This document shows positions 1 to 42,132 of a stretch of 42,132 nt of DNA, piece after piece. A program made the position numbers and the translations under genes. Each line of letters begins with the position of its first letter. Position 1 is the first letter of the stretch. The stretch lies in the sequence record MN850608.1; one strand, given 5' to 3'. The DNA is from Escherichia phage megetsur. The notes under the pieces are model-generated. The model was given only the letters and a program-made list of their open reading frames with translations, made no database searches and had not been told where the DNA came from.

Positions 1-20
1 ACACTCGCGCTGAATCCTTC

Positions 21-380
21 GTGAATCAGCTCGGTCAGGGTGTCCGTGGCAAGGCGCTGGTAGACTGGTTCGTCAAGTTCGGCGGCCTGATTATCGGTGA
101 GAACGGCGGTAAACAGGGCTTCATCGGCTGGCAGGGCGCTGAGTATATCAAGGCGAACATCGACACGGCCAAAGCCACTATGTGGTGGAGCATGAAGCCT
201 GAGCAGGCGTTCGAAGGCTTCGACCTGCAAGATGCGCTCGAAAAGCTGATTGCCAAAGCTGAGAAGGCGCTGAACAAGGCCAATGAGCTGCGTCACGAAG
301 GCAAGGACGAAGACGCGAACAAGGTCGTAGTGCCTCAGAACGTGCTCGACCTGCTGCGCAAGGCTAAACAAGCTGCGTGA
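21..380 (+). CDS. hypothetical early protein, Lys/Ala-rich C-terminus; GTG at 21 but the frame is open to the window edge, so the 5' end may lie upstream
   Basis: ORF of 119 codons on the coding strand, followed by a 7-bp stem-loop at 388-410; no recognisable motif. Confidence 0.4.
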   Translation: MNQLGQGVRGKALVDWFVKFGGLIIGENGGKQGFIGWQGAEYIKANIDTAKATMWWSMKPEQAFEGFDLQDALEKLIAKAEKALNKANELRHEGKDEDANKVVVPQNVLDLLRKAKQAA

Positions 381-439
381 TTACTGACAGGCCATTCACT
401 GAGTGGCCTGAATTGTAACCACACAACTGGAGTGTAAAC

Positions 440-634
440 ATGCAAGAGTTCGACGCAATCCTCGTTACCTACAGCAGCATCACAAAAGGGCGCTGCCTTG
501 AAGGTAAGATTTACAATGACCGTGGCAGCCGCTTCTGTAACGGCACGCCTGTCACAACCTCACCTGTCGTATCGTTCGAGGGTGACGTGGCGATAACTGA
601 GAGTGGTACACGCTACCTCATTTGCGAGGCGTAG
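440..634 (+). CDS. hypothetical early protein (64 aa)
   Basis: ATG at 440 preceded by GGAG at 429-432 (7-nt spacer). Confidence 0.45.
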   Translation: MQEFDAILVTYSSITKGRCLEGKIYNDRGSRFCNGTPVTTSPVVSFEGDVAITESGTRYLICEA

Positions 635-675
635 GCCGGGATTGACTCAAGCCAGTGTCAAGGCGCTGGCTTTAT

Positions 676-712
676 GGCAATTCTGCCCCAACCATTTAGG
701 AGCTTCACCATG
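676..712 (+). promoter_or_regulatory. conserved GGCAAT-box translation-initiation region, copy 1
   Basis: GGCAATTCTGCC...AGGAG...ATG; one of four near-identical 37-nt boxes, each ending in the start codon of a paralogous small acidic gene and each preceded by a GC-rich hairpin (here 651-670). Confidence 0.5.
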
Positions 713-991
713 TCTACCAAAACTGTAACTGCTTTCATCACCAAACGTGACGGCGAACTGTATGGCTTCGCTGTATCTCTGAACGAGGGCCAGTACCTGC
801 ACCACGTCCGTGAAGACGGCGAGCCGACCGATAACGCAGGCATCCTTGAAACGCTGGCTGGTATCCCGCTGCCGCATGAGTTCATCATCATGCTCGCTGA
901 GCAGGACGAAGACGAGCTGAAAGCGCGTCACGGTAGCGGCCTGACGCTGGAAGAAATCGGCACCTTCGAAGCCGAGGTTGACGACGAGTAA
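710..991 (+). CDS. small acidic early protein, paralog family member 1 (93 aa)
   Basis: ATG 710 with AGGAG 7 nt upstream; strongly acidic, C-terminal TFEAEVDDE; the longer ORF-track start at 674 lacks an RBS. Confidence 0.6.
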   Translation: MSTKTVTAFITKRDGELYGFAVSLNEGQYLHHVREDGEPTDNAGILETLAGIPLPHEFIIMLAEQDEDELKARHGSGLTLEEIGTFEAEVDDE

Positions 992-1028
992 GCGTTGTCC
1001 TGCTGCGCCTTCAACGAGGGCGCAGCGT

Positions 1029-1065
1029 GGCAATAATGCCTTACTCAATCGAGGGTTTTACTATG
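1029..1065 (+). promoter_or_regulatory. conserved GGCAAT-box translation-initiation region, copy 2
   Basis: GGCAATAATGCCTTACTCAATCGAGGGTTTTACTATG; preceded by hairpin 1003-1025 (CTGCGCC / GGCGCAG). Confidence 0.5.
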
Positions 1066-1404
1066 ACTATCAAACTGGTTCTGCTGTCCAACATTGCTGC
1101 CTCTGCTTTCGGCGCAGGCGTTCCGGCTGACGCTATCACCAGCGAGTGGGTTGGCTTCACTCAGGACGACGAGCGTTACCTGATTGCAGGCCGCAACCGC
1201 GATGGCGATTCGCCTGACGAAATCGTGGCGCACTTCGATAACGACACCAGCTTCGCAGAGTTCCGCGAGTCTGGCTTCCCGCTGGAACTGTTCGCTCTCA
1301 TGGGCGGCCACTCCTACATCGACACCGAAACACTGGGTGAAGGCGTGGTTATCAACGTGCTCAAAGAGTACGACGCGGAAGACGATATCGACTTCGACGC
1401 GTGA
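1063..1404 (+). CDS. small acidic early protein, paralog family member 2 (113 aa)
   Basis: ATG 1063 with GAGGG 7 nt upstream; acidic, C-terminus AEDDIDFDA. Confidence 0.6.
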   Translation: MTIKLVLLSNIAASAFGAGVPADAITSEWVGFTQDDERYLIAGRNRDGDSPDEIVAHFDNDTSFAEFRESGFPLELFALMGGHSYIDTETLGEGVVINVLKEYDAEDDIDFDA

Positions 1405-1436
1405 TGCCTTGTTGCCTCCTTGCGAGGGGGCAATGC

Positions 1437-1472
1437 GGCAATCATGCCTTAACCTATCGAGGATTTATTATG
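1437..1472 (+). promoter_or_regulatory. conserved GGCAAT-box translation-initiation region, copy 3
   Basis: GGCAATCATGCCTTAACCTATCGAGGATTTATTATG; preceded by hairpin 1412-1433. Confidence 0.5.
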
Positions 1473-1745
1473 TCCACTATCAATGTGTTTGCACTGAACA
1501 ACGGCGGTCTGGCTTTCATCGTAGGCGAGACCAAAGATAACGCACCGTCGCTGGGCGTGCAGATGAAGCCGGACGCAAGCCACGATGAAGTAATCAGTGA
1601 AGTGCGCGAGGCGCTGGAAGACCTCGGCGGTATGCTGATTGCCATTCAGGGTGGTAAGCTGTCCGTCGAGAAGCTGAACGCACTGGAGCCGCGCTTCATC
1701 ACCAGCTTCGAAGCCGACAACGTAGACGCGGCTGACTTCGAGTAA
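1470..1745 (+). CDS. small acidic early protein, paralog family member 3 (91 aa)
   Basis: ATG 1470 with GAGG upstream; C-terminus SFEADNVDAADFE resembles member 1. Confidence 0.6.
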   Translation: MSTINVFALNNGGLAFIVGETKDNAPSLGVQMKPDASHDEVISEVREALEDLGGMLIAIQGGKLSVEKLNALEPRFITSFEADNVDAADFE

Positions 1746-1773
1746 CCCACAACCAACAACAGGAGTACAAAGC

Positions 1774-2004
1774 ATGGCTAAGTTTGAACTGGTACGCTTC
1801 ATCAACCCGAACGATGGCGAAGTAACCTTCGCACAATTCAACGCCGAGCGCACGGAGGTGGCTGTGTATACCAGCGAGCGCTACGCTCGTTCTCAACTGG
1901 GCAACGAAGAACACTTCGATGATATCGAAGAAGCGCTGGCTACTACGGGCTATGCTGCGGCTGTTCGGGCAGCACTGCAAGGCGAAGTCGTAGCGACTGC
2001 GTGA
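1774..2004 (+). CDS. hypothetical small acidic early protein (76 aa)
   Basis: ATG 1774 with AGGAG 8 nt upstream; no GGCAAT box. Confidence 0.55.
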   Translation: MAKFELVRFINPNDGEVTFAQFNAERTEVAVYTSERYARSQLGNEEHFDDIEEALATTGYAAAVRAALQGEVVATA

Positions 2005-2038
2005 TTTCTGTCAGCCCATCCATAGCGGTGGGCTGTAG

Positions 2039-2074
2039 GGCAATCATGCCACAACTAACTGAGGGTTTATCATG
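2039..2074 (+). promoter_or_regulatory. conserved GGCAAT-box translation-initiation region, copy 4
   Basis: GGCAATCATGCCACAACTAACTGAGGGTTTATCATG; preceded by hairpin 2012-2035 (CAGCCCA / TGGGCTG). Confidence 0.5.
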
Positions 2075-2356
2075 GCTAAAGTAACTGCTTACTACTCCGC
2101 TTCTGAAAAAGATATCGTTGCAATCGTGGGCGATGGCTTCGAAGAAGGCAACATGGCGCTGTGTATCTCCGGCTGCAAAGACGTACCGGAACTGAACACG
2201 GTTGAAGATGCGAAGGCTGCGCTGCCGTCGCTGGAATCTGACATCAGCCGCATGGGTGAGCTGGCGTTCCTGCTGAACGGCGGCACCTTGAATGAGGGCG
2301 CGGCTGTGAACATGCCTGCCAAGGGCTACGAAGCGATTGGTAGCTTCGAGGTCTAA
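2072..2356 (+). CDS. small acidic early protein, paralog family member 4 (94 aa)
   Basis: ATG 2072 with GAGGG upstream; acidic. Confidence 0.6.
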   Translation: MAKVTAYYSASEKDIVAIVGDGFEEGNMALCISGCKDVPELNTVEDAKAALPSLESDISRMGELAFLLNGGTLNEGAAVNMPAKGYEAIGSFEV

Positions 2357-2358
2357 GC

Positions 2359-2694
2359 ATGGCGCTGCATCCGGTCAAGGTATTCCGTGGGCCTGACATT
2401 ACGGATGGGCAAGACGTGGCGGTACTGCTGTACCGCCTGCCCGATGGTCAGGAAGGGCTGGTCGTTATCGACCAGATTGAAATCTTAGGTCAGCAGATGC
2501 TGACGAGCGAGGCGACCGACGAGCAAATCATCGACCGCTTCAAAGCGTACGCCGGACGCAGGCCATTCATCATTGACCTGCTGAACGAGCAACATCATAG
2601 CGCCGCGCCGCTGGCTGTCCAGACGTGGCTCAAGGTACTGACTCCCATCTATGAAGGGCAGATGTATCTCTTTGGTATTGACAACGAGGACTAA
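2359..2694 (+). CDS. hypothetical early protein (111 aa)
   Basis: ATG 2359 directly after the upstream stop, GAGG upstream. Confidence 0.55.
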   Translation: MALHPVKVFRGPDITDGQDVAVLLYRLPDGQEGLVVIDQIEILGQQMLTSEATDEQIIDRFKAYAGRRPFIIDLLNEQHHSAAPLAVQTWLKVLTPIYEGQMYLFGIDNED

Positions 2695-2698
2695 TTAT

Positions 2699-2944
2699 AT
2701 GGCACGTTCAATTCTGATTCGCATCATCGGTCACACTTCCCTGCCTGAGCATTTCTCTGGCGCAGTACGTGACACCACCATCGGCAAAGAGTACGACGCA
2801 GTGCTGGTTGAGGATGGTGAAGAACTTCCTGACGGCAGCTACACAACTGACGAGCAGGGTATCTTCTTCGTTGATGATGTGGGTGACGAGTGCTTCGCAT
2901 TCACTGCCGCACACGTTGGCCACACCATTGAAATCGTGGAGTAA
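2699..2944 (+). CDS. hypothetical acidic early protein (81 aa)
   Basis: ATG 2699 with GAGGA 8 nt upstream; the ORF-track start at 2651 overlaps the upstream gene and lacks an RBS. Confidence 0.5.
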   Translation: MARSILIRIIGHTSLPEHFSGAVRDTTIGKEYDAVLVEDGEELPDGSYTTDEQGIFFVDDVGDECFAFTAAHVGHTIEIVE

Positions 2945-2947
2945 CCC

Positions 2948-3178
2948 ATGGCTAAAGAAGTAACCGTTCGCTACACTGGCGTGCATACGTCAGCGCATAG
3001 CAAGTTCTGTGCCCGTGACTGTACCATCGGTGAGCTGTATGCAGCACGTCTTCCTGAGCTGGGTGAGGTTGACCCGGATGGTCTGGAAGTCTGCCTGCCC
3101 AACGAGCTGTGGGTAGATGACGATGCAGGCGACACCGTTGTAACCCAGCTTGGCGATGGCTTCGAGCTGGTCGAGTGA
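2948..3178 (+). CDS. hypothetical acidic early protein (76 aa)
   Basis: ATG 2948 with GGAG upstream. Confidence 0.5.
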   Translation: MAKEVTVRYTGVHTSAHSKFCARDCTIGELYAARLPELGEVDPDGLEVCLPNELWVDDDAGDTVVTQLGDGFELVE

Positions 3179-3234
3179 TAAGCTACAGCCTCTGCTTGCG
3201 GGGGCTGTGTCATTATCAAACGAGCGAGGTCACT

Positions 3235-3387
3235 ATGAGTGGGAGCACATACAATGCCCACGCCAACCAGATATCATACGCTGGTTACTGTGCGCTGGGC
3301 GGGGCGAGCAACCCTAACCTAATGAGCCGGGCGGTATACCTCGGCGGTCACTACATGCACCATGAATATTATTTAATCCGGGGGTAG
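3235..3387 (+). CDS. hypothetical small protein (50 aa), weak call
   Basis: ATG 3235 with GAGG 5 nt upstream; hairpin 3186-3207 upstream. Confidence 0.3.
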   Translation: MSGSTYNAHANQISYAGYCALGGASNPNLMSRAVYLGGHYMHHEYYLIRG

Positions 3388-3389
3388 TT

Positions 3390-3674
3390 ATGGTACTGGC
3401 ATCTGAATCAATCATCGAACAAGCTGGCGCAATTCGTGAAGCTGAGCATCTGCGTGGGGTAGCCGCAACGCTCGGTCACTGTGCTGGTAACGGCGGCCTG
3501 CGTGGGCACTCGGTCGGCGGCGTATTCCCCTGCGTAATCTTCTCGCGGGGCAACCCACATGAACACCTCGACTGGTGCTTCCTCGCACCGAACGGCGACG
3601 AGTTCGACGGCTTCATCAGTTATGAAGATGCGTATGCAGCCGCGCAACAATGGCTGGAAGAAAGAGAGGTGTGA
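3390..3674 (+). CDS. hypothetical early protein (94 aa)
   Basis: ATG 3390 with GGGGG upstream. Confidence 0.5.
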   Translation: MVLASESIIEQAGAIREAEHLRGVAATLGHCAGNGGLRGHSVGGVFPCVIFSRGNPHEHLDWCFLAPNGDEFDGFISYEDAYAAAQQWLEEREV

Positions 3675-3676
3675 CT

Positions 3677-3976
3677 ATGAGTAAGTGGAGTGAGAACGTA
3701 GCCAAGCTACAGCGCTGGTTGGTGGATGCCTTTGGCGCACCGCCAGCACCTGTGCATGACGACTCGCCGTTTCAATACGTCGAGAAGAAAACGCAGGAGC
3801 TTAAGCTGGGCGACTACGTGGTAGCATACGGCGGGTACATCCAGCGCATCGGTGCCGAGGAATATGACGGCAGCCGACTGGTTGTTACCAAACTGGGGCA
3901 TGGCCCTGAACGTGAGTGGCAGGCGTACGAGGACGACGAGTTCACCGTGCGCATTTTAAAAGGTGATAACAAATGA
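3677..3976 (+). CDS. hypothetical early protein (99 aa)
   Basis: ATG 3677 with GAGAGG upstream. Confidence 0.5.
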   Translation: MSKWSENVAKLQRWLVDAFGAPPAPVHDDSPFQYVEKKTQELKLGDYVVAYGGYIQRIGAEEYDGSRLVVTKLGHGPEREWQAYEDDEFTVRILKGDNK

Positions 3977-4485
3977 TTGACTTCAAAACATTTAACCCTC
4001 AGCAGTTGGCTGTGATTAAAATGCTGGCCGACCACATCGACAGCGAGCCGATGCTCAGTGAAATCATTGAGTACAAAGGCGGGTACATGCCGAAGCAAAG
4101 CTACATCGGCGCGGTGCGTGCTGGTAAAGAGGCGGCGCTGGATATTATTCCGGCCACTCGTACTGGTGCGCTGCTGGCTCGCAACGTCAGCGTCATCATC
4201 GGCATGAATATGCGGGTGGCGCAGGCTGCTGGCGACGAAGAAGCACAGGTCGAGCTGCGTCTGGCTGGCAAGCTGGCGGCGCAGGCCATGTCGAGCAAGG
4301 ATATTGCTGAGCAGTATCACGACTGGTACATGGCGTGCGCCAACGTGCCGAAGGATATCAGCGAGACTGCGCTGGGTCTGCTGTTCGTGGGTGAGTTCAT
4401 TGACGCAACGATTCGTACCCTCAAGGGTAACGTTGAAGAAATGATTCGTGCAATGCTGGAGTCGAAGAATGCAACGCGACACTAA
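3973..4485 (+). CDS. hypothetical early protein (170 aa)
   Basis: ATGA start/stop overlap with the upstream gene; protein-like composition, unlike the overlapping minus-strand ORF 3814-4509. Confidence 0.55.
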   Translation: MIDFKTFNPQQLAVIKMLADHIDSEPMLSEIIEYKGGYMPKQSYIGAVRAGKEAALDIIPATRTGALLARNVSVIIGMNMRVAQAAGDEEAQVELRLAGKLAAQAMSSKDIAEQYHDWYMACANVPKDISETALGLLFVGEFIDATIRTLKGNVEEMIRAMLESKNATRH

Positions 4486-4639
4486 GCTGGCCGTAATCAA
4501 ATCACCCACCGGATTATTCTGGTGGGTTGTTAATAAACTCCAGCCGAATAAACCTTTGGCTGTACGTGATACAAAGTGGGAGGCCGAGAGTAAACTCGAA
4601 GACCTGCAACGTATAGTGCGTAATGTTATTCCGGCGTAG
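4469..4639 (+). CDS. hypothetical small basic protein (56 aa)
   Basis: ATG 4469 with GGAG 7 nt upstream. Confidence 0.35.
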   Translation: MQRDTKLAVIKSPTGLFWWVVNKLQPNKPLAVRDTKWEAESKLEDLQRIVRNVIPA

Positions 4640-4675
4640 TCATCTACTCATGCCTGTTATTATTTAGCAGGCATT

Positions 4676-4696
4676 ATGAAGGTGTCTATATTGGCC
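4676..4696 (+). promoter_or_regulatory. copy A of a conserved ATGAArGTGTCTATA element; candidate phage-RNAP promoter at the early/middle boundary
   Basis: ATGAAGGTGTCTATATTGG shares 15 of 16 positions with the element at 18857; sits directly after hairpin 4650-4676 and before the first middle gene. Confidence 0.35.
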
Positions 4697-4711
4697 AACG
4701 TGAGGTGAACT

Positions 4712-4915
4712 ATGTTCAAAGTAATATTGTTGTTCCTGCTTCTGGTTATTATTTGGGGAGCATTGTGGGTAGGTCTTGCATCACTGGTGCTTATCCCTGC
4801 TGTCGGTGGGTCAGCCACTTCAACACTGGGCACGCTGCTCGGTATGCTGGTGGGCTGGGGTCTGATGCAGTTGAGCCTGAGTGTAGGCCAGAGCCGGAGG
4901 TGGATTAAATGGTGA
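4712..4915 (+). CDS. small hydrophobic membrane protein (67 aa), holin-like topology
   Basis: ATG 4712 with GAGGTG upstream; two hydrophobic segments and a basic C-terminus RRWIKW. Confidence 0.5.
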   Translation: MFKVILLFLLLVIIWGALWVGLASLVLIPAVGGSATSTLGTLLGMLVGWGLMQLSLSVGQSRRWIKW

Positions 4916-5349
4916 AGCCAAAGTATAAAGTCGGGGATGAAATCGTAGGCGACGATGGCACTGGCACCCGGTCGGGTAAGCTGGGTATCATCGCGTGGGT
5001 TAACCCTGACCGCCGAGCGTGGGAACGTAGCGGGGAGACTCGTTACATCGTGAGCTGGATTGGTGAGCGCCTCAATGCGCAGCCGGATATCAGCCACTAC
5101 AAATCTGATTGGCTGGAGGACAACACCAGTCTGGTCAGCACGCCAGCAGAGAAGCGTGGTCGGTTCATGTGCTTGGTCGAAGGCAGTAATGCGCCGCCGA
5201 AGGTTGAGCACATCACTGAGCGCGAGGCGCGTGACGAAGCTGAACGTTTGGCAGAGCGGAACGGAGGTACTGTCCGTGTGCTGCAAGTTGTAGCCAGCGT
5301 GAAGATGAAGAAGAAGATTCAGTACATACCGGACTGGGATAACGAATGA
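4909..5349 (+). CDS. hypothetical protein (146 aa)
   Basis: ATG 4909 with GGAGG upstream. Confidence 0.5.
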   Translation: MVKPKYKVGDEIVGDDGTGTRSGKLGIIAWVNPDRRAWERSGETRYIVSWIGERLNAQPDISHYKSDWLEDNTSLVSTPAEKRGRFMCLVEGSNAPPKVEHITEREARDEAERLAERNGGTVRVLQVVASVKMKKKIQYIPDWDNE

Positions 5350-6056
5350 TGAAATCAGTGAGCAACGACGAGTGGCCGGAGCTGGCGAAGCGTCTGCCTG
5401 TAGGACAAAAGCGAAGGACGTTTCACAGTTGCTCGCGGTCATTCAACAAGACCAACTTCGAGTACGGTCGTGCACCGGATTACATCTGGTGCAAGTGCCA
5501 CCGCTGCGGGTACAGCCGCAAGCATGACTTAACCCATGCTGTGTACGTGCCGCCAGCGGAGGTGCAAGTGAAGGTGCCAACGGATGTGGTGCCTATCACT
5601 GAGGTGATTGCCAAGCAGCCGCGCTTGCTGCTGCCAGTGCTGGAGCGGGAGAACCTGATGCCGCACCTGTCTATCCTGACTGCAAGCCCAACGTATGGCA
5701 GGCTGTATCTGCCGGACGACACGGGCAGCTACTGTGGTCTGGACTACACGGGCAGGCAGTTCATCCCGTGGCGCTCGCCGCACAAGCACAGCTTGGCAAT
5801 GAAGGTCAGCCCTCGCGGTAATGCTGAGACCAACTGCCTCTGGATTTATGGTGAGGTGGACGAGTATCTCCAGCAGGTACGCGACGGCGGCAACTGCGCG
5901 TTCGTTCCCAACGTGGACGACTCAACGTTGCAGGCGCTGGTCAGTGTGACGCTGGCGTATGGATACAACCTCGTGGTTATCTGCCACCACCCAAGTGCTC
6001 AGCGCATACGCCGGGAGCTGCGTGTCGTTGGGCGTGTGCAAATCGTAGGAGAGTGA
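5346..6056 (+). CDS. putative DNA primase-like zinc-binding protein
   Basis: Cys/His cluster (HSCSRSF...CKCHRCG) and position immediately upstream of the helicase, as in phiKMV-like genomes; no TOPRIM motif verified. Confidence 0.35.
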   Translation: MMKSVSNDEWPELAKRLPVGQKRRTFHSCSRSFNKTNFEYGRAPDYIWCKCHRCGYSRKHDLTHAVYVPPAEVQVKVPTDVVPITEVIAKQPRLLLPVLERENLMPHLSILTASPTYGRLYLPDDTGSYCGLDYTGRQFIPWRSPHKHSLAMKVSPRGNAETNCLWIYGEVDEYLQQVRDGGNCAFVPNVDDSTLQALVSVTLAYGYNLVVICHHPSAQRIRRELRVVGRVQIVGE

Positions 6057-6057
6057 T

Positions 6058-7323
6058 GTGCTTGACAAGCTGTTGTTAACGGTGATGCGCGAGCGCGGGA
6101 AGTATAACTCCCTGCGACACGCCATCCCGGAAGATACCATGAGCCAGACCACGGGCTATATGCTGCGTGCTTACGGCTCATACTTTGACGCGTTCCCGGA
6201 CAGTGACTTCATTGACATTGAGACACTGGGTACGCACGTTCGTTTAAAGACAGGCAGCACGCCTGAACAGATGGCGGCCTTTGATTCCCTGTGTGCTCAG
6301 CTCAAAGAGTATCAGCCCACGAAGGAACAGAAGGAAGGCATCCTTGACCAGCTCGTAGAGTTGGACACCGCTGGCCGTGCGAACCTGCTGATGCAGAGGT
6401 ACGACAATGGTGAAGAACTGGATATTATCTATGAGCTTGGCCGTCTGGCTGAGGGCGCACGCCGCAGTCGGGGCCAATCATCAGTTACCGATTACGTCGA
6501 TGACGATGTGGTTGACATTATTAATCGCACTGATGATGACCAAGGTTTTAAGTTCGGTCTCATGTGTCTGCAAGATAGCGTACGCGTACTGCTTCCCGGC
6601 GACTCCGTTGCAATCGCTGCCCGACCTGACAGTGGGAAGACCAGCTTCATCGCGTTTAACCTTACGCGAATGGCGGCGACAGCGGCGAAGCTGTATCCGG
6701 GCAGACCAATCCTGTGGTTCAACAACGAAGGGCAGGGCATCAACATCATCCCGCGCATCTATCAGGCGGCGCTCAACTGTACGCTCCCGGAACTGAAAGA
6801 GCTGGGTGAGGACAGGAGCAAGCTGCACGCTGCGTATGCCAAGGCACTGGGTGCGCCAGCCAATGTGATTCGTGTGAAGGATATGCACGGCGCGACGCTG
6901 GCAAAAGCTGAGCAGGTTATCGAAGCGATGAACCCGTGCATCGTGGTGTGGGATATGCTTGCCAACTTCAAGCTGTCTGTGTCTGACCCGTCGAGCAACA
7001 AGGCGAGTCAGGTTGAGCAGCTATGGCAGGAGGTACGTGAGCTGGCAGTGCGACACAACTTCGTGTCACTGGCTACGGTTCAGGTATCAGCCGATGGTGC
7101 CGACGATATGTTCCCGGCGCTTGACGCATTGAAGGATTCCAAGACTGGTATCCAAGGGGCGACTGATGTTATCGTGATGCTCGGCAGCGTGGATGACCCA
7201 TCGCTGGCGGCGCGGCGCGGTGTCAGTACGCCGAAGAACAAACGCCAGATTGCTGGGCGTCCAAGCAACGTGCGGTCACAGGTACACTTCTTTGCTGACC
7301 GCTGCCAATATGAGGATATGTAA
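6058..7323 (+). CDS. replicative DNA helicase (DnaB / T7 gp4 helicase-domain family)
   Basis: Walker A AARPDSGKTSF; 421 aa; GTG start with AGGAGAG upstream. Confidence 0.8.
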   Translation: MLDKLLLTVMRERGKYNSLRHAIPEDTMSQTTGYMLRAYGSYFDAFPDSDFIDIETLGTHVRLKTGSTPEQMAAFDSLCAQLKEYQPTKEQKEGILDQLVELDTAGRANLLMQRYDNGEELDIIYELGRLAEGARRSRGQSSVTDYVDDDVVDIINRTDDDQGFKFGLMCLQDSVRVLLPGDSVAIAARPDSGKTSFIAFNLTRMAATAAKLYPGRPILWFNNEGQGINIIPRIYQAALNCTLPELKELGEDRSKLHAAYAKALGAPANVIRVKDMHGATLAKAEQVIEAMNPCIVVWDMLANFKLSVSDPSSNKASQVEQLWQEVRELAVRHNFVSLATVQVSADGADDMFPALDALKDSKTGIQGATDVIVMLGSVDDPSLAARRGVSTPKNKRQIAGRPSNVRSQVHFFADRCQYEDM

Positions 7324-7664
7324 TGAGCAGACTGAAAGTAGGCGACCGCGTAGTAAACGTAGATAAGGGCAGTGTGCATTATGGTGCGACTGGCACCATC
7401 GTAGATGTGAGCGACCGCTACATCAGCATCGACCGTGATGATGGTGCGCGAGGTTCCGGTGTCGGCGGCTCATGGACTGCGCGGCCCAAGTCTTGGCAGC
7501 TCGCAGAGGTAGCTGAGCCAGTACAACCTGTCGAGGACTGGAGCTATGCAGAAGCTGAACGACTGTATCAGGCAGCGTGTGATGCCATGTCGGTATACAA
7601 TCAGTACGTCGAGCGCAAGCCTACGACCAACTACCTTCCCGGTTCCACGCCGAGTAAGTGGTGA
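7323..7664 (+). CDS. hypothetical protein (113 aa)
   Basis: ATGA overlap with the helicase stop. Confidence 0.5.
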   Translation: MSRLKVGDRVVNVDKGSVHYGATGTIVDVSDRYISIDRDDGARGSGVGGSWTARPKSWQLAEVAEPVQPVEDWSYAEAERLYQAACDAMSVYNQYVERKPTTNYLPGSTPSKW

Positions 7665-7828
7665 AGGGGCGCAGCTATCGCCGTTGCTCTTGCGGCGGCA
7701 GCCTGCTGACTGAGCAGGTAAAGGGCAAGGCCACTGGCAAAGTGCTGGTGATTTATGAATGTGAAAAGTGTGGAGTAAAGCAGTATGGAAGAACGCACGT
7801 ATCGAGCGGCACCCTTAAACCAACGTGA
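7661..7828 (+). CDS. candidate small zinc-ribbon protein (55 aa), not in the ORF track
   Basis: GTG start overlapping the upstream stop (GTGA); translation VKGRSYRRCSCGGSLL...YECEKCGVKQYGRTH carries CxC...CxxC. Confidence 0.3.
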   Translation: MKGRSYRRCSCGGSLLTEQVKGKATGKVLVIYECEKCGVKQYGRTHVSSGTLKPT

Positions 7829-7976
7829 GCAGGCTACCATCCGGGCGCAGTACCGGAAGGGTGATGCGTTCCGTGGTGCTGAGGCGCTGGCTGAGCGATT
7901 CAATGTGCCGCCTGCTGATGTGGTGGCAGTAGTGAACTTCACTTATCGTAAGGGGAAACAGAAGCATGACAAGTAA
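7785..7976 (+). CDS. hypothetical small basic protein (63 aa)
   Basis: ATG 7785 with GGAG 9 nt upstream. Confidence 0.35.
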   Translation: MEERTYRAAPLNQREQATIRAQYRKGDAFRGAEALAERFNVPPADVVAVVNFTYRKGKQKHDK

Positions 7977-8649
7977 TGCCGAAGTCAAGCGCGTGTGGGC
8001 AGAAGATATCTGCCGTCTGCTGCAATCCGAAGAACTGAACTTCGTGGTTGCCGGGGGAGGGGCAAGGGATACCGCGCTGGGTGTTGAGCCGAAGGACTAT
8101 GACATTGTGGTCTTCGGTTGGGGTAGCGACATAAGCCGTGTGGTTGGCCGACTGGACTGGCTGGACTCCAGACTGGAGGACTATGCCAAGCAGCACAACC
8201 TGCCGTACGAGTTCATGCCGAGCTACCACGACGCGAGCGAAGGCGGCGACTTCGGTTCCCGTCTGTATGGTGTGTTCAAGTTAGGCCCGGTCGATATCAT
8301 CGTGAGCAAGTGTGGCTGTTGGTCACAGGTACTGGGTGAGTTCGACTTCAACCTGAACCAGTTCTACTTCCCGTCCAGTATCCCGCGATACTCCGGGCAG
8401 TACAGCCGAGACCCCGGCGAGTTCATGGCTTACCCGTATGAGCCGAAGCTGACCGCCGACGATGTGCAGTGGTATCCGGCGCTGGCCAGTCTGGTTGGAA
8501 GCTATGACGACCTGCTGACGCTCCGTGTCTGCCGACCGGATGCCAGCCTGAGTCGCATGGCCTACATGCTGGAGAAGCATGAGAAGCTGCTGCCGTCTAT
8601 TCAGGAGTACGTGAACAATAAGCCTGACCACTTAGGTGGCCAAGCGTAG
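7966..8649 (+). CDS. Pol-beta superfamily nucleotidyltransferase, CCA-adding enzyme / poly(A) polymerase head-domain-like
   Basis: VVAGGGARDTALGVEPKDYDIVVFG matches the GGxxRD...DxD signature at the N-terminus of E. coli CCA-adding enzyme; 227 aa, head domain only. Confidence 0.6.
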   Translation: MTSNAEVKRVWAEDICRLLQSEELNFVVAGGGARDTALGVEPKDYDIVVFGWGSDISRVVGRLDWLDSRLEDYAKQHNLPYEFMPSYHDASEGGDFGSRLYGVFKLGPVDIIVSKCGCWSQVLGEFDFNLNQFYFPSSIPRYSGQYSRDPGEFMAYPYEPKLTADDVQWYPALASLVGSYDDLLTLRVCRPDASLSRMAYMLEKHEKLLPSIQEYVNNKPDHLGGQA

Positions 8650-8659
8650 CGGAGGACTG

Positions 8660-11125
8660 ATGGCAATTAGAGCACAGGTGATTGACGTTGAGACCGAGAA
8701 CCACGAGTGGTATGGGGAGCTGGCATCGCCGCGCTGCCCGGATAACTACGTGGTGATGCAGGGCCAGCGTGACTGTGTGCTGACCAAGGATGGCTGGGTG
8801 TTCTACGAGCGCGAGGAATATCGGTACAGTTCGAGAGAGGATTGGTTGCAGAACAAGAGCCTGCACCTGCATCCCGACACGAACATTCTGGTAGCCCACA
8901 ACGCGCCGTATGAATTGAGTTGGTGGTTCGAGCATTACGGTGACGAGTTCATCGCCTTCCTCAAACGAGGTGGCCGTGTATTCTGTACGGCGTATGCTGA
9001 GTATCTGCTGACGCACCAACAATCCCAGTACCCATCCTTGAACGAGACAGCACCGAAGTATGGTGGTACTCACAAGGTGGATGCAGTCAAGGCAATGTGG
9101 GAGTCGGGATACCTGACCAGCCAGATTGACCCTGAGCTGCTGAGCGAATATCTGTCCGGGCCGTCCGGCGATATTGAGAACACGACCAAGCTGTTCGTTG
9201 GTCAGTGGGCTGAGCTGACGAAGCAGGGCATGTTGCCAATGGCACTGACCCGGTTCGAAGGTATGCTCATGTGGGCGTACATGATGCACGCTGGTCTGCA
9301 CGTTGACCGCGAGGTTGCCGAGCGCAACCGCCGTGAGTTGCAAGATGCAATCAGTGGGCTGACTGATACGCTGCTGAGTTACCTGCCAGCCGACATGCCA
9401 CAGGAAGCGCGTGACCAGTTCAAGTTCACGTCAGCTTACCACATGAGTGCGTTCGTGTTCGGCGGCGTGATGAAGTACAAGGCGCGAGTCGAGCGCCGGG
9501 ATGGGGATGGCAATCTCATTTACGTCAAGGTGGATGCACCACTGTTCAAGCGTGGCAAGGACAAGTGGGTCAAGCATACCAACGAGTGCGAGTGGGATGC
9601 CGAGACCGGGCTATGGTATGACCCGGTTGAGAAGGTACACCAGACCATCTACACCAGTGGGAAGAACAAGGGTGCGCCCAAGTTCGAGAAGCTGGCAACG
9701 GATGAAGTGGATACCAAGTGGGGTGAGGTGCTGTTCCGAATGCCGGGCCTCCTGCGTGTGCAGGACAAACGGGCGAAGGAGATTGCAGATAACCTCGAAT
9801 GGGAAGACCCGAAGCGACCGGGCGAATACCTACGGCGCACGGGTGACTGGGTTGGTAAGCGCAGGCTTGCCGATGGCAGTCCGGTATTCAGTACGGCGGG
9901 TGAGGTGCTGGACATTCTGGCAGCGCGTAAGATTCCCGGCGTGGTGGAGATTGCCGACCGAGCCAAGGCACAGAAAGACCTCGGCACTTACTACCTGAGC
10001 GAGACGTTCGATGAAGATGGGAACGTGACTGGCCAGTCGGGGATGATGCAGTTCATCCAGCCGGACGGTATCGTACACCACACCATCAACATGACCGCGA
10101 CGGAGACGACGCGCCTATCATCGGCGCGACCTAACAGTCAGAACTTGCCACGTAAAGGCACGAGTAAAGTTAAGCAGATGTTCACCTCCCGCTTTGGTGA
10201 AGGTGGCCGCATCGTTGAGGCTGACTACTCGGCACTGGAAGTGGTGGGGCTGGCCGGGTTCAGCAAGGATAAGAACCTGATTCGTGCATTGCTCGACGGT
10301 ATCGACATGCACTGTATGCGTCTGTCAGCTCAGCTCAACGAGCCATACGAGGACGTGCTTAAGAAGTGCAAGGATGAATCCCATCCTGACCATGCACGAT
10401 ATAGTCAGATGCGTACTGACATTAAGCCGAAGGCGTTCTCATATCAGTATGGTGCAACAGCGCGAGGCATTGCGTACTCGACTGGTTGCTCTGAGGAAGA
10501 AGCTCAAGCGTTCATCGACAACGAGAAGGGTCTGTTCCCGGAAGTTGAAGAATGGTTCGACTCGGTTATCTTCCCAGCCGTAGAGAAAAGTGGACAGAGC
10601 AATGTGTTCAAGGAGCAGGACGAGAACGGAAGATGGCAGGTGTATCGCCGTGGTCACTTCCGGTCGCCGGGTGGAACTTGTTATTCATTCCGTCAGTACG
10701 AGAAATGGAACAAGGCGGCGCGTGCTCACCTGATGGAATACAAACCAACTCAGATGCGTAACTATCCGATTCAGGGTGAGACCGCATTTTGGGTACAGGG
10801 AATCGGTGGCCTGCTGTTCCGCTGGCTGCTATCGAACGACTTCTTTGGTGGGCGTGTGGTTCCCATCAACCAAGTGCATGACGCATTCTATTTCGACATT
10901 GCACCTGACTGCCCTCACGAGTTCTTCGTTGGACTCAAGGCAATCATGGAGAGCATCCCGGAATACTATAACCACGTATGGCCAGAGTATAACCTGACAG
11001 TGCCGTTCCCGGCAGAGGTGGAAGCAGGGCCAAGCATGTACGAGAAGCACCACGTAGAGACGACAGCCGATGAAGTGCTGGAGTTTAAGAGACAATTCCT
11101 GACGAGTAAGGGTATCGCATTATGA
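8660..11125 (+). CDS. DNA polymerase, family A (T7 gp5-like)
   Basis: Motif A DYSALEV, motif B RTDIKPKAFSYQYG, motif C VHDA; alternative GTG start at 8636. Confidence 0.93.
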   Translation: MAIRAQVIDVETENHEWYGELASPRCPDNYVVMQGQRDCVLTKDGWVFYEREEYRYSSREDWLQNKSLHLHPDTNILVAHNAPYELSWWFEHYGDEFIAFLKRGGRVFCTAYAEYLLTHQQSQYPSLNETAPKYGGTHKVDAVKAMWESGYLTSQIDPELLSEYLSGPSGDIENTTKLFVGQWAELTKQGMLPMALTRFEGMLMWAYMMHAGLHVDREVAERNRRELQDAISGLTDTLLSYLPADMPQEARDQFKFTSAYHMSAFVFGGVMKYKARVERRDGDGNLIYVKVDAPLFKRGKDKWVKHTNECEWDAETGLWYDPVEKVHQTIYTSGKNKGAPKFEKLATDEVDTKWGEVLFRMPGLLRVQDKRAKEIADNLEWEDPKRPGEYLRRTGDWVGKRRLADGSPVFSTAGEVLDILAARKIPGVVEIADRAKAQKDLGTYYLSETFDEDGNVTGQSGMMQFIQPDGIVHHTINMTATETTRLSSARPNSQNLPRKGTSKVKQMFTSRFGEGGRIVEADYSALEVVGLAGFSKDKNLIRALLDGIDMHCMRLSAQLNEPYEDVLKKCKDESHPDHARYSQMRTDIKPKAFSYQYGATARGIAYSTGCSEEEAQAFIDNEKGLFPEVEEWFDSVIFPAVEKSGQSNVFKEQDENGRWQVYRRGHFRSPGGTCYSFRQYEKWNKAARAHLMEYKPTQMRNYPIQGETAFWVQGIGGLLFRWLLSNDFFGGRVVPINQVHDAFYFDIAPDCPHEFFVGLKAIMESIPEYYNHVWPEYNLTVPFPAEVEAGPSMYEKHHVETTADEVLEFKRQFLTSKGIAL

Positions 11126-12021
11126 CCGCATCTGTATTGAACCGCATGAACTCCATCGTCGAACAGTATGTTGACGAGGAAGAACTTGACTTTAACGAAG
11201 CCACGTCCGGTGGTGGTAAGCTGCTGCCGGAAGGTAAGGCACTGGCGCGACTGGTTGGCTACATTGAAGTGGGGCCGAGCGTGACCAAGCAGGCACCGGA
11301 CAAACCGCCTGTCAATAAGTTCTTCCTCCAGTTCGCCCTGTGGGGCAAGGCCAAGAACGGCGAGACTTACCATGAAGTTGTCAATGGTAAGATGGTGCCG
11401 GGCAAGGTGCGCACGCAGTTCATCGCTGTGAAGAAAGACCTGAACAGCAAGTCCGGCGCTTACAAACTGTTCAAGCGTATGAACCCGGATAAGACTGCGA
11501 AGCACTTCGCGCAGCTTCTGAACCACACCTTCATCGTTCCGATTATCCACAACGAATCGGGCGAGGGTGAGAACAAGAAGGTGTACGCCAACATCGACCT
11601 TGAGAACATCATGCTCGCGGTTGACCCGGTGACTGACCAGCCGTACCCGGTGCCGGAGGTTGAGGACGAGACGCTGTTCAAGCTGTTCCTGTGGAACCGT
11701 CCGACCAAGGAAGACTGGGAATCCCTGTACATCGAAGGCAAGAACGACGATGGCAAATCCAAGAACTGGATTCAGGACAAGCTGCTGGAATCTCCTGAGT
11801 TCCCCGGCTCTCCGCTTGACCTGCTGCTGAACGGCGCTGGTGCTGGCTCGGCAATCGCTGAGCTGCCGGAGCTGGGCGACGTGGGCCAGCCGGAGGAAGT
11901 GGCTGAGGTTAAGCAGGAAGTGCAGGAGCTGGCAACGGCTGGCGCGGCTGACAAGTCGGCAGCATCCAAGCCTGAGCCGGACGTGACTGGCGATGCTGAC
12001 TTCGGCCTGCCGAGTCTGTAA
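11122..12021 (+). CDS. hypothetical protein with acidic C-terminal tail
   Basis: 299 aa; C-terminus ...DADFGLPSL loosely recalls acidic-tail ssDNA-binding proteins (speculative). Confidence 0.5.
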   Translation: MTASVLNRMNSIVEQYVDEEELDFNEATSGGGKLLPEGKALARLVGYIEVGPSVTKQAPDKPPVNKFFLQFALWGKAKNGETYHEVVNGKMVPGKVRTQFIAVKKDLNSKSGAYKLFKRMNPDKTAKHFAQLLNHTFIVPIIHNESGEGENKKVYANIDLENIMLAVDPVTDQPYPVPEVEDETLFKLFLWNRPTKEDWESLYIEGKNDDGKSKNWIQDKLLESPEFPGSPLDLLLNGAGAGSAIAELPELGDVGQPEEVAEVKQEVQELATAGAADKSAASKPEPDVTGDADFGLPSL

Positions 12022-12056
12022 CTGACAATGGCACAGGGATGTGCCGTGGAGGATAC

Positions 12057-12254
12057 ATGCGAGAGTTAGAGCCGGGCGAGGTTATCGTTTACGACGAGCC
12101 TCGCGACATGTGCATGGTAATCAAAAGCCGCAGCGAGAAAGTTGAAATGAGCTACGACATGTTCTTCACTTTGAAGAAGATGATTGAGAACATGCTGATG
12201 GAGAGAGTGAATGAGCAGATTGAAACGCTTGCTTCACAATGCCGAGGAACTTGA
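12057..12254 (+). CDS. hypothetical small protein (65 aa)
   Basis: ATG 12057 after GGAGG; hairpin 12029-12044 upstream. Confidence 0.35.
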   Translation: MRELEPGEVIVYDEPRDMCMVIKSRSEKVEMSYDMFFTLKKMIENMLMERVNEQIETLASQCRGT

Positions 12255-13185
12255 TGACCAGTTTGATGGTTACGTGTCTGGTCGTATTCTGCTGTGTGAT
12301 GCTGACTCGACAGTCTACGTCGCGGCAGCAACCACGAAGAACATCGAGACGGCGAAGACACGATTCTGTTCCGGGGTACTGACTGCCAAGTTCCTCGCCA
12401 ATGCTCAGTCAGTTCGTATCGAGTTGACCGCTGCGGAGTGTACGAAAGCTGGACGGTACAAGCTGCGCGGGGCCAAGCTGTACCAAGGCAACCGAGACAA
12501 AGACCGCAAGCCCGGTCTGGTCGAGCCGTTGCGTAAAGCAATTGGCCGGAACATGTTCAACGTTCCTGATGGTGAGGACTGGTACGTTCACCTGAACTTT
12601 GAGTTCGAGGCTGACGACACCTTAATCATGGACGCATGGACGATTGGCATTAACGATGCAGTAATCTACAGCGCGGATAAAGACCTACGCTGCTGGCCGG
12701 GCAGGTTCCTCGACCCGTACGACAACAAGGTACTGGAGCCGTGCAAAGGTGTTGGCCGTCTGTGGTGGCACGAGACCAAGAGTGACAAGTCGCTGATTGG
12801 TCATGGGCCTATCTTCTTTTGGGCGCAGATGCTGATGGGTGACAGCGCCGACAACATCGCTGGTGTCAAGAAGATTGGTAAGCAGACAGCTTACGATATG
12901 CTGGTCGATTATCAGGAGACTGATGACGAGTCGGCTGTGGCTGAGTTCGTGCTCCGTGAGTACATGGTGCGCGACCAGAACCCATGGCCAGAAGCAGTGG
13001 CGTTGTGGCTGTACCGCACGCCGACCTACTCATTCGCAGCCCACCTCAATACGCTGACCTTGAGCAAGGAGCTGCGTGTCTGGCTGCATAAGAAATTGAA
13101 TGAGGAATGGTATGCGGAAAGTGACTGGCGCGACCTTGTTGCAGATGCGGAAGAATGCGATGGGCTGTCCTTGCCCACTCTGTAA
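12211..13185 (+). CDS. 5'-3' exonuclease (T7 gene 6 / FEN family)
   Basis: ILLCDADS, QGNRDKDRKP, EADDTLIMD, YSADKDLRCWP, GDSADNIAGV align with conserved blocks of T7 gp6. Confidence 0.85.
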   Translation: MSRLKRLLHNAEELDDQFDGYVSGRILLCDADSTVYVAAATTKNIETAKTRFCSGVLTAKFLANAQSVRIELTAAECTKAGRYKLRGAKLYQGNRDKDRKPGLVEPLRKAIGRNMFNVPDGEDWYVHLNFEFEADDTLIMDAWTIGINDAVIYSADKDLRCWPGRFLDPYDNKVLEPCKGVGRLWWHETKSDKSLIGHGPIFFWAQMLMGDSADNIAGVKKIGKQTAYDMLVDYQETDDESAVAEFVLREYMVRDQNPWPEAVALWLYRTPTYSFAAHLNTLTLSKELRVWLHKKLNEEWYAESDWRDLVADAEECDGLSLPTL

Positions 13186-13492
13186 CGAGCCGATGGTAGA
13201 CCTCAAGCTCATGGTGGTTGACCACGACCATGTGAGTGGGGAGATTCGCGGTGTCATCTGCCGCTGGTGTAATGCTCAGCTCGGCAAGGTAGAGAACTCT
13301 GCCAACCGAGCGAAGCGCCAGCGCACAGTTGATGACTGGCTGGACAGCGCCATCGAGTGGCGACGTAAGCAACACACTGGTCTGATGTACCCAACGCACA
13401 AGACCGAGGCAGAGAAGAAAGCGGCGACAGCCGAGAGACGTAAGAAGGCGGCAGCCGCGAAAGCGCGAGCCTTAATCACTAAGGGGAAATGA
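13160..13492 (+). CDS. recombination endonuclease VII-like (His-Me finger) Holliday-junction resolvase
   Basis: CPCPLC...DHDH...CRWCN; start 13160 chosen for GGAAG upstream; alternative starts at 13100, 13112 and 13145. Confidence 0.7.
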   Translation: MGCPCPLCNEPMVDLKLMVVDHDHVSGEIRGVICRWCNAQLGKVENSANRAKRQRTVDDWLDSAIEWRRKQHTGLMYPTHKTEAEKKAATAERRKKAAAAKARALITKGK

Positions 13493-14616
13493 TGACCAAG
13501 TTAACTAATCACCAACTCAAAGAAGACATTGCCGAAGGGCTTGGCACCAAGGCCATTGCTGAGAAGCATGACATGACCGAGAGCGCCATTCGATACCGGA
13601 AGCGCCAGCTTGCCAAGAGCGGCTGGAGTCCTGAGCACGACATGACGAAGGAAGTGCCGGAGCCGTATGCGGTGAAGGGTACGTCCACGCTGTACGATAA
13701 GGACGGCAACGTTGTCATGCAGTGGGTGAAGACGGCACTCGACCGTGAGCAGGAGCTGGCGCTGCTGCAAGAAGCTGTCGATGCAATTAGCGAGAGCATC
13801 ACCCCGGAAGCTGCCCGACCGTACGCCGGGGGCGCGGCACCTGCTGAGCTGCTGAACCTGTTCGTGCTGACTGACTACCACCTCGGTATGCTGGCGTGGG
13901 CAGAGGAAACTGGTGACGACTGGGATATGAAGATTGCGGAAGACCTGCTGGTCAAGTGGTTCTCGGCAGCGATTGCCAGTGCGCCGCCAGCACAGGTTGC
14001 CATCTTCGGCCAGCTCGGTGACTTCCTGCACTGGGATGGGTTGGATGCAGTAACGCCATCGAGTGGGCATGTGCTTGATGCTGACACGCGATTCCAGAAA
14101 CTGGTGCGTGTGGCTATCCGGGCGCAGCGCCGCATCATTGGTATGCTGCTGGAGAAGTTCCCGCAGGTTCACGTAGTGTGTGCCGAGGGCAACCACGACA
14201 TGGCCAGCTCAATCTGGATGCGTGAGCTGCTGCATGTACTGTACGCCGACGAGCCGCGTGTCACTGTTGACCGCAGCCCTGACCCGTACTACTGCTATGA
14301 GCATGGCGAGACGGCGCTGTTCTTCCACCATGGTCACAAGCGTAAGGCAGAACAACTGGAGACTGTACTGGTCGCCAAGTTCCGCGAAGTGTATGGCCGA
14401 ACCAAACATGCGTATGCACACGTTGGCCACCTGCATCACAAGAAGGTGCTGGAGTCTGGTGTCATGATTGTCGAGCAGCACCGTACGCTGGCGGCGAAGG
14501 ATGCCTATGCCTCTCGTGGTGGCTGGCTGAGTGAGCGCAGCGCGAGCGTGATTACTTATCATGCCCGGTACGGTGAGGTCGCACGATTCACCATTAGCCC
14601 GGAGATGTTGGAGTGA
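13489..14616 (+). CDS. calcineurin-like metallophosphoesterase with N-terminal HTH-like segment
   Basis: GDFLHWDG, GNHD and GHLHH motifs; N-terminal KAIAEKHDMTESAIRYRKRQL. Confidence 0.6.
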   Translation: MMTKLTNHQLKEDIAEGLGTKAIAEKHDMTESAIRYRKRQLAKSGWSPEHDMTKEVPEPYAVKGTSTLYDKDGNVVMQWVKTALDREQELALLQEAVDAISESITPEAARPYAGGAAPAELLNLFVLTDYHLGMLAWAEETGDDWDMKIAEDLLVKWFSAAIASAPPAQVAIFGQLGDFLHWDGLDAVTPSSGHVLDADTRFQKLVRVAIRAQRRIIGMLLEKFPQVHVVCAEGNHDMASSIWMRELLHVLYADEPRVTVDRSPDPYYCYEHGETALFFHHGHKRKAEQLETVLVAKFREVYGRTKHAYAHVGHLHHKKVLESGVMIVEQHRTLAAKDAYASRGGWLSERSASVITYHARYGEVARFTISPEMLE

Positions 14617-14837
14617 CAAGAACACTGTACCAAGAAGATGTGGTGCAGCTCAAAGAGGATGGCCTTTCCATTGAGTGGGAGGCCAACACTCAGGTCGAGC
14701 TGTATAAAGATGGCACCGTCTGCATTTCGCAGGACGGTGAGGAAGTCTGGTTGCCTTGGGCATATGTCCGGGATATTATTTTCGCTCTTGAGGAAGCACA
14801 CGATGCACATGAAAGACACCGTAGTAGTAGACCTTGA
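14613..14837 (+). CDS. hypothetical acidic protein (74 aa)
   Basis: GTG start overlapping the upstream stop. Confidence 0.4.
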   Translation: MTRTLYQEDVVQLKEDGLSIEWEANTQVELYKDGTVCISQDGEEVWLPWAYVRDIIFALEEAHDAHERHRSSRP

Positions 14838-15330
14838 CGGCACGCTGGCCGATGGCCGTTGGCGTTTACACCTGCTGCCTCCACCGGAGCGTCGGCACCT
14901 TGATGAAGCGTGGGCCGAGTTCAACTTGGCTGGCGCTGACGACCCTGCGTTTCAGGACACGATTGATATTGTGAACGCTCTGGCCCTCACGTATCGCATT
15001 ATCATCCTGACCGGACGCGGAGCCGTGGCCCGTGAAGTAACCGAGCAGTGGCTCGACGAAGCTGGTGTGGTTTACGACAAACTAATCATGAGAGAGATTG
15101 GCGACTGCCGTAAAGACACAGAGATGAAGCTGGCGGCGCTGGAGGACATTGGCATTGAGAACATCGTGTGTGCTTTCGACGACCTGCCGCACATCGTTGA
15201 CTTCATGCGTGGCCTCGGCATCACGGTCTATGAAGTGACTCGCTATGAGGATAACCATGAGTATGTTCATGCCAATGCTAAATACGATGGCGCTGATTCT
15301 AAGGTCGATGGAGGTAAGGCGAATGGGTAA
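14803..15330 (+). CDS. HAD-superfamily phosphatase (polynucleotide 3'-phosphatase-like)
   Basis: DLDGTLAD motif near the N-terminus; ATG 14803 with GAGG 9 nt upstream. Confidence 0.55.
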   Translation: MHMKDTVVVDLDGTLADGRWRLHLLPPPERRHLDEAWAEFNLAGADDPAFQDTIDIVNALALTYRIIILTGRGAVAREVTEQWLDEAGVVYDKLIMREIGDCRKDTEMKLAALEDIGIENIVCAFDDLPHIVDFMRGLGITVYEVTRYEDNHEYVHANAKYDGADSKVDGGKANG

Positions 15331-15901
15331 GAAAGGTCAGAAGTTTATCTTAGACCCGGCACGCAACTGGGGTACTGGCACGCTGCTGAGCGACATTGCT
15401 GAGCAAGGTATCATCCTGACGTACGACGAACCGTACGATGTGCCGAATGACAGCCGCGATTACTACACCTGCGTGAAGGATGGCAAGACCCACACTCTGG
15501 TACTGGAGCCATTCGAGGTGAAAGAAGTTGAGACTGCATTCATCCCGGTTGACCCGTACGACCCGGCCAGTGATGTTGAGGTGGCCGTGGCCAAGAGTGC
15601 CGGGCCGGGAGGTATGAAGTTCGACGGCGGCAAGCCCCGCATGTCACTGCTGTTCGATGGCTGCCCGAATGCACTGGAGGCTGTAGCCAGCGTGCTCACC
15701 TTCGGCGCTGAGAAGTATGCAGCCCACTCGTGGCAGACTGTGCCGGAAGGTGAGGAACGCTACAAGTCAGCACTGCTCCGTCACCTGACGGCGGTGGGTA
15801 AGGGTGAGGAACTGGATAGCGAATCCAACCTGCACCATCTGGCGCACGCTGCGTGCAATGCGCTGTTCATTCTGGAACTCGAATTAAGGAAACGCAAATG
15901 A
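15323..15901 (+). CDS. hypothetical protein; C-terminal all-alpha domain possibly nucleotide pyrophosphohydrolase-like
   Basis: ATG 15323 with GGAGG 7 nt upstream; the domain assignment is from memory and tentative. Confidence 0.4.
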   Translation: MGKKGQKFILDPARNWGTGTLLSDIAEQGIILTYDEPYDVPNDSRDYYTCVKDGKTHTLVLEPFEVKEVETAFIPVDPYDPASDVEVAVAKSAGPGGMKFDGGKPRMSLLFDGCPNALEAVASVLTFGAEKYAAHSWQTVPEGEERYKSALLRHLTAVGKGEELDSESNLHHLAHAACNALFILELELRKRK

Positions 15902-16104
15902 GTGTTTTACTTTGGATTGTAGCTGTGGTATGGTTTGCCCTGTTCTCTGTTGTCTGGCTGCGTGTGACCAGTACAACAAGACACACGTTGACAGGTCTGG
16001 TGCAGCAGGATTTATCCTGTGGGTATTCTTGGCTGTCATCCCTGCTATTCTGTTTGCCTGTCTTGCGTAGGAGATTGTATGAGTCGTTATCAAAGAGCCA
16101 TTGA
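15898..16104 (+). CDS. small membrane protein (68 aa), two hydrophobic segments
   Basis: ATG 15898 with AAGGA upstream; hydrophobic LLWIVAVVWFALFSVVWL and SWLSSLLFCLPVL, then RRRL. Confidence 0.4.
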   Translation: MSVLLWIVAVVWFALFSVVWLRVTSTTRHTLTGLVQQDLSCGYSWLSSLLFCLPVLRRRLYESLSKSH

Positions 16105-16393
16105 CGACACGGTGGTTGACCATAAAGTGTGTGGTGCCTGCATGGGTAGCGGCACCTACCGTGGCATGTTGATTGGTGGGCAGGTAGTCCTGATGGATTG
16201 CGAAGCCTGCGGCGGTACGGGTACGAATGACCCGACACTGCAACATTCTGTACTGAGTGACTTAGGCCAGCGCAAACAAGCGCAGCCGGGATATGACGAG
16301 CCGGGCAAGCCATCATACGGCGTAGGTCTCGTTGAGCAGTACGCCGAAGACGGCAAGCTGATTGAGCACCTGAGCAAACAAGTTAAGGAGTAG
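16079..16393 (+). CDS. DnaJ-type zinc-finger protein (CxxCxGxG repeats)
   Basis: CGACMGSG and CEACGGTG; ATG 16079 with AGGAG upstream. Confidence 0.5.
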   Translation: MSRYQRAIDDTVVDHKVCGACMGSGTYRGMLIGGQVVLMDCEACGGTGTNDPTLQHSVLSDLGQRKQAQPGYDEPGKPSYGVGLVEQYAEDGKLIEHLSKQVKE

Positions 16394-16395
16394 TC

Positions 16396-18828
16396 GTGGA
16401 TTTACTTGCAGAGCAGATTCGACTTGAAGAAGAAGCGCGAGCCAGACACCGCGAGGGCTGGCTGGATAATATCAAAGAGGCGATGGCCAGTGGCCGCGCC
16501 GGGTCGGTGCCGTTGCTCCAGCGTATGATGGTTGAGGCTTATCCTCTGGTCGAAGCTGCGATGCAAGAAACCCTGAGCGAAACGACCCGTGGATATGGTG
16601 CGCAGTACCGGACGTACATGCGTGAGATTGGCACCAAAGCGTGTGCCTCTCTCGCACTGAGCATGGCGGTGTCCGGTGCTGCGTCGGAGCAGGCGGTACT
16701 GAGTCTGCTCAAGAGCATGGGCAAGGCACTGATGGCTGAGGTGGTGTATCTCCGGGCGAAGCAGACCGGGCCACAGCAGGCGGCGTACATGGAGCGCGTT
16801 AAGCAGGACGTGAAGAAGTCTCGCTCGAAGTCAGCGAACCACGTCTACAACAAAGCGCGTGCGTCGGCGGCGAACGTTGGGGTAGAGATTGATGTGCTGC
16901 CGCAGCGTGCGCTGATTACCATTGGCAAGCTGATGATGAAGTGCGTCGAGCCAACTGGTCTGGTGTCCACGATTCGCGTCGGCGGCAACCAGCGCCAGCG
17001 CGGTACGGCACACTTCGCACTGCACGAAGATGTGCTGGCTACGATGAACGACTGGCTGGACATGCCGCGTGCTGATGGCATGTGCTGCCCACCGCTGATT
17101 ATCCCACCGAAGCAGATTGCCCCGAACGGTCGCAGCGGTATGTGGCATTCCGATGGGCAGGCAGCGATGTACCGGGTCATGAGTCGCATGAACCACAAAG
17201 GGTATCGTGCATTGAACGTTGACCCGACCCCCGTTATAGAGCCGTGTATGATGCTCAGCAGCGTTCCGTACCGAGTTAACCCAATGGTACTGGAGTTCCT
17301 GCGAACGAACCGTACAGGCGTTATGGGGCTGCCTGTGCCACCCCGTGAGCCTACACTTCCGTTCACCATCCCCGCTGGTGTGAGCTTTGCACAGTACATC
17401 AGCAAGTTCCCACCAGAGATGCAGCAGCAGATGGATGCCGAAGCTCACGAGTACAAGGTGAAGACTCGCTTGTATTACAATGAGTTGCGTAAGTTCACGT
17501 CGCAGATGCTGGCGTTGAATGGTGCAGTCAAAGAGGCAGACAGGTATGCGCAGTACGATAGGATTTATCTCCCGACTTACGCCGATACGCGGGGCCGAAT
17601 TTATTATTCTTCGACCCTTAACCCTCAGTCTATCGACGCGGTGCGAGCGCTGCTTGAGCTTGCGGAACCAGTGGCTCTCGGAACTGAGGGGCTGTTCTGG
17701 CTCAAGGTTCATGTTGCGAATTGTTTCGGATATGACGCAACAGACTTCGACGACCGGGCGGCGTGGACGGACAAGACACTCCCCCGACTACGTGAGGCGT
17801 GCCGTCTTCCAGAGGCATTTGATTCGTTCTGGTCAGAAGCCGATAGCCCTATCAGCGCGTGGGCTGCCTCTGTTGAACTCATTCGCGCTATCGACTCAGG
17901 AAGTCCTGAGACTTATCCCTGCCGAGTGGTTACGCAATGGGACGCTACCTGTTCAGGATTACAGCACCTCAGTGCGATGCTACGAGATGAAGTTGGCGGT
18001 GCTGCTGTCAATCTTATCAATAGCGTGGGAAGAAAAGCAGACATATATCTCAAGACGGCAGCAGCGGCGATGCAGGCTCTTGAAGATAGTGAGGCGCAGT
18101 CACCGACGCAGATGGGTACGTGGCTTGTTTCAATCGGCATTGTCCGGGCGATGGCTAAGAAGCCAGTGATGACCTACGTGTACGGGGCAACCCGGCACGG
18201 TATGGTGGACTACTACTGCCTGTATCTGCGAGAGAACCGGGTCAAGCTGCCGGACGGCAAGAGCCTGCTGGAGTGTGCGCAGTTCATCGCAGAGTTCATG
18301 TGGAATGCAATCCCTCGCGTTGTGCCGAAGGCGGCAGAGCTGATGGCATGGTTGCAGGCTATCGCGGTTGAGGCGGCAGCCAACGGCGAGTACGTGGAAA
18401 TCATTGCACCATCAGGGTTGCGGGTGGTTAACCTGTATCAAGCCAGCAAGGAGACGATGCTCAACAACATCAACCTCATGGGTATCCACAGCATTAAGCT
18501 GCGCGAGTATCTGGACAAGCCGGACGGTAGGAAGTGTGCCGCTGCGATTGCTCCGAATTTCGTACACGCCATGGATGCCAGCCACATGATGAAGGTGTTG
18601 TGGGAGATGTGGAATAACGGGGTGTACATGGTGTCCATCCACGACTCGTTCGGGGTGGCGGCTGCACATGCCGGGTTACTCCACAAGGTCATTCGTGAAA
18701 AGTTCGTACAGATGTATGAGCAACATGACCCAATTCAACAACTTGCTGTACGATACAATGCTGTTGCACCTGAACGGGGCAATCTGGATATCCAGCTTGT
18801 GAAACAATCAAGCAAGTTTTTCTGCTGA
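16396..18828 (+). CDS. single-subunit DNA-dependent RNA polymerase (T7-type)
   Basis: DATCSGLQHLSAMLRDEVGGAAVNL and HDSFGV match T7 RNAP catalytic motifs; GTG start with AAGGAG upstream. Confidence 0.95.
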   Translation: MDLLAEQIRLEEEARARHREGWLDNIKEAMASGRAGSVPLLQRMMVEAYPLVEAAMQETLSETTRGYGAQYRTYMREIGTKACASLALSMAVSGAASEQAVLSLLKSMGKALMAEVVYLRAKQTGPQQAAYMERVKQDVKKSRSKSANHVYNKARASAANVGVEIDVLPQRALITIGKLMMKCVEPTGLVSTIRVGGNQRQRGTAHFALHEDVLATMNDWLDMPRADGMCCPPLIIPPKQIAPNGRSGMWHSDGQAAMYRVMSRMNHKGYRALNVDPTPVIEPCMMLSSVPYRVNPMVLEFLRTNRTGVMGLPVPPREPTLPFTIPAGVSFAQYISKFPPEMQQQMDAEAHEYKVKTRLYYNELRKFTSQMLALNGAVKEADRYAQYDRIYLPTYADTRGRIYYSSTLNPQSIDAVRALLELAEPVALGTEGLFWLKVHVANCFGYDATDFDDRAAWTDKTLPRLREACRLPEAFDSFWSEADSPISAWAASVELIRAIDSGSPETYPCRVVTQWDATCSGLQHLSAMLRDEVGGAAVNLINSVGRKADIYLKTAAAAMQALEDSEAQSPTQMGTWLVSIGIVRAMAKKPVMTYVYGATRHGMVDYYCLYLRENRVKLPDGKSLLECAQFIAEFMWNAIPRVVPKAAELMAWLQAIAVEAAANGEYVEIIAPSGLRVVNLYQASKETMLNNINLMGIHSIKLREYLDKPDGRKCAAAIAPNFVHAMDASHMMKVLWEMWNNGVYMVSIHDSFGVAAAHAGLLHKVIREKFVQMYEQHDPIQQLAVRYNAVAPERGNLDIQLVKQSSKFFC

Positions 18829-18854
18829 TAAATAGTGATATGTATCATTGACTT

Positions 18855-18877
18855 AAATGAAAGTGTCTATAGTGATA
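18855..18877 (+). promoter_or_regulatory. copy B of the conserved element ATGAAAGTGTCTATAGTGATA; candidate phage-RNAP promoter ahead of the late genes
   Basis: Exact 21-mer also present inverted at 40536-40556; contains CTATAG; followed by palindrome GTGATA-GA-TATCAC (18872-18885). Confidence 0.4.
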
Positions 18878-18938
18878 GATATCACGCTACCGGTAGCCCC
18901 GTCAGTGGCGGGGGTTGCTGCCACTAAGAGAGGATTGT

Positions 18939-19124
18939 ATGGGTAAAGAATCTCCACTTGAAAGAGTTCAGTTCACTAAAGCACAGTTAGCTCTACTGGA
19001 GAAGCACTTCGGTACATGGTCTCAGGTAGGTAAGACAGTCACTCCCGACACTAACCTACCTCTGATTAACAGAGAGGCTGGTAAGCAAGACGTTCTGGAT
19101 TTCATCAGAGAAAGAGTGATTTGA
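18939..19124 (+). CDS. hypothetical protein (61 aa)
   Basis: ATG 18939 with AGAGAGGA upstream. Confidence 0.45.
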   Translation: MGKESPLERVQFTKAQLALLEKHFGTWSQVGKTVTPDTNLPLINREAGKQDVLDFIRERVI

Positions 19125-19125
19125 A

Positions 19126-19545
19126 ATGAAAGTGTCTACTATGGGAAATACATCACACACGACGATGCCACTCGACATTCGCCGTGCTGTGGCCGAAGGC
19201 ATTCAAGCTGAGCGGCCATGGTCAGACCTATCTCCCGATGTGATTGTTGACAGCATGTATGAGGCCACCGCCTCCGGTTGCGTTGACGTTTACATCACTG
19301 ACGATGACGGCAGCCTAATGGCTGTTGCTCACATCGGCAGGTTATTCGATATTCATGTGGGCGAGATGGTGGTCGTTATGGCCTCATACGTCTGGCCCCA
19401 GTACAGAAACCGTGGAGTGATGCGTGCCATCCTCCGTGTACTCAAAGACGTGGCCCGTTCAGCGGGTGTGCGTTGGTGCGGTTACTCCCATATGGTGCGG
19501 CCTTACGTTCAGGAGTACCGCTTCATTGATTTGGAGAAACCGTAA
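19126..19545 (+). CDS. hypothetical protein, possibly GNAT-like acetyltransferase
   Basis: Degenerate acetyl-CoA-binding-like motif WPQYRNRGVMRAIL; its first 15 nt repeat the promoter-like element. Confidence 0.35.
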   Translation: MKVSTMGNTSHTTMPLDIRRAVAEGIQAERPWSDLSPDVIVDSMYEATASGCVDVYITDDDGSLMAVAHIGRLFDIHVGEMVVVMASYVWPQYRNRGVMRAILRVLKDVARSAGVRWCGYSHMVRPYVQEYRFIDLEKP

Positions 19546-19805
19546 TGGGTAGCGTAGGCAAAGTATTCAAGGGCATTGGCTCCGTCTTCGGACTGGGTAG
19601 CCAAAAGCCGCAGTACACTATCAAGACTGACCCGGCGCAGGTCAAGGCAGAAACCATGCAGGCTAACCTTGCAGCCGACCTCGCTGGTGAGAACACCCCA
19701 ACCATTCAGGCAGGTGGCCAAGTAAGCTCGGCCTCTGATACGCTGGGTGGTCGCCGCCGTCGCACCGGAACTGGTGTGGCAAGTAACCTCGGCATTGGGA
19801 GCTAA
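19545..19805 (+). CDS. hypothetical small Gly-rich protein (86 aa)
   Basis: ATG 19545 with GGAG upstream; sits just upstream of the portal gene. Confidence 0.45.
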   Translation: MGSVGKVFKGIGSVFGLGSQKPQYTIKTDPAQVKAETMQANLAADLAGENTPTIQAGGQVSSASDTLGGRRRRTGTGVASNLGIGS

Positions 19806-19807
19806 GC

Positions 19808-21373
19808 ATGACTCAAGACGCGCAGAACGTCAGCTATGAGTCTCTGTGGCAGAAGTACCGGGATAGCAACGTTGTCACGAAAGCGCGGGAGTACAGCCGC
19901 TACACACTGGCTAAGCTGGTGAGCGAGTACGACCGCAGTGACGTGGACGACATGAACCGCCAGCAGATTACTCGTGATTACCAGTCTGTCGGCGCTCTGC
20001 TCGTCAACAACCTGACCGCTCGGTTGGGTGAGTTCCTGTTCCCGGCTTCCGCACGATTCGTGAAGCTGAAATTAAACAAGGTGTCTGACCAACAGCGGCA
20101 GTCTATGTCGCAAGTGAATCAGGCGCTTATCACTATTGAGAAGGCCATCGTAGACAAAGCCAAAGAGAATGGCGGCTACGCTGACCTGCTCCAGTGCATT
20201 GCCCAACAAGCTGTGACCGGAAACGCCGCGCTGTACCGCGATATGGAAACTGGTTCGTACCGAGTGTACGGATTGGAATCCTTCGTGGTGCAGCGCGACG
20301 GTCGTGGCGTTGTGGTGGATGCTATTATCAAGGAGCGCATCCAGTGGGATTCTCTGCCGAAGGACTTTCAGAATGAGCTGAACTCCAAAGGCTTCCGCTG
20401 TGGTGGGAACAAACGCGTGTGGCTGTACACCCGCGTCCTTCGCGTTCAGAAGGACAGTGGCAATTACGGCTATGAAGTAACGCAGCAGATTGGCAACTAC
20501 CAAGGCTGCGTCTATACCCCCGGTAAAGATTACTACCCTGAAAAAGTCTGCCCATGGTTATTCCCAGTGTGGTCTTTGAAGTCTGGCGAGCATTACGGTC
20601 GCGGGATTGTCGAAGACCACGCTGGGGATTTCGCACGTCTGTCGCTCCTGTCTGAGCATTCTGCTCTGTACATGCAGGAAGCGCTGCGCGTGCTGTGGAT
20701 GCTCACTGGCTCTGGCGGCAACGTCGATGACATTGAGAGCGCAGAGACTGGGCAGGTCATTCCACTCCAGAACGGCACCACGTTGTCGGGGCTGGAGGTC
20801 GGGGATTACCAGAAAGTTCAACAGGCCCGTGACGAAATCAACCAGATTGTGCAGCGACTGGCGCAAGCCTTCATGTACACTGGTGAGTTCCGTGACTCCG
20901 AACGTACCACCGCCACCGAAGTGCAGCAGGTAGCAACCAGCGCCGAGCGTGGGCTGGGTGGGCCGTACTCAATGCAGGCTAAGACCCTCCAGATTCCTCT
21001 GGCGTATGTCCTGCTCGCGGAGATTGACGAGTCCACCGTACCAGATATCGTCGGCAACATCCTGTCGCTTCAAGTCGAAGCTGGCTTGGATGCCCTCGGT
21101 CGAAGCATTGAAGCTGAGACGCTTATCAGAGCGCTCTCCGACTCGCAGGCAGCAATGGTTGCTGTCCAGAATATTAATGGCGTTGCTAACACCATCGACC
21201 CTCAGAAAGTCCTTGAGGTTATCTTTGCCTCCAATGGTGTTGCGCTGGACGACTATCGTAAGTCGCCACAAGACTTGGCCCAAGAAGGTCAGGCCATCGA
21301 CAATGCAGCCGCTGCCGCCGCTGGCGTACAGCCGGGCGCAGTTGATGTAGCGCCTAACATCGCACAGATTTAA
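19808..21373 (+). CDS. head-tail connector (portal) protein
   Basis: 521 aa, first large gene of the structural module, followed by scaffold and capsid as in T7 gp8-gp9-gp10. Confidence 0.75.
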   Translation: MTQDAQNVSYESLWQKYRDSNVVTKAREYSRYTLAKLVSEYDRSDVDDMNRQQITRDYQSVGALLVNNLTARLGEFLFPASARFVKLKLNKVSDQQRQSMSQVNQALITIEKAIVDKAKENGGYADLLQCIAQQAVTGNAALYRDMETGSYRVYGLESFVVQRDGRGVVVDAIIKERIQWDSLPKDFQNELNSKGFRCGGNKRVWLYTRVLRVQKDSGNYGYEVTQQIGNYQGCVYTPGKDYYPEKVCPWLFPVWSLKSGEHYGRGIVEDHAGDFARLSLLSEHSALYMQEALRVLWMLTGSGGNVDDIESAETGQVIPLQNGTTLSGLEVGDYQKVQQARDEINQIVQRLAQAFMYTGEFRDSERTTATEVQQVATSAERGLGGPYSMQAKTLQIPLAYVLLAEIDESTVPDIVGNILSLQVEAGLDALGRSIEAETLIRALSDSQAAMVAVQNINGVANTIDPQKVLEVIFASNGVALDDYRKSPQDLAQEGQAIDNAAAAAAGVQPGAVDVAPNIAQI

Positions 21374-21383
21374 TGGAGAATAC

Positions 21384-22616
21384 ATGTTTGGTGAATCCCA
21401 ACCTACTGCCGCACCCGCTCCCCAAAACGTACCCGCTGGCCCGACCTATACTCCCTCTGGTCACGGCGGTAATGATTATGGTGGAAGCCCACAGGTGGTA
21501 CAGAACCCAGCGCTAGGCCGACTGGGTACGCCTATCGAGTTACCTCGTGGTGGCGCTACCCCGCAGCCAGTGCAGCCGTTCGGACAGCAGCCGGGCCTGA
21601 TTCCTGCACAGGAGCACAACCCGTATGCACAGCCCCAACAGGGAAACCCAAGTCCTTACGCACCCGTACCTCAGCAGAACCCGTATGGTACTCCGCAGCA
21701 GACCTCTCCGTTTGCGGCACCACCAATTCCGGTTAATGGGTATCAGAATCCGGGCGCAACGCCTCCGGGCCAAGCGGCTCCGGCACAGCAGTTCCAGAAC
21801 CCTGTAGCTCCGCAGCCTTATGCTTTCGACCCGTACGGTCGTCAGCCGGGCCAGCCGCAGGCACCGCAGCCTCAGCAGCAGCAGCCGCAACCTTTCCAAC
21901 AGTTGCAGCCGCAGCAGCCGGGTCAACCGCCTCAGCAGTTCCAGAATCCCAACCTCACGGCTGAGAAACTGGCGACTCAGGAAGGTGGCCTGACCGCAGA
22001 GCAGGTTGCTCAGATTTTCCCGGACGATACCAGTCGCGCCGTATTCCAAGGCATGGACACCATTGCCCGTGGCCAGAACATCGACCTGCTCGCAGCGTTC
22101 GGTTCTGCTTACGAGCGTCGTGACCCGTCTCTGGTGAACGACCGCTATCTGGCTCAGTTCGACCCACAGACTGTATCAATCCTCAAAGGTCAATTCGGCG
22201 CACTGGTTGCGGCTGGTCAGCAGCGCGACGCTGCAATCGAGCAGCAGGTTTACCAGATGGCTGGCGGCGAGGAACGATGGGGTCTGGCTGTACAGGCATT
22301 CAATACTGCTGCTGACAAGGGCACTATTGATGCTGTTGTCGCGGCTGTTAACTCCGGCGACCCTAATCAGGTACGTCTGGCAGTGAACACCATTCTCCAG
22401 TTCGCTGGTTCCGCAGGGAACTTGATTCAGCGCTCTGGACAAACTTTGACGCCTAATGGTGGCGGTCAAGCACCTCGTGAGGTTATGACCAACGAGGCAT
22501 TCCGTCAGCATCTTGGCTGGCTTGAGCAGGCGCATCCTGTTGGTTCCCCGGAATACAACAAGCATTACGCCGTACTGGTAGAGCAGCGCCGTCAGGCTAA
22601 AGCTCAAGGTTACTAA
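21384..22616 (+). CDS. scaffolding protein with Pro/Gln-rich low-complexity N-terminal half
   Basis: Position between portal and capsid; residues 1-180 dominated by P, Q and G. Confidence 0.65.
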   Translation: MFGESQPTAAPAPQNVPAGPTYTPSGHGGNDYGGSPQVVQNPALGRLGTPIELPRGGATPQPVQPFGQQPGLIPAQEHNPYAQPQQGNPSPYAPVPQQNPYGTPQQTSPFAAPPIPVNGYQNPGATPPGQAAPAQQFQNPVAPQPYAFDPYGRQPGQPQAPQPQQQQPQPFQQLQPQQPGQPPQQFQNPNLTAEKLATQEGGLTAEQVAQIFPDDTSRAVFQGMDTIARGQNIDLLAAFGSAYERRDPSLVNDRYLAQFDPQTVSILKGQFGALVAAGQQRDAAIEQQVYQMAGGEERWGLAVQAFNTAADKGTIDAVVAAVNSGDPNQVRLAVNTILQFAGSAGNLIQRSGQTLTPNGGGQAPREVMTNEAFRQHLGWLEQAHPVGSPEYNKHYAVLVEQRRQAKAQGY

Positions 22617-22636
22617 TTTCTTCGTAAGGATTTCTC

Positions 22637-23629
22637 ATGGCTGATAACGCTTATACCCCGAACCAGTTCCGTCCACACTGGGGTGGCGCGAACTCTGACA
22701 ACGACATTCACCTTGAGGTGTATGACCGTGACGTGCAGACCCAGTTCATTTACAACTCCATCTTCCGTTCCGGTCTGACCAACTTCAAGTCTGTGGCTAA
22801 CCAGTCCAACACTTGGCGTGGCGACCGTCTCGGCTCTGTGACCGTTAAAGGTCGTCGCTCTGGCGAGGCGCTGGACAACCAGCCTGTTCGCTCTGAGAAA
22901 CTGATTGTCACTGTGGATACCGTGTCTTACATCCGTATCCCGATTGACTATCAGGACGACTGGACTGCGCCGGACTTCCGTGCCGAGCTGACCCGTAACA
23001 TGGGTACTGCTCAGGCTAAGGCGTTCGACCAAGCGCACGTCATCCAGCTCCAGAAGTCTGCTGACTTCGTGCCTCCGGCTTCTCTGGCTGGCGCGTTCAA
23101 CGCAGGTATCAAGGAGCAGGTCACTCTGACTGGCACCGTGGCATCTGAGGAAGATGACGCGTCTGCGCTGGTACATGGCCACAAGAAAGCTATCGAGGCG
23201 TTCATTCGCCGCGACGCTGACCTTGGCCGTCTGGTTACGCTGATTGACCCGGCGTGGTTCAGCATTCTGCTGGAGCACAAGAAACTGATGAACGTTGAGT
23301 TCACTGGTGGCCGTGGTGTCAACGACTTCGCAATGCGCCGTGTGGCTTACGTGAACGGTATCCGTATCATCGAGAGCAACGCGTTCCCGCAGGCGGCAAT
23401 CACTGACCACATCCTCGGCCCTGACTTCAACGTCACCGCCGACGAGATTCAGCGCAAGATGATTATCTTCGACCCGTCTCTGGCTCTGGTCACTGTCGAA
23501 GCCCAGCCGCTGTTCAACCGCGTATGGGATGACGAACGTGAACTGACCAACGTTCTGGACAGCTTCCACATGTACACCGTGGGTCAGCGTCGTCCAGACG
23601 TAGTGGCAGTCGTCACTACCGAGACCTAA
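22637..23629 (+). CDS. major capsid protein
   Basis: 330 aa, position and size as T7 gp10 and phiKMV capsid; followed by a strong hairpin. Confidence 0.8.
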   Translation: MADNAYTPNQFRPHWGGANSDNDIHLEVYDRDVQTQFIYNSIFRSGLTNFKSVANQSNTWRGDRLGSVTVKGRRSGEALDNQPVRSEKLIVTVDTVSYIRIPIDYQDDWTAPDFRAELTRNMGTAQAKAFDQAHVIQLQKSADFVPPASLAGAFNAGIKEQVTLTGTVASEEDDASALVHGHKKAIEAFIRRDADLGRLVTLIDPAWFSILLEHKKLMNVEFTGGRGVNDFAMRRVAYVNGIRIIESNAFPQAAITDHILGPDFNVTADEIQRKMIIFDPSLALVTVEAQPLFNRVWDDERELTNVLDSFHMYTVGQRRPDVVAVVTTET

Positions 23630-23639
23630 TGGTAAACTC

Positions 23640-23668
23640 GAAGCCCTTCTCTGAGGGGCTTCTATGAT
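23640..23668 (+). terminator. stem-loop after the capsid gene (T7 T-phi-like position)
   Basis: GAAGCCCT / GGGGCTTC stem with a 7-8 nt loop, followed by TATGATTAT. Confidence 0.5.
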
Positions 23669-23685
23669 TATCACTGGGAGGTTTT

Positions 23686-24234
23686 ATGACTCTACTCGAA
23701 GCAGTAAACATTGTTCTTCGAGCACTGTCCGAACACACCGTATCTTCAACTGAGATTCGAAACCCGTCCGTTACCCTTGCACTCGACAAGATTGGTATCG
23801 CTCAGGAAGAAGTTCTCACTGATGGTTGGTGGTTCAACAATATTCGAATCACCATCCCCCGCGAAACGGATGGTAGGGTTAAATATCCCGCCGACGCTCT
23901 TAGCTTCATCCCTGATGGGTTTGAGTGCATTGTGCGTGGCGGGTATCTTTACAACGCGCAATCCCAAACCTTTGTTTTTACAGAAGATGTTCCGGGATTG
24001 GTGACTTATGATTTAGGCTGGGAAGACCTGCCAAGTCCGGTGCAAAGACTCGTTGCTTATCAAGCAGCTATCTCTGCATACGCCGACGACATGGGAGACA
24101 ACCCACCTGCCAGCGTGACGGGCGGTTACGCTATGGCGCTCCAGCAGTGCCAGACCATTCATACCCGTCAGCGTCGATTCAATGCTCGCCAGCGTAAGAG
24201 CTGGTGGCGCTATGAGAGTGCTCGGAGAGGATAA
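23686..24234 (+). CDS. tail tubular protein A
   Basis: 182 aa; synteny with T7 gp11. Confidence 0.7.
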   Translation: MTLLEAVNIVLRALSEHTVSSTEIRNPSVTLALDKIGIAQEEVLTDGWWFNNIRITIPRETDGRVKYPADALSFIPDGFECIVRGGYLYNAQSQTFVFTEDVPGLVTYDLGWEDLPSPVQRLVAYQAAISAYADDMGDNPPASVTGGYAMALQQCQTIHTRQRRFNARQRKSWWRYESARRG

Positions 24235-26678
24235 TGCCAGTATACCAAGGCGCTTATAAATCCATCCTCGGCGGCGTGAGCCAGCAGGTCTATACCGACC
24301 GACAGCTATCGCAGGTTGAGGAACAGGTCAACATGACCTCTGATACTGTTCGTGGCCTGCGGAAACGCCCCGGCACCCGACTGCACCGCACTGTGGATTC
24401 CACTAACGCGAACGTCTGGAGCCTTGGTAACTTCGGCCACTTACGCTTCTATACCACTAACCTCGGATGGGGCATCACCACGTTTATCGTCAACACGAAG
24501 ACTGGTTACGTCACGTCCATCGTCGAGACCGAGACTGTCCAGTTCATGGGCCAGTCCAGCTATCTCGTCACGAACAACCCCGACGACATTGTATTCGCCA
24601 CCGTGGGCAACACCATGTATGTTGCCAACTGCTCCAAGCTGCCCGTGCTTCTGGAGAATGAAACGCGTATGAATCCGGGTCGCCGGGGTTACTACTTTGT
24701 GCTGGCAGGGGCGTACGGTAAGCAGTACACCGTGCGTGTCGAGACCAGCGGGGGCGCTGTGTCCGCTTCGTACACCACCCCTAACTCAGACGAGACTGGC
24801 GCGTCTGCAAAGGCTGTGCCTGAGTACATCATTGGCCAGTTGAAATCTCAGCTCGACGCTGCCATCGGCGGCGCGACCGGGCTTGAGGTTGTGCAGGTTG
24901 ACGGGGCATACATGTACCTCCAGACCACTGCTGCGTACACTGACCTGAACGTGTCCACCAACACTGGCTCCAGCTATGCGATTGCCTCGAACACGCACCG
25001 CGTCGATTTAACCACCAAGCTCCCGGCACGTCTGCCGACTCAGGCTGGTGGCTTCATCATGACCGTTGGCGACGACAGCTTCGCCCAGTATTTCCAGTGG
25101 GACTACGCGAACTCGCGCTGGGTGGAGAAGGGTGCCTACGGCTCCCCAACCGGGATTAACCCCAGCACCATGCCGCTGATTTTCAGCACGACCTCGACTA
25201 CGAACCAGCACACCTTTGCGCAGGGTACGTGGCCGGGCCGACTGGCAGGTGATGATAAGACCAACTCCATCCCAGCATTCACTGATGCTGACGGCGTGGG
25301 TATTACTGGACTGGCTTCCTTCCAAGGCCGCCTGATTGTGTTCTCCGGGCCGTACATTACCATGGGTTCCAGCAACAAGGAAGACCGCAACAACTTCTTC
25401 CGTACGACTGTGACGCAGGTACTGGATGACGACCGTATCGAGTTCACTGCATCCAGCTTCGCCGGAGCATCGTTCCGGTACGGTATCCCGTTCAACTCTG
25501 ACCTGATTCTGGCCAGTGAAGAACACCAAGCTGTCATCCCCGGACGTAACCAAATCCTCACGCCGAACAACGCCACCGCTGTGTTGACCTCGACGTACCA
25601 GATGGACACTGGCGTAGCGCCTACCACTTCTGGCCGCAGCCTGTATTACGCGTACCCGCGCTCGAACAGCTCGTTCTCCATCAAGGAGATGCTGCCGTCC
25701 GGCTACACGGATTTGCAGTACGTGAGTCAGGATGTGACTGACCACCTGCCGACTTATCTGGAAGGGGCCAACTCGTACATCTCTGCCAGCACCACGAACA
25801 ACATCGTCGTGTTCGGCTCGACGACTGAGAAGTCCACGCTGTACGTGAACGAGTATCTCTGGTCTGGTGACGAGAAGGTTCTGTCCTCGTGGCACCGCTG
25901 GGAAATCTATGGCACCGTGCAGGCTGCATGGTTCGTACGTGAGGTTCTGGTTGTGCTGGTTGAGCAGCAGGGCCATATGAACTTGCTCACGTTATCCATG
26001 CGAGACTCCCCTGACCCGACTGACCCGGCGCGATTCCTCCCGGCCATCGACTACGCCCAGTTAATGACTGTGACGAACCCGGCCACGGACAGCTCGTACA
26101 TCCAGTTCGCCGCGACAGGCGAGCAGAAGGCGCTGTGGGATATCATCCAGTACCGCTACCAGACTGAGGGCAACTGGGATTTCATGACGAACGTAGTGCC
26201 GTCCGGCAACTACATCGGGGCTGAGGTGGGTATCAAATCCATCGACACCACGAACCGCCGTGTCTATCTCCAGCCTTCGTACGGCAGCACCTCACTGTAT
26301 GTGGGCCTGCGATTCAAAGCAGTGTTCAGCCCTACGCCGCCGCGAGTGTTCAATCAGGACGGCTCGTACATGGATGTGAACAAGATGGTCATCATGCACT
26401 ACAACTTCACGTTGCGGTACACGAGCCTGTTCAACATCACTGCGAGCGACCGGGGCGCGTACTCCGCGCTGAACATTATCAGCAGCCCTATCCGGTACAC
26501 CAGTCAGGAGTTAGGTCTGGAGTCAGCGACGCTGGCTAAGCGTGCGCACTTGAAAGTTCGCATGGGTCTTGAGGTGGAATCCAGCAGCATGGTCGTGGAC
26601 TCGTCTACGGCTGGCGACCTGAACATTCAGGGGCTGGGCTACTACATCAAGTTCTACAACAAAGTTCGGAGAATCTAA
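24234..26678 (+). CDS. tail tubular protein B
   Basis: 814 aa; synteny and size as T7 gp12. Confidence 0.75.
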   Translation: MPVYQGAYKSILGGVSQQVYTDRQLSQVEEQVNMTSDTVRGLRKRPGTRLHRTVDSTNANVWSLGNFGHLRFYTTNLGWGITTFIVNTKTGYVTSIVETETVQFMGQSSYLVTNNPDDIVFATVGNTMYVANCSKLPVLLENETRMNPGRRGYYFVLAGAYGKQYTVRVETSGGAVSASYTTPNSDETGASAKAVPEYIIGQLKSQLDAAIGGATGLEVVQVDGAYMYLQTTAAYTDLNVSTNTGSSYAIASNTHRVDLTTKLPARLPTQAGGFIMTVGDDSFAQYFQWDYANSRWVEKGAYGSPTGINPSTMPLIFSTTSTTNQHTFAQGTWPGRLAGDDKTNSIPAFTDADGVGITGLASFQGRLIVFSGPYITMGSSNKEDRNNFFRTTVTQVLDDDRIEFTASSFAGASFRYGIPFNSDLILASEEHQAVIPGRNQILTPNNATAVLTSTYQMDTGVAPTTSGRSLYYAYPRSNSSFSIKEMLPSGYTDLQYVSQDVTDHLPTYLEGANSYISASTTNNIVVFGSTTEKSTLYVNEYLWSGDEKVLSSWHRWEIYGTVQAAWFVREVLVVLVEQQGHMNLLTLSMRDSPDPTDPARFLPAIDYAQLMTVTNPATDSSYIQFAATGEQKALWDIIQYRYQTEGNWDFMTNVVPSGNYIGAEVGIKSIDTTNRRVYLQPSYGSTSLYVGLRFKAVFSPTPPRVFNQDGSYMDVNKMVIMHYNFTLRYTSLFNITASDRGAYSALNIISSPIRYTSQELGLESATLAKRAHLKVRMGLEVESSSMVVDSSTAGDLNIQGLGYYIKFYNKVRRI

Positions 26679-26679
26679 T

Positions 26680-27420
26680 ATGGGTTGGGCAGCTTTTGCT
26701 AAAGCTGGTGCCGACGCTACGAACTCCTTCATCACCACCTACGCTCAAGGACGAGCGGAACGTGCGCAGATGAAGGCTGTGCAGGCAGAGAACGAACGCC
26801 TGAACAAGCAAACGTGGCAGGCAATGGGCCAGCGCATCAACACCGTGAATCTCCAGCGTGGCCTGCTCCGGCAGCAGACTGGCACCGACCTGTACAATAT
26901 CAACAAGGAAGCTAACCGGGCATCCGGCGCGAGCATTAACAACGCCGCCGCTGCCGGGATTGAAGGTGCCTCTGTGGACGAGGCGGTCACGGATATCAGC
27001 CGTCAGAATCAGGAAAGCCAAGCGCAGACCCGGTTCAACGAGCAGATTCAGGAGATGAACCTCGACACCAGCATCAACGATATCATCGACACAGCAGTCG
27101 CAGCTCAGCGTTATTCGCAGAAGCCAGCGAGCAACAGCATGATTGTGGGCCGCGCCATTGGCGTATCCGCTATGCAGTTCGCTTCAAGCCTCGCGCAGAC
27201 CAGCTTCGACTACATGCCGACCGAAGGTGCGAAAGGTACTGGCACGCAGAGTGGCAGTGCAGGCGCTACAGCGTCAACGTTCAGTAACCTCGGCTCTACT
27301 ACAGCGAGTTATGGAACAACTAACTGGATGCAAAAGGCTGGGGAATTTAACCCGGTTCCGGCGCAGTATGATTCAAATCGTTACATGGGCTACGGCTCAG
27401 GTTCAATCTTTGGGGGCTAA
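26680..27420 (+). CDS. internal virion protein (ejection/core protein A)
   Basis: 246 aa; position after the tail tubular genes. Confidence 0.55.
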   Translation: MGWAAFAKAGADATNSFITTYAQGRAERAQMKAVQAENERLNKQTWQAMGQRINTVNLQRGLLRQQTGTDLYNINKEANRASGASINNAAAAGIEGASVDEAVTDISRQNQESQAQTRFNEQIQEMNLDTSINDIIDTAVAAQRYSQKPASNSMIVGRAIGVSAMQFASSLAQTSFDYMPTEGAKGTGTQSGSAGATASTFSNLGSTTASYGTTNWMQKAGEFNPVPAQYDSNRYMGYGSGSIFGG

Positions 27421-27422
27421 TC

Positions 27423-30119
27423 ATGGCTACTTTGCGTGACCAGCGTGGCGCTAACCTTAATGCTGCGCAGCAGGGATTACCAAGTGTGCAGCAGGCGCAG
27501 ACTCCGTTTAGTCTCGCAGGCCGCGATACTCGCATCGACACGTTTCCTACCGAGTCCATTCAGCGCGTACTGAACATGGCCAGCCAGTTGGCTGGTCGTG
27601 TCACTGAGCGTGCGAACGAGGAAGAATACCTCAAGGGTGCTAACGCCGCCGCGAGCGGTAAGGCTGTTGAGGATTTGGACTCGAACTGGCTCACCGCCCA
27701 GTTCCAGAAAGCTGGTTACAACGACCAGTACAAGCGTATGCAGATGGCGAACGTCGCATCTGAAATCTCGGCTAACATGCCGCAGTACGCGAAAATGAGT
27801 CCTGACGAGTTCTTGAAGGTGGTGGACGAGAAGACCACTGGCCTGTTTGAGAACACTGATGGCATGACGCTGAATGGCCGTAAGGCTCTGCTGGAGAACC
27901 AGCTCACGTTCAGCAACACCCTTATCCGTACGCAGGCTGCCCAGCATGGTAAGTATCTGGTTGAGCAGCGTGCGGCGATGTACAACTCGCAGGGTAACAC
28001 TCTCGTTACTCTGGCGGCTCAGGCCAAAGCAACTGGTGACGGCGGCGCGTACGCTAACGCTACGGCTGCGACCATGGCATGGGCCAAGTCCATTCTGGCA
28101 GACGACAAGCTGCCACTGGAAACTCGCCGGACTCAGGTAACGTCCATGATGGGGCTGATGCTCCAGCAGGATTTGCGTACTCCGGTCGAGACTGCTGTGA
28201 ACTCCGGGCTGTTCAACGAGCTGCCTGCGGAAGACTTGGCCAAGCTGCAAGGTCAGATTCGTGAATCCAAATCTCGTACCGAGGTTCAGGACAACATGGG
28301 TCTGCTGGCACAGAAAGGCCAGCTCGACGCACGCCAAGCAGTGTTCGGTGACGTTACGCCGGAGCAGTACACTCAGACGCTCCAGCAGATGGTGGACAAC
28401 AAACTGATTAGCGCTGGCGGTTTCAGCTCGGCTATCGAGTCCTTCTACAAGGACTACGCCAAGCAAGCCAAGGCCAGTCAGCTCGGTCAGGCTTACGCTA
28501 CCGGGAACCAGACGTACATGCTCCAGCAGGGCGCGAGCGAGCAGGATGGTGCTGACGCATTCATCAAGGCTCGCATGAAGCAACCGGGCGCGACGGCAAG
28601 CTCCGTGGCATTCGACCTGCTGCAAGTTGGCGCACAGACTGGTTTCCCTTCCGCGTACAAGTCTGCCGCGAAACTGATTGAACCATCCCTGTCGAACTTC
28701 GGCACCGTGGATGAAATGAACCCTGATGCAGCCGCTACCGTAACCGGGCTGATTGACCGCGTAACCGTGGCCGAGAATCAGGGTGACAAGACCGCGTGGA
28801 CTAAACTCCTGTCTGGTCTGTCTGAGGAAAACCAAGAGAAGATGGTGTACATGCGCGAGCAGATTAAGGCCGGGCGCACCATCGACCAAGCTGGTCAGGG
28901 TTACATCAAGCAGCAGCAGGACTATGCTGGCTTAACCCCGGCACAGAAATCTCAAATTCTCACGCAGCGTCAGTCAGACGTTAACAATGTGGTGAACTCC
29001 CTTGAGGCTCAGGGCTTCTTCTCTCGCACTTGGCAGGGGCTGGCTGGTCTGTTCTCAGACACTCAGCAGAACCTGTTCCAAGCTCGCGTCGCATCTGGTG
29101 ACATTACTGCCGCGCAGGAAATGTCGGAGGTGTCTGCCGCGTACCGCGAGGAACTGCAAGCTGTCGTCCTCAAGAACCCGAACGTGACCAAAGATGGTAT
29201 GGAAGCCCTCGCATCCGCGAAGCTGGCTAACCGTGTCCTCCGCGTCGGGGAAACCACATTCAGCCCCGGCTCTGTGCTTATCGCACCGAGAGGCCAAACT
29301 GTTCAGTCTATGCTCGGCTTGCCTGCTGACGTAGCCCCCGACCGCATCGGTCGCGCTATCGCCGCACTTGACCAGACCAAGGCACCAGAAGGCTTCGAGT
29401 CGTCCTACTCCTTTATGCCAGATGGCTCCCTGAACGTTCAGTTCTTCAACAAGCAAGGTGACGTTTCTCCGAACTCGGTACGCATTCTGCCGCAGGTCGT
29501 GCAAGAACGCATCCGTGAAGACGACCGTGCAGCGGCCACTGCCAATAACGAAGTCTATGGCGACGGGAAACTCTTTGTTGATAAGACCAGTAACGTGGGT
29601 ATCCGCGTGAACGGCGTGAATACTGCTGGGGTAGACGAGCAGCGTATGCTTGTTGCCCGTGGCAAACTGATTGACTTCGAAGGTATCCGCAGCACCACTT
29701 ACCGTGACAGCACTGGCGTGCAGGCGAACGGGGTTGGTATCTCTGACCGCAGCCCGTACTTTGCTGAGGGTCAGGCTTCCGGTATGAAAGGCGGTACTGA
29801 ATGGTCTCCGCGAACTATCCACGATACGTTCGTGGCACACACCAACATGGTAGCCCGGCAGATGCCCGGCACTGCTGCTGCACTGGGGTGGAGTCGTGAC
29901 AACGATGCCCAGTTCCAGTTCATGATGCAGATGGGTTATCAGGCAGGTTCAAGCTGGTATCGTACCGAGGGTGCGTACAGCAAACTGGCTGATGCAATCC
30001 GTGTTGGCGACCGAGAGAAAGCTGTTCAGGCTCTGGCTGCGACCCCGGCTTACAAGCTGTCGCAGGACGAGCGTAAGCAGTATTACGTCCAAACTCTACT
30101 CGCAGGTATGCAGGAATGA
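27423..30119 (+). CDS. internal virion protein B (core/ejection protein)
   Basis: 898 aa; synteny with T7 gp15 and the phiKMV internal virion protein. Confidence 0.6.
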   Translation: MATLRDQRGANLNAAQQGLPSVQQAQTPFSLAGRDTRIDTFPTESIQRVLNMASQLAGRVTERANEEEYLKGANAAASGKAVEDLDSNWLTAQFQKAGYNDQYKRMQMANVASEISANMPQYAKMSPDEFLKVVDEKTTGLFENTDGMTLNGRKALLENQLTFSNTLIRTQAAQHGKYLVEQRAAMYNSQGNTLVTLAAQAKATGDGGAYANATAATMAWAKSILADDKLPLETRRTQVTSMMGLMLQQDLRTPVETAVNSGLFNELPAEDLAKLQGQIRESKSRTEVQDNMGLLAQKGQLDARQAVFGDVTPEQYTQTLQQMVDNKLISAGGFSSAIESFYKDYAKQAKASQLGQAYATGNQTYMLQQGASEQDGADAFIKARMKQPGATASSVAFDLLQVGAQTGFPSAYKSAAKLIEPSLSNFGTVDEMNPDAAATVTGLIDRVTVAENQGDKTAWTKLLSGLSEENQEKMVYMREQIKAGRTIDQAGQGYIKQQQDYAGLTPAQKSQILTQRQSDVNNVVNSLEAQGFFSRTWQGLAGLFSDTQQNLFQARVASGDITAAQEMSEVSAAYREELQAVVLKNPNVTKDGMEALASAKLANRVLRVGETTFSPGSVLIAPRGQTVQSMLGLPADVAPDRIGRAIAALDQTKAPEGFESSYSFMPDGSLNVQFFNKQGDVSPNSVRILPQVVQERIREDDRAAATANNEVYGDGKLFVDKTSNVGIRVNGVNTAGVDEQRMLVARGKLIDFEGIRSTTYRDSTGVQANGVGISDRSPYFAEGQASGMKGGTEWSPRTIHDTFVAHTNMVARQMPGTAAALGWSRDNDAQFQFMMQMGYQAGSSWYRTEGAYSKLADAIRVGDREKAVQALAATPAYKLSQDERKQYYVQTLLAGMQE

Positions 30120-33100
30120 TTACACAAGAATCGCTCGACAAGTTCATGGCTCCCAAGCAGGGGGCCAATGCCCCTACGCTGGTGATTCCAGCTCCCGTAA
30201 AGACTGCTGACCTCAGCACTCCGCTGCAAGATGCCACTCGTCAGGGTGCTGTCGAGCAGTTCGATAAGATGCAGGAACTGGAAGCGACTCCGATGGCCAC
30301 GGCGTTGAGCGCTTCTGTGAAGAACTGGGATACCACTCAGCTCTTTGATGCCGCCTTCAACAAGCCTACCTTCCAAGCTGACCCGGACTTCAAGCCCAAC
30401 GAGGCTTTGCAGAACGTGCAGTTCCCGGTAGGTGAAGACGACAGAACCTTCCTGTTCAAATCCAAATCCATGGACGAGTTCAACTGGCGTACGCAGCAGC
30501 TCCAAGAGATGCGCGAACGTACCCAGTTGGCTCACACTGCCCCGGTGATGAACGCGGTTCTGCAATTCGCTGACCCGCTGTACCTCGCCACTGACCTGCT
30601 CTCGATGGGAGCAGGCACTGCCCTGAAATTAGGTCGCCTCGGAACCGCCGCTGTCGGTGCAGCTTCAACTGCTGCCACTATGACAGCGGTGGGTAACGAA
30701 GCACGCCCAGTGTCTCAGAACGAAATCATCTTTGCGGCTGCCCTGCACGGGGCGGCCACCACTGCATTCTATCGCCCGGCTCCGGTACAGCGCTCGCTGG
30801 CCGACCTGTCGCCAGAGGAATTTGCAGCAGAGATGCAGCGTCGTAATGGCATTGACCCGAACAACCCACCGCAGTTCGACCCGAACAATGCTATGTCGCC
30901 AATGGCCATGTCCTTGGGCTTTGGTGGTCGTGGCGCTACTGTGGTTGACGAGGTGCCGGAATCAATCCGGGCCACTGCGCAGCGCGGTCTCGACCTCGCT
31001 CGTCGCGGTGAGCAGACCAACCCTAAGCGTCCGTTCCTTGAATGGTCTCTGTTCAAGTCATTCAGTCAGCACTCCGATGAAGCCAGTGCGCTCGCCGGAC
31101 GACTGCTGGACGACCCACTGAACCCGAACATGACTTCCGCTGCATCAATCCAGCGTGAGACTCAGGCTCGGTTTGGCGTGCTGCTGAACCAGTACGAGGA
31201 CACTCTGCGTAATGCACTGAACACTGACGGCTGGACTAACATCCGTCGCTTCCGTGACCCCGTGGGCTATCGCCGGGCGCAGCAGGAGTTCGAAGCTGCT
31301 GTCCGTTTCGAGCTGGACAAGCGCATGATTGACAAAGAGTTCCGTGGTGCCAACGCTAACGTGGCCGCTGCCGCCGACCGACTGGGGGAATACTCCCGCG
31401 CCGTGGGCCGCGAGCTGGAAGCGAAGGGTATGGTGGAACCGGGCTTCGTAGACAAGAACCCGTACTACTACCCGCGCCGGATGAACGTGACCAAGATTGA
31501 GCAGGCTGAGCAGTTGCTCGGCAAGAAGCCATTCATGAAGCAGATGACGACCGCTGTGCAGCGCGGTATCGGTACTGACCGTCCGACTGCCAACGTCATT
31601 GCCCATGCCATGGTTGAGCGTGCTCGTCGTAAGGGCTACGGCATCGACAACTCCGGTATGATTATCAACAAGGAAGGTCGAGATGAATTGCTCGAAATCA
31701 TTGAGAACGCGAAAGGTCTCGACGAGGCTGCCAAGGCCCGTGCTTCCGCACTCCTTCGTGAGTCTGGCTCGGACGCTGGCCGACCGTCGATGCTCAAGAG
31801 CCGTATCAACATCGACATGATGCACCAGCTCGGCCCTAACTTGCAGGTGCGTGACCTGTTCGACGACAGCATCACCAGTATGATGGACAGCTATAACCGC
31901 CGCATTACCGGGCGACTGGCTCTGCATGAGGCTGGACTGGGTACTGACGCTGAACGCGCCGCCGCTCGCGAGGCTCTGGCCAAATCCATCCCGGATAGCA
32001 CGGCACGCCGTAAGGCTCTCGACCAATACGACAACATCATGGCTTACTACCAAGGTGCTCCTGTTGGTGAGGAAATGCCGGAGTTCATGCGCCAGCTTTC
32101 AGCACTGACTCAGGCGACTGGTCTGGCTGCATCTGGCCTGTGGCAGTTGGTAGAATACGGCACGATGATGCAACGTTTCGGGGCAGTCAATACGTTTCGC
32201 GCCATGATGCGTACAATTCCCGAAGCACGCGCACTATTTAAGCAAATGAGGGTGTCTACTAAGGAAGGTCGTCAATTGGCTCTGGATGCCGAGGAAGCGC
32301 TGACTGCGGCTGTAGCGAGTGATATTCGTATGCGCCCAATCATGCAGCACTATGACGACATGTTCTCTGCGGATAAGTCTCCGTGGGTCATGCGTATGGA
32401 ACACCTGCGCGATGCCACGATGTTCATCAACATGCAGAAGTACATCCACTTCCACCAGACTCGAACCAATGCTGCGCTCGTGATGCAGACGCTGCGTAAG
32501 GCAGCCGAAGGTGATGCCAAGGCTATTGCAGCCATGAAAACCTACGGTGCCAATGACGCGCTGCTGGCTGACATTCGCAAGCAGGTTGGTACTCATGGCA
32601 CCAAGCCTGATGCTTGGGATGAAGGGGTGTTCAATCGCTCTCGCATTGTCATGATGAATGCCATGGATGACGCTATTGTTCGCGCTCGCGTAGGTGAGCT
32701 GCCTGCATTTGCTGAGTTCAGTACGCTGGGTAAGTTCCTGTTTACGTTCCGTCGATTCGTCGCGGCAACGCACAACAAGACTCTGGTTGGTACTTGGAAT
32801 CGTGAGGGTGCCCGTGGGCTGGCTACGCTGATGGCGTACCAGTATCCGCTGGCGATGATGGCCACTGCTGCCAATAACGTGATTTCCGGTAAGGCATTCT
32901 CTGACCCGGATACCATGGCTCCGAACAAACTGGCTGGTCAGGCACTGAACTATCTCGGTGCTATCGGCTTTGCCTCTGAGTTCACTGGAGTTCTGACCGG
33001 GCAGCAGCGCAGCTTTGGTGCGCCGGGTCTGTTGTTCCTCGACCGCCTGTACGGTGTTGCTGGTGCCACCTCTGCTACGGCAGGTAGTCTGGCCACTGGT

Positions 33101-33220
33101 GATATTGACCAAGCCGGGCATAACGCTCGCAAGGCAGCCGGGAACATCATTCAGGCTCTCCCACTAATCTCCATTGTGCCGGGTGTCCGAGCACTCAACG
33201 AAGCAGTTAAGGGTGAATAA
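30116..33220 (+). CDS. internal virion protein C (largest core/ejection protein)
   Basis: 1034 aa; synteny with T7 gp16. Confidence 0.6.
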   Translation: MITQESLDKFMAPKQGANAPTLVIPAPVKTADLSTPLQDATRQGAVEQFDKMQELEATPMATALSASVKNWDTTQLFDAAFNKPTFQADPDFKPNEALQNVQFPVGEDDRTFLFKSKSMDEFNWRTQQLQEMRERTQLAHTAPVMNAVLQFADPLYLATDLLSMGAGTALKLGRLGTAAVGAASTAATMTAVGNEARPVSQNEIIFAAALHGAATTAFYRPAPVQRSLADLSPEEFAAEMQRRNGIDPNNPPQFDPNNAMSPMAMSLGFGGRGATVVDEVPESIRATAQRGLDLARRGEQTNPKRPFLEWSLFKSFSQHSDEASALAGRLLDDPLNPNMTSAASIQRETQARFGVLLNQYEDTLRNALNTDGWTNIRRFRDPVGYRRAQQEFEAAVRFELDKRMIDKEFRGANANVAAAADRLGEYSRAVGRELEAKGMVEPGFVDKNPYYYPRRMNVTKIEQAEQLLGKKPFMKQMTTAVQRGIGTDRPTANVIAHAMVERARRKGYGIDNSGMIINKEGRDELLEIIENAKGLDEAAKARASALLRESGSDAGRPSMLKSRINIDMMHQLGPNLQVRDLFDDSITSMMDSYNRRITGRLALHEAGLGTDAERAAAREALAKSIPDSTARRKALDQYDNIMAYYQGAPVGEEMPEFMRQLSALTQATGLAASGLWQLVEYGTMMQRFGAVNTFRAMMRTIPEARALFKQMRVSTKEGRQLALDAEEALTAAVASDIRMRPIMQHYDDMFSADKSPWVMRMEHLRDATMFINMQKYIHFHQTRTNAALVMQTLRKAAEGDAKAIAAMKTYGANDALLADIRKQVGTHGTKPDAWDEGVFNRSRIVMMNAMDDAIVRARVGELPAFAEFSTLGKFLFTFRRFVAATHNKTLVGTWNREGARGLATLMAYQYPLAMMATAANNVISGKAFSDPDTMAPNKLAGQALNYLGAIGFASEFTGVLTGQQRSFGAPGLLFLDRLYGVAGATSATAGSLATGDIDQAGHNARKAAGNIIQALPLISIVPGVRALNEAVKGE

Positions 33221-35592
33221 TGGCGAACAGCTATAATGCTTACGTGGCGAACGGTTCACAGACCGCATTCCTCGTCACGTTCGAGCAGCGTGTGTTCACT
33301 GAGATTCAGGTGTACCTCAACTCCGAACTCCAAACGGAAGGGTACACCTACAACTCTGTGACCAAACAGATTATCTTTGACACCGCCCCGCTCGCCGGGG
33401 TGATTGTCAGACTCCAACGCTACACCACTGAGGTTCTGCTGAACAAGTTCGGCCAAGATGCTGCCTTCACCGGGCAGAACCTTGACGAGAACTTTGAGCA
33501 GATTCTGTTCAAGGCTGAGGAAACTCAGGAAGCATGGCTCGCGCCACTTGACCGCGCCGTCCGTGTTCCGAACTCCGAGGTCTCTATCAACGCACTACCG
33601 AACGTCGCTGGCCGCCGCAACAAGGCACTGGGCTTTGACAGCAATGGCCAGCCGTTCATGATTCCTCTGGTTGATATCCCGGACTCCGCTCTGGCGATTG
33701 CTCTGGCAATGGCTGACGGCGGTAAGTGGATTGGTACTCTCGGCGGCGGCACGTTCCTCGACCGACAGGATACCGTCTGCCTGTCCGAGTTCACCAACAA
33801 CACGGGGTATGCCTCTGTCGCCGCTGCGGTACAGGCTTGCTTCGACTATGCGAAAGCCAACGGCAAGGTCGTTGACGCTCGCGGCTGGGAAGGTACGGTG
33901 GATTCCACTGTGCTGATGGACGGTATTGAGGTCGTCGGCGGTACGTGGCACGGCAAGGCTGACATTCGCCTGCTGAACTCCACCTTCCGCAACTTCGTGG
34001 CCTCTACTGTCCGTGTAGCCTACTGGGGCGGCGAGGTGCGTATTGCTGACTATGAGTTCACCAGCGCACCGAGCAACTCCAAGGTTACGTCTATCCTGTT
34101 CCAAGGCAACATCGCCGGGGGCAGCTACGTCATTGAGAACGGTATCCACCGCAATGGCAAGTTCGGTATTCTCCAACAGGGTACTGGCGAGGCTATCACC
34201 AACGGCGTTATCCGTGGCATCACCATGATGGATATGCAGGGTGATGGTATCGAGATGAACGTAATCAACAAGCACTATGATGGTGGCCTGCTGATTGAGA
34301 ACATCTTCCTTGAGAACATCGACGGCACCAACGCGCCTATTCCACTGTCCAACTGGGGCATTGGTATCGGTATCGCTGGTCAAGGCCCGTTCGGTTGGGA
34401 TGCTGCTGAGACGCAGTATGCGAAGAACGTCACTGTCCGTAACGTCCATGCTCCGCGTGGCGTGCGTCAGGTCGTCCACTTCGAGGTTACGCGTGACAGC
34501 ACCTGTGAGAACGTAGTGGCTAACCCTGACCTGTCCGTCTCCATTGGCACTGGCCTGACTGCCGCTGGTGTAATCACGTACGGCTGCAAGCGCATGACCA
34601 TTGACGGTGTAGTCGGTGAGCCTATGAACACCGGAGCAACCTCTCCGAACGATATTCGTATCGTGATGCTGGAGTGGGGTGCGAACCAAGCAGGCGCTGG
34701 CGGTACGCCGGGTGCGGCTTGTCCATCGTTCGACATGACCGTGCGTAATGTGCAGACCCGTACCGGGCGCTTCTATGCTGGTGTCGGCTCCGACGATGAC
34801 AACACCAACACATATCACCTTGAAAACATTCACTGTTACAAGATGACGCTGTTTGGTGTGGCAACTCTGCTGAACATGACCAACGTGACTGGTGTGGTGT
34901 TTGACGCTGTAGGCGATGATTCCAGCGGCGGTACGTCCTCCAACGGTCTGTACCCGCGTAAGAAGACTGTTCTCAACATGGTGAACGTGAACTTCTACGG
35001 GCCGGGCATGACCGAGGGTGCGCTGTACAGTAAGGCTCGCTACTCGGATATCAGCACGCTGAACTCCAACGTGCGTGCTATCCCGTACACCAACATCCAA
35101 GGTAACGTGGGTGTCATCCTGTCTCCGGTCAACCGCATGTACACGCTGCCGAACAACCTCGCTACCCTTGACGGTAATGAGTTCCCTACCGGGAAAGAGT
35201 TCTGCGAAGGTACTGTGCTGTTCAAGACCGATGGCTCAGGTGGCAATTTCATCGTGACCCGGTTCGGTGCGTATATCCCGGATGACGGCAACAACTTCAA
35301 GGTGCGTGCTGCTGCCGCTGGCCAGACGTATCTGGAGCAGAACCTGACTCCGGCTGGTACTCAGGCGTCCACCTCGTGGCTGTACCATAAGCCAATCTCT
35401 GCTGGTACTCGACTCAACATTCCGGGTGCCGGGCCGAGCGGCGGTACGCTCACTGTGACGGTGGTGCGTGCCCCGTATCAGGTGGACAACAACATCGGAA
35501 ACCCGGTACGCATCGACATTACACCACCCCTTGTGACGGCAATCCCTGCGGGAACGCAGCTCGCCGCTACCTACCCGGTGGCTTACATCTAA
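33220..35592 (+). CDS. tail fibre / tailspike with T7 gp17-like N-terminal anchor and beta-helix (depolymerase-like) body
   Basis: N-terminal ~120 aa resemble the T7 gp17 adaptor region; the rest is Gly/Asn/Thr/Val-rich with repeats typical of a right-handed beta-helix. Confidence 0.75.
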   Translation: MANSYNAYVANGSQTAFLVTFEQRVFTEIQVYLNSELQTEGYTYNSVTKQIIFDTAPLAGVIVRLQRYTTEVLLNKFGQDAAFTGQNLDENFEQILFKAEETQEAWLAPLDRAVRVPNSEVSINALPNVAGRRNKALGFDSNGQPFMIPLVDIPDSALAIALAMADGGKWIGTLGGGTFLDRQDTVCLSEFTNNTGYASVAAAVQACFDYAKANGKVVDARGWEGTVDSTVLMDGIEVVGGTWHGKADIRLLNSTFRNFVASTVRVAYWGGEVRIADYEFTSAPSNSKVTSILFQGNIAGGSYVIENGIHRNGKFGILQQGTGEAITNGVIRGITMMDMQGDGIEMNVINKHYDGGLLIENIFLENIDGTNAPIPLSNWGIGIGIAGQGPFGWDAAETQYAKNVTVRNVHAPRGVRQVVHFEVTRDSTCENVVANPDLSVSIGTGLTAAGVITYGCKRMTIDGVVGEPMNTGATSPNDIRIVMLEWGANQAGAGGTPGAACPSFDMTVRNVQTRTGRFYAGVGSDDDNTNTYHLENIHCYKMTLFGVATLLNMTNVTGVVFDAVGDDSSGGTSSNGLYPRKKTVLNMVNVNFYGPGMTEGALYSKARYSDISTLNSNVRAIPYTNIQGNVGVILSPVNRMYTLPNNLATLDGNEFPTGKEFCEGTVLFKTDGSGGNFIVTRFGAYIPDDGNNFKVRAAAAGQTYLEQNLTPAGTQASTSWLYHKPISAGTRLNIPGAGPSGGTLTVTVVRAPYQVDNNIGNPVRIDITPPLVTAIPAGTQLAATYPVAYI

Positions 35593-35603
35593 GGAGAAAC
35601 CAC

Positions 35604-35909
35604 ATGGCATCCGTGAATAAGCAGCTCGACGGGCTGCACCGGATGCTGGTGGAGTATCTGTCCGACCGCTTGGCCGACGCTCGTAGGAAAGATGAACACG
35701 GCAATATCATCGAACCTATGGCGGCGGCTGAGCTGTCCGTACTTCGCCAGTTCCTGAAAGATAACGGTATTCAGGCTGATAAAGACCACGCCGACGATTT
35801 ACTCGCGCTGCAAGAGCAGCTCAATAACGAGAAAACGGAAGCAGGTCGTAAAGATATCATGTCTGCTGCCATCAACTCAATCGCAGAAGATAGCGGGATG
35901 ATGCACTAA
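35604..35909 (+). CDS. terminase small subunit
   Basis: 101 aa directly upstream of the large terminase; AAGGAG RBS. Confidence 0.55.
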   Translation: MASVNKQLDGLHRMLVEYLSDRLADARRKDEHGNIIEPMAAAELSVLRQFLKDNGIQADKDHADDLLALQEQLNNEKTEAGRKDIMSAAINSIAEDSGMMH

Positions 35910-37669
35910 TGGATTTACAACGCCGCATGGTGATGGCAGGAATCGTTCGCGCTCACTACGAGAACAACTTCCCGCTATTCCTGCATGACTACTTCGCATG
36001 GCTGGGCTTTGACCTCACTGAAATGCAGCTCGACATTGGCCGCTACATGGCCGACAGGACGCTCAAGAACAAGTGCGTCATGGCGCAGCGTGGTGAGGCA
36101 AAGTCCACCATCGGTATTGCTCGCGCTCTGTACGAATTTGTGCAGATGCCGAACGCCACTGTCCTGCTTGTGTCCGGTTCCGACGACTATGCTGGTACGC
36201 TGTCGCACGCTATCGTGTCGGCTATCATGCAATGGGAACGTCTGGAATGGCTTAAGCCAGAGACTCGCGCTGGCGCACGTACGTCATTTACTGACGGCTT
36301 CGACGTGCATCACGCCTTCCGTATCCCTGACAAACAACCCTCTGTAAAAGCGGTCGGTATCTTCGGCCAGTTGCAGGGGAACCACGTATCGCTGTTGATT
36401 GCCGATGACGTGGAGACTACCAGTAACGGTAGCTCTCCTGCCAACCGCGCCCGTATCAACACCCTGACCAAAGAGTTCGCGGCTATCGCCAACGATGGTG
36501 CAGAGATTCTGTACCTCGGCACGCCACAGACTCAAGACTCCATCTACAACACGCTCCCACAGCGTGGCTTCGACGTTCGCATCTGGCCCGGTCGTTTCCC
36601 AACGGTTGAGGAAGAAGAACGCTACGGCGGCTGTCTGGCCCCGTGGATTAAGCAGAAGATGGAAGGCCACCCTGAGCTGCGTACCGGACACGGTATCCTT
36701 GGGAACCGTGGCGCACAGACTGACCCGCAACGCTACTCCGAAGAAAAGCAGTTGCAGAACGAACGAGACTACCAGCAGGCAGGCTTCCAGTTGCAGTTCA
36801 TGCTGGATACGTCGCTGTCGGATGCGCTCAAACAAACGTTACATCTCAAAGACTTAATCTTCTTCCACGGCTCAACGCAGTCTGCGCCGGAGGTTCTGCA
36901 TTGGTCGAACCACCCGCGCCATGCCGCCGAGCTGCCACTGGATTTCCCACTGGCTCGTGCTCAGCTATTCTTGGCTGCTGATTTCTCGGACACTTATGTA
37001 CCATTCGAAAATACCTCGGCGTTTCTTGACCCTGCTGGTGGTGGGTCGGACGAATCAGTTATCATTGCCACCGCTTCTGTCGGCCCGTTTATCCACGTCA
37101 TCGGTATGCACGTCTACCACGGCGGCCAGACGGAGGAAAACATCAAGGCGGCGGTAGAGTGGCTCGCTGAAACCGGGGTTAAACGGCTGGTCATTGAGGA
37201 TAACATGGGCCACGGCACCGTGACCAACATGTACCGAGGTGAGATTAAGCGCCAGAGCTTGACGATTGGCTGTGAAGGCGTGTATTCGTCCGGCCAGAAA
37301 GAGGTGCGTATCATCAACCGCCTTGGCCCAATCATGCAGCGCCACCGTGTAGTTGTACACTGGTGCGTTGTTGAAGAAGACCTGCGGCTGTGTCGCGGGA
37401 TGAACAACGGTGGTCGAGAGTTCAGCCTGTTCTGGCAGCTCCAGAACCTGACACAAGACCGTCAATCCATCCCACACGATGACCGTATCGAAACCCTATC
37501 TGCTGCCGTGTACCTGCACGCCGAGGTGCTACAGCAGGACGAACATGAAGAAGCTGCCAAGCGCGAGACGGCTGCCGCACGCGAGTTCCTTGCCAACCCT
37601 ATGGGTTACGATGACTCGAAGTGGCGTAGCCATAAACCTGTGCGCGGCACGCGACGGAGAATCAAATAA
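35909..37669 (+). CDS. terminase large subunit
   Basis: 586 aa, same length class as T7 gp19; P-loop-like RGEAKST near the N-terminus. Confidence 0.8.
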   Translation: MDLQRRMVMAGIVRAHYENNFPLFLHDYFAWLGFDLTEMQLDIGRYMADRTLKNKCVMAQRGEAKSTIGIARALYEFVQMPNATVLLVSGSDDYAGTLSHAIVSAIMQWERLEWLKPETRAGARTSFTDGFDVHHAFRIPDKQPSVKAVGIFGQLQGNHVSLLIADDVETTSNGSSPANRARINTLTKEFAAIANDGAEILYLGTPQTQDSIYNTLPQRGFDVRIWPGRFPTVEEEERYGGCLAPWIKQKMEGHPELRTGHGILGNRGAQTDPQRYSEEKQLQNERDYQQAGFQLQFMLDTSLSDALKQTLHLKDLIFFHGSTQSAPEVLHWSNHPRHAAELPLDFPLARAQLFLAADFSDTYVPFENTSAFLDPAGGGSDESVIIATASVGPFIHVIGMHVYHGGQTEENIKAAVEWLAETGVKRLVIEDNMGHGTVTNMYRGEIKRQSLTIGCEGVYSSGQKEVRIINRLGPIMQRHRVVVHWCVVEEDLRLCRGMNNGGREFSLFWQLQNLTQDRQSIPHDDRIETLSAAVYLHAEVLQQDEHEEAAKRETAAAREFLANPMGYDDSKWRSHKPVRGTRRRIK

Positions 37670-38349
37670 TGTCCATCATCACCATCACTGATGCACAGCG
37701 TTATGAGCTTGGCTATCGCTGCGGTATCGCAGCTAATGTGACTCAACGCTTTATCAATGATACCCGTATAGTGACGGCAGCTCAGGCTGCTGATATTGAA
37801 ACGGCTATCACCAATCTGGTGGCGGCACTTGAGGCGGCTGGCTATGCTGGTACGCCGGAAGGTTCCGCTCTGCTGGCTGACGGCGCTACTGTATCTGTGG
37901 TCAACTCCGCAGGTAACGATGCGCACAATGCCACAGCCAACGTTACTGGCACCACGCTGGATAACGTACAGCTCGTCCTGTCTACCGCAGCACTGGTAGA
38001 CCACACTGACTCAACTGAGATTCGTCGCTTCGACGGCTCTATCCTCGGCATCACCACTGCCACCGCCCGTGTAGCTGACGGCCTGCTGAGCAATGTGCGG
38101 CTCCCGGCTAACGCCGATGCAGTGCTTAACGGTTCGACTTACTCCATCCGTAACTCTGCTGGTGCTGACGCTCATAACGCCACTGCTCTCGTGGCAAGCA
38201 ACGGTGCCCTCACTGGCTTTAACCTCGCCGCTACTGTGGCCATGGTGGATAACGGTGATGCACTGGCTATCCCGGTAACTGGCACCTACGTGGATACTGT
38301 TACCTTCACTGTCGCTAGTGGTGTAATCACTGGCATCGCACTCTCTTAA
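37669..38349 (+). CDS. hypothetical Ser/Thr/Ala/Asn-rich protein with an internal ~50-aa tandem repeat
   Basis: Repeat units ...NSAGNDAHNATANVTG... and ...NSAGADAHNATALVAS...; TAATG overlap with the terminase stop. Confidence 0.5.
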   Translation: MSIITITDAQRYELGYRCGIAANVTQRFINDTRIVTAAQAADIETAITNLVAALEAAGYAGTPEGSALLADGATVSVVNSAGNDAHNATANVTGTTLDNVQLVLSTAALVDHTDSTEIRRFDGSILGITTATARVADGLLSNVRLPANADAVLNGSTYSIRNSAGADAHNATALVASNGALTGFNLAATVAMVDNGDALAIPVTGTYVDTVTFTVASGVITGIALS

Positions 38350-38360
38350 GGAGAATCTTT

Positions 38361-38555
38361 ATGGCACTTGTTGACTCTACCGCTGCTGAACGTGCGGAGT
38401 TCGTGGCAGCCTGCAATATGGCGGCCAAGTATCTGAACGTTTGGACGGAAGACTACTTCTTCGATACCACCAACACTGAGCTGGTGGTGTATTACCAAGA
38501 GTCCGTGACCCGTGTTCAAACGGCGCTCACTAACCTGACGAACGCCGCAGCGTAA
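38361..38555 (+). CDS. hypothetical protein (64 aa)
   Basis: ATG 38361 with AAGGAG upstream. Confidence 0.45.
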   Translation: MALVDSTAAERAEFVAACNMAAKYLNVWTEDYFFDTTNTELVVYYQESVTRVQTALTNLTNAAA

Positions 38556-38565
38556 GGGGTATCTC

Positions 38566-39054
38566 ATGAAACTGTCTCGGCTAATGGCCGGGGCAGTCCT
38601 ATCAGCGTCGCTGACTCTGACGGGCTGCTCCGCAACTAGCGCACTGTCTGCTGTAACTTCGGCTGTATCTCCCAATAAGCCGGAACTGACGGCTCAGGTA
38701 GGTGCAGAAAATACGAAGCAAGGTATCGGTGTGACTGCGAAACAGTCCGATGAAACCGAAGTCGGTGACGTATCTGGCAACGCGAAAGTGGATACCGCTA
38801 AGCAGGGTTCGAATGGCACATCCATCAAGGACGTATCAGGAGGCTCTGTAAACGCTTCTAAGCAGGGGTCGCAAATGACCCAAGGAAACGTACAGGCTCG
38901 CACGGTTATCGTCTCTCAGAGCGACCCACGCAGCCTCCTATGGGCTTTCGGCATGGGCCTTACGTGTATCCTTGGTTTAGTCATGTGGTTTGTACCATCT
39001 CCGTGGAAAAGGAAAGTGAAAGATGACGGAAGCAAAGAAGGAGCCATCTCCTAA
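38566..39054 (+). CDS. lipoprotein with C-terminal transmembrane anchor; candidate unimolecular spanin
   Basis: Signal peptide MKLSRLMAGAVLSASLTLTG|C with lipobox LTGC; C-terminal hydrophobic LLWAFGMGLTCILGLVMWFV followed by KRKVK. Confidence 0.5.
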   Translation: MKLSRLMAGAVLSASLTLTGCSATSALSAVTSAVSPNKPELTAQVGAENTKQGIGVTAKQSDETEVGDVSGNAKVDTAKQGSNGTSIKDVSGGSVNASKQGSQMTQGNVQARTVIVSQSDPRSLLWAFGMGLTCILGLVMWFVPSPWKRKVKDDGSKEGAIS

Positions 39055-39406
39055 CATCCACTCGCGTATGGGTGCAGTGGAGGCTCGTATGCAGACCGTA
39101 GAACTTCGACTTGACAAGCACGAGGTACAAATCGCCACTCTTGAAAAGGGCGATGCTGCAATGATTTCCAAGCTGGCTGAGAACGACCTCCGCTGGCAGA
39201 CGGTTCAACAGCAGCTCCTTGTGGTTGAGCAAATTCAGGACATTCAAAAGACTATGAGCCATATCGGTAAGTTGTTTACGGCGGCGGCTCACGCTGTCAA
39301 ATGGTGTCTCTTAACTGCATCCCTGTGTAGCGGTATCTACTTAGCAATCAAGGCTGGTGACTTAAGCTCACTGCAAGCCTTCATCACTACACTACTGGGG
39401 ATGTAA
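39023..39406 (+). CDS. coiled-coil protein with C-terminal hydrophobic segment; possible holin or lysis accessory protein
   Basis: 127 aa; C-terminal AVKWCLLTASLCSGIYLAI; sits between the lipoprotein and the endolysin. Confidence 0.4.
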   Translation: MTEAKKEPSPNIHSRMGAVEARMQTVELRLDKHEVQIATLEKGDAAMISKLAENDLRWQTVQQQLLVVEQIQDIQKTMSHIGKLFTAAAHAVKWCLLTASLCSGIYLAIKAGDLSSLQAFITTLLGM

Positions 39407-39942
39407 TGACTAACTTTGAAATCTGTATGCGGTTCACCGGGCTGGCAGAAGGTGGTTACACCAAGCTGCCCGGCGATACCGGAGGGGAAACGAATCATGG
39501 AATTAGCGACGCTCGTGATGGCAAACTGGATGGCAGAGCTTGTGGTGTCCCTACTGGGCTTGGCGGTACTATTTGCGTGCCTATCAAAGCCCTCACCAAA
39601 GCACAAGCCGAAGCAATCTATCGACGGGATTACTACGCCCCCATCCGAGGTGACGAGCTTCACCCTGCGATTGCATGTGCCGTGTTTGACTACGGTGTCA
39701 ACTCCGGTGTCTCCCGTGCGGCGAAAGCTCTACAGCGGGTATGCGGCGTTGCACAAGACGGGATTGTTGGCCCTGCTACCGTGGCAGCAGCCAAACGTCT
39801 GGAACCTCACTCCGCAGCAGCAGCCATCTGTGACCTTCGTATTGCGTTCCTAAAGGCTTCTACAGCCCCGACAGTGGTTCGCTATAGGGATGCCTTGGTT
39901 GCTCGTGCAAAACGCTGTAGCGCTTACTGTGCGACGCTGTAG
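39406..39942 (+). CDS. endolysin, glycoside hydrolase family 108-like catalytic domain with C-terminal peptidoglycan-binding domain
   Basis: LAEGGYTKLPGDTGGETNHGIS resembles the GH108 signature; C-terminal region resembles PG_binding_3; no N-terminal SAR/TM segment. Confidence 0.7.
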   Translation: MTNFEICMRFTGLAEGGYTKLPGDTGGETNHGISDARDGKLDGRACGVPTGLGGTICVPIKALTKAQAEAIYRRDYYAPIRGDELHPAIACAVFDYGVNSGVSRAAKALQRVCGVAQDGIVGPATVAAAKRLEPHSAAAAICDLRIAFLKASTAPTVVRYRDALVARAKRCSAYCATL

Positions 39943-40059
39943 GGGTATCCAAAAGCTGACGCAATGAACAGGCCGTGGGTGCAATACCCCGGCTTGAAAA
40001 TTGCACGTTTATGCTTGCCCCTCCCTCGACCCAAATGACCGCGCGTGCCCCCATAGCGT

Positions 40060-40530
40060 GTGCGCGGATTAGCCTCGCGACGTGCGCGATATTTGCTCGC
40101 GTGCGCTGCGCGGCGCGTCAAGAGGATTGCCTGCGTGCGGTATAGCTCGTGCGTGTCGCGTTTCATCGTCTGCCGTGTGGCGTGCTGTGCGCTGTCCTGC
40201 TGGCTGTGCTGTGCGGTGCTGTCCTATGGGGACGCTCTGCGCTGGCTGTGCGGTGCTGCGTGCTGCGCTCGGTCGGGCGGGTATCTGTCTCTTTTGCTCG
40301 CAAGCTCTGCGCCGTGGTGGTGCTGTGTGGTGGCGGTGGTGCTGCCGTGGTGCTGTCCTGTCTGCTGGCCTACTGTCTGCGCCGCCAGCTCTGCGCGTCA
40401 TGCTCTGCTACTGTGTCACCTGTCCTACTGCGTTCACTGGCTGCCGCCTGTCATCCTGTCGGATTCCATCCGTTGCCGTTCCGCGCTCGCTTGTTTCGGC
40501 TGCGCCGCGCTCGCTCTGCGTATCTAGCGA
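40060..40530 (+). repeat. strand-skewed G/T-rich low-complexity tract (A-poor on + strand)
   Basis: Reiterated GCTGTG, GTGGTG, CTGCGC units; three + frames and one - frame stay open, which is composition-driven and not coding. Confidence 0.7.
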
Positions 40531-40535
40531 TACTA

Positions 40536-40556
40536 TATCACTATAGACACTTTCAT
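40536..40556 (-). promoter_or_regulatory. copy D (inverted) of the 21-bp element ATGAAAGTGTCTATAGTGATA
   Basis: Exact reverse complement of 18857-18877; flank similarity extends to about 50 bp; the + strand here reads TCACTATAG, identical to T7 promoter positions -8 to +1. Confidence 0.4.
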
Positions 40557-40562
40557 AATTAT

Positions 40563-40583
40563 CTAATGATTACAGTAACTTAT
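40563..40583 (+). repeat. 21-bp direct repeat, copy 1 (CTAATGATTACAGTAACTTAT)
   Basis: Exact second copy at 40642-40662; contains palindromic core TTACAGTAA. Confidence 0.85.
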
Positions 40584-40641
40584 GACCTATCTGATAACGG
40601 TATTCTATCCAGTGTTGTGATTATCCAATCAAACTTTAATC

Positions 40642-40662
40642 CTAATGATTACAGTAACTTAT
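40642..40662 (+). repeat. 21-bp direct repeat, copy 2
   Basis: Identical to 40563-40583, 79 bp downstream. Confidence 0.85.
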
Positions 40663-40683
40663 CACTTTTCTTGAAAATAATAC

Positions 40684-40713
40684 TTGCAAACTGTTTTGGT
40701 TATGTGCTGTAAT
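40684..40713 (+). promoter_or_regulatory. sigma70-type promoter P0 (TTGCAA-N18-TGcTGTAAT)
   Basis: -35 TTGCAA at 40684-40689, extended -10 TGCTGTAAT at 40705-40713. Confidence 0.5.
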
Positions 40714-40785
40714 TCATCACGTCTAAAGGCACTAGCCCAGTAGACACAGACAGACGGTAGCATCGCTCTTTAACAATCTGGTGTG

Positions 40786-40814
40786 TTGACAAGGCAAGCT
40801 CACTATGCTGTAAT
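40786..40814 (+). promoter_or_regulatory. sigma70-type early promoter P1 (TTGACA-N17-TGcTGTAAT)
   Basis: Consensus -35 TTGACA, 17-nt spacer, extended -10 TGCTGTAAT. Confidence 0.6.
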
Positions 40815-40922
40815 GCTTCCAGTCAGCCAGACAAGCCAAATAGTGATGGATAAACACGTTAACACCCGCGTAGGCTAACTGGTACGGTTTAATTAACTCA
40901 GAACGGGCGCTGATTAAATCGG

Positions 40923-40951
40923 TTGACAGGATGAAACGAGTATGCTGTAAT
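40923..40951 (+). promoter_or_regulatory. sigma70-type early promoter P2 (TTGACA-N17-TGcTGTAAT)
   Basis: Same architecture as P1. Confidence 0.6.
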
Positions 40952-41002
40952 ACACACCAGATTGACAGGGCAGCAAGCCAGTCAGTCAGAAGTAAAAAGT
41001 AG

Positions 41003-41031
41003 TTGACACGCTGAATACGATGTGATGTAAT
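41003..41031 (+). promoter_or_regulatory. sigma70-type early promoter P3 (TTGACA-N17-TGaTGTAAT)
   Basis: Same architecture as P1 and P2. Confidence 0.6.
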
Positions 41032-41039
41032 CAGCACCG

Positions 41040-41463
41040 AGTTGAAAGGTTGCAAAACAACCTGCTCTGAGTGAACGTAAACAGGCCACGTAGTGTCTCG
41101 GCCTCATGGGTATCCGGCGCAGCTAGGAACTGGTGAGGGCACCGCCGAAAGGCAATAGGGGTAGCGCCCGGTGCGATGGGAACGGAGAAGCGCGATAGAC
41201 GCAGCGCAGTATCAGCACAATCCCGAACGTCTTATAAGGCGCGGAGTGAAGCGGGTAGGTAGGCAAGCTGGAAACGGTGAGCCGGACTGCTGGAGGACTC
41301 CTGAGAGTGGATGCAGACAATATCCACGGCGCGAAATGGGCGGGGCGATTTTTCAGGGTAGTGAATCCGACAAGCCAATCAATGCCAACGAGTGCAGACT
41401 GTACGGCGCGTCACAATGGGTTCACTATCCACCTGAAAATAGCCAACAACTGGAGAAATAACT
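41040..41463 (+). other. long purine-rich non-coding leader between the early promoters and the first early gene
   Basis: About 420 nt with no RBS-preceded ORF; G/A-rich on the + strand; small hairpin GGTTG-CAAAA-CAACC at 41043-41057. Confidence 0.5.
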
Positions 41464-41853
41464 ATGTACCGTATCTATGCAAGCGCATATCGTCCGAATA
41501 ACGCTGAATGTGTTAATCTGGCGCTTCATTGCAAGGCACTGCGAACGGTGCAGGATATGTTCGGAGTGATTCCGGTCACGCTGACAGGCAAGTTCGACAA
41601 TCAGTATGAGTTGAGCATGGTATTTCCTGTCGATGGAATCTACGAAATCAGGAAGGCGGTATCGCTTTTCTGTAAGGTTCTTGAACAGGACTGCATCATG
41701 GTAGTGACCAAAGATGATGATGCAATCTTCATGGATTCACCGTATCCGGGCAAGCCTGCTGGCAAGCTGGTCAGCAAAACAGGCGAGCAGATGGAAGCCG
41801 GGCAGCATACCGCTTGGACTTATGACGGTGAACTGTTTTGGGTAGTGGAGTAA
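41464..41853 (+). CDS. hypothetical early protein (129 aa), first gene after the promoter cluster
   Basis: ATG 41464 with GGAG 9 nt upstream. Confidence 0.55.
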   Translation: MYRIYASAYRPNNAECVNLALHCKALRTVQDMFGVIPVTLTGKFDNQYELSMVFPVDGIYEIRKAVSLFCKVLEQDCIMVVTKDDDAIFMDSPYPGKPAGKLVSKTGEQMEAGQHTAWTYDGELFWVVE

Positions 41854-42000
41854 GGGGAATGACTATGTTCACTGCACTGTGTGTTATAGCGGCGGCCTGC
41901 TGGGTCATTGACCAGCGCCTGAGCCGTCGCCGTGGCTGATAGCCTATAGCGTCTTGCGAGGCGCTATGTGAAATCAACCAACCTGACAAGGGGTAACATC

Positions 42001-42132
42001 ATGACTACTGCAATCAAATACACCAGCTTCAAAGACGCTGCCGCTCTGGACAAGGCTATTGAGTCTACCGTCAAGAAGGCGCACTCACTCCGTAACGAGA
42101 TTCAGAACGTTGCGGTCGGTATCATCCTGCAC
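42001..42132 (+). CDS. hypothetical early protein, 3'-truncated at the window edge
   Basis: ATG 42001 with AAGGGG upstream; frame open to the end of the window. Confidence 0.4.
   Translation, partial: MTTAIKYTSFKDAAALDKAIESTVKKAHSLRNEIQNVAVGIILH

Follow-up and report, generated by a model that had tools for sequence, protein, structure and literature searches.

The open reading frame (ORF) at positions 39497–39853 of the window analyzed here, which is the whole 42,132-nucleotide sequence of Escherichia phage megetsur (MN850608.1), is probably a genuine overprinted gene, which appears to have been born in an ancestor of the Bonnellvirus/Waewaevirus-like Autographiviridae and whose predicted product is a single-pass inner-membrane protein. 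The ORF opens at an ATG (39497–39499), closes at a TAA (39851–39853), begins with the translation MELATLVMANWMAELVVSLLGLAVLFACLSKPSPKHKPKQ, and is wholly contained in a gene for a GH108 endolysin (Table 1). An earlier note made from the sequence had drawn attention to this ORF, and when the sequence was re-read, its coordinates, its +1 frame, and the GGAGGGG with a 9-nt spacer in front of its ATG all proved to be as described. The same note had suggested that a lysis gene here also encodes, in a shifted frame, a small membrane protein, a suggestion that is supported by the finding that the ORF, its start, the GGAG element, and the hydrophobic N-terminus have been kept across lineages far beyond the expectation of codon-usage nulls. 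The embedded ORF is absent from all deposited annotations of the phages examined, and its sole database trace is WP_048338823.1, an automatic "hypothetical protein" record. The lysis region in which it lies is 99.4% identical to that of Escherichia phage mellemsur (Bonnellvirus, Autographiviridae). A programmed frameshift from the endolysin frame into the +1 ORF was considered and rejected, the region being without a slippery site or an in-frame stop context.

Table 1. Features of the embedded ORF, its host endolysin gene, and the adjoining lysis cassette (positions in the window).
Feature	Position	Strand	Basis or remark
Unimolecular spanin (u-spanin) gene, upstream	38566–39054		PHROG 1804, E = 6.9e-36
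127-aa protein, one long predicted helix, C-terminal hydrophobic segment/transmembrane domain (TMD)	39023–39406		PHROG search and structure prediction
GH108 endolysin gene, 178 aa, frame 0, without signal or SAR sequence	39406–39942	+	Pfam/PHROG matches
GC-rich RNA hairpin, endolysin codons 10–24, ending 4 nt before the internal SD	39433–39477	+	MFE
SD-like GGAGGGG for the embedded ORF	39481–39487	+	9-nt spacer (39488–39496) before ATG
Embedded ORF, 118 aa and TAA stop	39497–39853	+	+1 frame relative to the endolysin gene
Predicted transmembrane helix, ORF residues 3–30	39503–39586	+	AF2, Kyte-Doolittle
Basic patch KPSPKHKPKQS after the helix, net +3	39587–39619	+	Read from sequence
Motif (K/R)LYSG(Y/P)AxL(H/L)(K/R)T, ORF residues 77–88	39725–39760	+	Alignment

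Taken by itself, this genome provides evidence for the ORF that is barely above chance. Stops occur in its +1 frame at a density of 0.037 per codon, and 49 genes together contain eight +1 runs that stay free of stops for 129 codons or more, the run of the embedded ORF being the third longest. The probability that the frame is open, given the amino-acid sequence and the codon usage, is 0.035 (synonymous codon resampling of endolysin codons 31–148), a value driven mainly by two risky sites, Leu63-Thr64 and Val98-Asn99, and the gene-wide +1 stop deficit of the endolysin corresponds to z = −1.9. General off-frame stop avoidance was rejected as the cause, as it amounts to about 8% genome-wide (453 stops observed vs. 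492 expected) and is too small for the signal. The earlier note had pointed to +1 stops in close homologues as the observation to look for, and none was found to interrupt the frame, which is open in 14 of 14 Bonnellvirus genomes. This within-genus comparison is uninformative rather than negative because other +1 runs survive equally well there, those in TerL, the helicase, and 30684 being just as stop-free; within-genus synonymous divergence is low over the whole endolysin gene, including codons 150–178, which lie outside the ORF.

Near-saturated lineages alone separated real overlap from chance here, which close relatives could not do. The deep set consisted of 24 distinct endolysin genes with 63–99% amino-acid identity, Bonnellvirus representatives included, of which L018, L019, and L112–L114 were taken from IMG/VR, L032 from a metagenome scan, and L196–L207 from a protein search followed by contig look-ups. 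Among lineages below 85% identity, the synonymous codon difference is 0.54 in the unconstrained parts of the gene vs. 0.61 at saturation, and wobble positions are therefore nearly independent between lineages. In 24/24 lineages, the +1 frame stays open from the same site for 83 codons or more, and when the 24 genes are summed, ORF codons 1–83 contain 0 stops in this frame vs. 65.5 expected, and codons 84–118 contain 8 vs. 32.8 expected. The corresponding counts are 24 observed vs. 21.5 expected upstream of the start and 45 vs. 34.0 downstream of the ORF, and these normal flanks mean that the stop depletion is bounded by the ORF. The probability of an open frame is at most 0.056 in every lineage and usually at most 0.01, both by genome-codon resampling and by within-gene synonymous permutation, values that depend on codon-usage nulls and on lineages whose independence is incomplete.

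The ORF also stands out when it is set against the remainder of the genome and against more distant enzymes. Four deep lineages share an open +1 frame over 140 codons, the runner-up among ∼3,400 matched aligned codons reaching 63, and when every gene was scanned in its two alternative frames, the ORF was the top window of 15,536, with 1 stop vs. 25.9 expected in nine genomes. In a control set of 80 distant GH108 genes that share the GGETNxG motif, an ATG with 80 or more open codons behind it was found in 0/80 and a hydrophobic +1 peptide likewise in 0/80, from which it follows that the ORF is not a by-product of encoding this motif. The two strongest of 3,249 synonymous-conservation windows, scored against four deep lineages, are endolysin codons 41–60 and 96–115 (z about −5), and the synonymous difference falls to 0.38 in the constrained parts of the gene vs. 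0.54 in the unconstrained parts. Constraint is regional and not ORF-wide, the linker and the C-terminal tail being unconstrained and about two thirds of the product being low-complexity sequence that lacks synonymous constraint. Taken together, the sequence comparisons show that selection maintains the ORF along with its start signals and hydrophobic segment. A second strong window in the 15,536-window scan lies in the +1 frame of the helicase (about 6392–6796; 0 vs. 19.1 expected stops in six genomes) and may represent either another overlapping gene or heavy tails, since most of the scanned genomes are close relatives; the endolysin result is independent of that scan.

The start signals show how codon choice in the endolysin accommodates the second frame. 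At endolysin residue 31, which varies among His, Tyr, and Phe, the codon in use is invariably the T-ending one (CAT, TAT, or TTT), which is the rarer choice, CAC (0.69) and TAC (0.64) being preferred and the expected fraction of T-ending codons being 0.18–0.36. The start at this site is ATG in 19/24 lineages and TTG in 4/24; in L204, where residue 31 is Trp, there is no start at the site and an ATG occurs five codons downstream. GGAG is located 7–12 nt upstream of the start in 21/24 sequences vs. an expected fraction of 0.21 and is missing from L019, L202, and L207, with a long GGAG-to-ATG spacing of 11–12 nt in the Bonnellvirus group. The caution in the earlier note that GGAGGGG could simply be the Gly codons of the GH108 motif holds for the amino acids, which are forced, but not for the codons, the choice of which is free. 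GGAG arises from differing codon sets at Gly26-Gly27-Glu28 (GGA GGG GAA, GGA GGC GAR, GGT GGG GAG, GGC GGG GAG, GGT GGA GAA, and GGC GGA GAA), and the GGA codon, with a usage of 7%, is used at either Gly. RNA structure is reduced at the start (−5.5 kcal/mol vs. a gene mean of −8.9 kcal/mol), and the hairpin upstream of it has an MFE of −22 to −28 kcal/mol vs. −14 ± 3 in synonymous resamples (P ≤ 0.023 in 15/24 lineages), being far stabler than the resamples in most lineages with a 178-residue enzyme. In the alignment of the hairpin, 86.6% of cells are paired vs. 25–47% in slid controls, and 4 pairs change on both sides. Scans of 38300–40400 for sigma-70 promoters and terminators and against Rfam returned nothing relevant.

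The predicted product ranges from 83 to 134 aa across the phages, with a pI of 8.9–11.1, and has a hydrophobic N-terminal helix. The single-sequence AlphaFold model (AF2) has a helix at residues 3–30 with a pLDDT of 75–86, and the remainder is disordered except for a low-confidence helix at residues 75–87. The Kyte-Doolittle (KD) maximum over 19 residues is 2.24 (P = 0.008–0.015); the same measure is 1.8–2.7 in 17/24 lineages, with P ≤ 0.03 in about 15/24, and the segment is weak in LIMEzero (0.92), L205 and L206 (1.2), and L112–L114 and L203 (1.4). In most lineages, the fraction of third-position T is 0.50–0.68 over the 28 endolysin codons under the helix vs. 0.22–0.32 elsewhere, and since the frame-0 wobble position is the second position of the +1 codon, a T there gives Leu, Val, Phe, Ile, or Met. 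Similarly, the endolysin replacements L52T and L52N leave the +1 residue as Leu or Met, and synonymous conservation under the helix reaches a z of about −5 at 39526–39585. Net charge is 0 to −2 before the hydrophobic core in 24/24 lineages and +1 to +4 in the 15 residues after it, and this acidic or neutral flank followed by a basic one leads to a predicted N-out, C-in topology. The basic patch after the helix was not counted as a sign of selection because its Lys and Arg residues are largely forced by [K/Q/E]-Ala dipeptides in frame 0.

A second conserved module is the short motif near residue 80, which is found in 24/24 lineages, with an LYNG variant in L198 and L207. The 16-mer AAAGCTCTACAGCGGG at 39724–39739, containing the rare CTA codon for Leu, is the same in 9/12 sequences, those having AAA at Lys107; L112–L114 carry AAG at Lys107, and the core GCTCTACAGCGG is identical in 12/12, the rare CTA codon included. 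Synonymous conservation under the motif (39691–39750) has a z of −4.6 to −5.2. A phage promoter at the conserved 16-mer was considered and rejected, as the 16-mer is unlike the annotated phage promoters of LIMEzero and occurs only once in the genome. In LIMEzero, L205, and L207, the ORF ends soon after the motif, at 83–93 codons, and the conserved unit is thus the helix, the linker, and the motif. The predicted product contains the peptides LYSGYAALHK and QSIDGITTPPSEVTSFTLR. No family for the product was found in Pfam, PHROGs, or NCBIfam, including any described holin family, and searches of 5.8 billion and 1.84 billion proteins with the +1 peptide recovered nothing beyond one record of this embedded ORF and a marginal, partial hit on P0017, an unrelated protein of 941 aa (E = 1e-3).

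The endolysin encoded by the host gene matches Pfam PF05838 (Glyco_hydro_108; E = 1.2e-21) and PHROG 315 (endolysin; E = 4.6e-40), the homologous gene is annotated as an endolysin in the records of relatives, and its nearest solved structure is 7dnp_A (E = 7e-24). Compared with this nearest solved GH108 structure, the enzyme has a loop insertion of nine residues, VPTGLGGTI, which shares its DNA with the core of the predicted transmembrane helix and is lineage-specific. With regard to the remainder of the cassette, the u-spanins of J8-65 and LIMEzero belong to the T1 gp11 family, and these two were the only phages with a T1 gp11-type u-spanin that lacked a pinholin/SAR system (Kongari 2018, PMC6139136). 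No holin assignment for J8-65 or LIMEzero was found in the supplements of that study (Kongari 2018, PMC6139136), the records of the phages examined here contain no annotated holin, and the published genome description of Kc261 reports only an endolysin for lysis (PMC8402661).

Several other explanations can be given for these observations, the simplest being that a frame in a 56% GC gene with few opportunities for +1 stops is open by chance and has survived through conservation of the endolysin. Such an origin would agree with the ordinary appearance of the run in the single genome, where its rank, P value, and z score are all unexceptional, with the equally stop-free +1 runs elsewhere in the genus and the low synonymous divergence of the whole endolysin gene, and with the lack of a family match for the product. 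It does not agree with the complete absence of stops over the first 83 codons in 24 near-saturated lineages with normal flanks, with a start and an SD-like element kept by non-preferred codons, with the local enrichment of third-position T, or with the 80 GH108 controls that are without the ORF and the matched controls among which the ORF is an outlier; chance is strongly disfavoured and is considered highly improbable. Alternatively, the constraint may act on the nucleic acid or on translation, through an RNA structure or a regulatory internal start that modulates endolysin synthesis, with the +1 peptide irrelevant. The conserved hairpin directly upstream, the near-perfect nucleotide identity and rare codons at the motif, the regional nature of the synonymous constraint, and the mostly disordered predicted product are all compatible with such a role. 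Conserved RNA structure, whether long-range or local, was nevertheless rejected as the cause of the synonymous constraint, as the RNAalifold consensus is weak (−31 kcal/mol for 303 nt; covariation term, only −0.67) and no Rfam match was obtained in 38300–40400; a degree of support exists for the separate upstream hairpin alone. RNA structure would in addition leave unexplained the avoidance of stops over at least 83 codons, the T-rich wobble positions that give hydrophobic residues, and the endolysin replacements that preserve a +1 Leu or Met, and an ORF with a regulatory role only could be shorter, so that this explanation is regarded as very unlikely.

Two further explanations accept a protein product and differ in its nature. 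The earlier note had raised an embedded o-spanin, that is, an Rz1-like outer-membrane lipoprotein processed at the lipobox LFAC, and this sequence does fit the relaxed lipobox in this genome and is followed by a Pro/Lys-rich stretch, while embedded +1 o-spanin genes are a known architecture (PMC6139136). The claim fails on several grounds, as the Cys of LFAC (ORF residue 28) is replaced in seven relatives, by Tyr in LF82-23, L198, L199, L201, and L019 and by Phe in Lidtsur and L196, and is thus lost even in LF82-23, which has 96% nucleotide identity. There is no basic n-region, the N-terminus being acidic (net 0 to −2 in 24/24 lineages), and about 28 hydrophobic residues before the Cys is long for a lipoprotein signal peptide. 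The host gene is an endolysin, and the cassette already encodes a u-spanin, which means that an i-spanin partner is absent. The embedded ORF is not an o-spanin, and this assignment is accordingly given almost no weight. A different possibility is that a real membrane protein is encoded that has a task outside lysis, such as superinfection exclusion, modulation of the host membrane, or a role as a virion or assembly factor. The 127-aa gene with its C-terminal TMD sits in the position of a holin, as judged by the spanin-holin-endolysin order of KP34-like phages (PMC4411677), and a holin may therefore not be missing at all. Against this, co-translation from the endolysin mRNA would tie the dosage and timing of the product to lysis, the product has the generic hallmarks of holins (PMC4411677), and the embedded membrane-protein genes so far known in lysis cassettes encode lysis proteins (PMC6139136); a function outside lysis is thus viewed as rather unlikely.

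If the ORF is the overprinted membrane-protein gene proposed here, its expression and action could be pictured as follows. On the late polycistronic mRNA, ribosomes would initiate at an internal site made up of the SD-like GGAG and the ATG at 39497, as the conserved signals suggest, and the upstream hairpin may help to expose this internal start site. The N-terminal helix (residues about 3–30) should insert in the inner membrane, with the short acidic N-terminus predicted to lie outside and the basic, Ser/Thr/Pro-rich, mostly disordered tail, which bears the short conserved (K/R)LYSGPA motif, predicted to lie in the cytoplasm. The product could then contribute to the timing of lysis, either acting as the holin or serving as partner or antiholin to the 127-aa membrane protein, which is itself a rival candidate for the holin. 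A soluble endolysin without a secretion signal needs a holin, and a role in lysis timing is the most likely function because the endolysin is soluble, no holin is annotated, and the product has the generic hallmarks of holins listed by Eriksson et al. 2015 (PMC4411677). By prediction, it is a small protein with at least one TMD, it has a hydrophilic, positively charged C-terminal domain (the Lys and Arg residues of which are largely forced by the endolysin frame), and its gene is located inside the endolysin gene. Even granting that the gene is real, the assignment as a holin, antiholin, or lysis-timing factor is tentative and is held at slightly less than an even chance. A more specific proposal, that the ORF is the missing canonical holin of the Bonnellvirus/Waewaevirus-type phages, born de novo, and that its helix imposed the loop insertion on the enzyme, is possible, if on the whole unlikely. 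Were it true, the enzyme and its gatekeeper would be encoded on the same nucleotides and produced from one mRNA in a fixed ratio. To our knowledge, it would also be the first case of a holin encoded within an endolysin gene in phages of Gram-negative bacteria.

[quoted passage not shown] As with hol187, the entire gene for a small membrane protein is nested in an endolysin gene but read in a different frame from start signals of its own, and the phage has no other obvious holin. The two differ in that the host of phage 187 is Gram-positive and its endolysin is of the CHAP/amidase type, whereas the enzyme here is GH108 and one TMD is predicted; furthermore, they share no sequence similarity, and the present gene is a prediction from sequence. 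A likeness also exists to Rz1 within Rz of lambda and to other embedded spanins, in which a +1 gene is located inside a gene of the lysis cassette and encodes a Pro/Ser/Lys-rich, largely unstructured product (PMC6139136), such products being expected of overprinted genes in general (PMC6139136). However, the lipobox Cys is invariant in Rz1, an outer-membrane lipoprotein encoded inside an i-spanin gene, whereas the Cys is variable here and the host gene encodes an endolysin, and unlike the Rz1 systems, this phage uses a u-spanin of the T1 gp11 type.

The holins and pinholins of KP34-like Autographiviridae have ∼83 residues, one TMD, and a positive hydrophilic C-terminus, and they are encoded next to the endolysin in a cassette that opens with a u-spanin (PMC4411677). 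The minimal conserved form of the ORF resembles them, having 83–93 aa, one predicted TMD, and a basic C-terminus; the KP34-like holins, however, are encoded by separate genes and accompany SAR endolysins, whereas the present gene is embedded and is paired with a soluble endolysin, and its product shows no sequence similarity to theirs. In its evolutionary setting, the ORF is comparable to viral genes overprinted de novo, being an orphan that is taxonomically restricted and rich in disorder-promoting residues (Rancurel et al. 2009, cited in PMC6139136; PMC8227390). As in other overprinted genes, the older frame (GH108) has a wide distribution and carries visible synonymous constraint, whereas the new frame occurs in a single clade. 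It departs from typical overprinted genes in that the constraint is concentrated in two short modules and the transmembrane module maps onto a loop insertion of the host protein.

The embedded ORF is missed by standard gene callers, and if it is a real gene, it adds a component to the lysis cassette. It may then explain how the soluble endolysin makes its exit in phages without a pinholin/SAR system (PMC6139136). A real gene would have a practical consequence as well, as codon-optimizing or recoding the endolysin for enzybiotic use, or engineering the phages, would silently destroy a second gene. It would also provide a clean natural example of gene birth by overprinting, in which the trade-off between the two frames is visible in the DNA that serves at once as a loop insertion in the enzyme and as the transmembrane helix of the new protein.

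The gene lying between those for the u-spanin and the endolysin encodes a protein predicted to form a single long helix (residues 12–111), with a C-terminal segment that is hydrophobic. The 32-nt overlap between the start of this gene and the u-spanin gene is under strong synonymous constraint (z about -4.4). By position the product is the holin candidate, but it has no charged C-terminal tail.

Features of the lysis region of Escherichia phage megetsur
Feature	Coordinates	Remarks
127-aa protein, PHROG 35530	39023-39406	between u-spanin and endolysin genes
GC-rich hairpin	39433-39477	within endolysin codons 10-24; 3' end 4 nt before the internal SD (GGAGGGG) of the embedded +1 ORF

In most lineages, the hairpin upstream of the internal SD within the endolysin gene is far more stable than its synonymous resamples. 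Some of its pairs are compensatory, as in the diverged relative L196, where C-G is replaced by U-A. The hairpin could serve to expose the SD, or it could be the mark of a processing site. Further downstream, a 16-mer at 39724-39739 (AAAGCTCTACAGCGGG), which occurs once in the genome, is read as KALQR in the endolysin frame and as KLYSG in the +1 frame. Its core (GCTCTACAGCGG) is invariant across the codon alignment (12/12 sequences), even though CTA and CGG are rare codons.

At 40100-40500, a stretch located between the endolysin and early genes, the + strand contains almost no A (AT skew -0.6 to -0.8, GC 0.59-0.69), and as a result none of the three + frames contains a stop, giving three overlapping ORFs of 154-187 aa. 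Annotations of relatives place repeat regions or terminal repeats there.

Long open +1 frames also occur in other genes. The highest synonymous-site conservation outside the lysis genes is found in the TerL gene at 36455-36515, where comparison with four deep lineages gives z values of -4.6 to -5.2. Nearby, a +1 frame starting at about 36468-36518 has 109-129 open codons in several lineages and is interrupted in the L112 lineage. The +1 frame of the RNA polymerase gene runs for 216 codons without a stop (17519-18166) and is likewise free of stops in the related phages forsur, ROV85, and LIMEzero; Lidtsur and J8-65, both with a divergent RNAP allele, carry 8 stops. In the helicase gene (6058-7323), the +1 window at 6392-6796 ranked second for stop depletion in the genome scan, with 0 stops observed vs 19.1 expected across six genomes including LIMEzero. 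Its open run of 134 codons, which starts ..MVKNWILSMSLAVWL.. and contains hydrophobic stretches, may represent either the tail of the statistical distribution or a further overlapping gene.

Follow-up and report, generated by a model that had tools for sequence, protein, structure and literature searches.

In Escherichia phage megetsur (sequence record MN850608.1), the DNA that separates the last late from the first early gene includes a stretch, at positions 40060-40530, which contains hardly any A on the given strand and is nevertheless open in several reading frames. The question is what such a tract represents. The original prediction, made from the letters alone, considered terminal-repeat or concatemer-junction sequence, a packaging or replication-initiation structure, or a structured non-coding RNA. 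In the following, "the window" denotes the whole analysed stretch of 42,132 nucleotides, and the features discussed are collected in Table 1.

The window is a circularly permuted genome of a Bonnellvirus (Autographiviridae, J8-65-like), a podophage of the T7 supergroup. Megablast and blastn searches with the tract matched 14-19 phage records. All classified ones belong to Bonnellvirus (Autographiviridae), and a few matching records have a higher-rank or no taxonomic assignment. The genes of the window include those of a portal and a family A DNA polymerase as well as those of the T7-like RNA polymerase and the T7-type terminase. The endolysin and SAM lyase genes are located side by side with 1.5 kb of non-coding DNA between them, and the tract is found within this DNA. 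As stated in the original description, it is flanked by the endolysin (GH108) and the AT-rich promoter region, the latter being 5' of the SAM lyase gene. The two ends of the window do not overlap, and the predicted terminal-repeat sequence is present as a single copy. The database records of the relatives have start points that were cut at arbitrary places. The BHUENT7 record contains a tandem duplication of about 120 nt at its circular break, which looks like an assembly overlap and not like a terminal repeat.

Table 1. Features of the window that are referred to in the text (a full stop in the strand column denotes no orientation)
Feature	Position	Strand	Remark
T7-like single-subunit RNA polymerase	16396-18828
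Large terminase, T7-type	35909-37669
GH108 endolysin	39406-39942		Last late gene
Conserved non-coding block, CCCCGGCTTGAAAATTG ... CCTCCC	39987-40025	+	Adjoins the repeat on the left
Predicted direct terminal repeat, single collapsed copy	40026-40282 (right boundary 40274 or 40282)	.	Homology to J8-65
Conserved left half of the repeat, alternating purine-pyrimidine (CG/TG) runs	40026-40170	.
Hypervariable, microsatellite-like (GCTGT/GTG)n right part of the repeat	40171-40274	.
TATCTGTCTCTTTT, candidate class II-like pause/termination signal, then T run	40282-40295	+	Inside near-invariant 40275-40295
Second hypervariable, GTG/GGT-rich slippage zone	40296-40355	.
C/T-rich, A-poor leader with reiterated CTGTC, CTACTG, CTCTGCG	40356-40530	+
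AT-rich segment with two 21-nt repeats (40563, 40642), then promoters	40531-41031	+	Outside the finding
Four early host-type promoters (TTGACA or CTTGCA, about 17 nt, TGCTGTAAT)	about 40676, 40785, 40922, 41002	+
SAM lyase, anti-restriction	41464-41853		First early gene

Composition and coding potential of the tract

The 471 nucleotides at 40060-40530 comprise 30 A, 143 C, 163 G, and 135 T, which corresponds to 6.4% A. When all 42,132 nucleotides are scanned, the 470-nt window with the lowest A content is the one that starts at 40056 (6.0% A), while the A or T fraction of the other 470-nt windows has a mean of 0.221, a standard deviation of 0.025, and a minimum of 0.132. The AT skew in the tract goes down to -0.79. 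The A-poor DNA begins at about 40026-40040, a little to the left of the previously assumed position 40060, and A amounts to about 7% over 40026-40530 compared to 22% elsewhere in the window. The tract is also of lower complexity than its composition accounts for. It contains 306 distinct 6-mers versus 356 +/- 8.5 in dinucleotide shuffles, and the other windows have 422 on average and at least 373. The original description as G/T-rich, A-poor, low-complexity DNA is therefore borne out. Likewise, the short units it had named are all present (GCTGTG five times, GTGGTG five times, and CTGCGC seven times), the latter two in numbers above nearly all shuffles, and TRF reports only weak short-period arrays in the tract. 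The complexity is low because two slippage-prone microsatellite zones sit between conserved functional blocks.

Open reading frames of 155, 154, and 187 aa are present on the plus strand and one of 110 aa on the minus strand, and the tract contains only one, three, and one stops in the plus frames and two, six, and four in the minus frames. In six relatives (forsur, Kc261, HHU8, ROV85, Lidtsur, and glasur) the records contain CDSs for a "hypothetical protein" overlapping the homologous tract. Based on these long frames in three plus and one minus frame and on these annotations, the tract could be regarded as the gene of a small Cys/Ala/Leu-rich protein, as is done in several database records. 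However, the long frames and the few stops result from the depletion of A on the plus strand. The stop codons TAA, TAG, and TGA as well as their reverse complements TTA, CTA, and TCA each require an A on this strand, and open frames are thus expected from the A depletion alone, as had been proposed. In addition, the overlapping CDS calls are discordant in start, frame, and even strand. Nearly all indels inside 40060-40527 compared to 12 close relatives are non-multiples of three, the only two exceptions (9 and 6 nt) both belonging to ROV85, and frame-breaking indels were seen in every pairwise comparison of the tract. A conserved gene with a consistent frame in the relatives, which would have argued against the original prediction, was looked for and not seen. 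A Pfam search found nothing above the cutoff for the tract, and in J8-65 the left half is annotated as a terminal repeat. A coding gene was rejected given the frame-breaking indels and the missing Pfam match, and we consider its existence hardly credible. Judged by these comparisons, the tract is non-coding.

The predicted terminal repeat and its boundaries

The closest known counterpart of the tract is that of J8-65 (KM247287), the type species of Bonnellvirus, whose record is linear and contains a repeat_region at 1-259 and again at 40723-40981. We verified that the two 259-bp copies are identical. The paper behind this record contains no statement of how the repeat was determined. The J8-65 repeat starts with TCGACCCGAAGG directly after CCTCCC, 73 nt past the endolysin stop codon. 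The same left junction, CCTCCC/TCGACCC (here and below the slash marks the boundary), is found in the window at 40025/40026. CCTCCC/TCGAC is invariant in 17 of 17 aligned Bonnellvirus intergenic regions, the next two bases varying in one relative, and the upstream CCCGGCTTGAAAATTG is likewise invariant in all 17 aligned Bonnellvirus sequences. The conserved block to the left of the junction may therefore provide the context in which the terminase recognises or cleaves the DNA, similar to a pac site. Further likenesses between the window and J8-65 are the homologous sequence at an equivalent position (73-83 nt past the endolysin stop), the A-poor and G/T-rich composition, the CG/TG runs in the left half, and a TATCT(G/A)TCT(C/T)TTTT sequence after the repeat. 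However, the two phages are only about 71% identical over the first 170 nt, and their hypervariable parts cannot be aligned.

The right boundary is less well defined. Two alignments place the right end of the J8-65 repeat (...GTATCGGTGGCT/GGGCGCGGGGCTATCTATCTTTTTT) differently, one at about 40274 and the other at about 40282 of the window, which leaves an ambiguity of about 8 nt and a predicted repeat of 249-257 bp compared to the 259 bp of J8-65. A metagenome contig of 1,589 nt from a close relative (L028) comes from the endolysin side, crosses the repeat, and ends with ...GGTCGGGCGGGT, equivalent to position 40282 of the window. This is the base before ATCTGTC and it is located inside a block that is invariant among the relatives. 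Differences between strains would not be expected to break a contig at such an invariant point, whereas a physical DNA end would look like this, and the contig end, although that of a single contig, is suggestive of a right boundary at 40282. The analogy to the repeat boundaries of T7 and SP6 points to 40282 as well. In J8-65, the annotated boundary is found 12 nt before ATCTATC, in contrast to the contig end of the window's clade directly before ATCTGTC. A search for contig ends at the predicted termini revealed this one end at the 40282 equivalent and no contig starting at 40026. In a viral collection, the same search gave one match, which was internal, and two matches in a genome collection were rejected as contig ends, being chance 21-mer matches in unrelated DNA.

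The homology to the repeat of a relative with a shared boundary supports the prediction that 40026 to about 40274/40282 is a direct terminal repeat that would be present twice on the virion DNA. The region is also non-coding and lies past the last late gene and ahead of the early promoters, and the genome encodes both a T7-type terminase and a single-subunit RNA polymerase, as is the case for phages with such repeats. The presence of only one copy in the window is consistent with the common collapse of the two copies into one in short-read assemblies (PMC10438801). The papers on Kc261 and on the Danish-wastewater phages do not discuss genome termini. Of the originally suggested terminal repeat or concatemer junction, the part up to about 40274/40282 is thus upheld by the homology to the J8-65 repeat and by the conserved signal that follows it, while the right half, up to 40530, has to be removed from the repeat and would be a unique leader of the left genome end.

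Conservation divides the repeat into two very different parts. At 40026-40170, 127 of 145 columns (88%) are invariant among 13 close relatives. For comparison, the invariant four-fold sites amount to 58 of 89 (65%) in the neighbouring endolysin gene and to 16 of 41 (39%) in the preceding gene (Fisher p = 6e-5, and 1e-8 for the pooled sites). The left half is more conserved than the neighbouring four-fold sites and, by this comparison, seems to be under selection on its sequence. It is rich in alternating purine-pyrimidine runs: 55 nt are part of runs of at least 8 nt, a value reached in 0 of 1000 shuffles, and the six runs of 8-11 nt within 40040-40156 classify the DNA, by the sequence criterion, as Z-DNA-prone. 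Such runs reach up to 20 nt in J8-65 and are absent from T7 and phiKMV. The right part of the repeat, 40171-40274, has only 37% invariant columns with gaps in 39 of 125 columns, and differs by 10-nt and other indels even among close relatives. Outside the repeat, the second hypervariable zone is still more variable (14% invariant columns, gaps in 66 of 79) and contains TRF arrays of period 3 and period 11 at 40311-40355. The following leader has 72% invariant columns. Here, CTGTC is found nine times, CTACTG three times, and CTCTGCG four times, and 0 of 300 dinucleotide shuffles reach these counts.

A candidate pause signal bordering the predicted repeat on the right

Between the two hypervariable zones, whose columns are invariant to only 37% and 14% and which contain many indels, the block GGGCGGGTATCTGTCTCTTTT (40275-40295) is almost unchanged with 19 of 21 columns (90%) invariant among 13 close relatives. 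Its position corresponds to the right repeat boundary of other phages. According to their sequences, the 160-bp repeat of T7 ends with ...CCCT/ATCTGTTACAG, the 174-bp repeat of SP6 with ...GGGCTA/TCTGTTCGTTTGCTC, and the repeat of J8-65 with ...GGCT/GGGCGCGGGGCTATCTATCTTTTTT, where ATCTATCTTTTTT begins 12 nt past the annotated boundary. We checked that ATCTGTT is present at the right boundary in both T7 and SP6. Class II pause/termination signals have the common core ATCTGTT, and one of them is located at the T7 concatemer junction (10.1101/2021.01.11.426313; 10.64898/2026.02.12.705533). The T7 polymerase strictly requires this core and does not tolerate any change (10.1101/2021.01.11.426313). 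Directly before the core there is an A, C, or T, and termination requires a U-rich stretch after it (10.64898/2026.02.12.705533). In the window, the core-like sequence has a T before and TCTTTT after it and lies 0-8 nt past the predicted repeat boundary. The exact core ATCTGTT is absent at the block, the window having ATCTGTC (six of seven positions) and J8-65 ATCTATC (five of seven). The polymerase of the window is a distant relative of that of T7 and may differ in signal specificity. ATCTGTC is also found within genes at 9150 and 35656. If the motif acted as a terminator, ATCTGTY might be expected to be rare on the coding strand, but no such depletion was seen, ATCTGTC being present three times on the plus strand versus 1.6 times expected. 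By its position and conservation only, the TATCTGTCTCTTTT block resembles a concatemer-junction signal, and it is not a proven member of class II.

In T7, the order of the elements is the same: the last late gene is followed by the repeat with the ATCTGT-type signal at its right edge, short reiterated units, early host promoters, and the anti-restriction gene, and the T7-like RNA polymerase and T7-type terminase are encoded in the window as well. The leader at 40356-40530 is found where T7 has its short-repeat array, to the right of the terminal repeat, and the promoter layout parallels that of T7, in which phiOL and then A1-A3 are found within 405-750 (A1-A3 at 498-750), before the anti-restriction gene. 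However, the 160-bp repeat of T7 is unrelated in sequence and only mildly A-poor (15-17%), and T7 has the exact ATCTGTT without a T run in contrast to ATCTGTC followed by TCTTTT in the window. SP6, which belongs to another subfamily (Molineuxvirinae), is similar at the boundary. Its GGGCGTGGGCTA/TCTGTTCGTTTGCTC is close to the GGGCGGGTATCTGTCTCTTTTGCTC of the window, and the whole block GGGCGGGTATCTGTCTCTTTT is near the GGGCGTGGGCTATCTGTTCGTTTGCTC of SP6, whereas the repeat is otherwise unrelated and the A depletion weaker (11-19%). phiKMV, with a 414-bp repeat, and LIMEzero share the A depletion on the same strand (4-13% A over 1-750 and 6-18% A over 100-650, respectively), and LIMEzero has CCTCCC/TCGAC near the start of its record. 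In contrast to the window, phiKMV contains neither an ATCTGT-type motif after the repeat nor alternating purine-pyrimidine runs, and the LIMEzero record lacks a terminal duplication.

Taking these data together, the tract is most probably the non-coding concatemer-junction region of Bonnellvirus, composed of the collapsed terminal repeat, a pause-like signal, and a spacer. By analogy to T7, the phage's own RNA polymerase would read from the late genes across the single repeat copy in concatemers and would pause or terminate at the class II-like TATCTGTCTCTTTT at the right edge of the repeat. In T7, the paused polymerase-lysozyme complex is reported to contact the terminase proteins gp18/gp19 and thereby to start maturation and packaging (PMC3276506). 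In the same way, the paused complex could mark the junction for the T7-type terminase. The repeat would then be duplicated by nicks at CCTCCC/TCGACC on the left and GGGT/ATCTGT on the right together with strand-displacement synthesis, so that each packaged genome would carry a copy at both ends. On infection, the left end would enter the cell first. The leader (40283-40530) together with the AT-rich segment would form the spacer of about 650-980 bp by which the predicted terminus is separated from the early host promoters of the SAM lyase.

Alternative readings and the cause of the A depletion

The ALTERNATIVES tested were a coding function, a structured RNA, G-quadruplexes, Chi sites, unstructured single-stranded tails, and a restriction-proof leader. 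The tract being conserved in blocks, non-coding, and probably reached by read-through transcription of the late genes, it could be imagined to be a structured RNA, or to act in replication or packaging as a G-quadruplex or triplex. However, the structured RNA of the original prediction is not borne out: a search of 39800-41600 against Rfam gave no match at E <= 1, and the minimum free energy is weaker than that of dinucleotide shuffles on both strands (z = +1.41 and +2.36). The suggested G-quadruplex prediction did not find a four-run motif in the tract, which has only three G runs of at least three. With regard to a triplex, the strand is a mixture of G, T, and C and neither homopurine nor homopyrimidine. 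Together with the failure of the relatives to maintain the sequence of the hypervariable zones, this makes a role as structured RNA, G-quadruplex, or triplex very improbable. It is somewhat less far-fetched but still improbable that the tract is an origin of replication or an R-loop zone in which primers form, comparable to the secondary origin near the left end of T7. T7-like polymerases can prime DNA synthesis, as they do at the primary origin of T7, the AT-rich segment with its two conserved 21-nt repeats lies next to the tract, and the GC skew is +0.16 across 40100-40400, positive on the non-template strand. However, this skew is modest and becomes negative after 40356, G clusters are missing, and a k-mer search of the window did not reveal a repeated motif resembling a phage promoter. 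In addition, nothing separates an origin from the junction role. Two further candidates were discarded. A cluster of Chi sites against RecBCD is not present, the tract containing no exact Chi and one copy with one mismatch while the six genomic Chi sites are located elsewhere. Selection for unstructured strands that would help the annealing of resected tails was dismissed as well, the z-scores with DNA parameters being inconsistent across the phages (+1.7 and +0.3 for the plus and minus strands of the window, -0.1 and +1.9 for J8-65, +0.4 and -2.2 for phiKMV, and negative values for T7 and SP6).

The concatemer-junction reading does not by itself account for the scarcity of A, which amounts to 6-9% in all 17 Bonnellvirus relatives. 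The left ends of J8-65, LIMEzero, and phiKMV are likewise poor in A, those of SP6 and T7 more mildly so. In every case, the depletion starts at the terminus, continues through and past the repeat, and stops shortly before the early promoters. At four-fold sites, the genes of the window contain 12.8% A, 27.7% C, 31.5% G, and 28.0% T, and the tract 7% A, 31% C, 34% G, and 28% T. The skew of the tract (T>A, G>C) has the same direction as the strand asymmetry at four-fold sites but is more extreme. The simplest reading is therefore that the tract is in part unconstrained, slippage-inflated DNA near a strand-specific mutational equilibrium. This reading is incomplete because the conserved blocks are equally A-poor and the depletion is about twice that of the four-fold sites. 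It is possible, though we would not expect it, that everything outside the repeat boundaries and the pause block is a functionless spacer at the mutational equilibrium (T>A, G>C) of the non-template or leading strand, inflated by slippage. The nearly identical C, G, and T fractions of tract and four-fold sites would fit such a spacer, as would the short-unit indels typical of slippage in the two hypervariable zones and the occurrence of the same composition in genera whose tract sequences cannot be aligned. However, the conservation of 40026-40170 (88%) and 40356-40530 (72%) exceeds that of the four-fold sites (65% and 39%), and much of the tract is therefore constrained in sequence and yet A-poor. 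Furthermore, A is at about half the four-fold level, the GC skew reverses within the tract, and the four-fold composition is also shaped by codon preference and thus not a clean neutral reference.

Adaptive explanations fare worse. The A-depleted strand could be a safe leader, which would enter the cell first, before the SAM lyase has been made, and from which restriction and modification sites and spurious promoters, all requiring A on both strands, would be excluded. Judged by its homology to J8-65 and T7, the tract would form the leading end, and the first downstream gene is the anti-restriction SAM lyase. In addition, the tract has about half as many tetramer palindromes containing A/T as other parts of the genome (9 versus a mean of 17.5 per 505 nt), and GATC is absent from the tract. 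However, GATC is missing from the entire genome (0 versus 161 expected), as are CCWGG and about 25 six-base palindromes, all without A depletion. The skew is not needed for the avoidance of sites because the whole genome avoids them without it. The G/C-only palindromes are even enriched in the tract (28 versus a mean of 10.6), and an EcoBI-type site is located at 40932 in the same entering segment. We therefore regard a safe leader as quite unlikely. A bit more room, although still little, can be given to the idea that the near-absence of A is, instead of drift, a selected, sequence-independent property of the junction or entering end. It would extend over about 500-750 bp, from the left terminus up to the early promoters, in Bonnellvirus, LIMEzero-like, and phiKMV-like phages, although their sequences are not alignable. 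One possible form of such a property could be an A-poor template that conditions the pausing of the polymerase. In Bonnellviruses, the negative supercoiling behind a paused polymerase could convert the alternating CG/TG tracts, which lie 110-250 nt upstream, to Z-DNA or melt them. If true, Z-DNA formation or melting upstream of the pause would couple the cleavage at both repeat boundaries. Concerning the family-wide A depletion of the entering end, the evidence at hand does not demonstrate anything beyond mutational asymmetry together with slippage.

With respect to the concatemer-junction region, the tract is a so far unannotated example of a well-known type of feature. For about 14 deposited Bonnellvirus genomes, the physical ends can now be placed, as a prediction, at about 40026 and 40274-40282 of the window's numbering. 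The records of these genomes are circularly permuted and lack the second copy of the repeat, and several of them contain spurious "hypothetical protein" calls over the repeat sequence. The analysis also nominates a short pause/termination signal for a single-subunit RNA polymerase other than that of T7, which could serve as a compact terminator. Such a signal could also help to define a minimal packaging cassette. In practice, the results are of value for both the annotation and the engineering of these phages.

Alternating runs in the terminal repeat and records of relatives

The left half of the terminal repeat, which is predicted for the window and annotated in the Bonnellvirus type phage J8-65, contains dense runs of alternating purine-pyrimidine CG/TG steps in both (Table). 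By their sequence, these runs are Z-DNA-prone. They are present in the terminal repeat of the Bonnellviruses and weakly present in LIMEzero, whereas the repeats of T7 and phiKMV lack them. A 21-nt pattern of the left end of the repeat also matched two contigs of the genome_contigs collection (L029 and L030). Both are unrelated bacterial contigs without similarity around the 21-nt match, and the matches are due to chance, as is to be expected in a collection of 596 Gb.

Enterobacter phage BHUENT7 (L004/L005, PV874197) has a tandem duplication of about 120 nt at the circular break, inside the repeat region, which is probably an assembly overlap. The size of Kc261 is given as 42,203 bp in the paper and 42,432 bp in the record, and the hypothetical proteins annotated over the terminal repeat in several records contradict one another.

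Elements between the tract and the SAM lyase gene

The AT-rich segment directly after the G/T-rich tract contains a pair of exact 21-nt repeats, which has no further copies elsewhere in the genome and is kept in relatives. These copies could represent a phage-promoter, origin or protein-binding element, and the position of this candidate element is comparable to that of phiOL in T7. The four early host-type promoters have almost identical counterparts in J8-65. A simple consensus scan did not pick them up because their -10 element is non-canonical. The last early promoter and the start codon of the SAM lyase gene are separated by a leader that is rich in purines, spans about 420 nt and is almost identical in J8-65, although the genome-wide identity is about 73%. 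Rfam gave no match for this region, which may form a 5' leader that is structured or undergoes processing.

Features and sites in the window and in J8-65
Feature	Position	Remarks
CG/TG runs, window	40040-40156	left half of terminal repeat
CG/TG runs, J8-65 (L006)	35-127	left half of terminal repeat
CTAATGATTACAGTAACTTAT	40563-40583, 40642-40662	79 nt apart
Early host-type promoters	about 40676-41031	TTGACA or CTTGCA, ~17 nt, TGCTGTAAT
Leader	41040-41460	
Chi (GCTGGTGG)	4846, 24200, 25044, 35645, 37034, 38480	+ strand
CAGCTG	1-42132	0 observed, 33 expected
CTGCAG	1-42132	0 observed, 23 expected
CCCGGG	1-42132	0 observed, 22 expected

Restriction-type and Chi sites across the genome

Restriction-type sites are avoided to an extreme extent across the entire window (1-42132): GATC is absent (about 161 expected), as is CCWGG, CTAG is found six times instead of 36, and about 25 six-base palindromes are missing or almost missing. 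Avoidance of type I sites was not seen in the window, which contains eight EcoKI-type and ten EcoBI-type sites. The window has six Chi sites, all of which are located on the + strand; the - strand has none. By chance, about 0.6 per strand would be expected. RecBCD coming in at the right genome end would read Chi in this + orientation.

Follow-up and report, generated by a model that had tools for sequence, protein, structure and literature searches.

The window analyzed in this study, the whole stretch of 42,132 nucleotides from Escherichia phage megetsur (GenBank:MN850608.1), is a complete, circularly permuted genome of a phiKMV-type phage of the Autographiviridae, genus Bonnellvirus. Across the regions compared, phage mellemsur was 95-99% identical to the window, and its remoter relatives were J8-65, the other Danish "-sur" coliphages, Kosakonia phage Kc261, and Pantoea phages ROV85 and LIMEzero. 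Comparison with annotated relatives placed all genes of the window on the + strand; in records deposited in the opposite orientation, the genes were likewise confined to a single strand. The genes used as landmarks were as follows:

16396-18828, + strand, RNA polymerase (RNAP) gene, product of 810 aa
stop at 39942, + strand, endolysin gene
start at 41464, + strand, first early gene (SAMase)

From the endolysin gene to the first early gene there was a non-coding stretch of 1.5 kb, and within it a 21-mer, TATCACTATAGACACTTTCAT, was located at 40536-40556 (+ strand), the exact reverse complement of which was present at 18857-18877. When up to 3 mismatches were allowed, these two sites were the only matches of the 21-mer, versus 0.00 expected from 100 dinucleotide-preserving shuffles, and a repeat search recovered the same pair as an inverted repeat of 21 nt with 100% complementarity (I6). 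A first-pass annotation of this DNA had described the 40536 site as an inverted copy lying opposite to all genes, and both statements were confirmed, the latter by the annotation of the relatives. Its inventory, correct for this pair, missed three shorter gene-sense copies at 4675, 19125, and 32245. These were revealed by searching with a shorter core, AATGAAAGTGTCTAT, which with up to 3 mismatches gave 5 matches, versus 0.51 expected, and no shuffle reached 5. The core matches were at 4675 (+), 18856 (+), 19125 (+), 32245 (+), and 40543-40557 (-), and the family core across the five copies was AATGAAAGTGTCTA. The copies are referred to below as:

PA, 4675-4694, + strand, reading TATGAAGGTGTCTATATTGG, after a hairpin at about 4650-4675
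PB, 18856-18877, + strand, reading AATGAAAGTGTCTATAGTGATA, 28 nt past the RNAP stop codon
PC, 19125-19144, + strand, reading AATGAAAGTGTCTACTATGG, overlapping the ATG of the ORF at 19126-19545
PD, 32245-32264, + strand, reading AATGAGGGTGTCTACTAAGG, within the last internal-virion-protein gene
PL, 40536-40557, - strand, left-end copy, reading TATGAAAGTGTCTATAGTGATA on the - strand

An asymmetric repeated motif and the gene of a T7-type single-subunit RNAP were found in the same genome, and copies of the motif preceded gene modules and were oriented like the genes. PA was intergenic, 18 nt 5' of an ATG at 4712 (ribosome-binding site GAGGTGA), with the primase and helicase genes downstream. PB was also intergenic, the first ATG of the late region (18939) being 62 nt downstream. 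PC, which overlapped the start codon of the next-but-one gene past the RNAP gene, and PD, about 950 nt from the tail-fibre gene, preceded the structural and tail-fibre genes. PL was the sole copy on the - strand and the sole copy opposed to the genes, whereas the other four were in the gene sense. It was also noticed that short dyads (GTGATA-N2-TATCAC) flanked the 18857 copy, and that PB and PL, when compared by eye, shared a weaker similarity extending over about 30 nt further upstream.

The position of PL relative to the genome terminus was deduced from J8-65, for which 259-bp terminal repeats are annotated at 1-259 and 40723-40981 (GenBank:KM247287), the repeat beginning with TCGACCC, 73 nt past the endolysin stop. 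The features predicted at the left end of the window were:

about 40026-40274, direct terminal repeat, inferred from homology to one relative (J8-65) and present as a single copy in the permuted record
40275-40297, + strand, motif GGGCGGGTATCTGTCTCTTTTGC, immediately right of the inferred repeat boundary
40275-40535, - strand, body of the predicted leftward transcription unit, extending from PL to the terminal repeat
40563-40671, + strand, AT-rich spacer with two direct repeats of CTAATGATTACAGTAACTTAT, 40563-40592 and 40642-40671 (family D11)
CTTGCA at 40683-40688 and TGTAAT at 40708-40713, + strand, first host-type early promoter, predicted from conservation and the LIMEzero annotation

The physical left end would accordingly be placed at about 40026, plus or minus 10 nt; since the termini of KP34 and LUZ19 begin with CCCTC, the true end is perhaps up to about 10 nt further left. 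PL was located about 283 nt right of the repeat boundary predicted in this way and 126 nt left of the first host-type promoter block, which puts it on the stretch separating the left terminal repeat from the host early promoters, and the left-end copy of J8-65 was similarly 290 nt from its repeat. The first-pass annotation was therefore right in placing the element beside the genome end, although as a marker of the terminus it holds only in being close to it, the element lying about 510-530 nt inside the end and not at the end.

The AT-rich spacer sat between PL and the first host-type early promoter (29% GC at 40550-40700), and its second CTAATGATTACAGTAACTTAT repeat, together with the promoter-like block, was conserved in alignment A1. 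In the LIMEzero record, the homologous block at 801-847 is annotated as a host promoter. A strict sigma-70 scan of 39300-41500 returned no promoter; the TTGACA...TGTAAT blocks were missed because they failed the rule of A at position 2, and the label "host-type promoter" is thus based only on conservation and the LIMEzero annotation. The sequence downstream of PL had 56-69% GC, whereas AT-rich DNA was located upstream of PL. A T7-like replication origin at PL was rejected because the AT-rich DNA is on the upstream and not on the downstream side.

Twelve genomes were compared: the window, mellemsur, Ec1-ASingh, BHUENT7, an IMG/VR contig, glasur, ROV85, Kc261, J8-65, smaasur, Lidtsur, and LIMEzero; scanning viral contigs with the first early protein gained only one new genome. 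The homologous set of sites recurred in these genomes, and the left-end copy was inverted in 12 of the 12 genomes of Bonnellvirus and Waewaevirus. Positions 9-14 of the 20-mer formed a 6-nt block that was uniform within a genome and variable between genomes:

TGTCTA: window, mellemsur, Ec1-ASingh, BHUENT7, IMG/VR contig
TGACTA: glasur, ROV85
CTACTA: Kc261
TAACTG: J8-65, smaasur, Lidtsur
CAAGCA: LIMEzero

The mean number of mismatches in the block was 0.21 between sites of one genome, versus 2.97 between genomes at the same site, and the concerted changes extended to the two copies within coding sequence, PC having changed despite coding constraint. Such concerted change suggests that a single recognition protein has been co-evolving with its sites. 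The RNAP residues aligned to the T7 specificity loop differed between the promoter groups and were identical within them, a pattern confounded by overall relatedness; it is suggestive of, and would fit, co-variation of promoter and RNAP.

In the LIMEzero record (GenBank:FR751545; Adriaenssens et al. 2011), the homologues of PA and PB are annotated as "putative phage specific promoter" in the sense direction. The former (7294-7313) is located after an annotated terminator and before the primase gene, and the latter (20330-20349) after the RNAP gene. These sites belong to the same motif family as those of the window, with the form (T/A)A(T/A)(G/A)AAGGCAAGCACTAAGG. Only these two copies are annotated in that record; we found further copies at 656 (- strand, the inverted left-end copy), 20740, and 33866, the last being the counterpart of PD.

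Careful examination of the five copies revealed that the half common to all of them, and co-varying between genomes, was ATGAAAG plus the block. The sequence CACTATAG occurred in the window group only at PB and PL and was missing from PA, PC, and PD (4675, 19125, and 32245); it was likewise lacking in all LIMEzero copies and in the copies that follow the RNAP gene in J8-65, smaasur, and Lidtsur. Based on the shared and co-varying half, these absences, and the sense annotation in LIMEzero, the reading in the direction ATGAAAG-> is well supported as the functional one, in preference to the T7-like TCACTATAG. This agrees with the option of the first-pass annotation in which the gene-sense strand is functional and PL points leftward, antisense toward the lysis genes, and the + strand copies are located at positions where promoters have been mapped in phiKMV-type phages. 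A G at position 19 of the 20-mer was kept in nearly all copies, which suggests a start site there; for PL, this would be the - strand G at about 40539, from which leftward firing is predicted, and the sense copies would start at about 4693, 18874, 19143, and 32263.

The element starts with AATG, as do the KP34 promoter TAATGTTACAGGAGTA and the promoter of Cronobacter phage Dev-CD-23823, AATGTATACCCCTATATACAC, the latter validated in vitro (PMC12272871); AATG-N7-CTATA is common to the element and the Dev-CD-23823 promoter, in register. The strong promoters of KP34, T(A/G)ATGTTACAGGAGTA, have also been validated in vitro (Lu et al. 2019, PMC6834552). Another KP34-type motif, AGCCTATAGCG...GCGCTATGTGAA, was rejected as a promoter, as it is not transcribed by the KP34 RNAP. 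The motif of the window resembled neither the LUZ19 motif nor any of the four promoter categories mined in PMC11880802. We found no literature on promoters or transcription in Bonnellvirus, and the papers on J8-65, the Danish coliphages, and the Kosakonia phage contained nothing on promoters or termini.

The closest parallel to this arrangement is provided by LUZ19 (Phikmvvirus), in which ONT-cappable-seq identified four phage-specific promoters sharing a 20-bp motif: two directly after the RNAP gene, one (P009) in the structural region, and one (P001) on the opposite strand in the early region, the antisense transcripts of which cover the genes at the right end (Putzeys et al. 2024, PMC10914365). 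The authors reported that the P001 arrangement is kept in 15 other Phikmvvirus species and hypothesized that P001 may block run-on transcription into the early genes on a circular or concatemeric genome (PMC10914365). We located P001 at 751 (- strand), 279 nt from the 472-bp repeat and about 160 nt before the first annotated sigma-70 promoter. Like PL, it carries the motif of the sense promoters, is the sole copy on the strand opposite to all genes, and is conserved across its genus, as PL is, by position and orientation, in 12 of 12 genomes; the repeat-to-promoter distances are also alike (279 versus about 283 nt). LUZ19 further resembles the window in its sense promoters, with a pair right behind the RNAP gene and a single one in the structural region. 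The differences are that the two sequences are unrelated (GgtTATGTCACacACAnnGG versus AATGAAAGTGTCTAnnnTG), that the window has an extra sense copy before the replication genes, and that LUZ19 is a Pseudomonas phage of the Krylovirinae, whereas the window group comprises enterobacterial phages of Bonnellvirus and Waewaevirus. In addition, P001 was mapped by ONT-cappable-seq, whereas PL is predicted. Since an opposite-strand promoter has thus been mapped at the equivalent position in LUZ19 and found in those 15 species, the description of the arrangement as unusual in the first-pass annotation was overstated.

Not all phiKMV-type phages have a leftward left-end copy. As in the window, KP34 carries one promoter past the RNAP gene (22197) and another in the structural region (33721), but its left-end copy (475-490, + strand), 259 nt inside the left terminal repeat, is rightward, unlike PL; its RNAP is only about 32% identical, and the tract before its left-end promoter is less depleted of A. 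Dev-CD-23823 resembles the window in having copies after the RNAP gene and before the tail-fibre gene (34044) and in having one inverted copy. However, this inverted copy (19321, - strand) adjoins the post-RNAP promoter back-to-back and is directed into the RNAP gene, and the left-end copy (position 19, + strand) is rightward, unlike PL. T7 shows a similar order of a terminal repeat, a few hundred bases of skewed or repetitive DNA, a phage promoter, and then the host early promoters, but its phiOL (405) is rightward, its leftward left-end promoter A0 (224) is served by the host E. coli RNAP and not by the phage RNAP, and its RNAP gene is early, whereas that of the window closes the replication module.

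The template that would be transcribed from PL was strongly depleted of A. On the + strand, A made up 8.4% of the repeat and 6.9% of the tract from there to PL, versus 23% genome-wide, so that a leftward RNA would be U-poor. The corresponding values were 6.9% and 10.4% in J8-65, 12% in LIMEzero, and 7.0% and 6.2% in LUZ19, which is likewise A-depleted between terminus and promoter, whereas the depletion was much weaker or absent in KP34 (13-18%) and Dev-CD-23823 (22%). Thus, among the phages examined, which came from six genera, strong A-depletion from terminus to promoter (6-12% A) accompanied a leftward promoter, the two rightward phages having 13-22%. The 514-nt run-off RNA predicted from PL was less structured than shuffled controls (z = +2.21), and a structured non-coding RNA from PL is therefore unlikely. 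On the - strand of the leftward unit there was no conserved ORF: an ORF of 110 aa was unique to the window, and one of 74 aa that runs over the physical terminus was not conserved. Rfam, searched in E-value mode with 39300-42132, gave no match in the leftward unit, and only a sub-threshold chance match inside the first early gene. The stretch 39300-40540 contained no terminator-like site in the leftward direction, which would be compatible with transcripts on concatemers running on antisense into the lysis genes, as in LUZ19.

The motif immediately right of the repeat boundary, GGGCGGGTATCTGTCTCTTTTGC, had been flagged as terminator-like; in most of alignment A1 it was conserved, but smaasur lacked it and LIMEzero had a degenerate form. 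It contains ATCTGT, starting at 40283. The class II signal of T7, ATCTGTT, starts at T7 nt 161; as the T7 terminal repeat is 160 bp, this signal directly follows the repeat, and it is associated with the concatemer junction. By analogy, GGGCGGGTATCTGTCTCTTTTGC could possibly be a pause or termination site for rightward read-through, and the conserved GGGCGGGTATCTGTCTCTTTT beside the repeat may stop rightward polymerases. The resemblance to the T7 signal is to be taken as a lead only: one base is different, the polymerase is also different, and the ATCTGT motif was absent at the repeat boundaries of KP34 and LUZ19.

Taken together with the precedent of LUZ19, it is quite probable that PL is an inverted fifth copy of the promoter recognized by the phage's own RNAP, that it fires leftward, and that it likely opposes late read-through in the manner proposed for P001. 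The consensus would be roughly (A/T)ATGAAAGTGTCTAnnnTG, read in the direction ATGAAAG-> with a start near the last G. The four gene-facing copies would stand before the replication module, before the late module (with two copies), and before the tail-fibre part of the structural operon, and PL, past the left terminal repeat and short of the host-type early promoters, would point leftward. Synthesis of the phage RNAP in mid to late infection would allow transcription from PL to begin at about 40539 and to proceed through the A-depleted template and then the terminal repeat. A unit-length molecule would give a run-off transcript of about 514 nt at the left end, whereas on a concatemer transcription would carry on antisense into the lysis genes. 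Because the RNA from PL looks unstructured and non-coding, what matters is probably the act of transcription itself or antisense pairing. Leftward polymerases, or the antisense RNA, would oppose late transcription crossing the concatemer junction and would thus keep the early genes silent late in infection. This insulator role is the published hypothesis for LUZ19 (PMC10914365). In order of preference, the candidate functions are the insulator, then transcription of the repeat or junction for maturation, packaging, or end replication, and then antisense control of the lysis genes.

By analogy, PL would most likely be the counterpart of P001 in Bonnellvirus and Waewaevirus, with a different promoter sequence, and what is added here is most likely a further example of a known design, for which LUZ19 is the precedent shown by experiment. 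The backward left-end promoter would then not be peculiar to Pseudomonas phages but recur with a wholly different recognition sequence; that position, spacing, and template composition are the same despite the different sequence argues that the arrangement is selected and functional. The phages of E. coli K-12 would offer a tractable system for finding the function of the backward promoter, and the consensus is a testable one for the genus Bonnellvirus that may be useful for annotation and may define an orthogonal polymerase-promoter pair.

Two related views keep the leftward promoter and differ in what it is for. In the broader one, which we consider rather unlikely, the leftward promoter, the A-depleted template, the spacing of about 280 nt, and ATCTGT together would make up one conserved end module, in which phage RNAP moving up to and over the terminal repeat would take part in junction processing, duplication of the repeat, or replication of the ends, and would be more than an insulator. 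Such a module would be common to Phikmvvirus, Bonnellvirus, and Waewaevirus despite their unrelated sequences, with KP34 and Dev-CD-23823 having the rightward design instead. The narrower view, in which PL exists to have the terminal repeat or the concatemer junction transcribed in aid of DNA maturation, packaging, or replication, is unlikely. Leftward polymerases would then come in from the side of the early genes, and late ones moving rightward would halt at ATCTGT, with the pausing at the T7 junction that is tied to processing as the parallel. It would be consistent with the repeat-to-promoter spacing of about 280 nt, which is kept across unrelated sequences (LUZ19, 279; window, about 283; J8-65, 290), with the low A content up to the physical end found in the leftward-promoter phages only, which would favour polymerases reaching the end, with the conserved GGGCGGGTATCTGTCTCTTTT directly past the repeat, and with the unstructured, non-coding nature predicted for the PL RNA. 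However, no experiment has linked promoters of the P001 type to packaging or replication, and KP34 and Dev-CD-23823 manage with rightward left-end promoters. The ATCTGT motif is also a poor guide here, since it is one base off the T7 signal, in which any base change abolishes termination by T7 RNAP, and it does not occur at the repeat boundaries of KP34 and LUZ19.

It is very unlikely that the element is not a promoter at all but an orientation-independent site for terminase, a replication initiator, or a repressor-like factor, or else a neutral relic of duplication. Its location near the terminus, adjoining the AT-rich, repeat-bearing spacer, and the dyads beside the 18857 copy would be compatible with a binding site, and the upstream similarity of PB and PL suggests duplication. 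Nevertheless, four gene modules are preceded by the motif in the sense orientation, at known promoter sites of relatives, and neither the J8-65 group nor LIMEzero has kept the flanking dyads; the block has changed in concert in every lineage, including LIMEzero with its diverged intergenic DNA, which argues for selection by a single co-evolving recognition protein and against a relic.

Least probable of all is a rightward reading, put forward in its T7-like form in the first-pass annotation, in which the + strand is functional, a T7- or Dev-CD-like promoter (…TATCACTATAGACAC) at PL fires rightward into the early region like phiOL, and the 18857 copy fires back into the RNAP gene: CACTATAG is similar to the T7-type core, the + strand of PL matches the left-end copy of Dev-CD-23823 at 15 of 21 positions (including CTATAGACAC), KP34 and Dev-CD-23823 have rightward promoters at the equivalent place, T7 phiOL is rightward, and Dev-CD-23823 has its separate inverted copy pointing into the RNAP gene, but only the ACTTTCAT-proximal half is common to the five copies and co-varying, a half that a promoter of the phiOL type would have past its start and hence on the wrong side, CACTATAG is present in only 2 of the 5 copies in the window, 4 of the 5 would fire antisense and leave no phage promoter for the late genes, and LIMEzero is annotated in the sense direction.

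A minor observation was a marginal strand bias of Chi sites, with 6 on the + strand and 0 on the - strand, versus 2.6 expected, 6 being reached in 4 of 100 shuffles.

Base composition between the left terminus and the left-end phage promoter was compared in six phages, using nucleotides 40026-40535 of the window, 1-528 of J8-65, 41-636 of LIMEzero, 1-731 of LUZ19, 1-474 of KP34 and 41187-41620 of Dev-CD-23823. The A-content of the plus strand was 6-12% in the window, J8-65, LIMEzero and LUZ19, whereas it was 13-22% over the matching tract of KP34 and Dev-CD-23823. Strong A-depletion thus accompanied a leftward left-end promoter, and a higher A-content accompanied a rightward one.

In KP34, ACTTTCAT (about bp 447-454), the reverse complement of ATGAAAGT, lies approximately 20 nt upstream of the rightward left-end promoter, the same relative position as that of the core of PL, the inverted left-end promoter copy of the window; it could have arisen by chance or be what is left of an inverted copy. 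The experimentally validated promoter of Dev-CD-23823 forms a divergent back-to-back pair just 3′ of the RNAP gene, at 19321 (minus strand) and 19334 (plus strand). One member faces backward, into the RNAP gene, suggesting that this gene is under antisense control. In addition, the T7 record annotates A0, a leftward E. coli promoter, at position 224 between the terminal repeat and phiOL, indicating that leftward transcription toward the left end exists in T7 too, although there it uses the host RNAP.

Two features were located at the inferred left end and terminal repeat of the window:

39944-40166, minus strand, arginine-rich ORF of 74 aa spanning the inferred physical left end
40275-40297, plus strand, GGGCGGGTATCTGTCTCTTTTGC, directly right of the inferred terminal repeat

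Because it straddles the inferred left end, the ORF would be intact on concatemers only. Kc261 has a similar ORF, and Lidtsur part of one; the ORF is probably spurious. Alignment revealed that GGGCGGGTATCTGTCTCTTTTGC is kept in most of the aligned Bonnellvirus genomes, and the terminal part of the Dev-CD-23823 record carries a similar sequence, GGCGGGCTATCTGTATC. GGGCGGGTATCTGTCTCTTTTGC resembles the class II pause/termination signal of T7, ATCTGTT, which starts at nt 161 of the T7 record and so directly follows the 160-bp terminal repeat of T7. Inspection of the repeat boundaries of KP34 and LUZ19 found no motif like GGGCGGGTATCTGTCTCTTTTGC in either phage.

A repeat search and examination of the early region revealed the following:

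40563-40592 and 40642-40671, plus strand, CTAATGATTACAGTAACTTAT, present twice in direct orientation within the AT-rich spacer that separates PL from the first host-type promoter (repeat search)
41941-41972, plus strand, AGCCTATAGCGTCTTGCGAGGCGCTATGTGAA stem-loop in the early region
1020-1064, 1428-1472, 2030-2074 and 5508-5552, plus strand, family of 45-nt direct repeats, GGGCAATGCGGCAATCATGCCTTAACC...GAGG..ATG, in the early region (repeat search)

Allowing one gap, the CTAATGATTACAGTAACTTAT repeats resemble TAATGTTACAGGAGTA, a strong promoter of KP34. The second repeat was kept in all relatives, across which it showed no co-variation with the promoter block, the 6-nt segment that changes in concert between genomes. 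The AGCCTATAGCGTCTTGCGAGGCGCTATGTGAA stem-loop agrees at all specified bases with a motif once put forward as a KP34-like "phage promoter" (PMC4411677), from which, as later shown, KP34 RNAP does not transcribe (PMC6834552). Conservation of this type of stem-loop across genera suggests a role other than that of a promoter, such as RNA processing or stability. The 45-nt repeats are candidate processing or translation signals.

Chi sequences were all on the plus strand of the window (6 versus 0 on the minus strand):

4846, 24200, 25044, 35645, 37034 and 38480, plus strand, Chi (GCTGGTGG)

This total was only a marginal excess over the 2.6 expected, 6 being reached in 4 of 100 shuffles. It was also noticed that position 1 of the glasur record (MN850583) is the exact first base of the promoter-like element (TATCACTATAG...), probably because the assembly broke at this inverted repeat and not because the DNA physically ends there.

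Follow-up and report, generated by a model that had tools for sequence, protein, structure and literature searches.

The genome of Escherichia phage megetsur (sequence record MN850608.1; 42,132 nt, analysed here at full length and called the window below) carries the same 21-bp sequence twice within a hundred nucleotides, and the question raised by this locus is whether the repetition serves a function and, if so, which one. The sequence, CTAATGATTACAGTAACTTAT, hereafter the R box, occurs exactly twice in the window, as R box 1 at 40563–40583 and R box 2 at 40642–40662, both being exact matches on the plus strand that lie 79 bp apart from start to start. No further copy exists on either strand of the whole window when up to three mismatches are tolerated (shuffled sequences are expected to hold none either), while a position weight matrix built from all box variants retrieves no third copy in the window, in phage J8-65 or in phage Lidtsur. 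The original prediction, made from the letters of this stretch, had described an exact direct repeat with this spacing upstream of the early promoters; both statements hold, as four sigma70-like promoters lie to the right of the boxes. Its further proposals, concerning a palindromic core, an inverted copy and an operator- or iteron-like role, fared differently and are discussed below together with the evidence that bears on them.

The region 40000–41500 matches 19 phage records, all of them belonging to Bonnellvirus or close to it (J8-65, the Danish ‘-sur’ coliphages, Kc261, RZ4 and ROV85), and the window is by its sequence a Bonnellvirus genome, i.e., that of a T7-like phage of the J8-65/LIMEzero lineage. 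The J8-65 record has annotated terminal repeats of 259 bp and begins with the letters TCGACCC. Since the homologue of this start is found at about 40027 in the window, 84 bp past the endolysin stop codon, the window is a circularly permuted form of a linear genome whose ends are direct terminal repeats. With both the end and the repeat placed by homology to J8-65, the boxes are located about 537–636 bp from the predicted physical left end and outside the terminal repeat of about 259 bp. In T7-like phages, the left end is the first DNA to enter the cell. No treatment of this region was found in the literature on Bonnellvirus or J8-65.

Box conservation was examined in an alignment of 19 genomes. 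Both boxes are recognisable in 16 of them; box 2 can be recognised in all 19, and box 1 is degenerate in the J8-65 clade. Within the core group, the mean pairwise identity amounts to 0.93 for each box, whereas the spacer has 0.86, the stretch from box 2 to the −35 hexamer of the first early promoter (P0, see below) 0.72 and P0 itself 0.79, an excess over equally non-coding neighbours that appears only modest. The start-to-start distance of the boxes is 79, 80 or 81 bp in all 19 genomes, despite four distinct spacer types and several indels. Box 2 is separated from the −35 hexamer by 21 bp in genomes of the window's type and by 31–32 bp elsewhere, two values that are one helical turn apart, an argument that depends on essentially a single indel event. 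On the other side, box 1 stands 4–7 bp from a promoter-like element in every lineage, including LIMEzero and the IMG/VR relatives L059 and L061. Among 17 box variants, C11, A12, A16, C17, T18 and T19 are invariant and A20 is found in 16, while the divergent relative UViG 2228664000 shows the same change (..ACATACACTTAG) in both of its boxes.

The box core is also present in the corresponding AT-rich islands of LIMEzero (genus Waewaevirus), L059, L061 and the UViG. Box 1 of LIMEzero, TCAATCAATACATACACTTAC, lies 6 bp from a leftward promoter copy and shares 15 consecutive identical bases with box 2 of Lidtsur, and the LIMEzero homologue of box 2, which is degenerate, is found 31 bp from the −35 hexamer of an annotated host promoter. 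Matches to the core are on the plus strand throughout LIMEzero, L061 and the UViG, L059 having one weak minus-strand match besides. Beyond the genus, the number of detected boxes varies, and so does their spacing (34 bp in LIMEzero and L061, 128 bp in L059). An exact 18-mer search of IMG/VR returned one true relative and seven chance matches in coding sequence. Because the boxes are conserved, constrained in their spacing, found only at this place and matched by homologues in another genus, they behave like a cis element that is sequence-specific and under selection, located in the non-coding control DNA that precedes the early genes. Conservation among related genomes was a check named in the original prediction, and the boxes pass it both in close relatives and across genera; on the same grounds (conservation, constrained spacing, uniqueness in the genome and cross-genus homologues), a protein-binding role in early transcription or replication, as proposed there, would be reasonable.

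A sceptical reading of the same alignment would hold that the boxes are a functionless relic of a local duplication of about 30–45 bp, perhaps derived from a promoter and homogenised by gene conversion, and that their apparent conservation is merely that of the whole control region. We regard this as doubtful. The similarity of the two copies does reach beyond the 21 bp, to 27 of 30 bases (40563–40592 versus 40642–40671), and decays outward into the flanks, where ACTTTCAT or ACTTTAAT upstream of each box has the look of something older and suggests an earlier, larger duplication; the modest conservation excess of the boxes over the spacer (0.93 versus 0.86) would also suit a relic. However, the flanks have fully diverged, while the 21-mer remains intact or almost intact even between genomes with an overall identity of only about 80%; the spacing of 79–81 bp has withstood several indels, and the boxes can still be recognised between genera.

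The element to the left of box 1, across a gap of 6 bp, spans 40536–40556 and reads TATCACTATAGACACTTTCAT on the plus strand and ATGAAAGTGTCTATAGTGATA on the minus strand, the exact inverse of the sequence at 18857–18877. The motif ATGAAAGTGTCTATAGTG is found at 4676(+), 18857(+), 19126(+) and 40556(−), for a chance expectation of 0.02 matches. Two of these copies are predicted rightward phage promoters on the plus strand that are devoid of an R box. The first, at 4676–4693 (two mismatches), occupies an intergenic gap with a hairpin before it and the replication genes after it, and has its LIMEzero equivalent at 7294–7313, past an annotated terminator; the second, at 18857–18877, lies within the 110 bp that separate the RNA polymerase gene from the late genes, and corresponds to LIMEzero 20330–20349. 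Both LIMEzero intervals are labelled ‘putative phage specific promoter’ in the record. The copy at 19126 falls where the second late gene starts. At the four corresponding positions, J8-65 and Lidtsur each show a variant of the motif peculiar to them, and the left-end and post-polymerase copies co-vary genome by genome (GACAC in the window; GTCAC in glasur, RZ4 and ROV85; GTAGC in Kc261), a divergent IMG/VR relative having a different 22-mer that is again common to both places. LIMEzero has, in addition, an unannotated minus-strand copy at 637, which borders its own AT-rich island. The element beside box 1 is thus most likely a promoter for the phage RNA polymerase. With the motif read in the orientation that suits the two rightward copies ahead of gene blocks and the LIMEzero annotation, this left-end copy is predicted to be directed leftward, to the terminal repeat and the GC-rich DNA, away from the island.

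The neighbourhood of 18857 had also been credited with a degenerate inverted version of the repeat. The sequence TGTATCATTGA does stand at 18841–18851, but its similarity to the box is not significant: the reverse-complemented box region reaches a local alignment score of 13 against the 45 bases upstream of the 18857 element, compared with 12.2 ± 2.3 for shuffled sequences (p = 0.37). Of the 11 genomes put through this test, 10 give no significant result, Kc261 being the exception. On the strength of these shuffle tests and of the weight-matrix scan, an inverted third copy is rejected, and the sequence truly common to the island and the 18857 locus is the adjacent 21-bp element. Likewise rejected was the idea that the boxes are a second class of phage promoter: the blocks ATGA and GTAACT recur in the J8-65 promoter, but their lengths differ by three bases, and the boxes do not co-vary with the promoter of the genome in which they stand.

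To the right of the boxes, P0 is the first sigma70-like early promoter (40684–40713, plus strand), composed of TTGCAA, an 18-bp spacer and TGcTGTAAT. It was read from the sequence, is kept in all relatives, and its homologous segment in LIMEzero is annotated as a putative host promoter. A consensus promoter scan did not report P0, which we attribute to the G at its second −10 position, where the scan demands an A. Three more promoters of the same strand, P1 to P3 (40786–40814, 40923–40951 and 41003–41031), were recognised from the direct-repeat family D2 and the sequence, each of them combining TTGACA, a 17-bp spacer and TGnTGTAAT; none of the four has weaker −35 and −10 hexamers than P0. From the end of box 2 to the −35 hexamer of P0 there are 21 bp, and this hexamer is directly preceded on the plus strand by an A/T tract, TGAAAATAATAC (40672–40683), nearly invariant in Bonnellvirus and, by resemblance only, a putative UP element. 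Between the boxes lies an IHF-like core, AATCAAACTTTAA (40627–40639, plus strand), with one mismatch to WATCAANNNNTTR, and the homologous site is a perfect IHF consensus, AATCAAATATTTA, in the glasur-type genomes, J8-65, smaasur and Lidtsur. No credible known family emerged from an RNA-family search of 39900–42132.

These promoters provide the ground for a variant of the relic account in which the boxes are cryptic leftward sigma70 promoters. The reverse complement of the box holds CTGTAAT, the −10 motif of P0 to P2; five of the six CTGTAAT heptamers of the genome fall within 40569–40951, and TTATCA stands 17 bp upstream of the minus-strand TGTAAT of box 1 and is kept in the core group. Yet the −10-like hexamer varies among relatives (TGTATT, TGGAAT, TCTATT), and box 2 lacks a conserved −35 in the 32-bp lineages. 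A leftward sigma70 promoter would be expected to have conserved −35 and −10 hexamers 16–18 bp apart; with a −10 that varies, no conserved −35 for box 2 and nothing reported by the consensus scan, this variant is rejected.

Two identical sites near promoters, both with short palindromes inside (TAATGATTA and TTACAGTAA), could alternatively be operators, on which the dimer of a phage or host repressor would sit, astride the palindromic core, and shut off early transcription. Operators were the leading idea of the original prediction, and the 9-bp palindrome that it had named, TTACAGTAA, is indeed present in both copies; its significance is not borne out. A palindrome with 4-bp arms occurs in 17% of random 21-mers of island composition (P = 0.17), and natural box variants keep from 0 to 3 of the 4 arm pairs (0/4 in ATACATACA, 1/4 in TTACATACA and 2/4 in TATCAGTAA). 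Being at chance level and lost in variants, the palindrome is rejected as a functional dyad, and the dimeric regulator supposed to bind it is not supported. Moreover, dyads of 9 bp are under the usual length of dimer sites. The position of the boxes speaks against operators too, since neither overlaps the −35 or −10 of P0 (the end of box 2 is 21–32 bp upstream of the −35 among relatives) and box 1 stays clear of the phage promoter element, 4–7 bp upstream. P1 to P3 have no box, so early transcription could not be shut off in this way, and neither a repressor-like gene product nor a helix-turn-helix or other DNA-binding domain was found among the early proteins scanned. Altogether, we hold operators for a dimeric repressor to be very improbable.

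The reading that we prefer, and to which we would give a probability of roughly 40%, is that the R boxes are sites for a sequence-specific architectural or activator protein, possibly IHF-like, serving the two divergent promoters that flank them. It is founded on the fixed distances between boxes and promoters, the constrained spacing between the boxes, the helical-turn indel and the weakness of P0. Box 1 abuts the predicted phage-polymerase promoter that faces left, while box 2 stands at about −58 to −78 of P0, the rightward promoter for the host polymerase. A DNA-bending or architectural factor, most plausibly encoded by the host and possibly IHF itself or a partner of the inter-box IHF-like site, would occupy the boxes, and the bound island would fold into a defined nucleoprotein complex. 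This complex would help opening and polymerase recruitment at the weak P0, and may also modulate the adjoining phage promoter. We infer in this scheme the binding of a protein, its identity and its effect on transcription. One good box may be sufficient, considering that box 1 is degenerate in the J8-65 clade, that the homologue of box 2 is degenerate in LIMEzero, and that box number and spacing vary beyond the genus. Such sufficiency would suit a position-flexible role (e.g., in an origin) better than strict promoter-proximal activation, and it counts against our preferred reading.

Regarding the protein that would bind the boxes, no DNA-binding family was found by Pfam among 26 early, middle and first late proteins, eight of which were also searched with PHROGs, a novel fold being possible; the lack of such a domain in the early phage proteins favours a host factor. 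Consensus patterns of fourteen host factors (Fis, CRP, DnaA, LexA, ArcA, Fur, Lrp, OmpR, CpxR, TyrR, PhoP, NarL, MetR and FNR), gave no convincing match within the boxes, and the sole Fis-like match falls over the UP/−35 region. The motif comparison with known families that the original prediction had recommended therefore yields no convincing fit within the boxes for these fourteen patterns.

IHF, whose sites match WATCAANNNNTTR and have an A/T-rich 5′ flank, is one lead, albeit a weak one. The invariant box positions are in register with 6.6 of the 9 specified positions of WATCAANNNNTTR, a marginal result by column shuffling (P = 0.039); the box 1 variant of the RZ4 type has a single mismatch to the IHF consensus, and the second boxes of LIMEzero and L061 match it perfectly (WATCAATGACTTA). 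The boxes of the window have three mismatches to the nine specified positions, so that a standard scan would not call them, and for this reason we do not class them as IHF sites. Perfect sites occupy different places within the island, as AATCAAATATTTA in Bonnellvirus and as WATCAATGACTTA in LIMEzero and L061. We estimate that an island of this base composition would contain a perfect consensus in only about 4% of cases; the two independent occurrences suggest that IHF binding is under selection in the island.

The most important context of the boxes, which had gone unmentioned in the original prediction, is that box 1 abuts a leftward copy of the predicted phage promoter and that the unit they form is the least stable DNA of the genome. 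The island, the part of the genome richest in AT, extends over 40530–40720 and has 27–29% GC according to the composition profile. Its edges are sharp: the left flank has 56–69% GC and is nearly without A on the plus strand (AT skew down to −0.83), while the right flank, i.e., the promoter region, has 44–47% GC. In a nearest-neighbour scan with 150-bp windows, the minimum of stability over the genome is reached at 40534–40683 (−1.128, for a mean of −1.483 and a standard deviation of 0.056), about six standard deviations below the mean, and the four least stable windows of the genome are exactly the four sites of the phage-promoter motif. As a single strand, the island has no special fold (z = −0.11), and a hairpin or cruciform was rejected.

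Such DNA invites the main rival explanation, namely that the island is the DNA-unwinding element of a phage replication origin, akin to the secondary origin of T7 at phiOL and to the T7 primary origin. Divergent transcription, from the leftward phage promoter on one side and P0 to P3 on the other, would put negative supercoils into the DNA that melts most easily, and the R boxes, together with IHF, would position the opening or the loading of helicase-primase. The genome-wide stability minimum, at about six standard deviations, speaks for this explanation, and a copy of the phage promoter adjoins the island between the divergent transcription units. The persistence of at least one good box in every lineage, despite shifting positions, would suit a function tolerant of position. 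The order of features is also that of T7, with a phage promoter (predicted in our case) beside an AT-rich segment that shortly precedes a group of strong host promoters: Dunn and Studier are said to have described in 1983 a left end made of the terminal repeat, short repeats, phiOL, an AT-rich segment and the promoters A1 to A3, and the terminal repeat, short GC-rich repeats, phage promoter, AT-rich segment and host promoters of the window follow it from the leading end. The primary origin of T7 consists of the tandem promoters phi1.1A and phi1.1B followed by an AT-rich region, and two tandem elements about 75–80 bp apart are a further likeness.

The differences are nevertheless substantial. 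A phage-polymerase promoter, the first feature of a T7-type origin, is predicted here from four positionally conserved, co-varying copies and the LIMEzero annotation, but in T7 the AT-rich segment lies downstream of that promoter, whereas the left-end promoter of the window is predicted to face left, off the island and into GC-rich DNA. The R boxes do not fit the phage promoter consensus, and we know of no such boxes described for T7. Replication of the T7 type can do without a sequence-specific initiator, and the early proteins include no recognisable candidate for one; an unwinding element, for its part, requires AT-richness and not a conserved sequence. The boxes also recall the iterons of pSC101, R6K gamma and P1 oriR, where direct repeats of similar length (about 21 bp) are likewise found within or next to DNA that is AT-rich, melts easily and has IHF or IHF-like sites. 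Iteron origins, however, have at least three tandem copies with a period of about 20–23 bp (typically about 22 bp), along with the gene of their own Rep protein and, as a rule, DnaA boxes. In the window, the two boxes, at 79 bp from each other, form no tandem array, no Rep-like gene was found among the 26 proteins scanned, and the island, for all its AT-rich minimum and IHF-like sites, has no DnaA box with up to one mismatch. The iteron arrangement put forward in the original prediction is thus not supported, and we consider an origin of replication on the whole an unlikely explanation of the boxes, behind which the packaging, dimer-operator, cryptic-promoter and relic readings nonetheless rank as less likely still.

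A composite of these ideas deserves mention, though we give it little credence: the R boxes, the IHF-like sites, the leftward phage promoter and the most meltable DNA would together make a replication origin and/or a switch for the processing of concatemer ends. In its detailed form, held with equally little confidence, it would be a phiOL-like arrangement with inverted promoter polarity, dependent on the boxes as T7 origins are not, and spread over at least two genera of phiKMV-like enterobacterial phages.

End processing may also be considered on its own, the boxes then being a target of the small terminase subunit or a marker of the left-end cut, as are PacB and PacC in T7 or the R sites and IHF site of lambda cosB. 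T7 terminase recognises specific Pac sequences (PMC9860248), and the boxes of the window are indeed close to the genome end. The arrangement has a parallel in lambda cosB (R3-I1-R2-R1), where repeated boxes with an IHF site among them are likewise found near the end, and transcription from a phage promoter that reads into the terminal repeat might be coupled to the processing of the junction, as has been proposed for T7. Nevertheless, cosB binds the small terminase subunit directly beside the cut, and a terminase site is expected at or beside the cut or in the concatemer junction, whereas the boxes, the first of which starts about 537 bp inward of the predicted left end, are more than 500 bp removed from the predicted cut and do not belong to the terminal repeat, with no copy near the right end or elsewhere. 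Furthermore, their distances are fixed to the promoters and not to the end, as the GC-rich segment between the end and box 1 differs in length among relatives. We consider a packaging or end-processing signal highly improbable.

Having failed the tested defining features of each, the boxes are filed under none of these classes, be it iteron origin, dimer operator, T7-type origin or pac/cos site. Under the reading that we prefer, in which they serve two divergent promoters, the arrangement would work most like the IHF-assisted region between divergent promoters Pe and Pc of phage Mu, or like the upstream activating regions of ilvPG and lambda pL. The early region of Mu has the operators O1 to O3 and an IHF site between Pe and Pc, and bending by IHF stimulates the early promoter. 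The likeness lies in repeated boxes and an IHF-like site (predicted protein sites in our case) between divergent promoters at the start of the early region. Mu differs in being temperate and in having operators that overlap the promoters and are the target of a known phage repressor; here, the phage is strictly lytic, no repressor gene is recognisable, and the boxes are upstream of both promoters, one of which is for the phage polymerase. As for ilvPG, lambda pL and rrnB P1, sites for architectural proteins in AT-rich upstream DNA, at about −60 to −150, assist the promoter, and in ilvPG the binding of IHF moves duplex destabilisation to the −10. The island resembles these IHF- or Fis-dependent regions by its AT-rich upstream stretch with candidate sites for architectural proteins, and departs from them in that the boxes are only IHF-like (three mismatches here) and contain no Fis consensus.

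The R boxes are a genuine cis element, both conserved and unannotated, in a phage genus that has received little study. The element is of an ordinary kind: taken alone, a box repeated ahead of the early promoters of a phage is nothing unusual. What stands out more is the neighbouring leftward copy of the predicted phage promoter, together with the exceptional ease with which the island would melt. Little work has been devoted, in phiKMV-like and Bonnellvirus phages, to replication origins, to the control of early promoters or to end processing. The present analysis delimits a short and conserved control module at the leading genome end, in which about 190 bp accommodate the two boxes, an IHF-like site, a predicted phage promoter that faces backwards and the first of the host promoters. 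Should the boxes recruit a host factor, they would explain part of the dependence of the phage on its host in the first minutes of infection, and they would offer phage engineers a defined element to keep or to alter.

The predicted promoter of the phage RNA polymerase is present in four copies, one on the minus strand at the left end of the genome (40536-40556) and three on the plus strand, at 4676-4693, 18857-18877 (the post-polymerase copy) and 19126-19143, and these positions are kept in J8-65, Lidtsur and LIMEzero. The minus-strand copy of LIMEzero, at 637, carries no annotation in the record of that phage. The four 150-bp windows with the lowest duplex stability genome-wide (40534-40683, 18732-18881, 4604-4753 and 19006-19155) coincide exactly with the four predicted sites. 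The left-end copy is oriented leftward, toward the terminal repeat, yet all genes are oriented rightward, and it co-varies with the post-polymerase copy within genomes. Moreover, the sequence 5' of the post-polymerase promoter of Kc261, and of this phage only, resembles the reverse complement of the region of box 1, the first of the two identical 21-bp direct repeats (R boxes) upstream of the early promoters (score 24 vs. 12.1 ± 2.3; p = 0.002), a likeness that may be due to the two promoter loci having undergone gene conversion.

Regarding the R boxes of the relatives, the core of the second box includes a perfect IHF consensus (WATCAANNNNTTR) both in LIMEzero (TATCAATGACTTAG, 704-717) and in L061 (AATCAATGACTTAC, 1243-1256). 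The more distant relative L059 apparently has three box-like sequences between 635 and 776: ATACATACACTTAG at 635, ATACATGTGTTAG at 684 (spotted by eye and lying under the matrix threshold) and ATACATACACTTGT at 763, the last two being separated by 79 bp.

All four early promoters (40684-41031) share the motif TGnTGTAAT, while TGTAAT is also found in the annotated host promoters of LIMEzero, and of the six times that the heptamer CTGTAAT occurs genome-wide, five are within 40569-40951. In sigma70 -10 hexamers, an A is nearly always present where these early promoters carry a G. A consensus promoter scan, which requires the A, did not report any of the four, presumably because of this substitution. 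The last early promoter is separated from the first gene by a leader (41030-41463) of some 430 nt that is not translated. This region is 96% identical to J8-65 and folds moderately better than shuffled sequences (z = -2.05); its comparison to Rfam returned no credible match. Further downstream, a family of 45-nt repeats (containing GGCAATCATGCCTTAAC) occupies early intergenic gaps (1020-1064, 1428-1472, 2030-2074 and 5508-5552), 3' of hairpins and directly ahead of start codons. The second early gene (PHROG 1448), which is kept in LIMEzero, is split across the window ends (42002-42132 joined to 1-380), confirming that the genome is represented here as a circle opened at a rotated position.

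TATCTGTCTCTTTTGCTCG (40281-40299) is located close to the predicted inner end of the terminal repeat, with TTTGCTCG occurring at 40092 and 40293, while ATCTATCTTTTTTCG is found in J8-65 12 bp past the end of the annotated terminal repeat. The motif near this boundary is similar to ATCTGTT, the pause signal (class II) at the concatemer junction of T7 (for which the existence of a 7-base motif alone was confirmed). The GC-rich segment of the leading end (40060-40520), in which short G/T/C repeats abound, is nearly devoid of A on its plus strand, the AT skew going down to -0.83, so that palindromic restriction sites containing A or T are impossible there. The first gene encodes a SAM lyase (Pfam PF23780), and one may speculate that an A-poor leading end is consistent with such an anti-restriction protein being the first to be encoded.

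Follow-up and report, generated by a model that had tools for sequence, protein, structure and literature searches.

Four tandem, co-oriented sites near the left end of Bonnellvirus genomes as a likely early promoter cluster for host sigma-70 RNA polymerase

The window studied here, i.e., the whole analysed stretch of 42,132 nt from Escherichia phage megetsur (MN850608.1), has a phiKMV-like gene order with all large open reading frames on the + strand. Beyond the endolysin gene, it carries the inferred left end of the genome with the terminal repeat, a leftward candidate motif for the phage's own RNA polymerase, four promoter-like sites that we call P1 to P4, a long untranslated leader, and the first early gene (Table 1). 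Relatives annotate the counterpart of this first gene as an anti-restriction S-adenosylmethionine (S-AdoMet) lyase (SAMase), a function of the T3 type. Antisense inside the same gene (41689-41728, - strand), Rfam reports a manganese riboswitch at 20.4 bits, compared to a gathering score of 45, with E = 0.0054; this match is most likely due to chance.

Table 1. Features of the left-end region and the phage RNA polymerase gene (positions in the window)
Feature	Position	Strand	Details
P1, putative promoter	40684..40713	+	-35 TTGCAA 40684-40689; 18-nt spacer; TGC 40705-40707; -10 TGTAAT 40708-40713
P2, putative promoter	40786..40814	+	-35 TTGACA 40786-40791; 17-nt spacer; TGC; -10 TGTAAT 40809-40814
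P3, putative promoter	40923..40951	+	-35 TTGACA 40923-40928; 17-nt spacer; TGC; -10 TGTAAT 40946-40951
P4, putative promoter	41003..41031	+	-35 TTGACA 41003-41008; 17-nt spacer; TGA; -10 TGTAAT 41026-41031
Orphan TTGACA	40962..40967	+	overlaps the 3' arm of the 13-nt inverted repeat; conserved in relatives
Structured leader RNA	41032..41463	+	~430 nt, untranslated; between P4 and the S-AdoMet lyase start codon
Long hairpin	41344-41444	+	~100 nt, 3' domain of the leader; ends just before the Shine-Dalgarno GGAG
Inverted repeat I1	40774..40786 (5' arm) / 40952-40964 (partner)	+	13 nt, perfect; brackets P2 and P3
Candidate phage-RNA-polymerase promoter motif ATGAAAGTGTCTATAGTGATA	40536..40556	-	leftward, upstream of P1; 21-mer TATCACTATAGACACTTTCAT on the + strand
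Phage single-subunit RNA polymerase	16396-18828	+	PF00940, E = 6e-83
Inferred physical left end (TCGACCC...) and direct terminal repeat	~40026..40285	.	from alignment with J8-65; right boundary approximate
First early gene, S-AdoMet lyase (SAMase, anti-restriction)	41464..41853	+	129 aa; Pfam PF23780, E = 2e-24

The physical left end was placed with the help of the record of phage J8-65, which was deposited with its termini and has a 259-nt direct terminal repeat annotated at 1-259 and 40723-40981. Positions 39930-40290 align both with the left end of J8-65 (TCGACCCGAAGG...) and with the unique sequence in front of its right repeat, which makes the window a circularly permuted assembly containing a single repeat copy. 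The left end inferred in this way falls 84 nt past the endolysin stop codon and puts the four sites at +659 to +1006, i.e., about 660-1010 nt inside the genome and shortly after the terminal repeat. The corresponding -10 hexamers of J8-65 are found at 710, 816, 952, and 1031. An earlier note on this DNA had taken the cluster to identify the left end of the genome, which is right for the left-end region, while the end itself lies ~660 nt further upstream, near 40026. The tract from 40026 to 40520, spanning the terminal repeat and the next 250 nt, is A-poor and CTG-rich with short degenerate repeats and an AT skew of -0.19. Three open reading frames starting at 40060, 40082, and 40149 (154-187 aa), which some relatives annotate as hypothetical proteins, are probably artefacts of this composition.

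The sites themselves are just as the earlier note had described them, i.e., four + strand combinations of TTGACA or TTGCAA with a 17- to 18-nt spacer and TGnTGTAAT, and they are unique in the window. The -35 hexamers of P2, P3, and P4 match TTGACA at 6/6 positions and that of P1 at 4/6, all spacers are within 17 +/- 1 nt, and each site has the TG of an extended -10 element at -15/-14. The common -10 hexamer TGTAAT is a 5/6 match to TATAAT and keeps the T at -7 in all copies, including those of relatives. A wider context, ATG(C/T)TGTAAT, had been thought common to the four sites; it holds for P2 and P3 (ATGCTGTAAT) only, with P1 reading GTGCTGTAAT and P4 reading GTGATGTAAT.

Searching both strands of the 42,132 nt for TTG[AC][AC]A-N17/18-TGTAAT returned 4 matches, all on the + strand and all within one 348-nt stretch. 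In 100 first-order Markov simulations, this composite occurred 0.03 times on average and at most once even when TG was not required, and never when it was (0), and we rejected a chance origin of the four sites on this basis. P2, P3, and P4 are also the only 11/12 matches to TTGACA-N16-18-TATAAT on either strand of the whole window, and TGNTGTAAT alone is found 9 times versus 0.91 expected. Canonical promoter-like sites, on the other hand, show no excess in positions 1-20000 (12 versus 10.7 expected), and no other host-type promoter or strong terminator stood out among the early and middle genes up to that of the phage RNA polymerase. The 22 nt 5' of the -35 elements have a mean A+T content of 59%, compared to 44% for the genome; upstream of P1 the value is 77%, and an A-rich tract (AGTAAAAAGTAG) lies immediately 5' of P4.

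Positions 40300-42132 of the window match 19 phage records, the best of which is that of Escherichia phage mellemsur (95.9% identity); those with a classification belong to the genus Bonnellvirus of the Autographiviridae. We compared 15 Bonnellvirus genomes and the window with phage LIMEzero (genus Waewaevirus) and two uncultivated viral contigs that had been found via a conserved motif of the leader. With the window included, 14 of 16 Bonnellvirus genomes have the complete set of four sites, the exceptions being Lidtsur, which has three, and smaasur, where the -10 of P4 reads TGAAAT; related sites also exist in LIMEzero and in both contigs. The tally comprises 52 copies with at least 5/6 matches in the -35 element and 16 copies of P1, i.e., 68 copies, all of which have TGTAAT except P4 of smaasur. 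Among the 52, TTGACA is found in 48, the spacer measures 17 nt in 48 and 18 nt in 4, and TGn is present in 50. In IMG/VR, TTGACA-N14-TGNTGTAAT and the TCTAAT control each gave at least 120 matches.

The way in which these sites vary is informative. Across 16 genomes, the spacer of P1 (17 or 18 nt) takes 10 different forms, while TGCTGTAAT is invariant and the -35 element changes only once, to TTGCCA; variable columns amount to 9 of 13 in the spacer versus 1 of 14 in the motif (Fisher p = 0.0013). P4 shows the same pattern even more clearly (12/13 versus 1/14; Fisher p = 1e-5), with 7 distinct spacers and A, T, or G as the n of TGn, while TG and the hexamers are fixed apart from that one variable motif column. 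The hexamers, TGC, and 17-nt spacing of P2 are identical in 16/16 Bonnellvirus genomes, and its spacer differs in only two of them, by one base in HHU8 and through a fusion with P3 in Lidtsur. Because the spacers of P2 and P3 are conserved as well, promoter function cannot be told apart from other constraints, e.g., on RNA structure in transcripts from P1, by the conservation of these two sites alone. At the position of P4, contig L024 instead has TTGACA-18-TGcAACTAT, a different and canonical -10 at the same place, and we therefore argue that the conserved property is promoter function.

The striking deviation is the base at -11, which is G rather than the expected A in each of the four sites and throughout the 68 related copies, although one transition would turn TGTAAT into TATAAT. 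The earlier note had called extended -10 elements, correctly as far as TG is concerned, and had overlooked the missing A. Together with T-7, A-11 is the most conserved base of the -10 element and nucleates promoter melting; other bases at this position generally reduce activity strongly, and an A-11T change lowered the affinity for fork-junction DNA 300-1000-fold even with an extended -10 (PMC3753650). A sigma-70 scan of 38000-42132 that demanded A at position 2 of the -10 returned 0 sites, which is not evidence of absence because all four sites have G there. The alternative -10 registers CTGTAA, GTAATN, and TAATNN (spacers of 16, 18, and 19-20 nt) were also considered and rejected: none combines A at position 2 with T at position 6, and the best reaches 2/6 matches to TATAAT. 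A literature search for TGTAAT or A-11G promoters retrieved only computational assignments or unrelated tuberculosis mutations. Since A-11 is a very strong statistical feature of sigma-70 promoters and not an absolute one, we regard membership of P1-P4 in this class as probable but atypical.

A fifth TTGACA (40962-40967) lacks any -10-like hexamer 16-19 nt downstream, just as had been noted before. It is followed by CCAGTCAGTCAGA, which shares the same 13-mer with CCAGTCAGCCAGA downstream of P2, and is probably the remnant of a P2-like copy. This observation touches on the question of whether the cluster arose by duplication, as previously proposed from the common -10 context. Within the window, the copies resemble each other by 70% (P2 and P3) or 63% (P2 and P4) over 30 nt, about half of them belonging to the fixed motif; this is close to what the shared motif alone yields, so that duplication is barely supported there. 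The proposal gains from other observations: In RZ4 (L013, 1893 and 2214), the P4 spacer CTGATTCGCTTTGTG is identical to the genome's own P1 spacer, and in Lidtsur (L017, 1615-1650), P2 and P3 are fused to leave three promoters. Exchange between copies is better supported because of this spacer identity, the Lidtsur fusion, and the 13-mer shared by the orphan and P2. In addition, ~86 nt are inserted between P1 and P2 of BHUENT7 (L006, 492-681), and LIMEzero as well as contig L024 have a whole open reading frame inserted upstream of the last promoter. Judging from these alignments, the number and content of the predicted promoters vary among relatives by recombination.

Downstream of P4, the leader is conserved in Bonnellvirus, LIMEzero, and the two uncultivated contigs. 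It is non-coding, and relatives differ in it by indels of 25, 11, and 16-17 nt. An alignment of 15 sequences from two genera supports 126 predicted pairs, of which 94.6% are paired compared to 33-37% when partners are slid by 1-3 columns. Compensatory double changes occur at 36 pairs versus 2-11 in the slid controls, and 0 of 500 shuffles reached the observed values. The fold of the single sequence agrees with the consensus structure and has an MFE z-score of -2.65. Besides the long hairpin of the 3' domain, a short stem closes the leader from 5' to 3' by pairing its first transcribed bases with CUG/CAACUGG just 5' of GGAG. Rfam returned no family for this leader, even at E <= 10, with only sub-threshold matches in the region. 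Searches for distant copies were similarly unproductive: one search gave 8 matches, 2 of them unrelated coding sequences, a metagenome search gave 52 matches of which one was real, and genome and viral searches retrieved only chance matches inside coding sequence. Given its position, the leader would be transcribed from all four promoters.

Other elements surround or overlap the cluster. The inverted repeat I1 exists in two allelic forms among relatives, GGTGTGT/ACACACC or GGAGTGTAT/ATACGCTCC, and its arms covary in 10/10 genomes scored by script, arm recombinants included, with the rest looking alike by eye. This covariation suggests that I1 is selected as a long-range stem, be it in transcripts from P1 or in single-stranded DNA. 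A second inverted repeat (I2, 40906-40920 / 41024-41038) shows variation in its first arm that is not matched in the second. Further upstream, the A+T-rich segment that separates P1 from the candidate leftward promoter contains two exact 20-nt direct repeats (TAATGATTACAGTAACTTAT) at 40564-40583 and 40643-40662, 79 nt apart. The window has no other copies, and relatives largely retain the two repeats, which might serve to bind a protein or belong to an origin. The leftward 21-mer TATCACTATAGACACTTTCAT is ~520 nt away from the inferred left end. Its core ATGAAAGTGTCTA has 6 copies in the window versus 0.5 expected, at 4676, 18857, 19126, 32246, and 38566 on the + strand and at 40544-40556 on the - strand. 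With two of them (18857 and 19126) directly after the phage RNA polymerase gene, this motif is probably the promoter of that enzyme.

We consider it likely that P1-P4 are four tandem, co-oriented promoters for the host sigma-70 holoenzyme and form the early cluster of a Bonnellvirus. Promoter function is assigned because of the observed motif, its uniqueness, its pattern of conservation, its position, and its orientation; binding, transcription starts, and strength would follow from these features. The same evidence, i.e., uniqueness, conservation, the left-end position, the context of the first gene, and the layout of phage LUZ19 discussed below, agrees with the earlier idea of a rightward early cluster parallel to that of T7. 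We go no further than "likely" because no alternative register restores A-11 with an acceptable spacer. In the scenario that we favor, the left end of the linear genome would enter the cell first and expose the cluster just beyond the terminal repeat. Host polymerase would then bind via the TTGACA -35 element, the 17- to 18-nt spacer, the extended -10 TG, and TGTAAT, and would initiate 6-8 nt downstream of the -10 reading rightward, with predicted starts near 40720 (P1), 40821 (P2), 40958 (P3), and 41038-41040 (P4). Transcripts would traverse the structured leader of 430 nt and the anti-restriction S-AdoMet lyase gene and continue into the genes that follow, and transcription may also help to pull the DNA into the cell as in T7.

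The main challenge to this reading comes from the G at -11. It is conceivable, though we think it unlikely, that the sites bind host polymerase without being simple constitutive promoters, either because the 9-mer TG(C/A)TGTAAT doubles as an operator for a protein of phage or host or because G-11 makes initiation dependent on an accessory factor or a particular condition, so that the G is kept for regulation. Its invariance in 68 copies in spite of the single transition to TATAAT fits this idea, as do the normally critical role of A-11 and its retention in the validated LUZ19 analogues. In a similar cluster, moreover, promoter P006 of LUZ19 has no sigma-70 motif and was inactive in reporters, and the authors suggested that extra factors may be needed (PMC10914365). 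On the other hand, no candidate binding protein was identified, the G may be offset by TG, optimal spacing, and an otherwise 11/12 consensus, and the lineage of L024 swapped one copy for a canonical -10, so that the G is not obligatory there. We do not think that the G abolishes promoter activity. It might rather tune the promoters, e.g., through short-lived and easily shut-off open complexes or through avoidance of an escape-limited full consensus. More speculatively, and on balance doubtfully, the invariant G could be selected and not merely tolerated, and the sites could represent a distinct functional class of phage early promoter, with unstable open complexes for shut-off at hand-over or with TG(C/A)TGTAAT serving also as operator for an early phage protein. 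Such promoters might act together with the newly described structured leader, which in turn might process or regulate the SAM-degrading first gene.

Constraints unrelated to host polymerase, such as a structured RNA made from an upstream start or sites for a replication or packaging protein, seem a very improbable reason for the conservation of the motifs. They would find some backing in the covarying inverted repeat of 13-15 bp that brackets P2 and P3, the two 20-nt direct repeats, the candidate phage-polymerase motif upstream, and the conservation of P2 and P3 through their spacers. However, they would not give four two-block TTGACA-17-TGnT.TAAT motifs with free spacer and free n, and strand, position, and downstream gene all fit promoters. 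Finally, we find it scarcely credible that P1-P4 are promoters for the phage's own single-subunit RNA polymerase, even though such an enzyme (PF00940) is encoded and T7 has a phage promoter near its left end. We rejected this idea on motif distribution: The composite motif is confined to 40684-41031, while promoters of phage polymerases recur before middle and late genes, and it is ATGAAAGTGTCTA that shows the expected distribution instead with two copies just after the polymerase gene. P1-P4 are also bipartite with a variable spacer, while these enzymes use contiguous motifs of ~20 bp.

Reading P1-P4 as host promoters helps to fill in the regulatory map of Bonnellvirus, previously without annotation, with a left end, an early cluster, a leader RNA, and a candidate phage-polymerase motif, in an arrangement that mirrors the mapped architecture of LUZ19. 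For this phage family, such promoters are no surprise. What could make them useful is that a natural promoter family that is near-perfect except for the base deemed most essential would be a clean system for studying how -35 element, TG, and spacing compensate for a missing A-11. Similarly, a conserved structured leader without an Rfam family ahead of an anti-restriction SAM lyase could repay experiments. Bonnellvirus records carry no promoter annotation, and the Bonnellvirus papers that we searched do not mention promoters. The recognition of an early promoter cluster in this genus is thus new, while the kind of element is already known because the LUZ19 cluster has been mapped, counterparts in LIMEzero have been annotated, and a host-promoter rule has been published for Autographivirinae.

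Among known systems, T7 is the classical precedent. Its A1, A2, and A3 promoters for E. coli RNA polymerase at the left end start transcription at about 500, 625, and 750, and their -10 hexamers (GATACT, TAAGAT, and TACGAT) all have A-11 and T-7. Like P1-P4, they are strong-looking tandem rightward sigma-70 promoters spaced ~100-140 nt apart in the first kilobase after the terminal repeat, and they are followed by a leader that includes a long hairpin and by a first gene with anti-restriction function, given that gene 0.3 of T7 is anti-restriction and that of T3 encodes a SAMase. By analogy only, the leader hairpin of the window recalls R0.3, the RNase III site that precedes gene 0.3 in T7. 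The differences are that T7 has three copies instead of four, no sequence homology to the window, and A-11/T-7 instead of TGTAAT with TG; the window, in turn, has a much longer leader (~430 nt) and its phage polymerase gene 17 kb downstream and not among the early genes. As in the extended -10 class of sigma-70 promoters (TGnTATAAT), TG at -15/-14 is fixed and n is free in P1-P4, but members of that class usually have a weak -35, whereas here the -35 is consensus as well and A-11 is missing.

The closest annotated counterparts are those of LIMEzero (FR751545), whose record lists three features as "putative Pantoea specific promoter". Two of them, both with TGTAAT, correspond to P1 (801-847, TTGTCA-17-TGTAAT) and P4 (1399-1445, TTGACG-17-TGaTGTAAT), and the same structured leader and first gene follow. 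Unlike in the window, the counterpart of P2 is degenerate and an extra open reading frame separates the promoters, which are predictions only in LIMEzero.

As a general rule, Autographivirinae use host promoters at the leftmost part of their genomes to begin transcription (PMC3765740). The best experimental parallel is the phiKMV-like Pseudomonas phage LUZ19, where five strong promoters (P002-P006) were located ahead of the first gene by ONT-cappable-seq. Four of these are sigma-70-like and gave reporter activity in E. coli (PMC10914365). In the LUZ19 record, the interval from the terminal repeat to gp0.1 carries annotations for three sigma-70 promoters. Despite a different host and no sequence similarity, LUZ19 and the window share a polymerase gene that closes the DNA-metabolism block and a cluster of TTGACA-17 architecture placed after the terminal repeat and before the first gene. 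The promoters of the LUZ19 polymerase, i.e., P001 (antisense and upstream of the cluster) and P007-P009 (two right after the polymerase gene), follow the same layout as the ATGAAAGTGTCTA copies. The -10 hexamers of LUZ19 (TAGAGT, TAGAGT, TACAGT, and TAACAT) depart from consensus in the opposite way to TGTAAT: they retain A-11 and T-7, are weak in the middle, and lack the TG.
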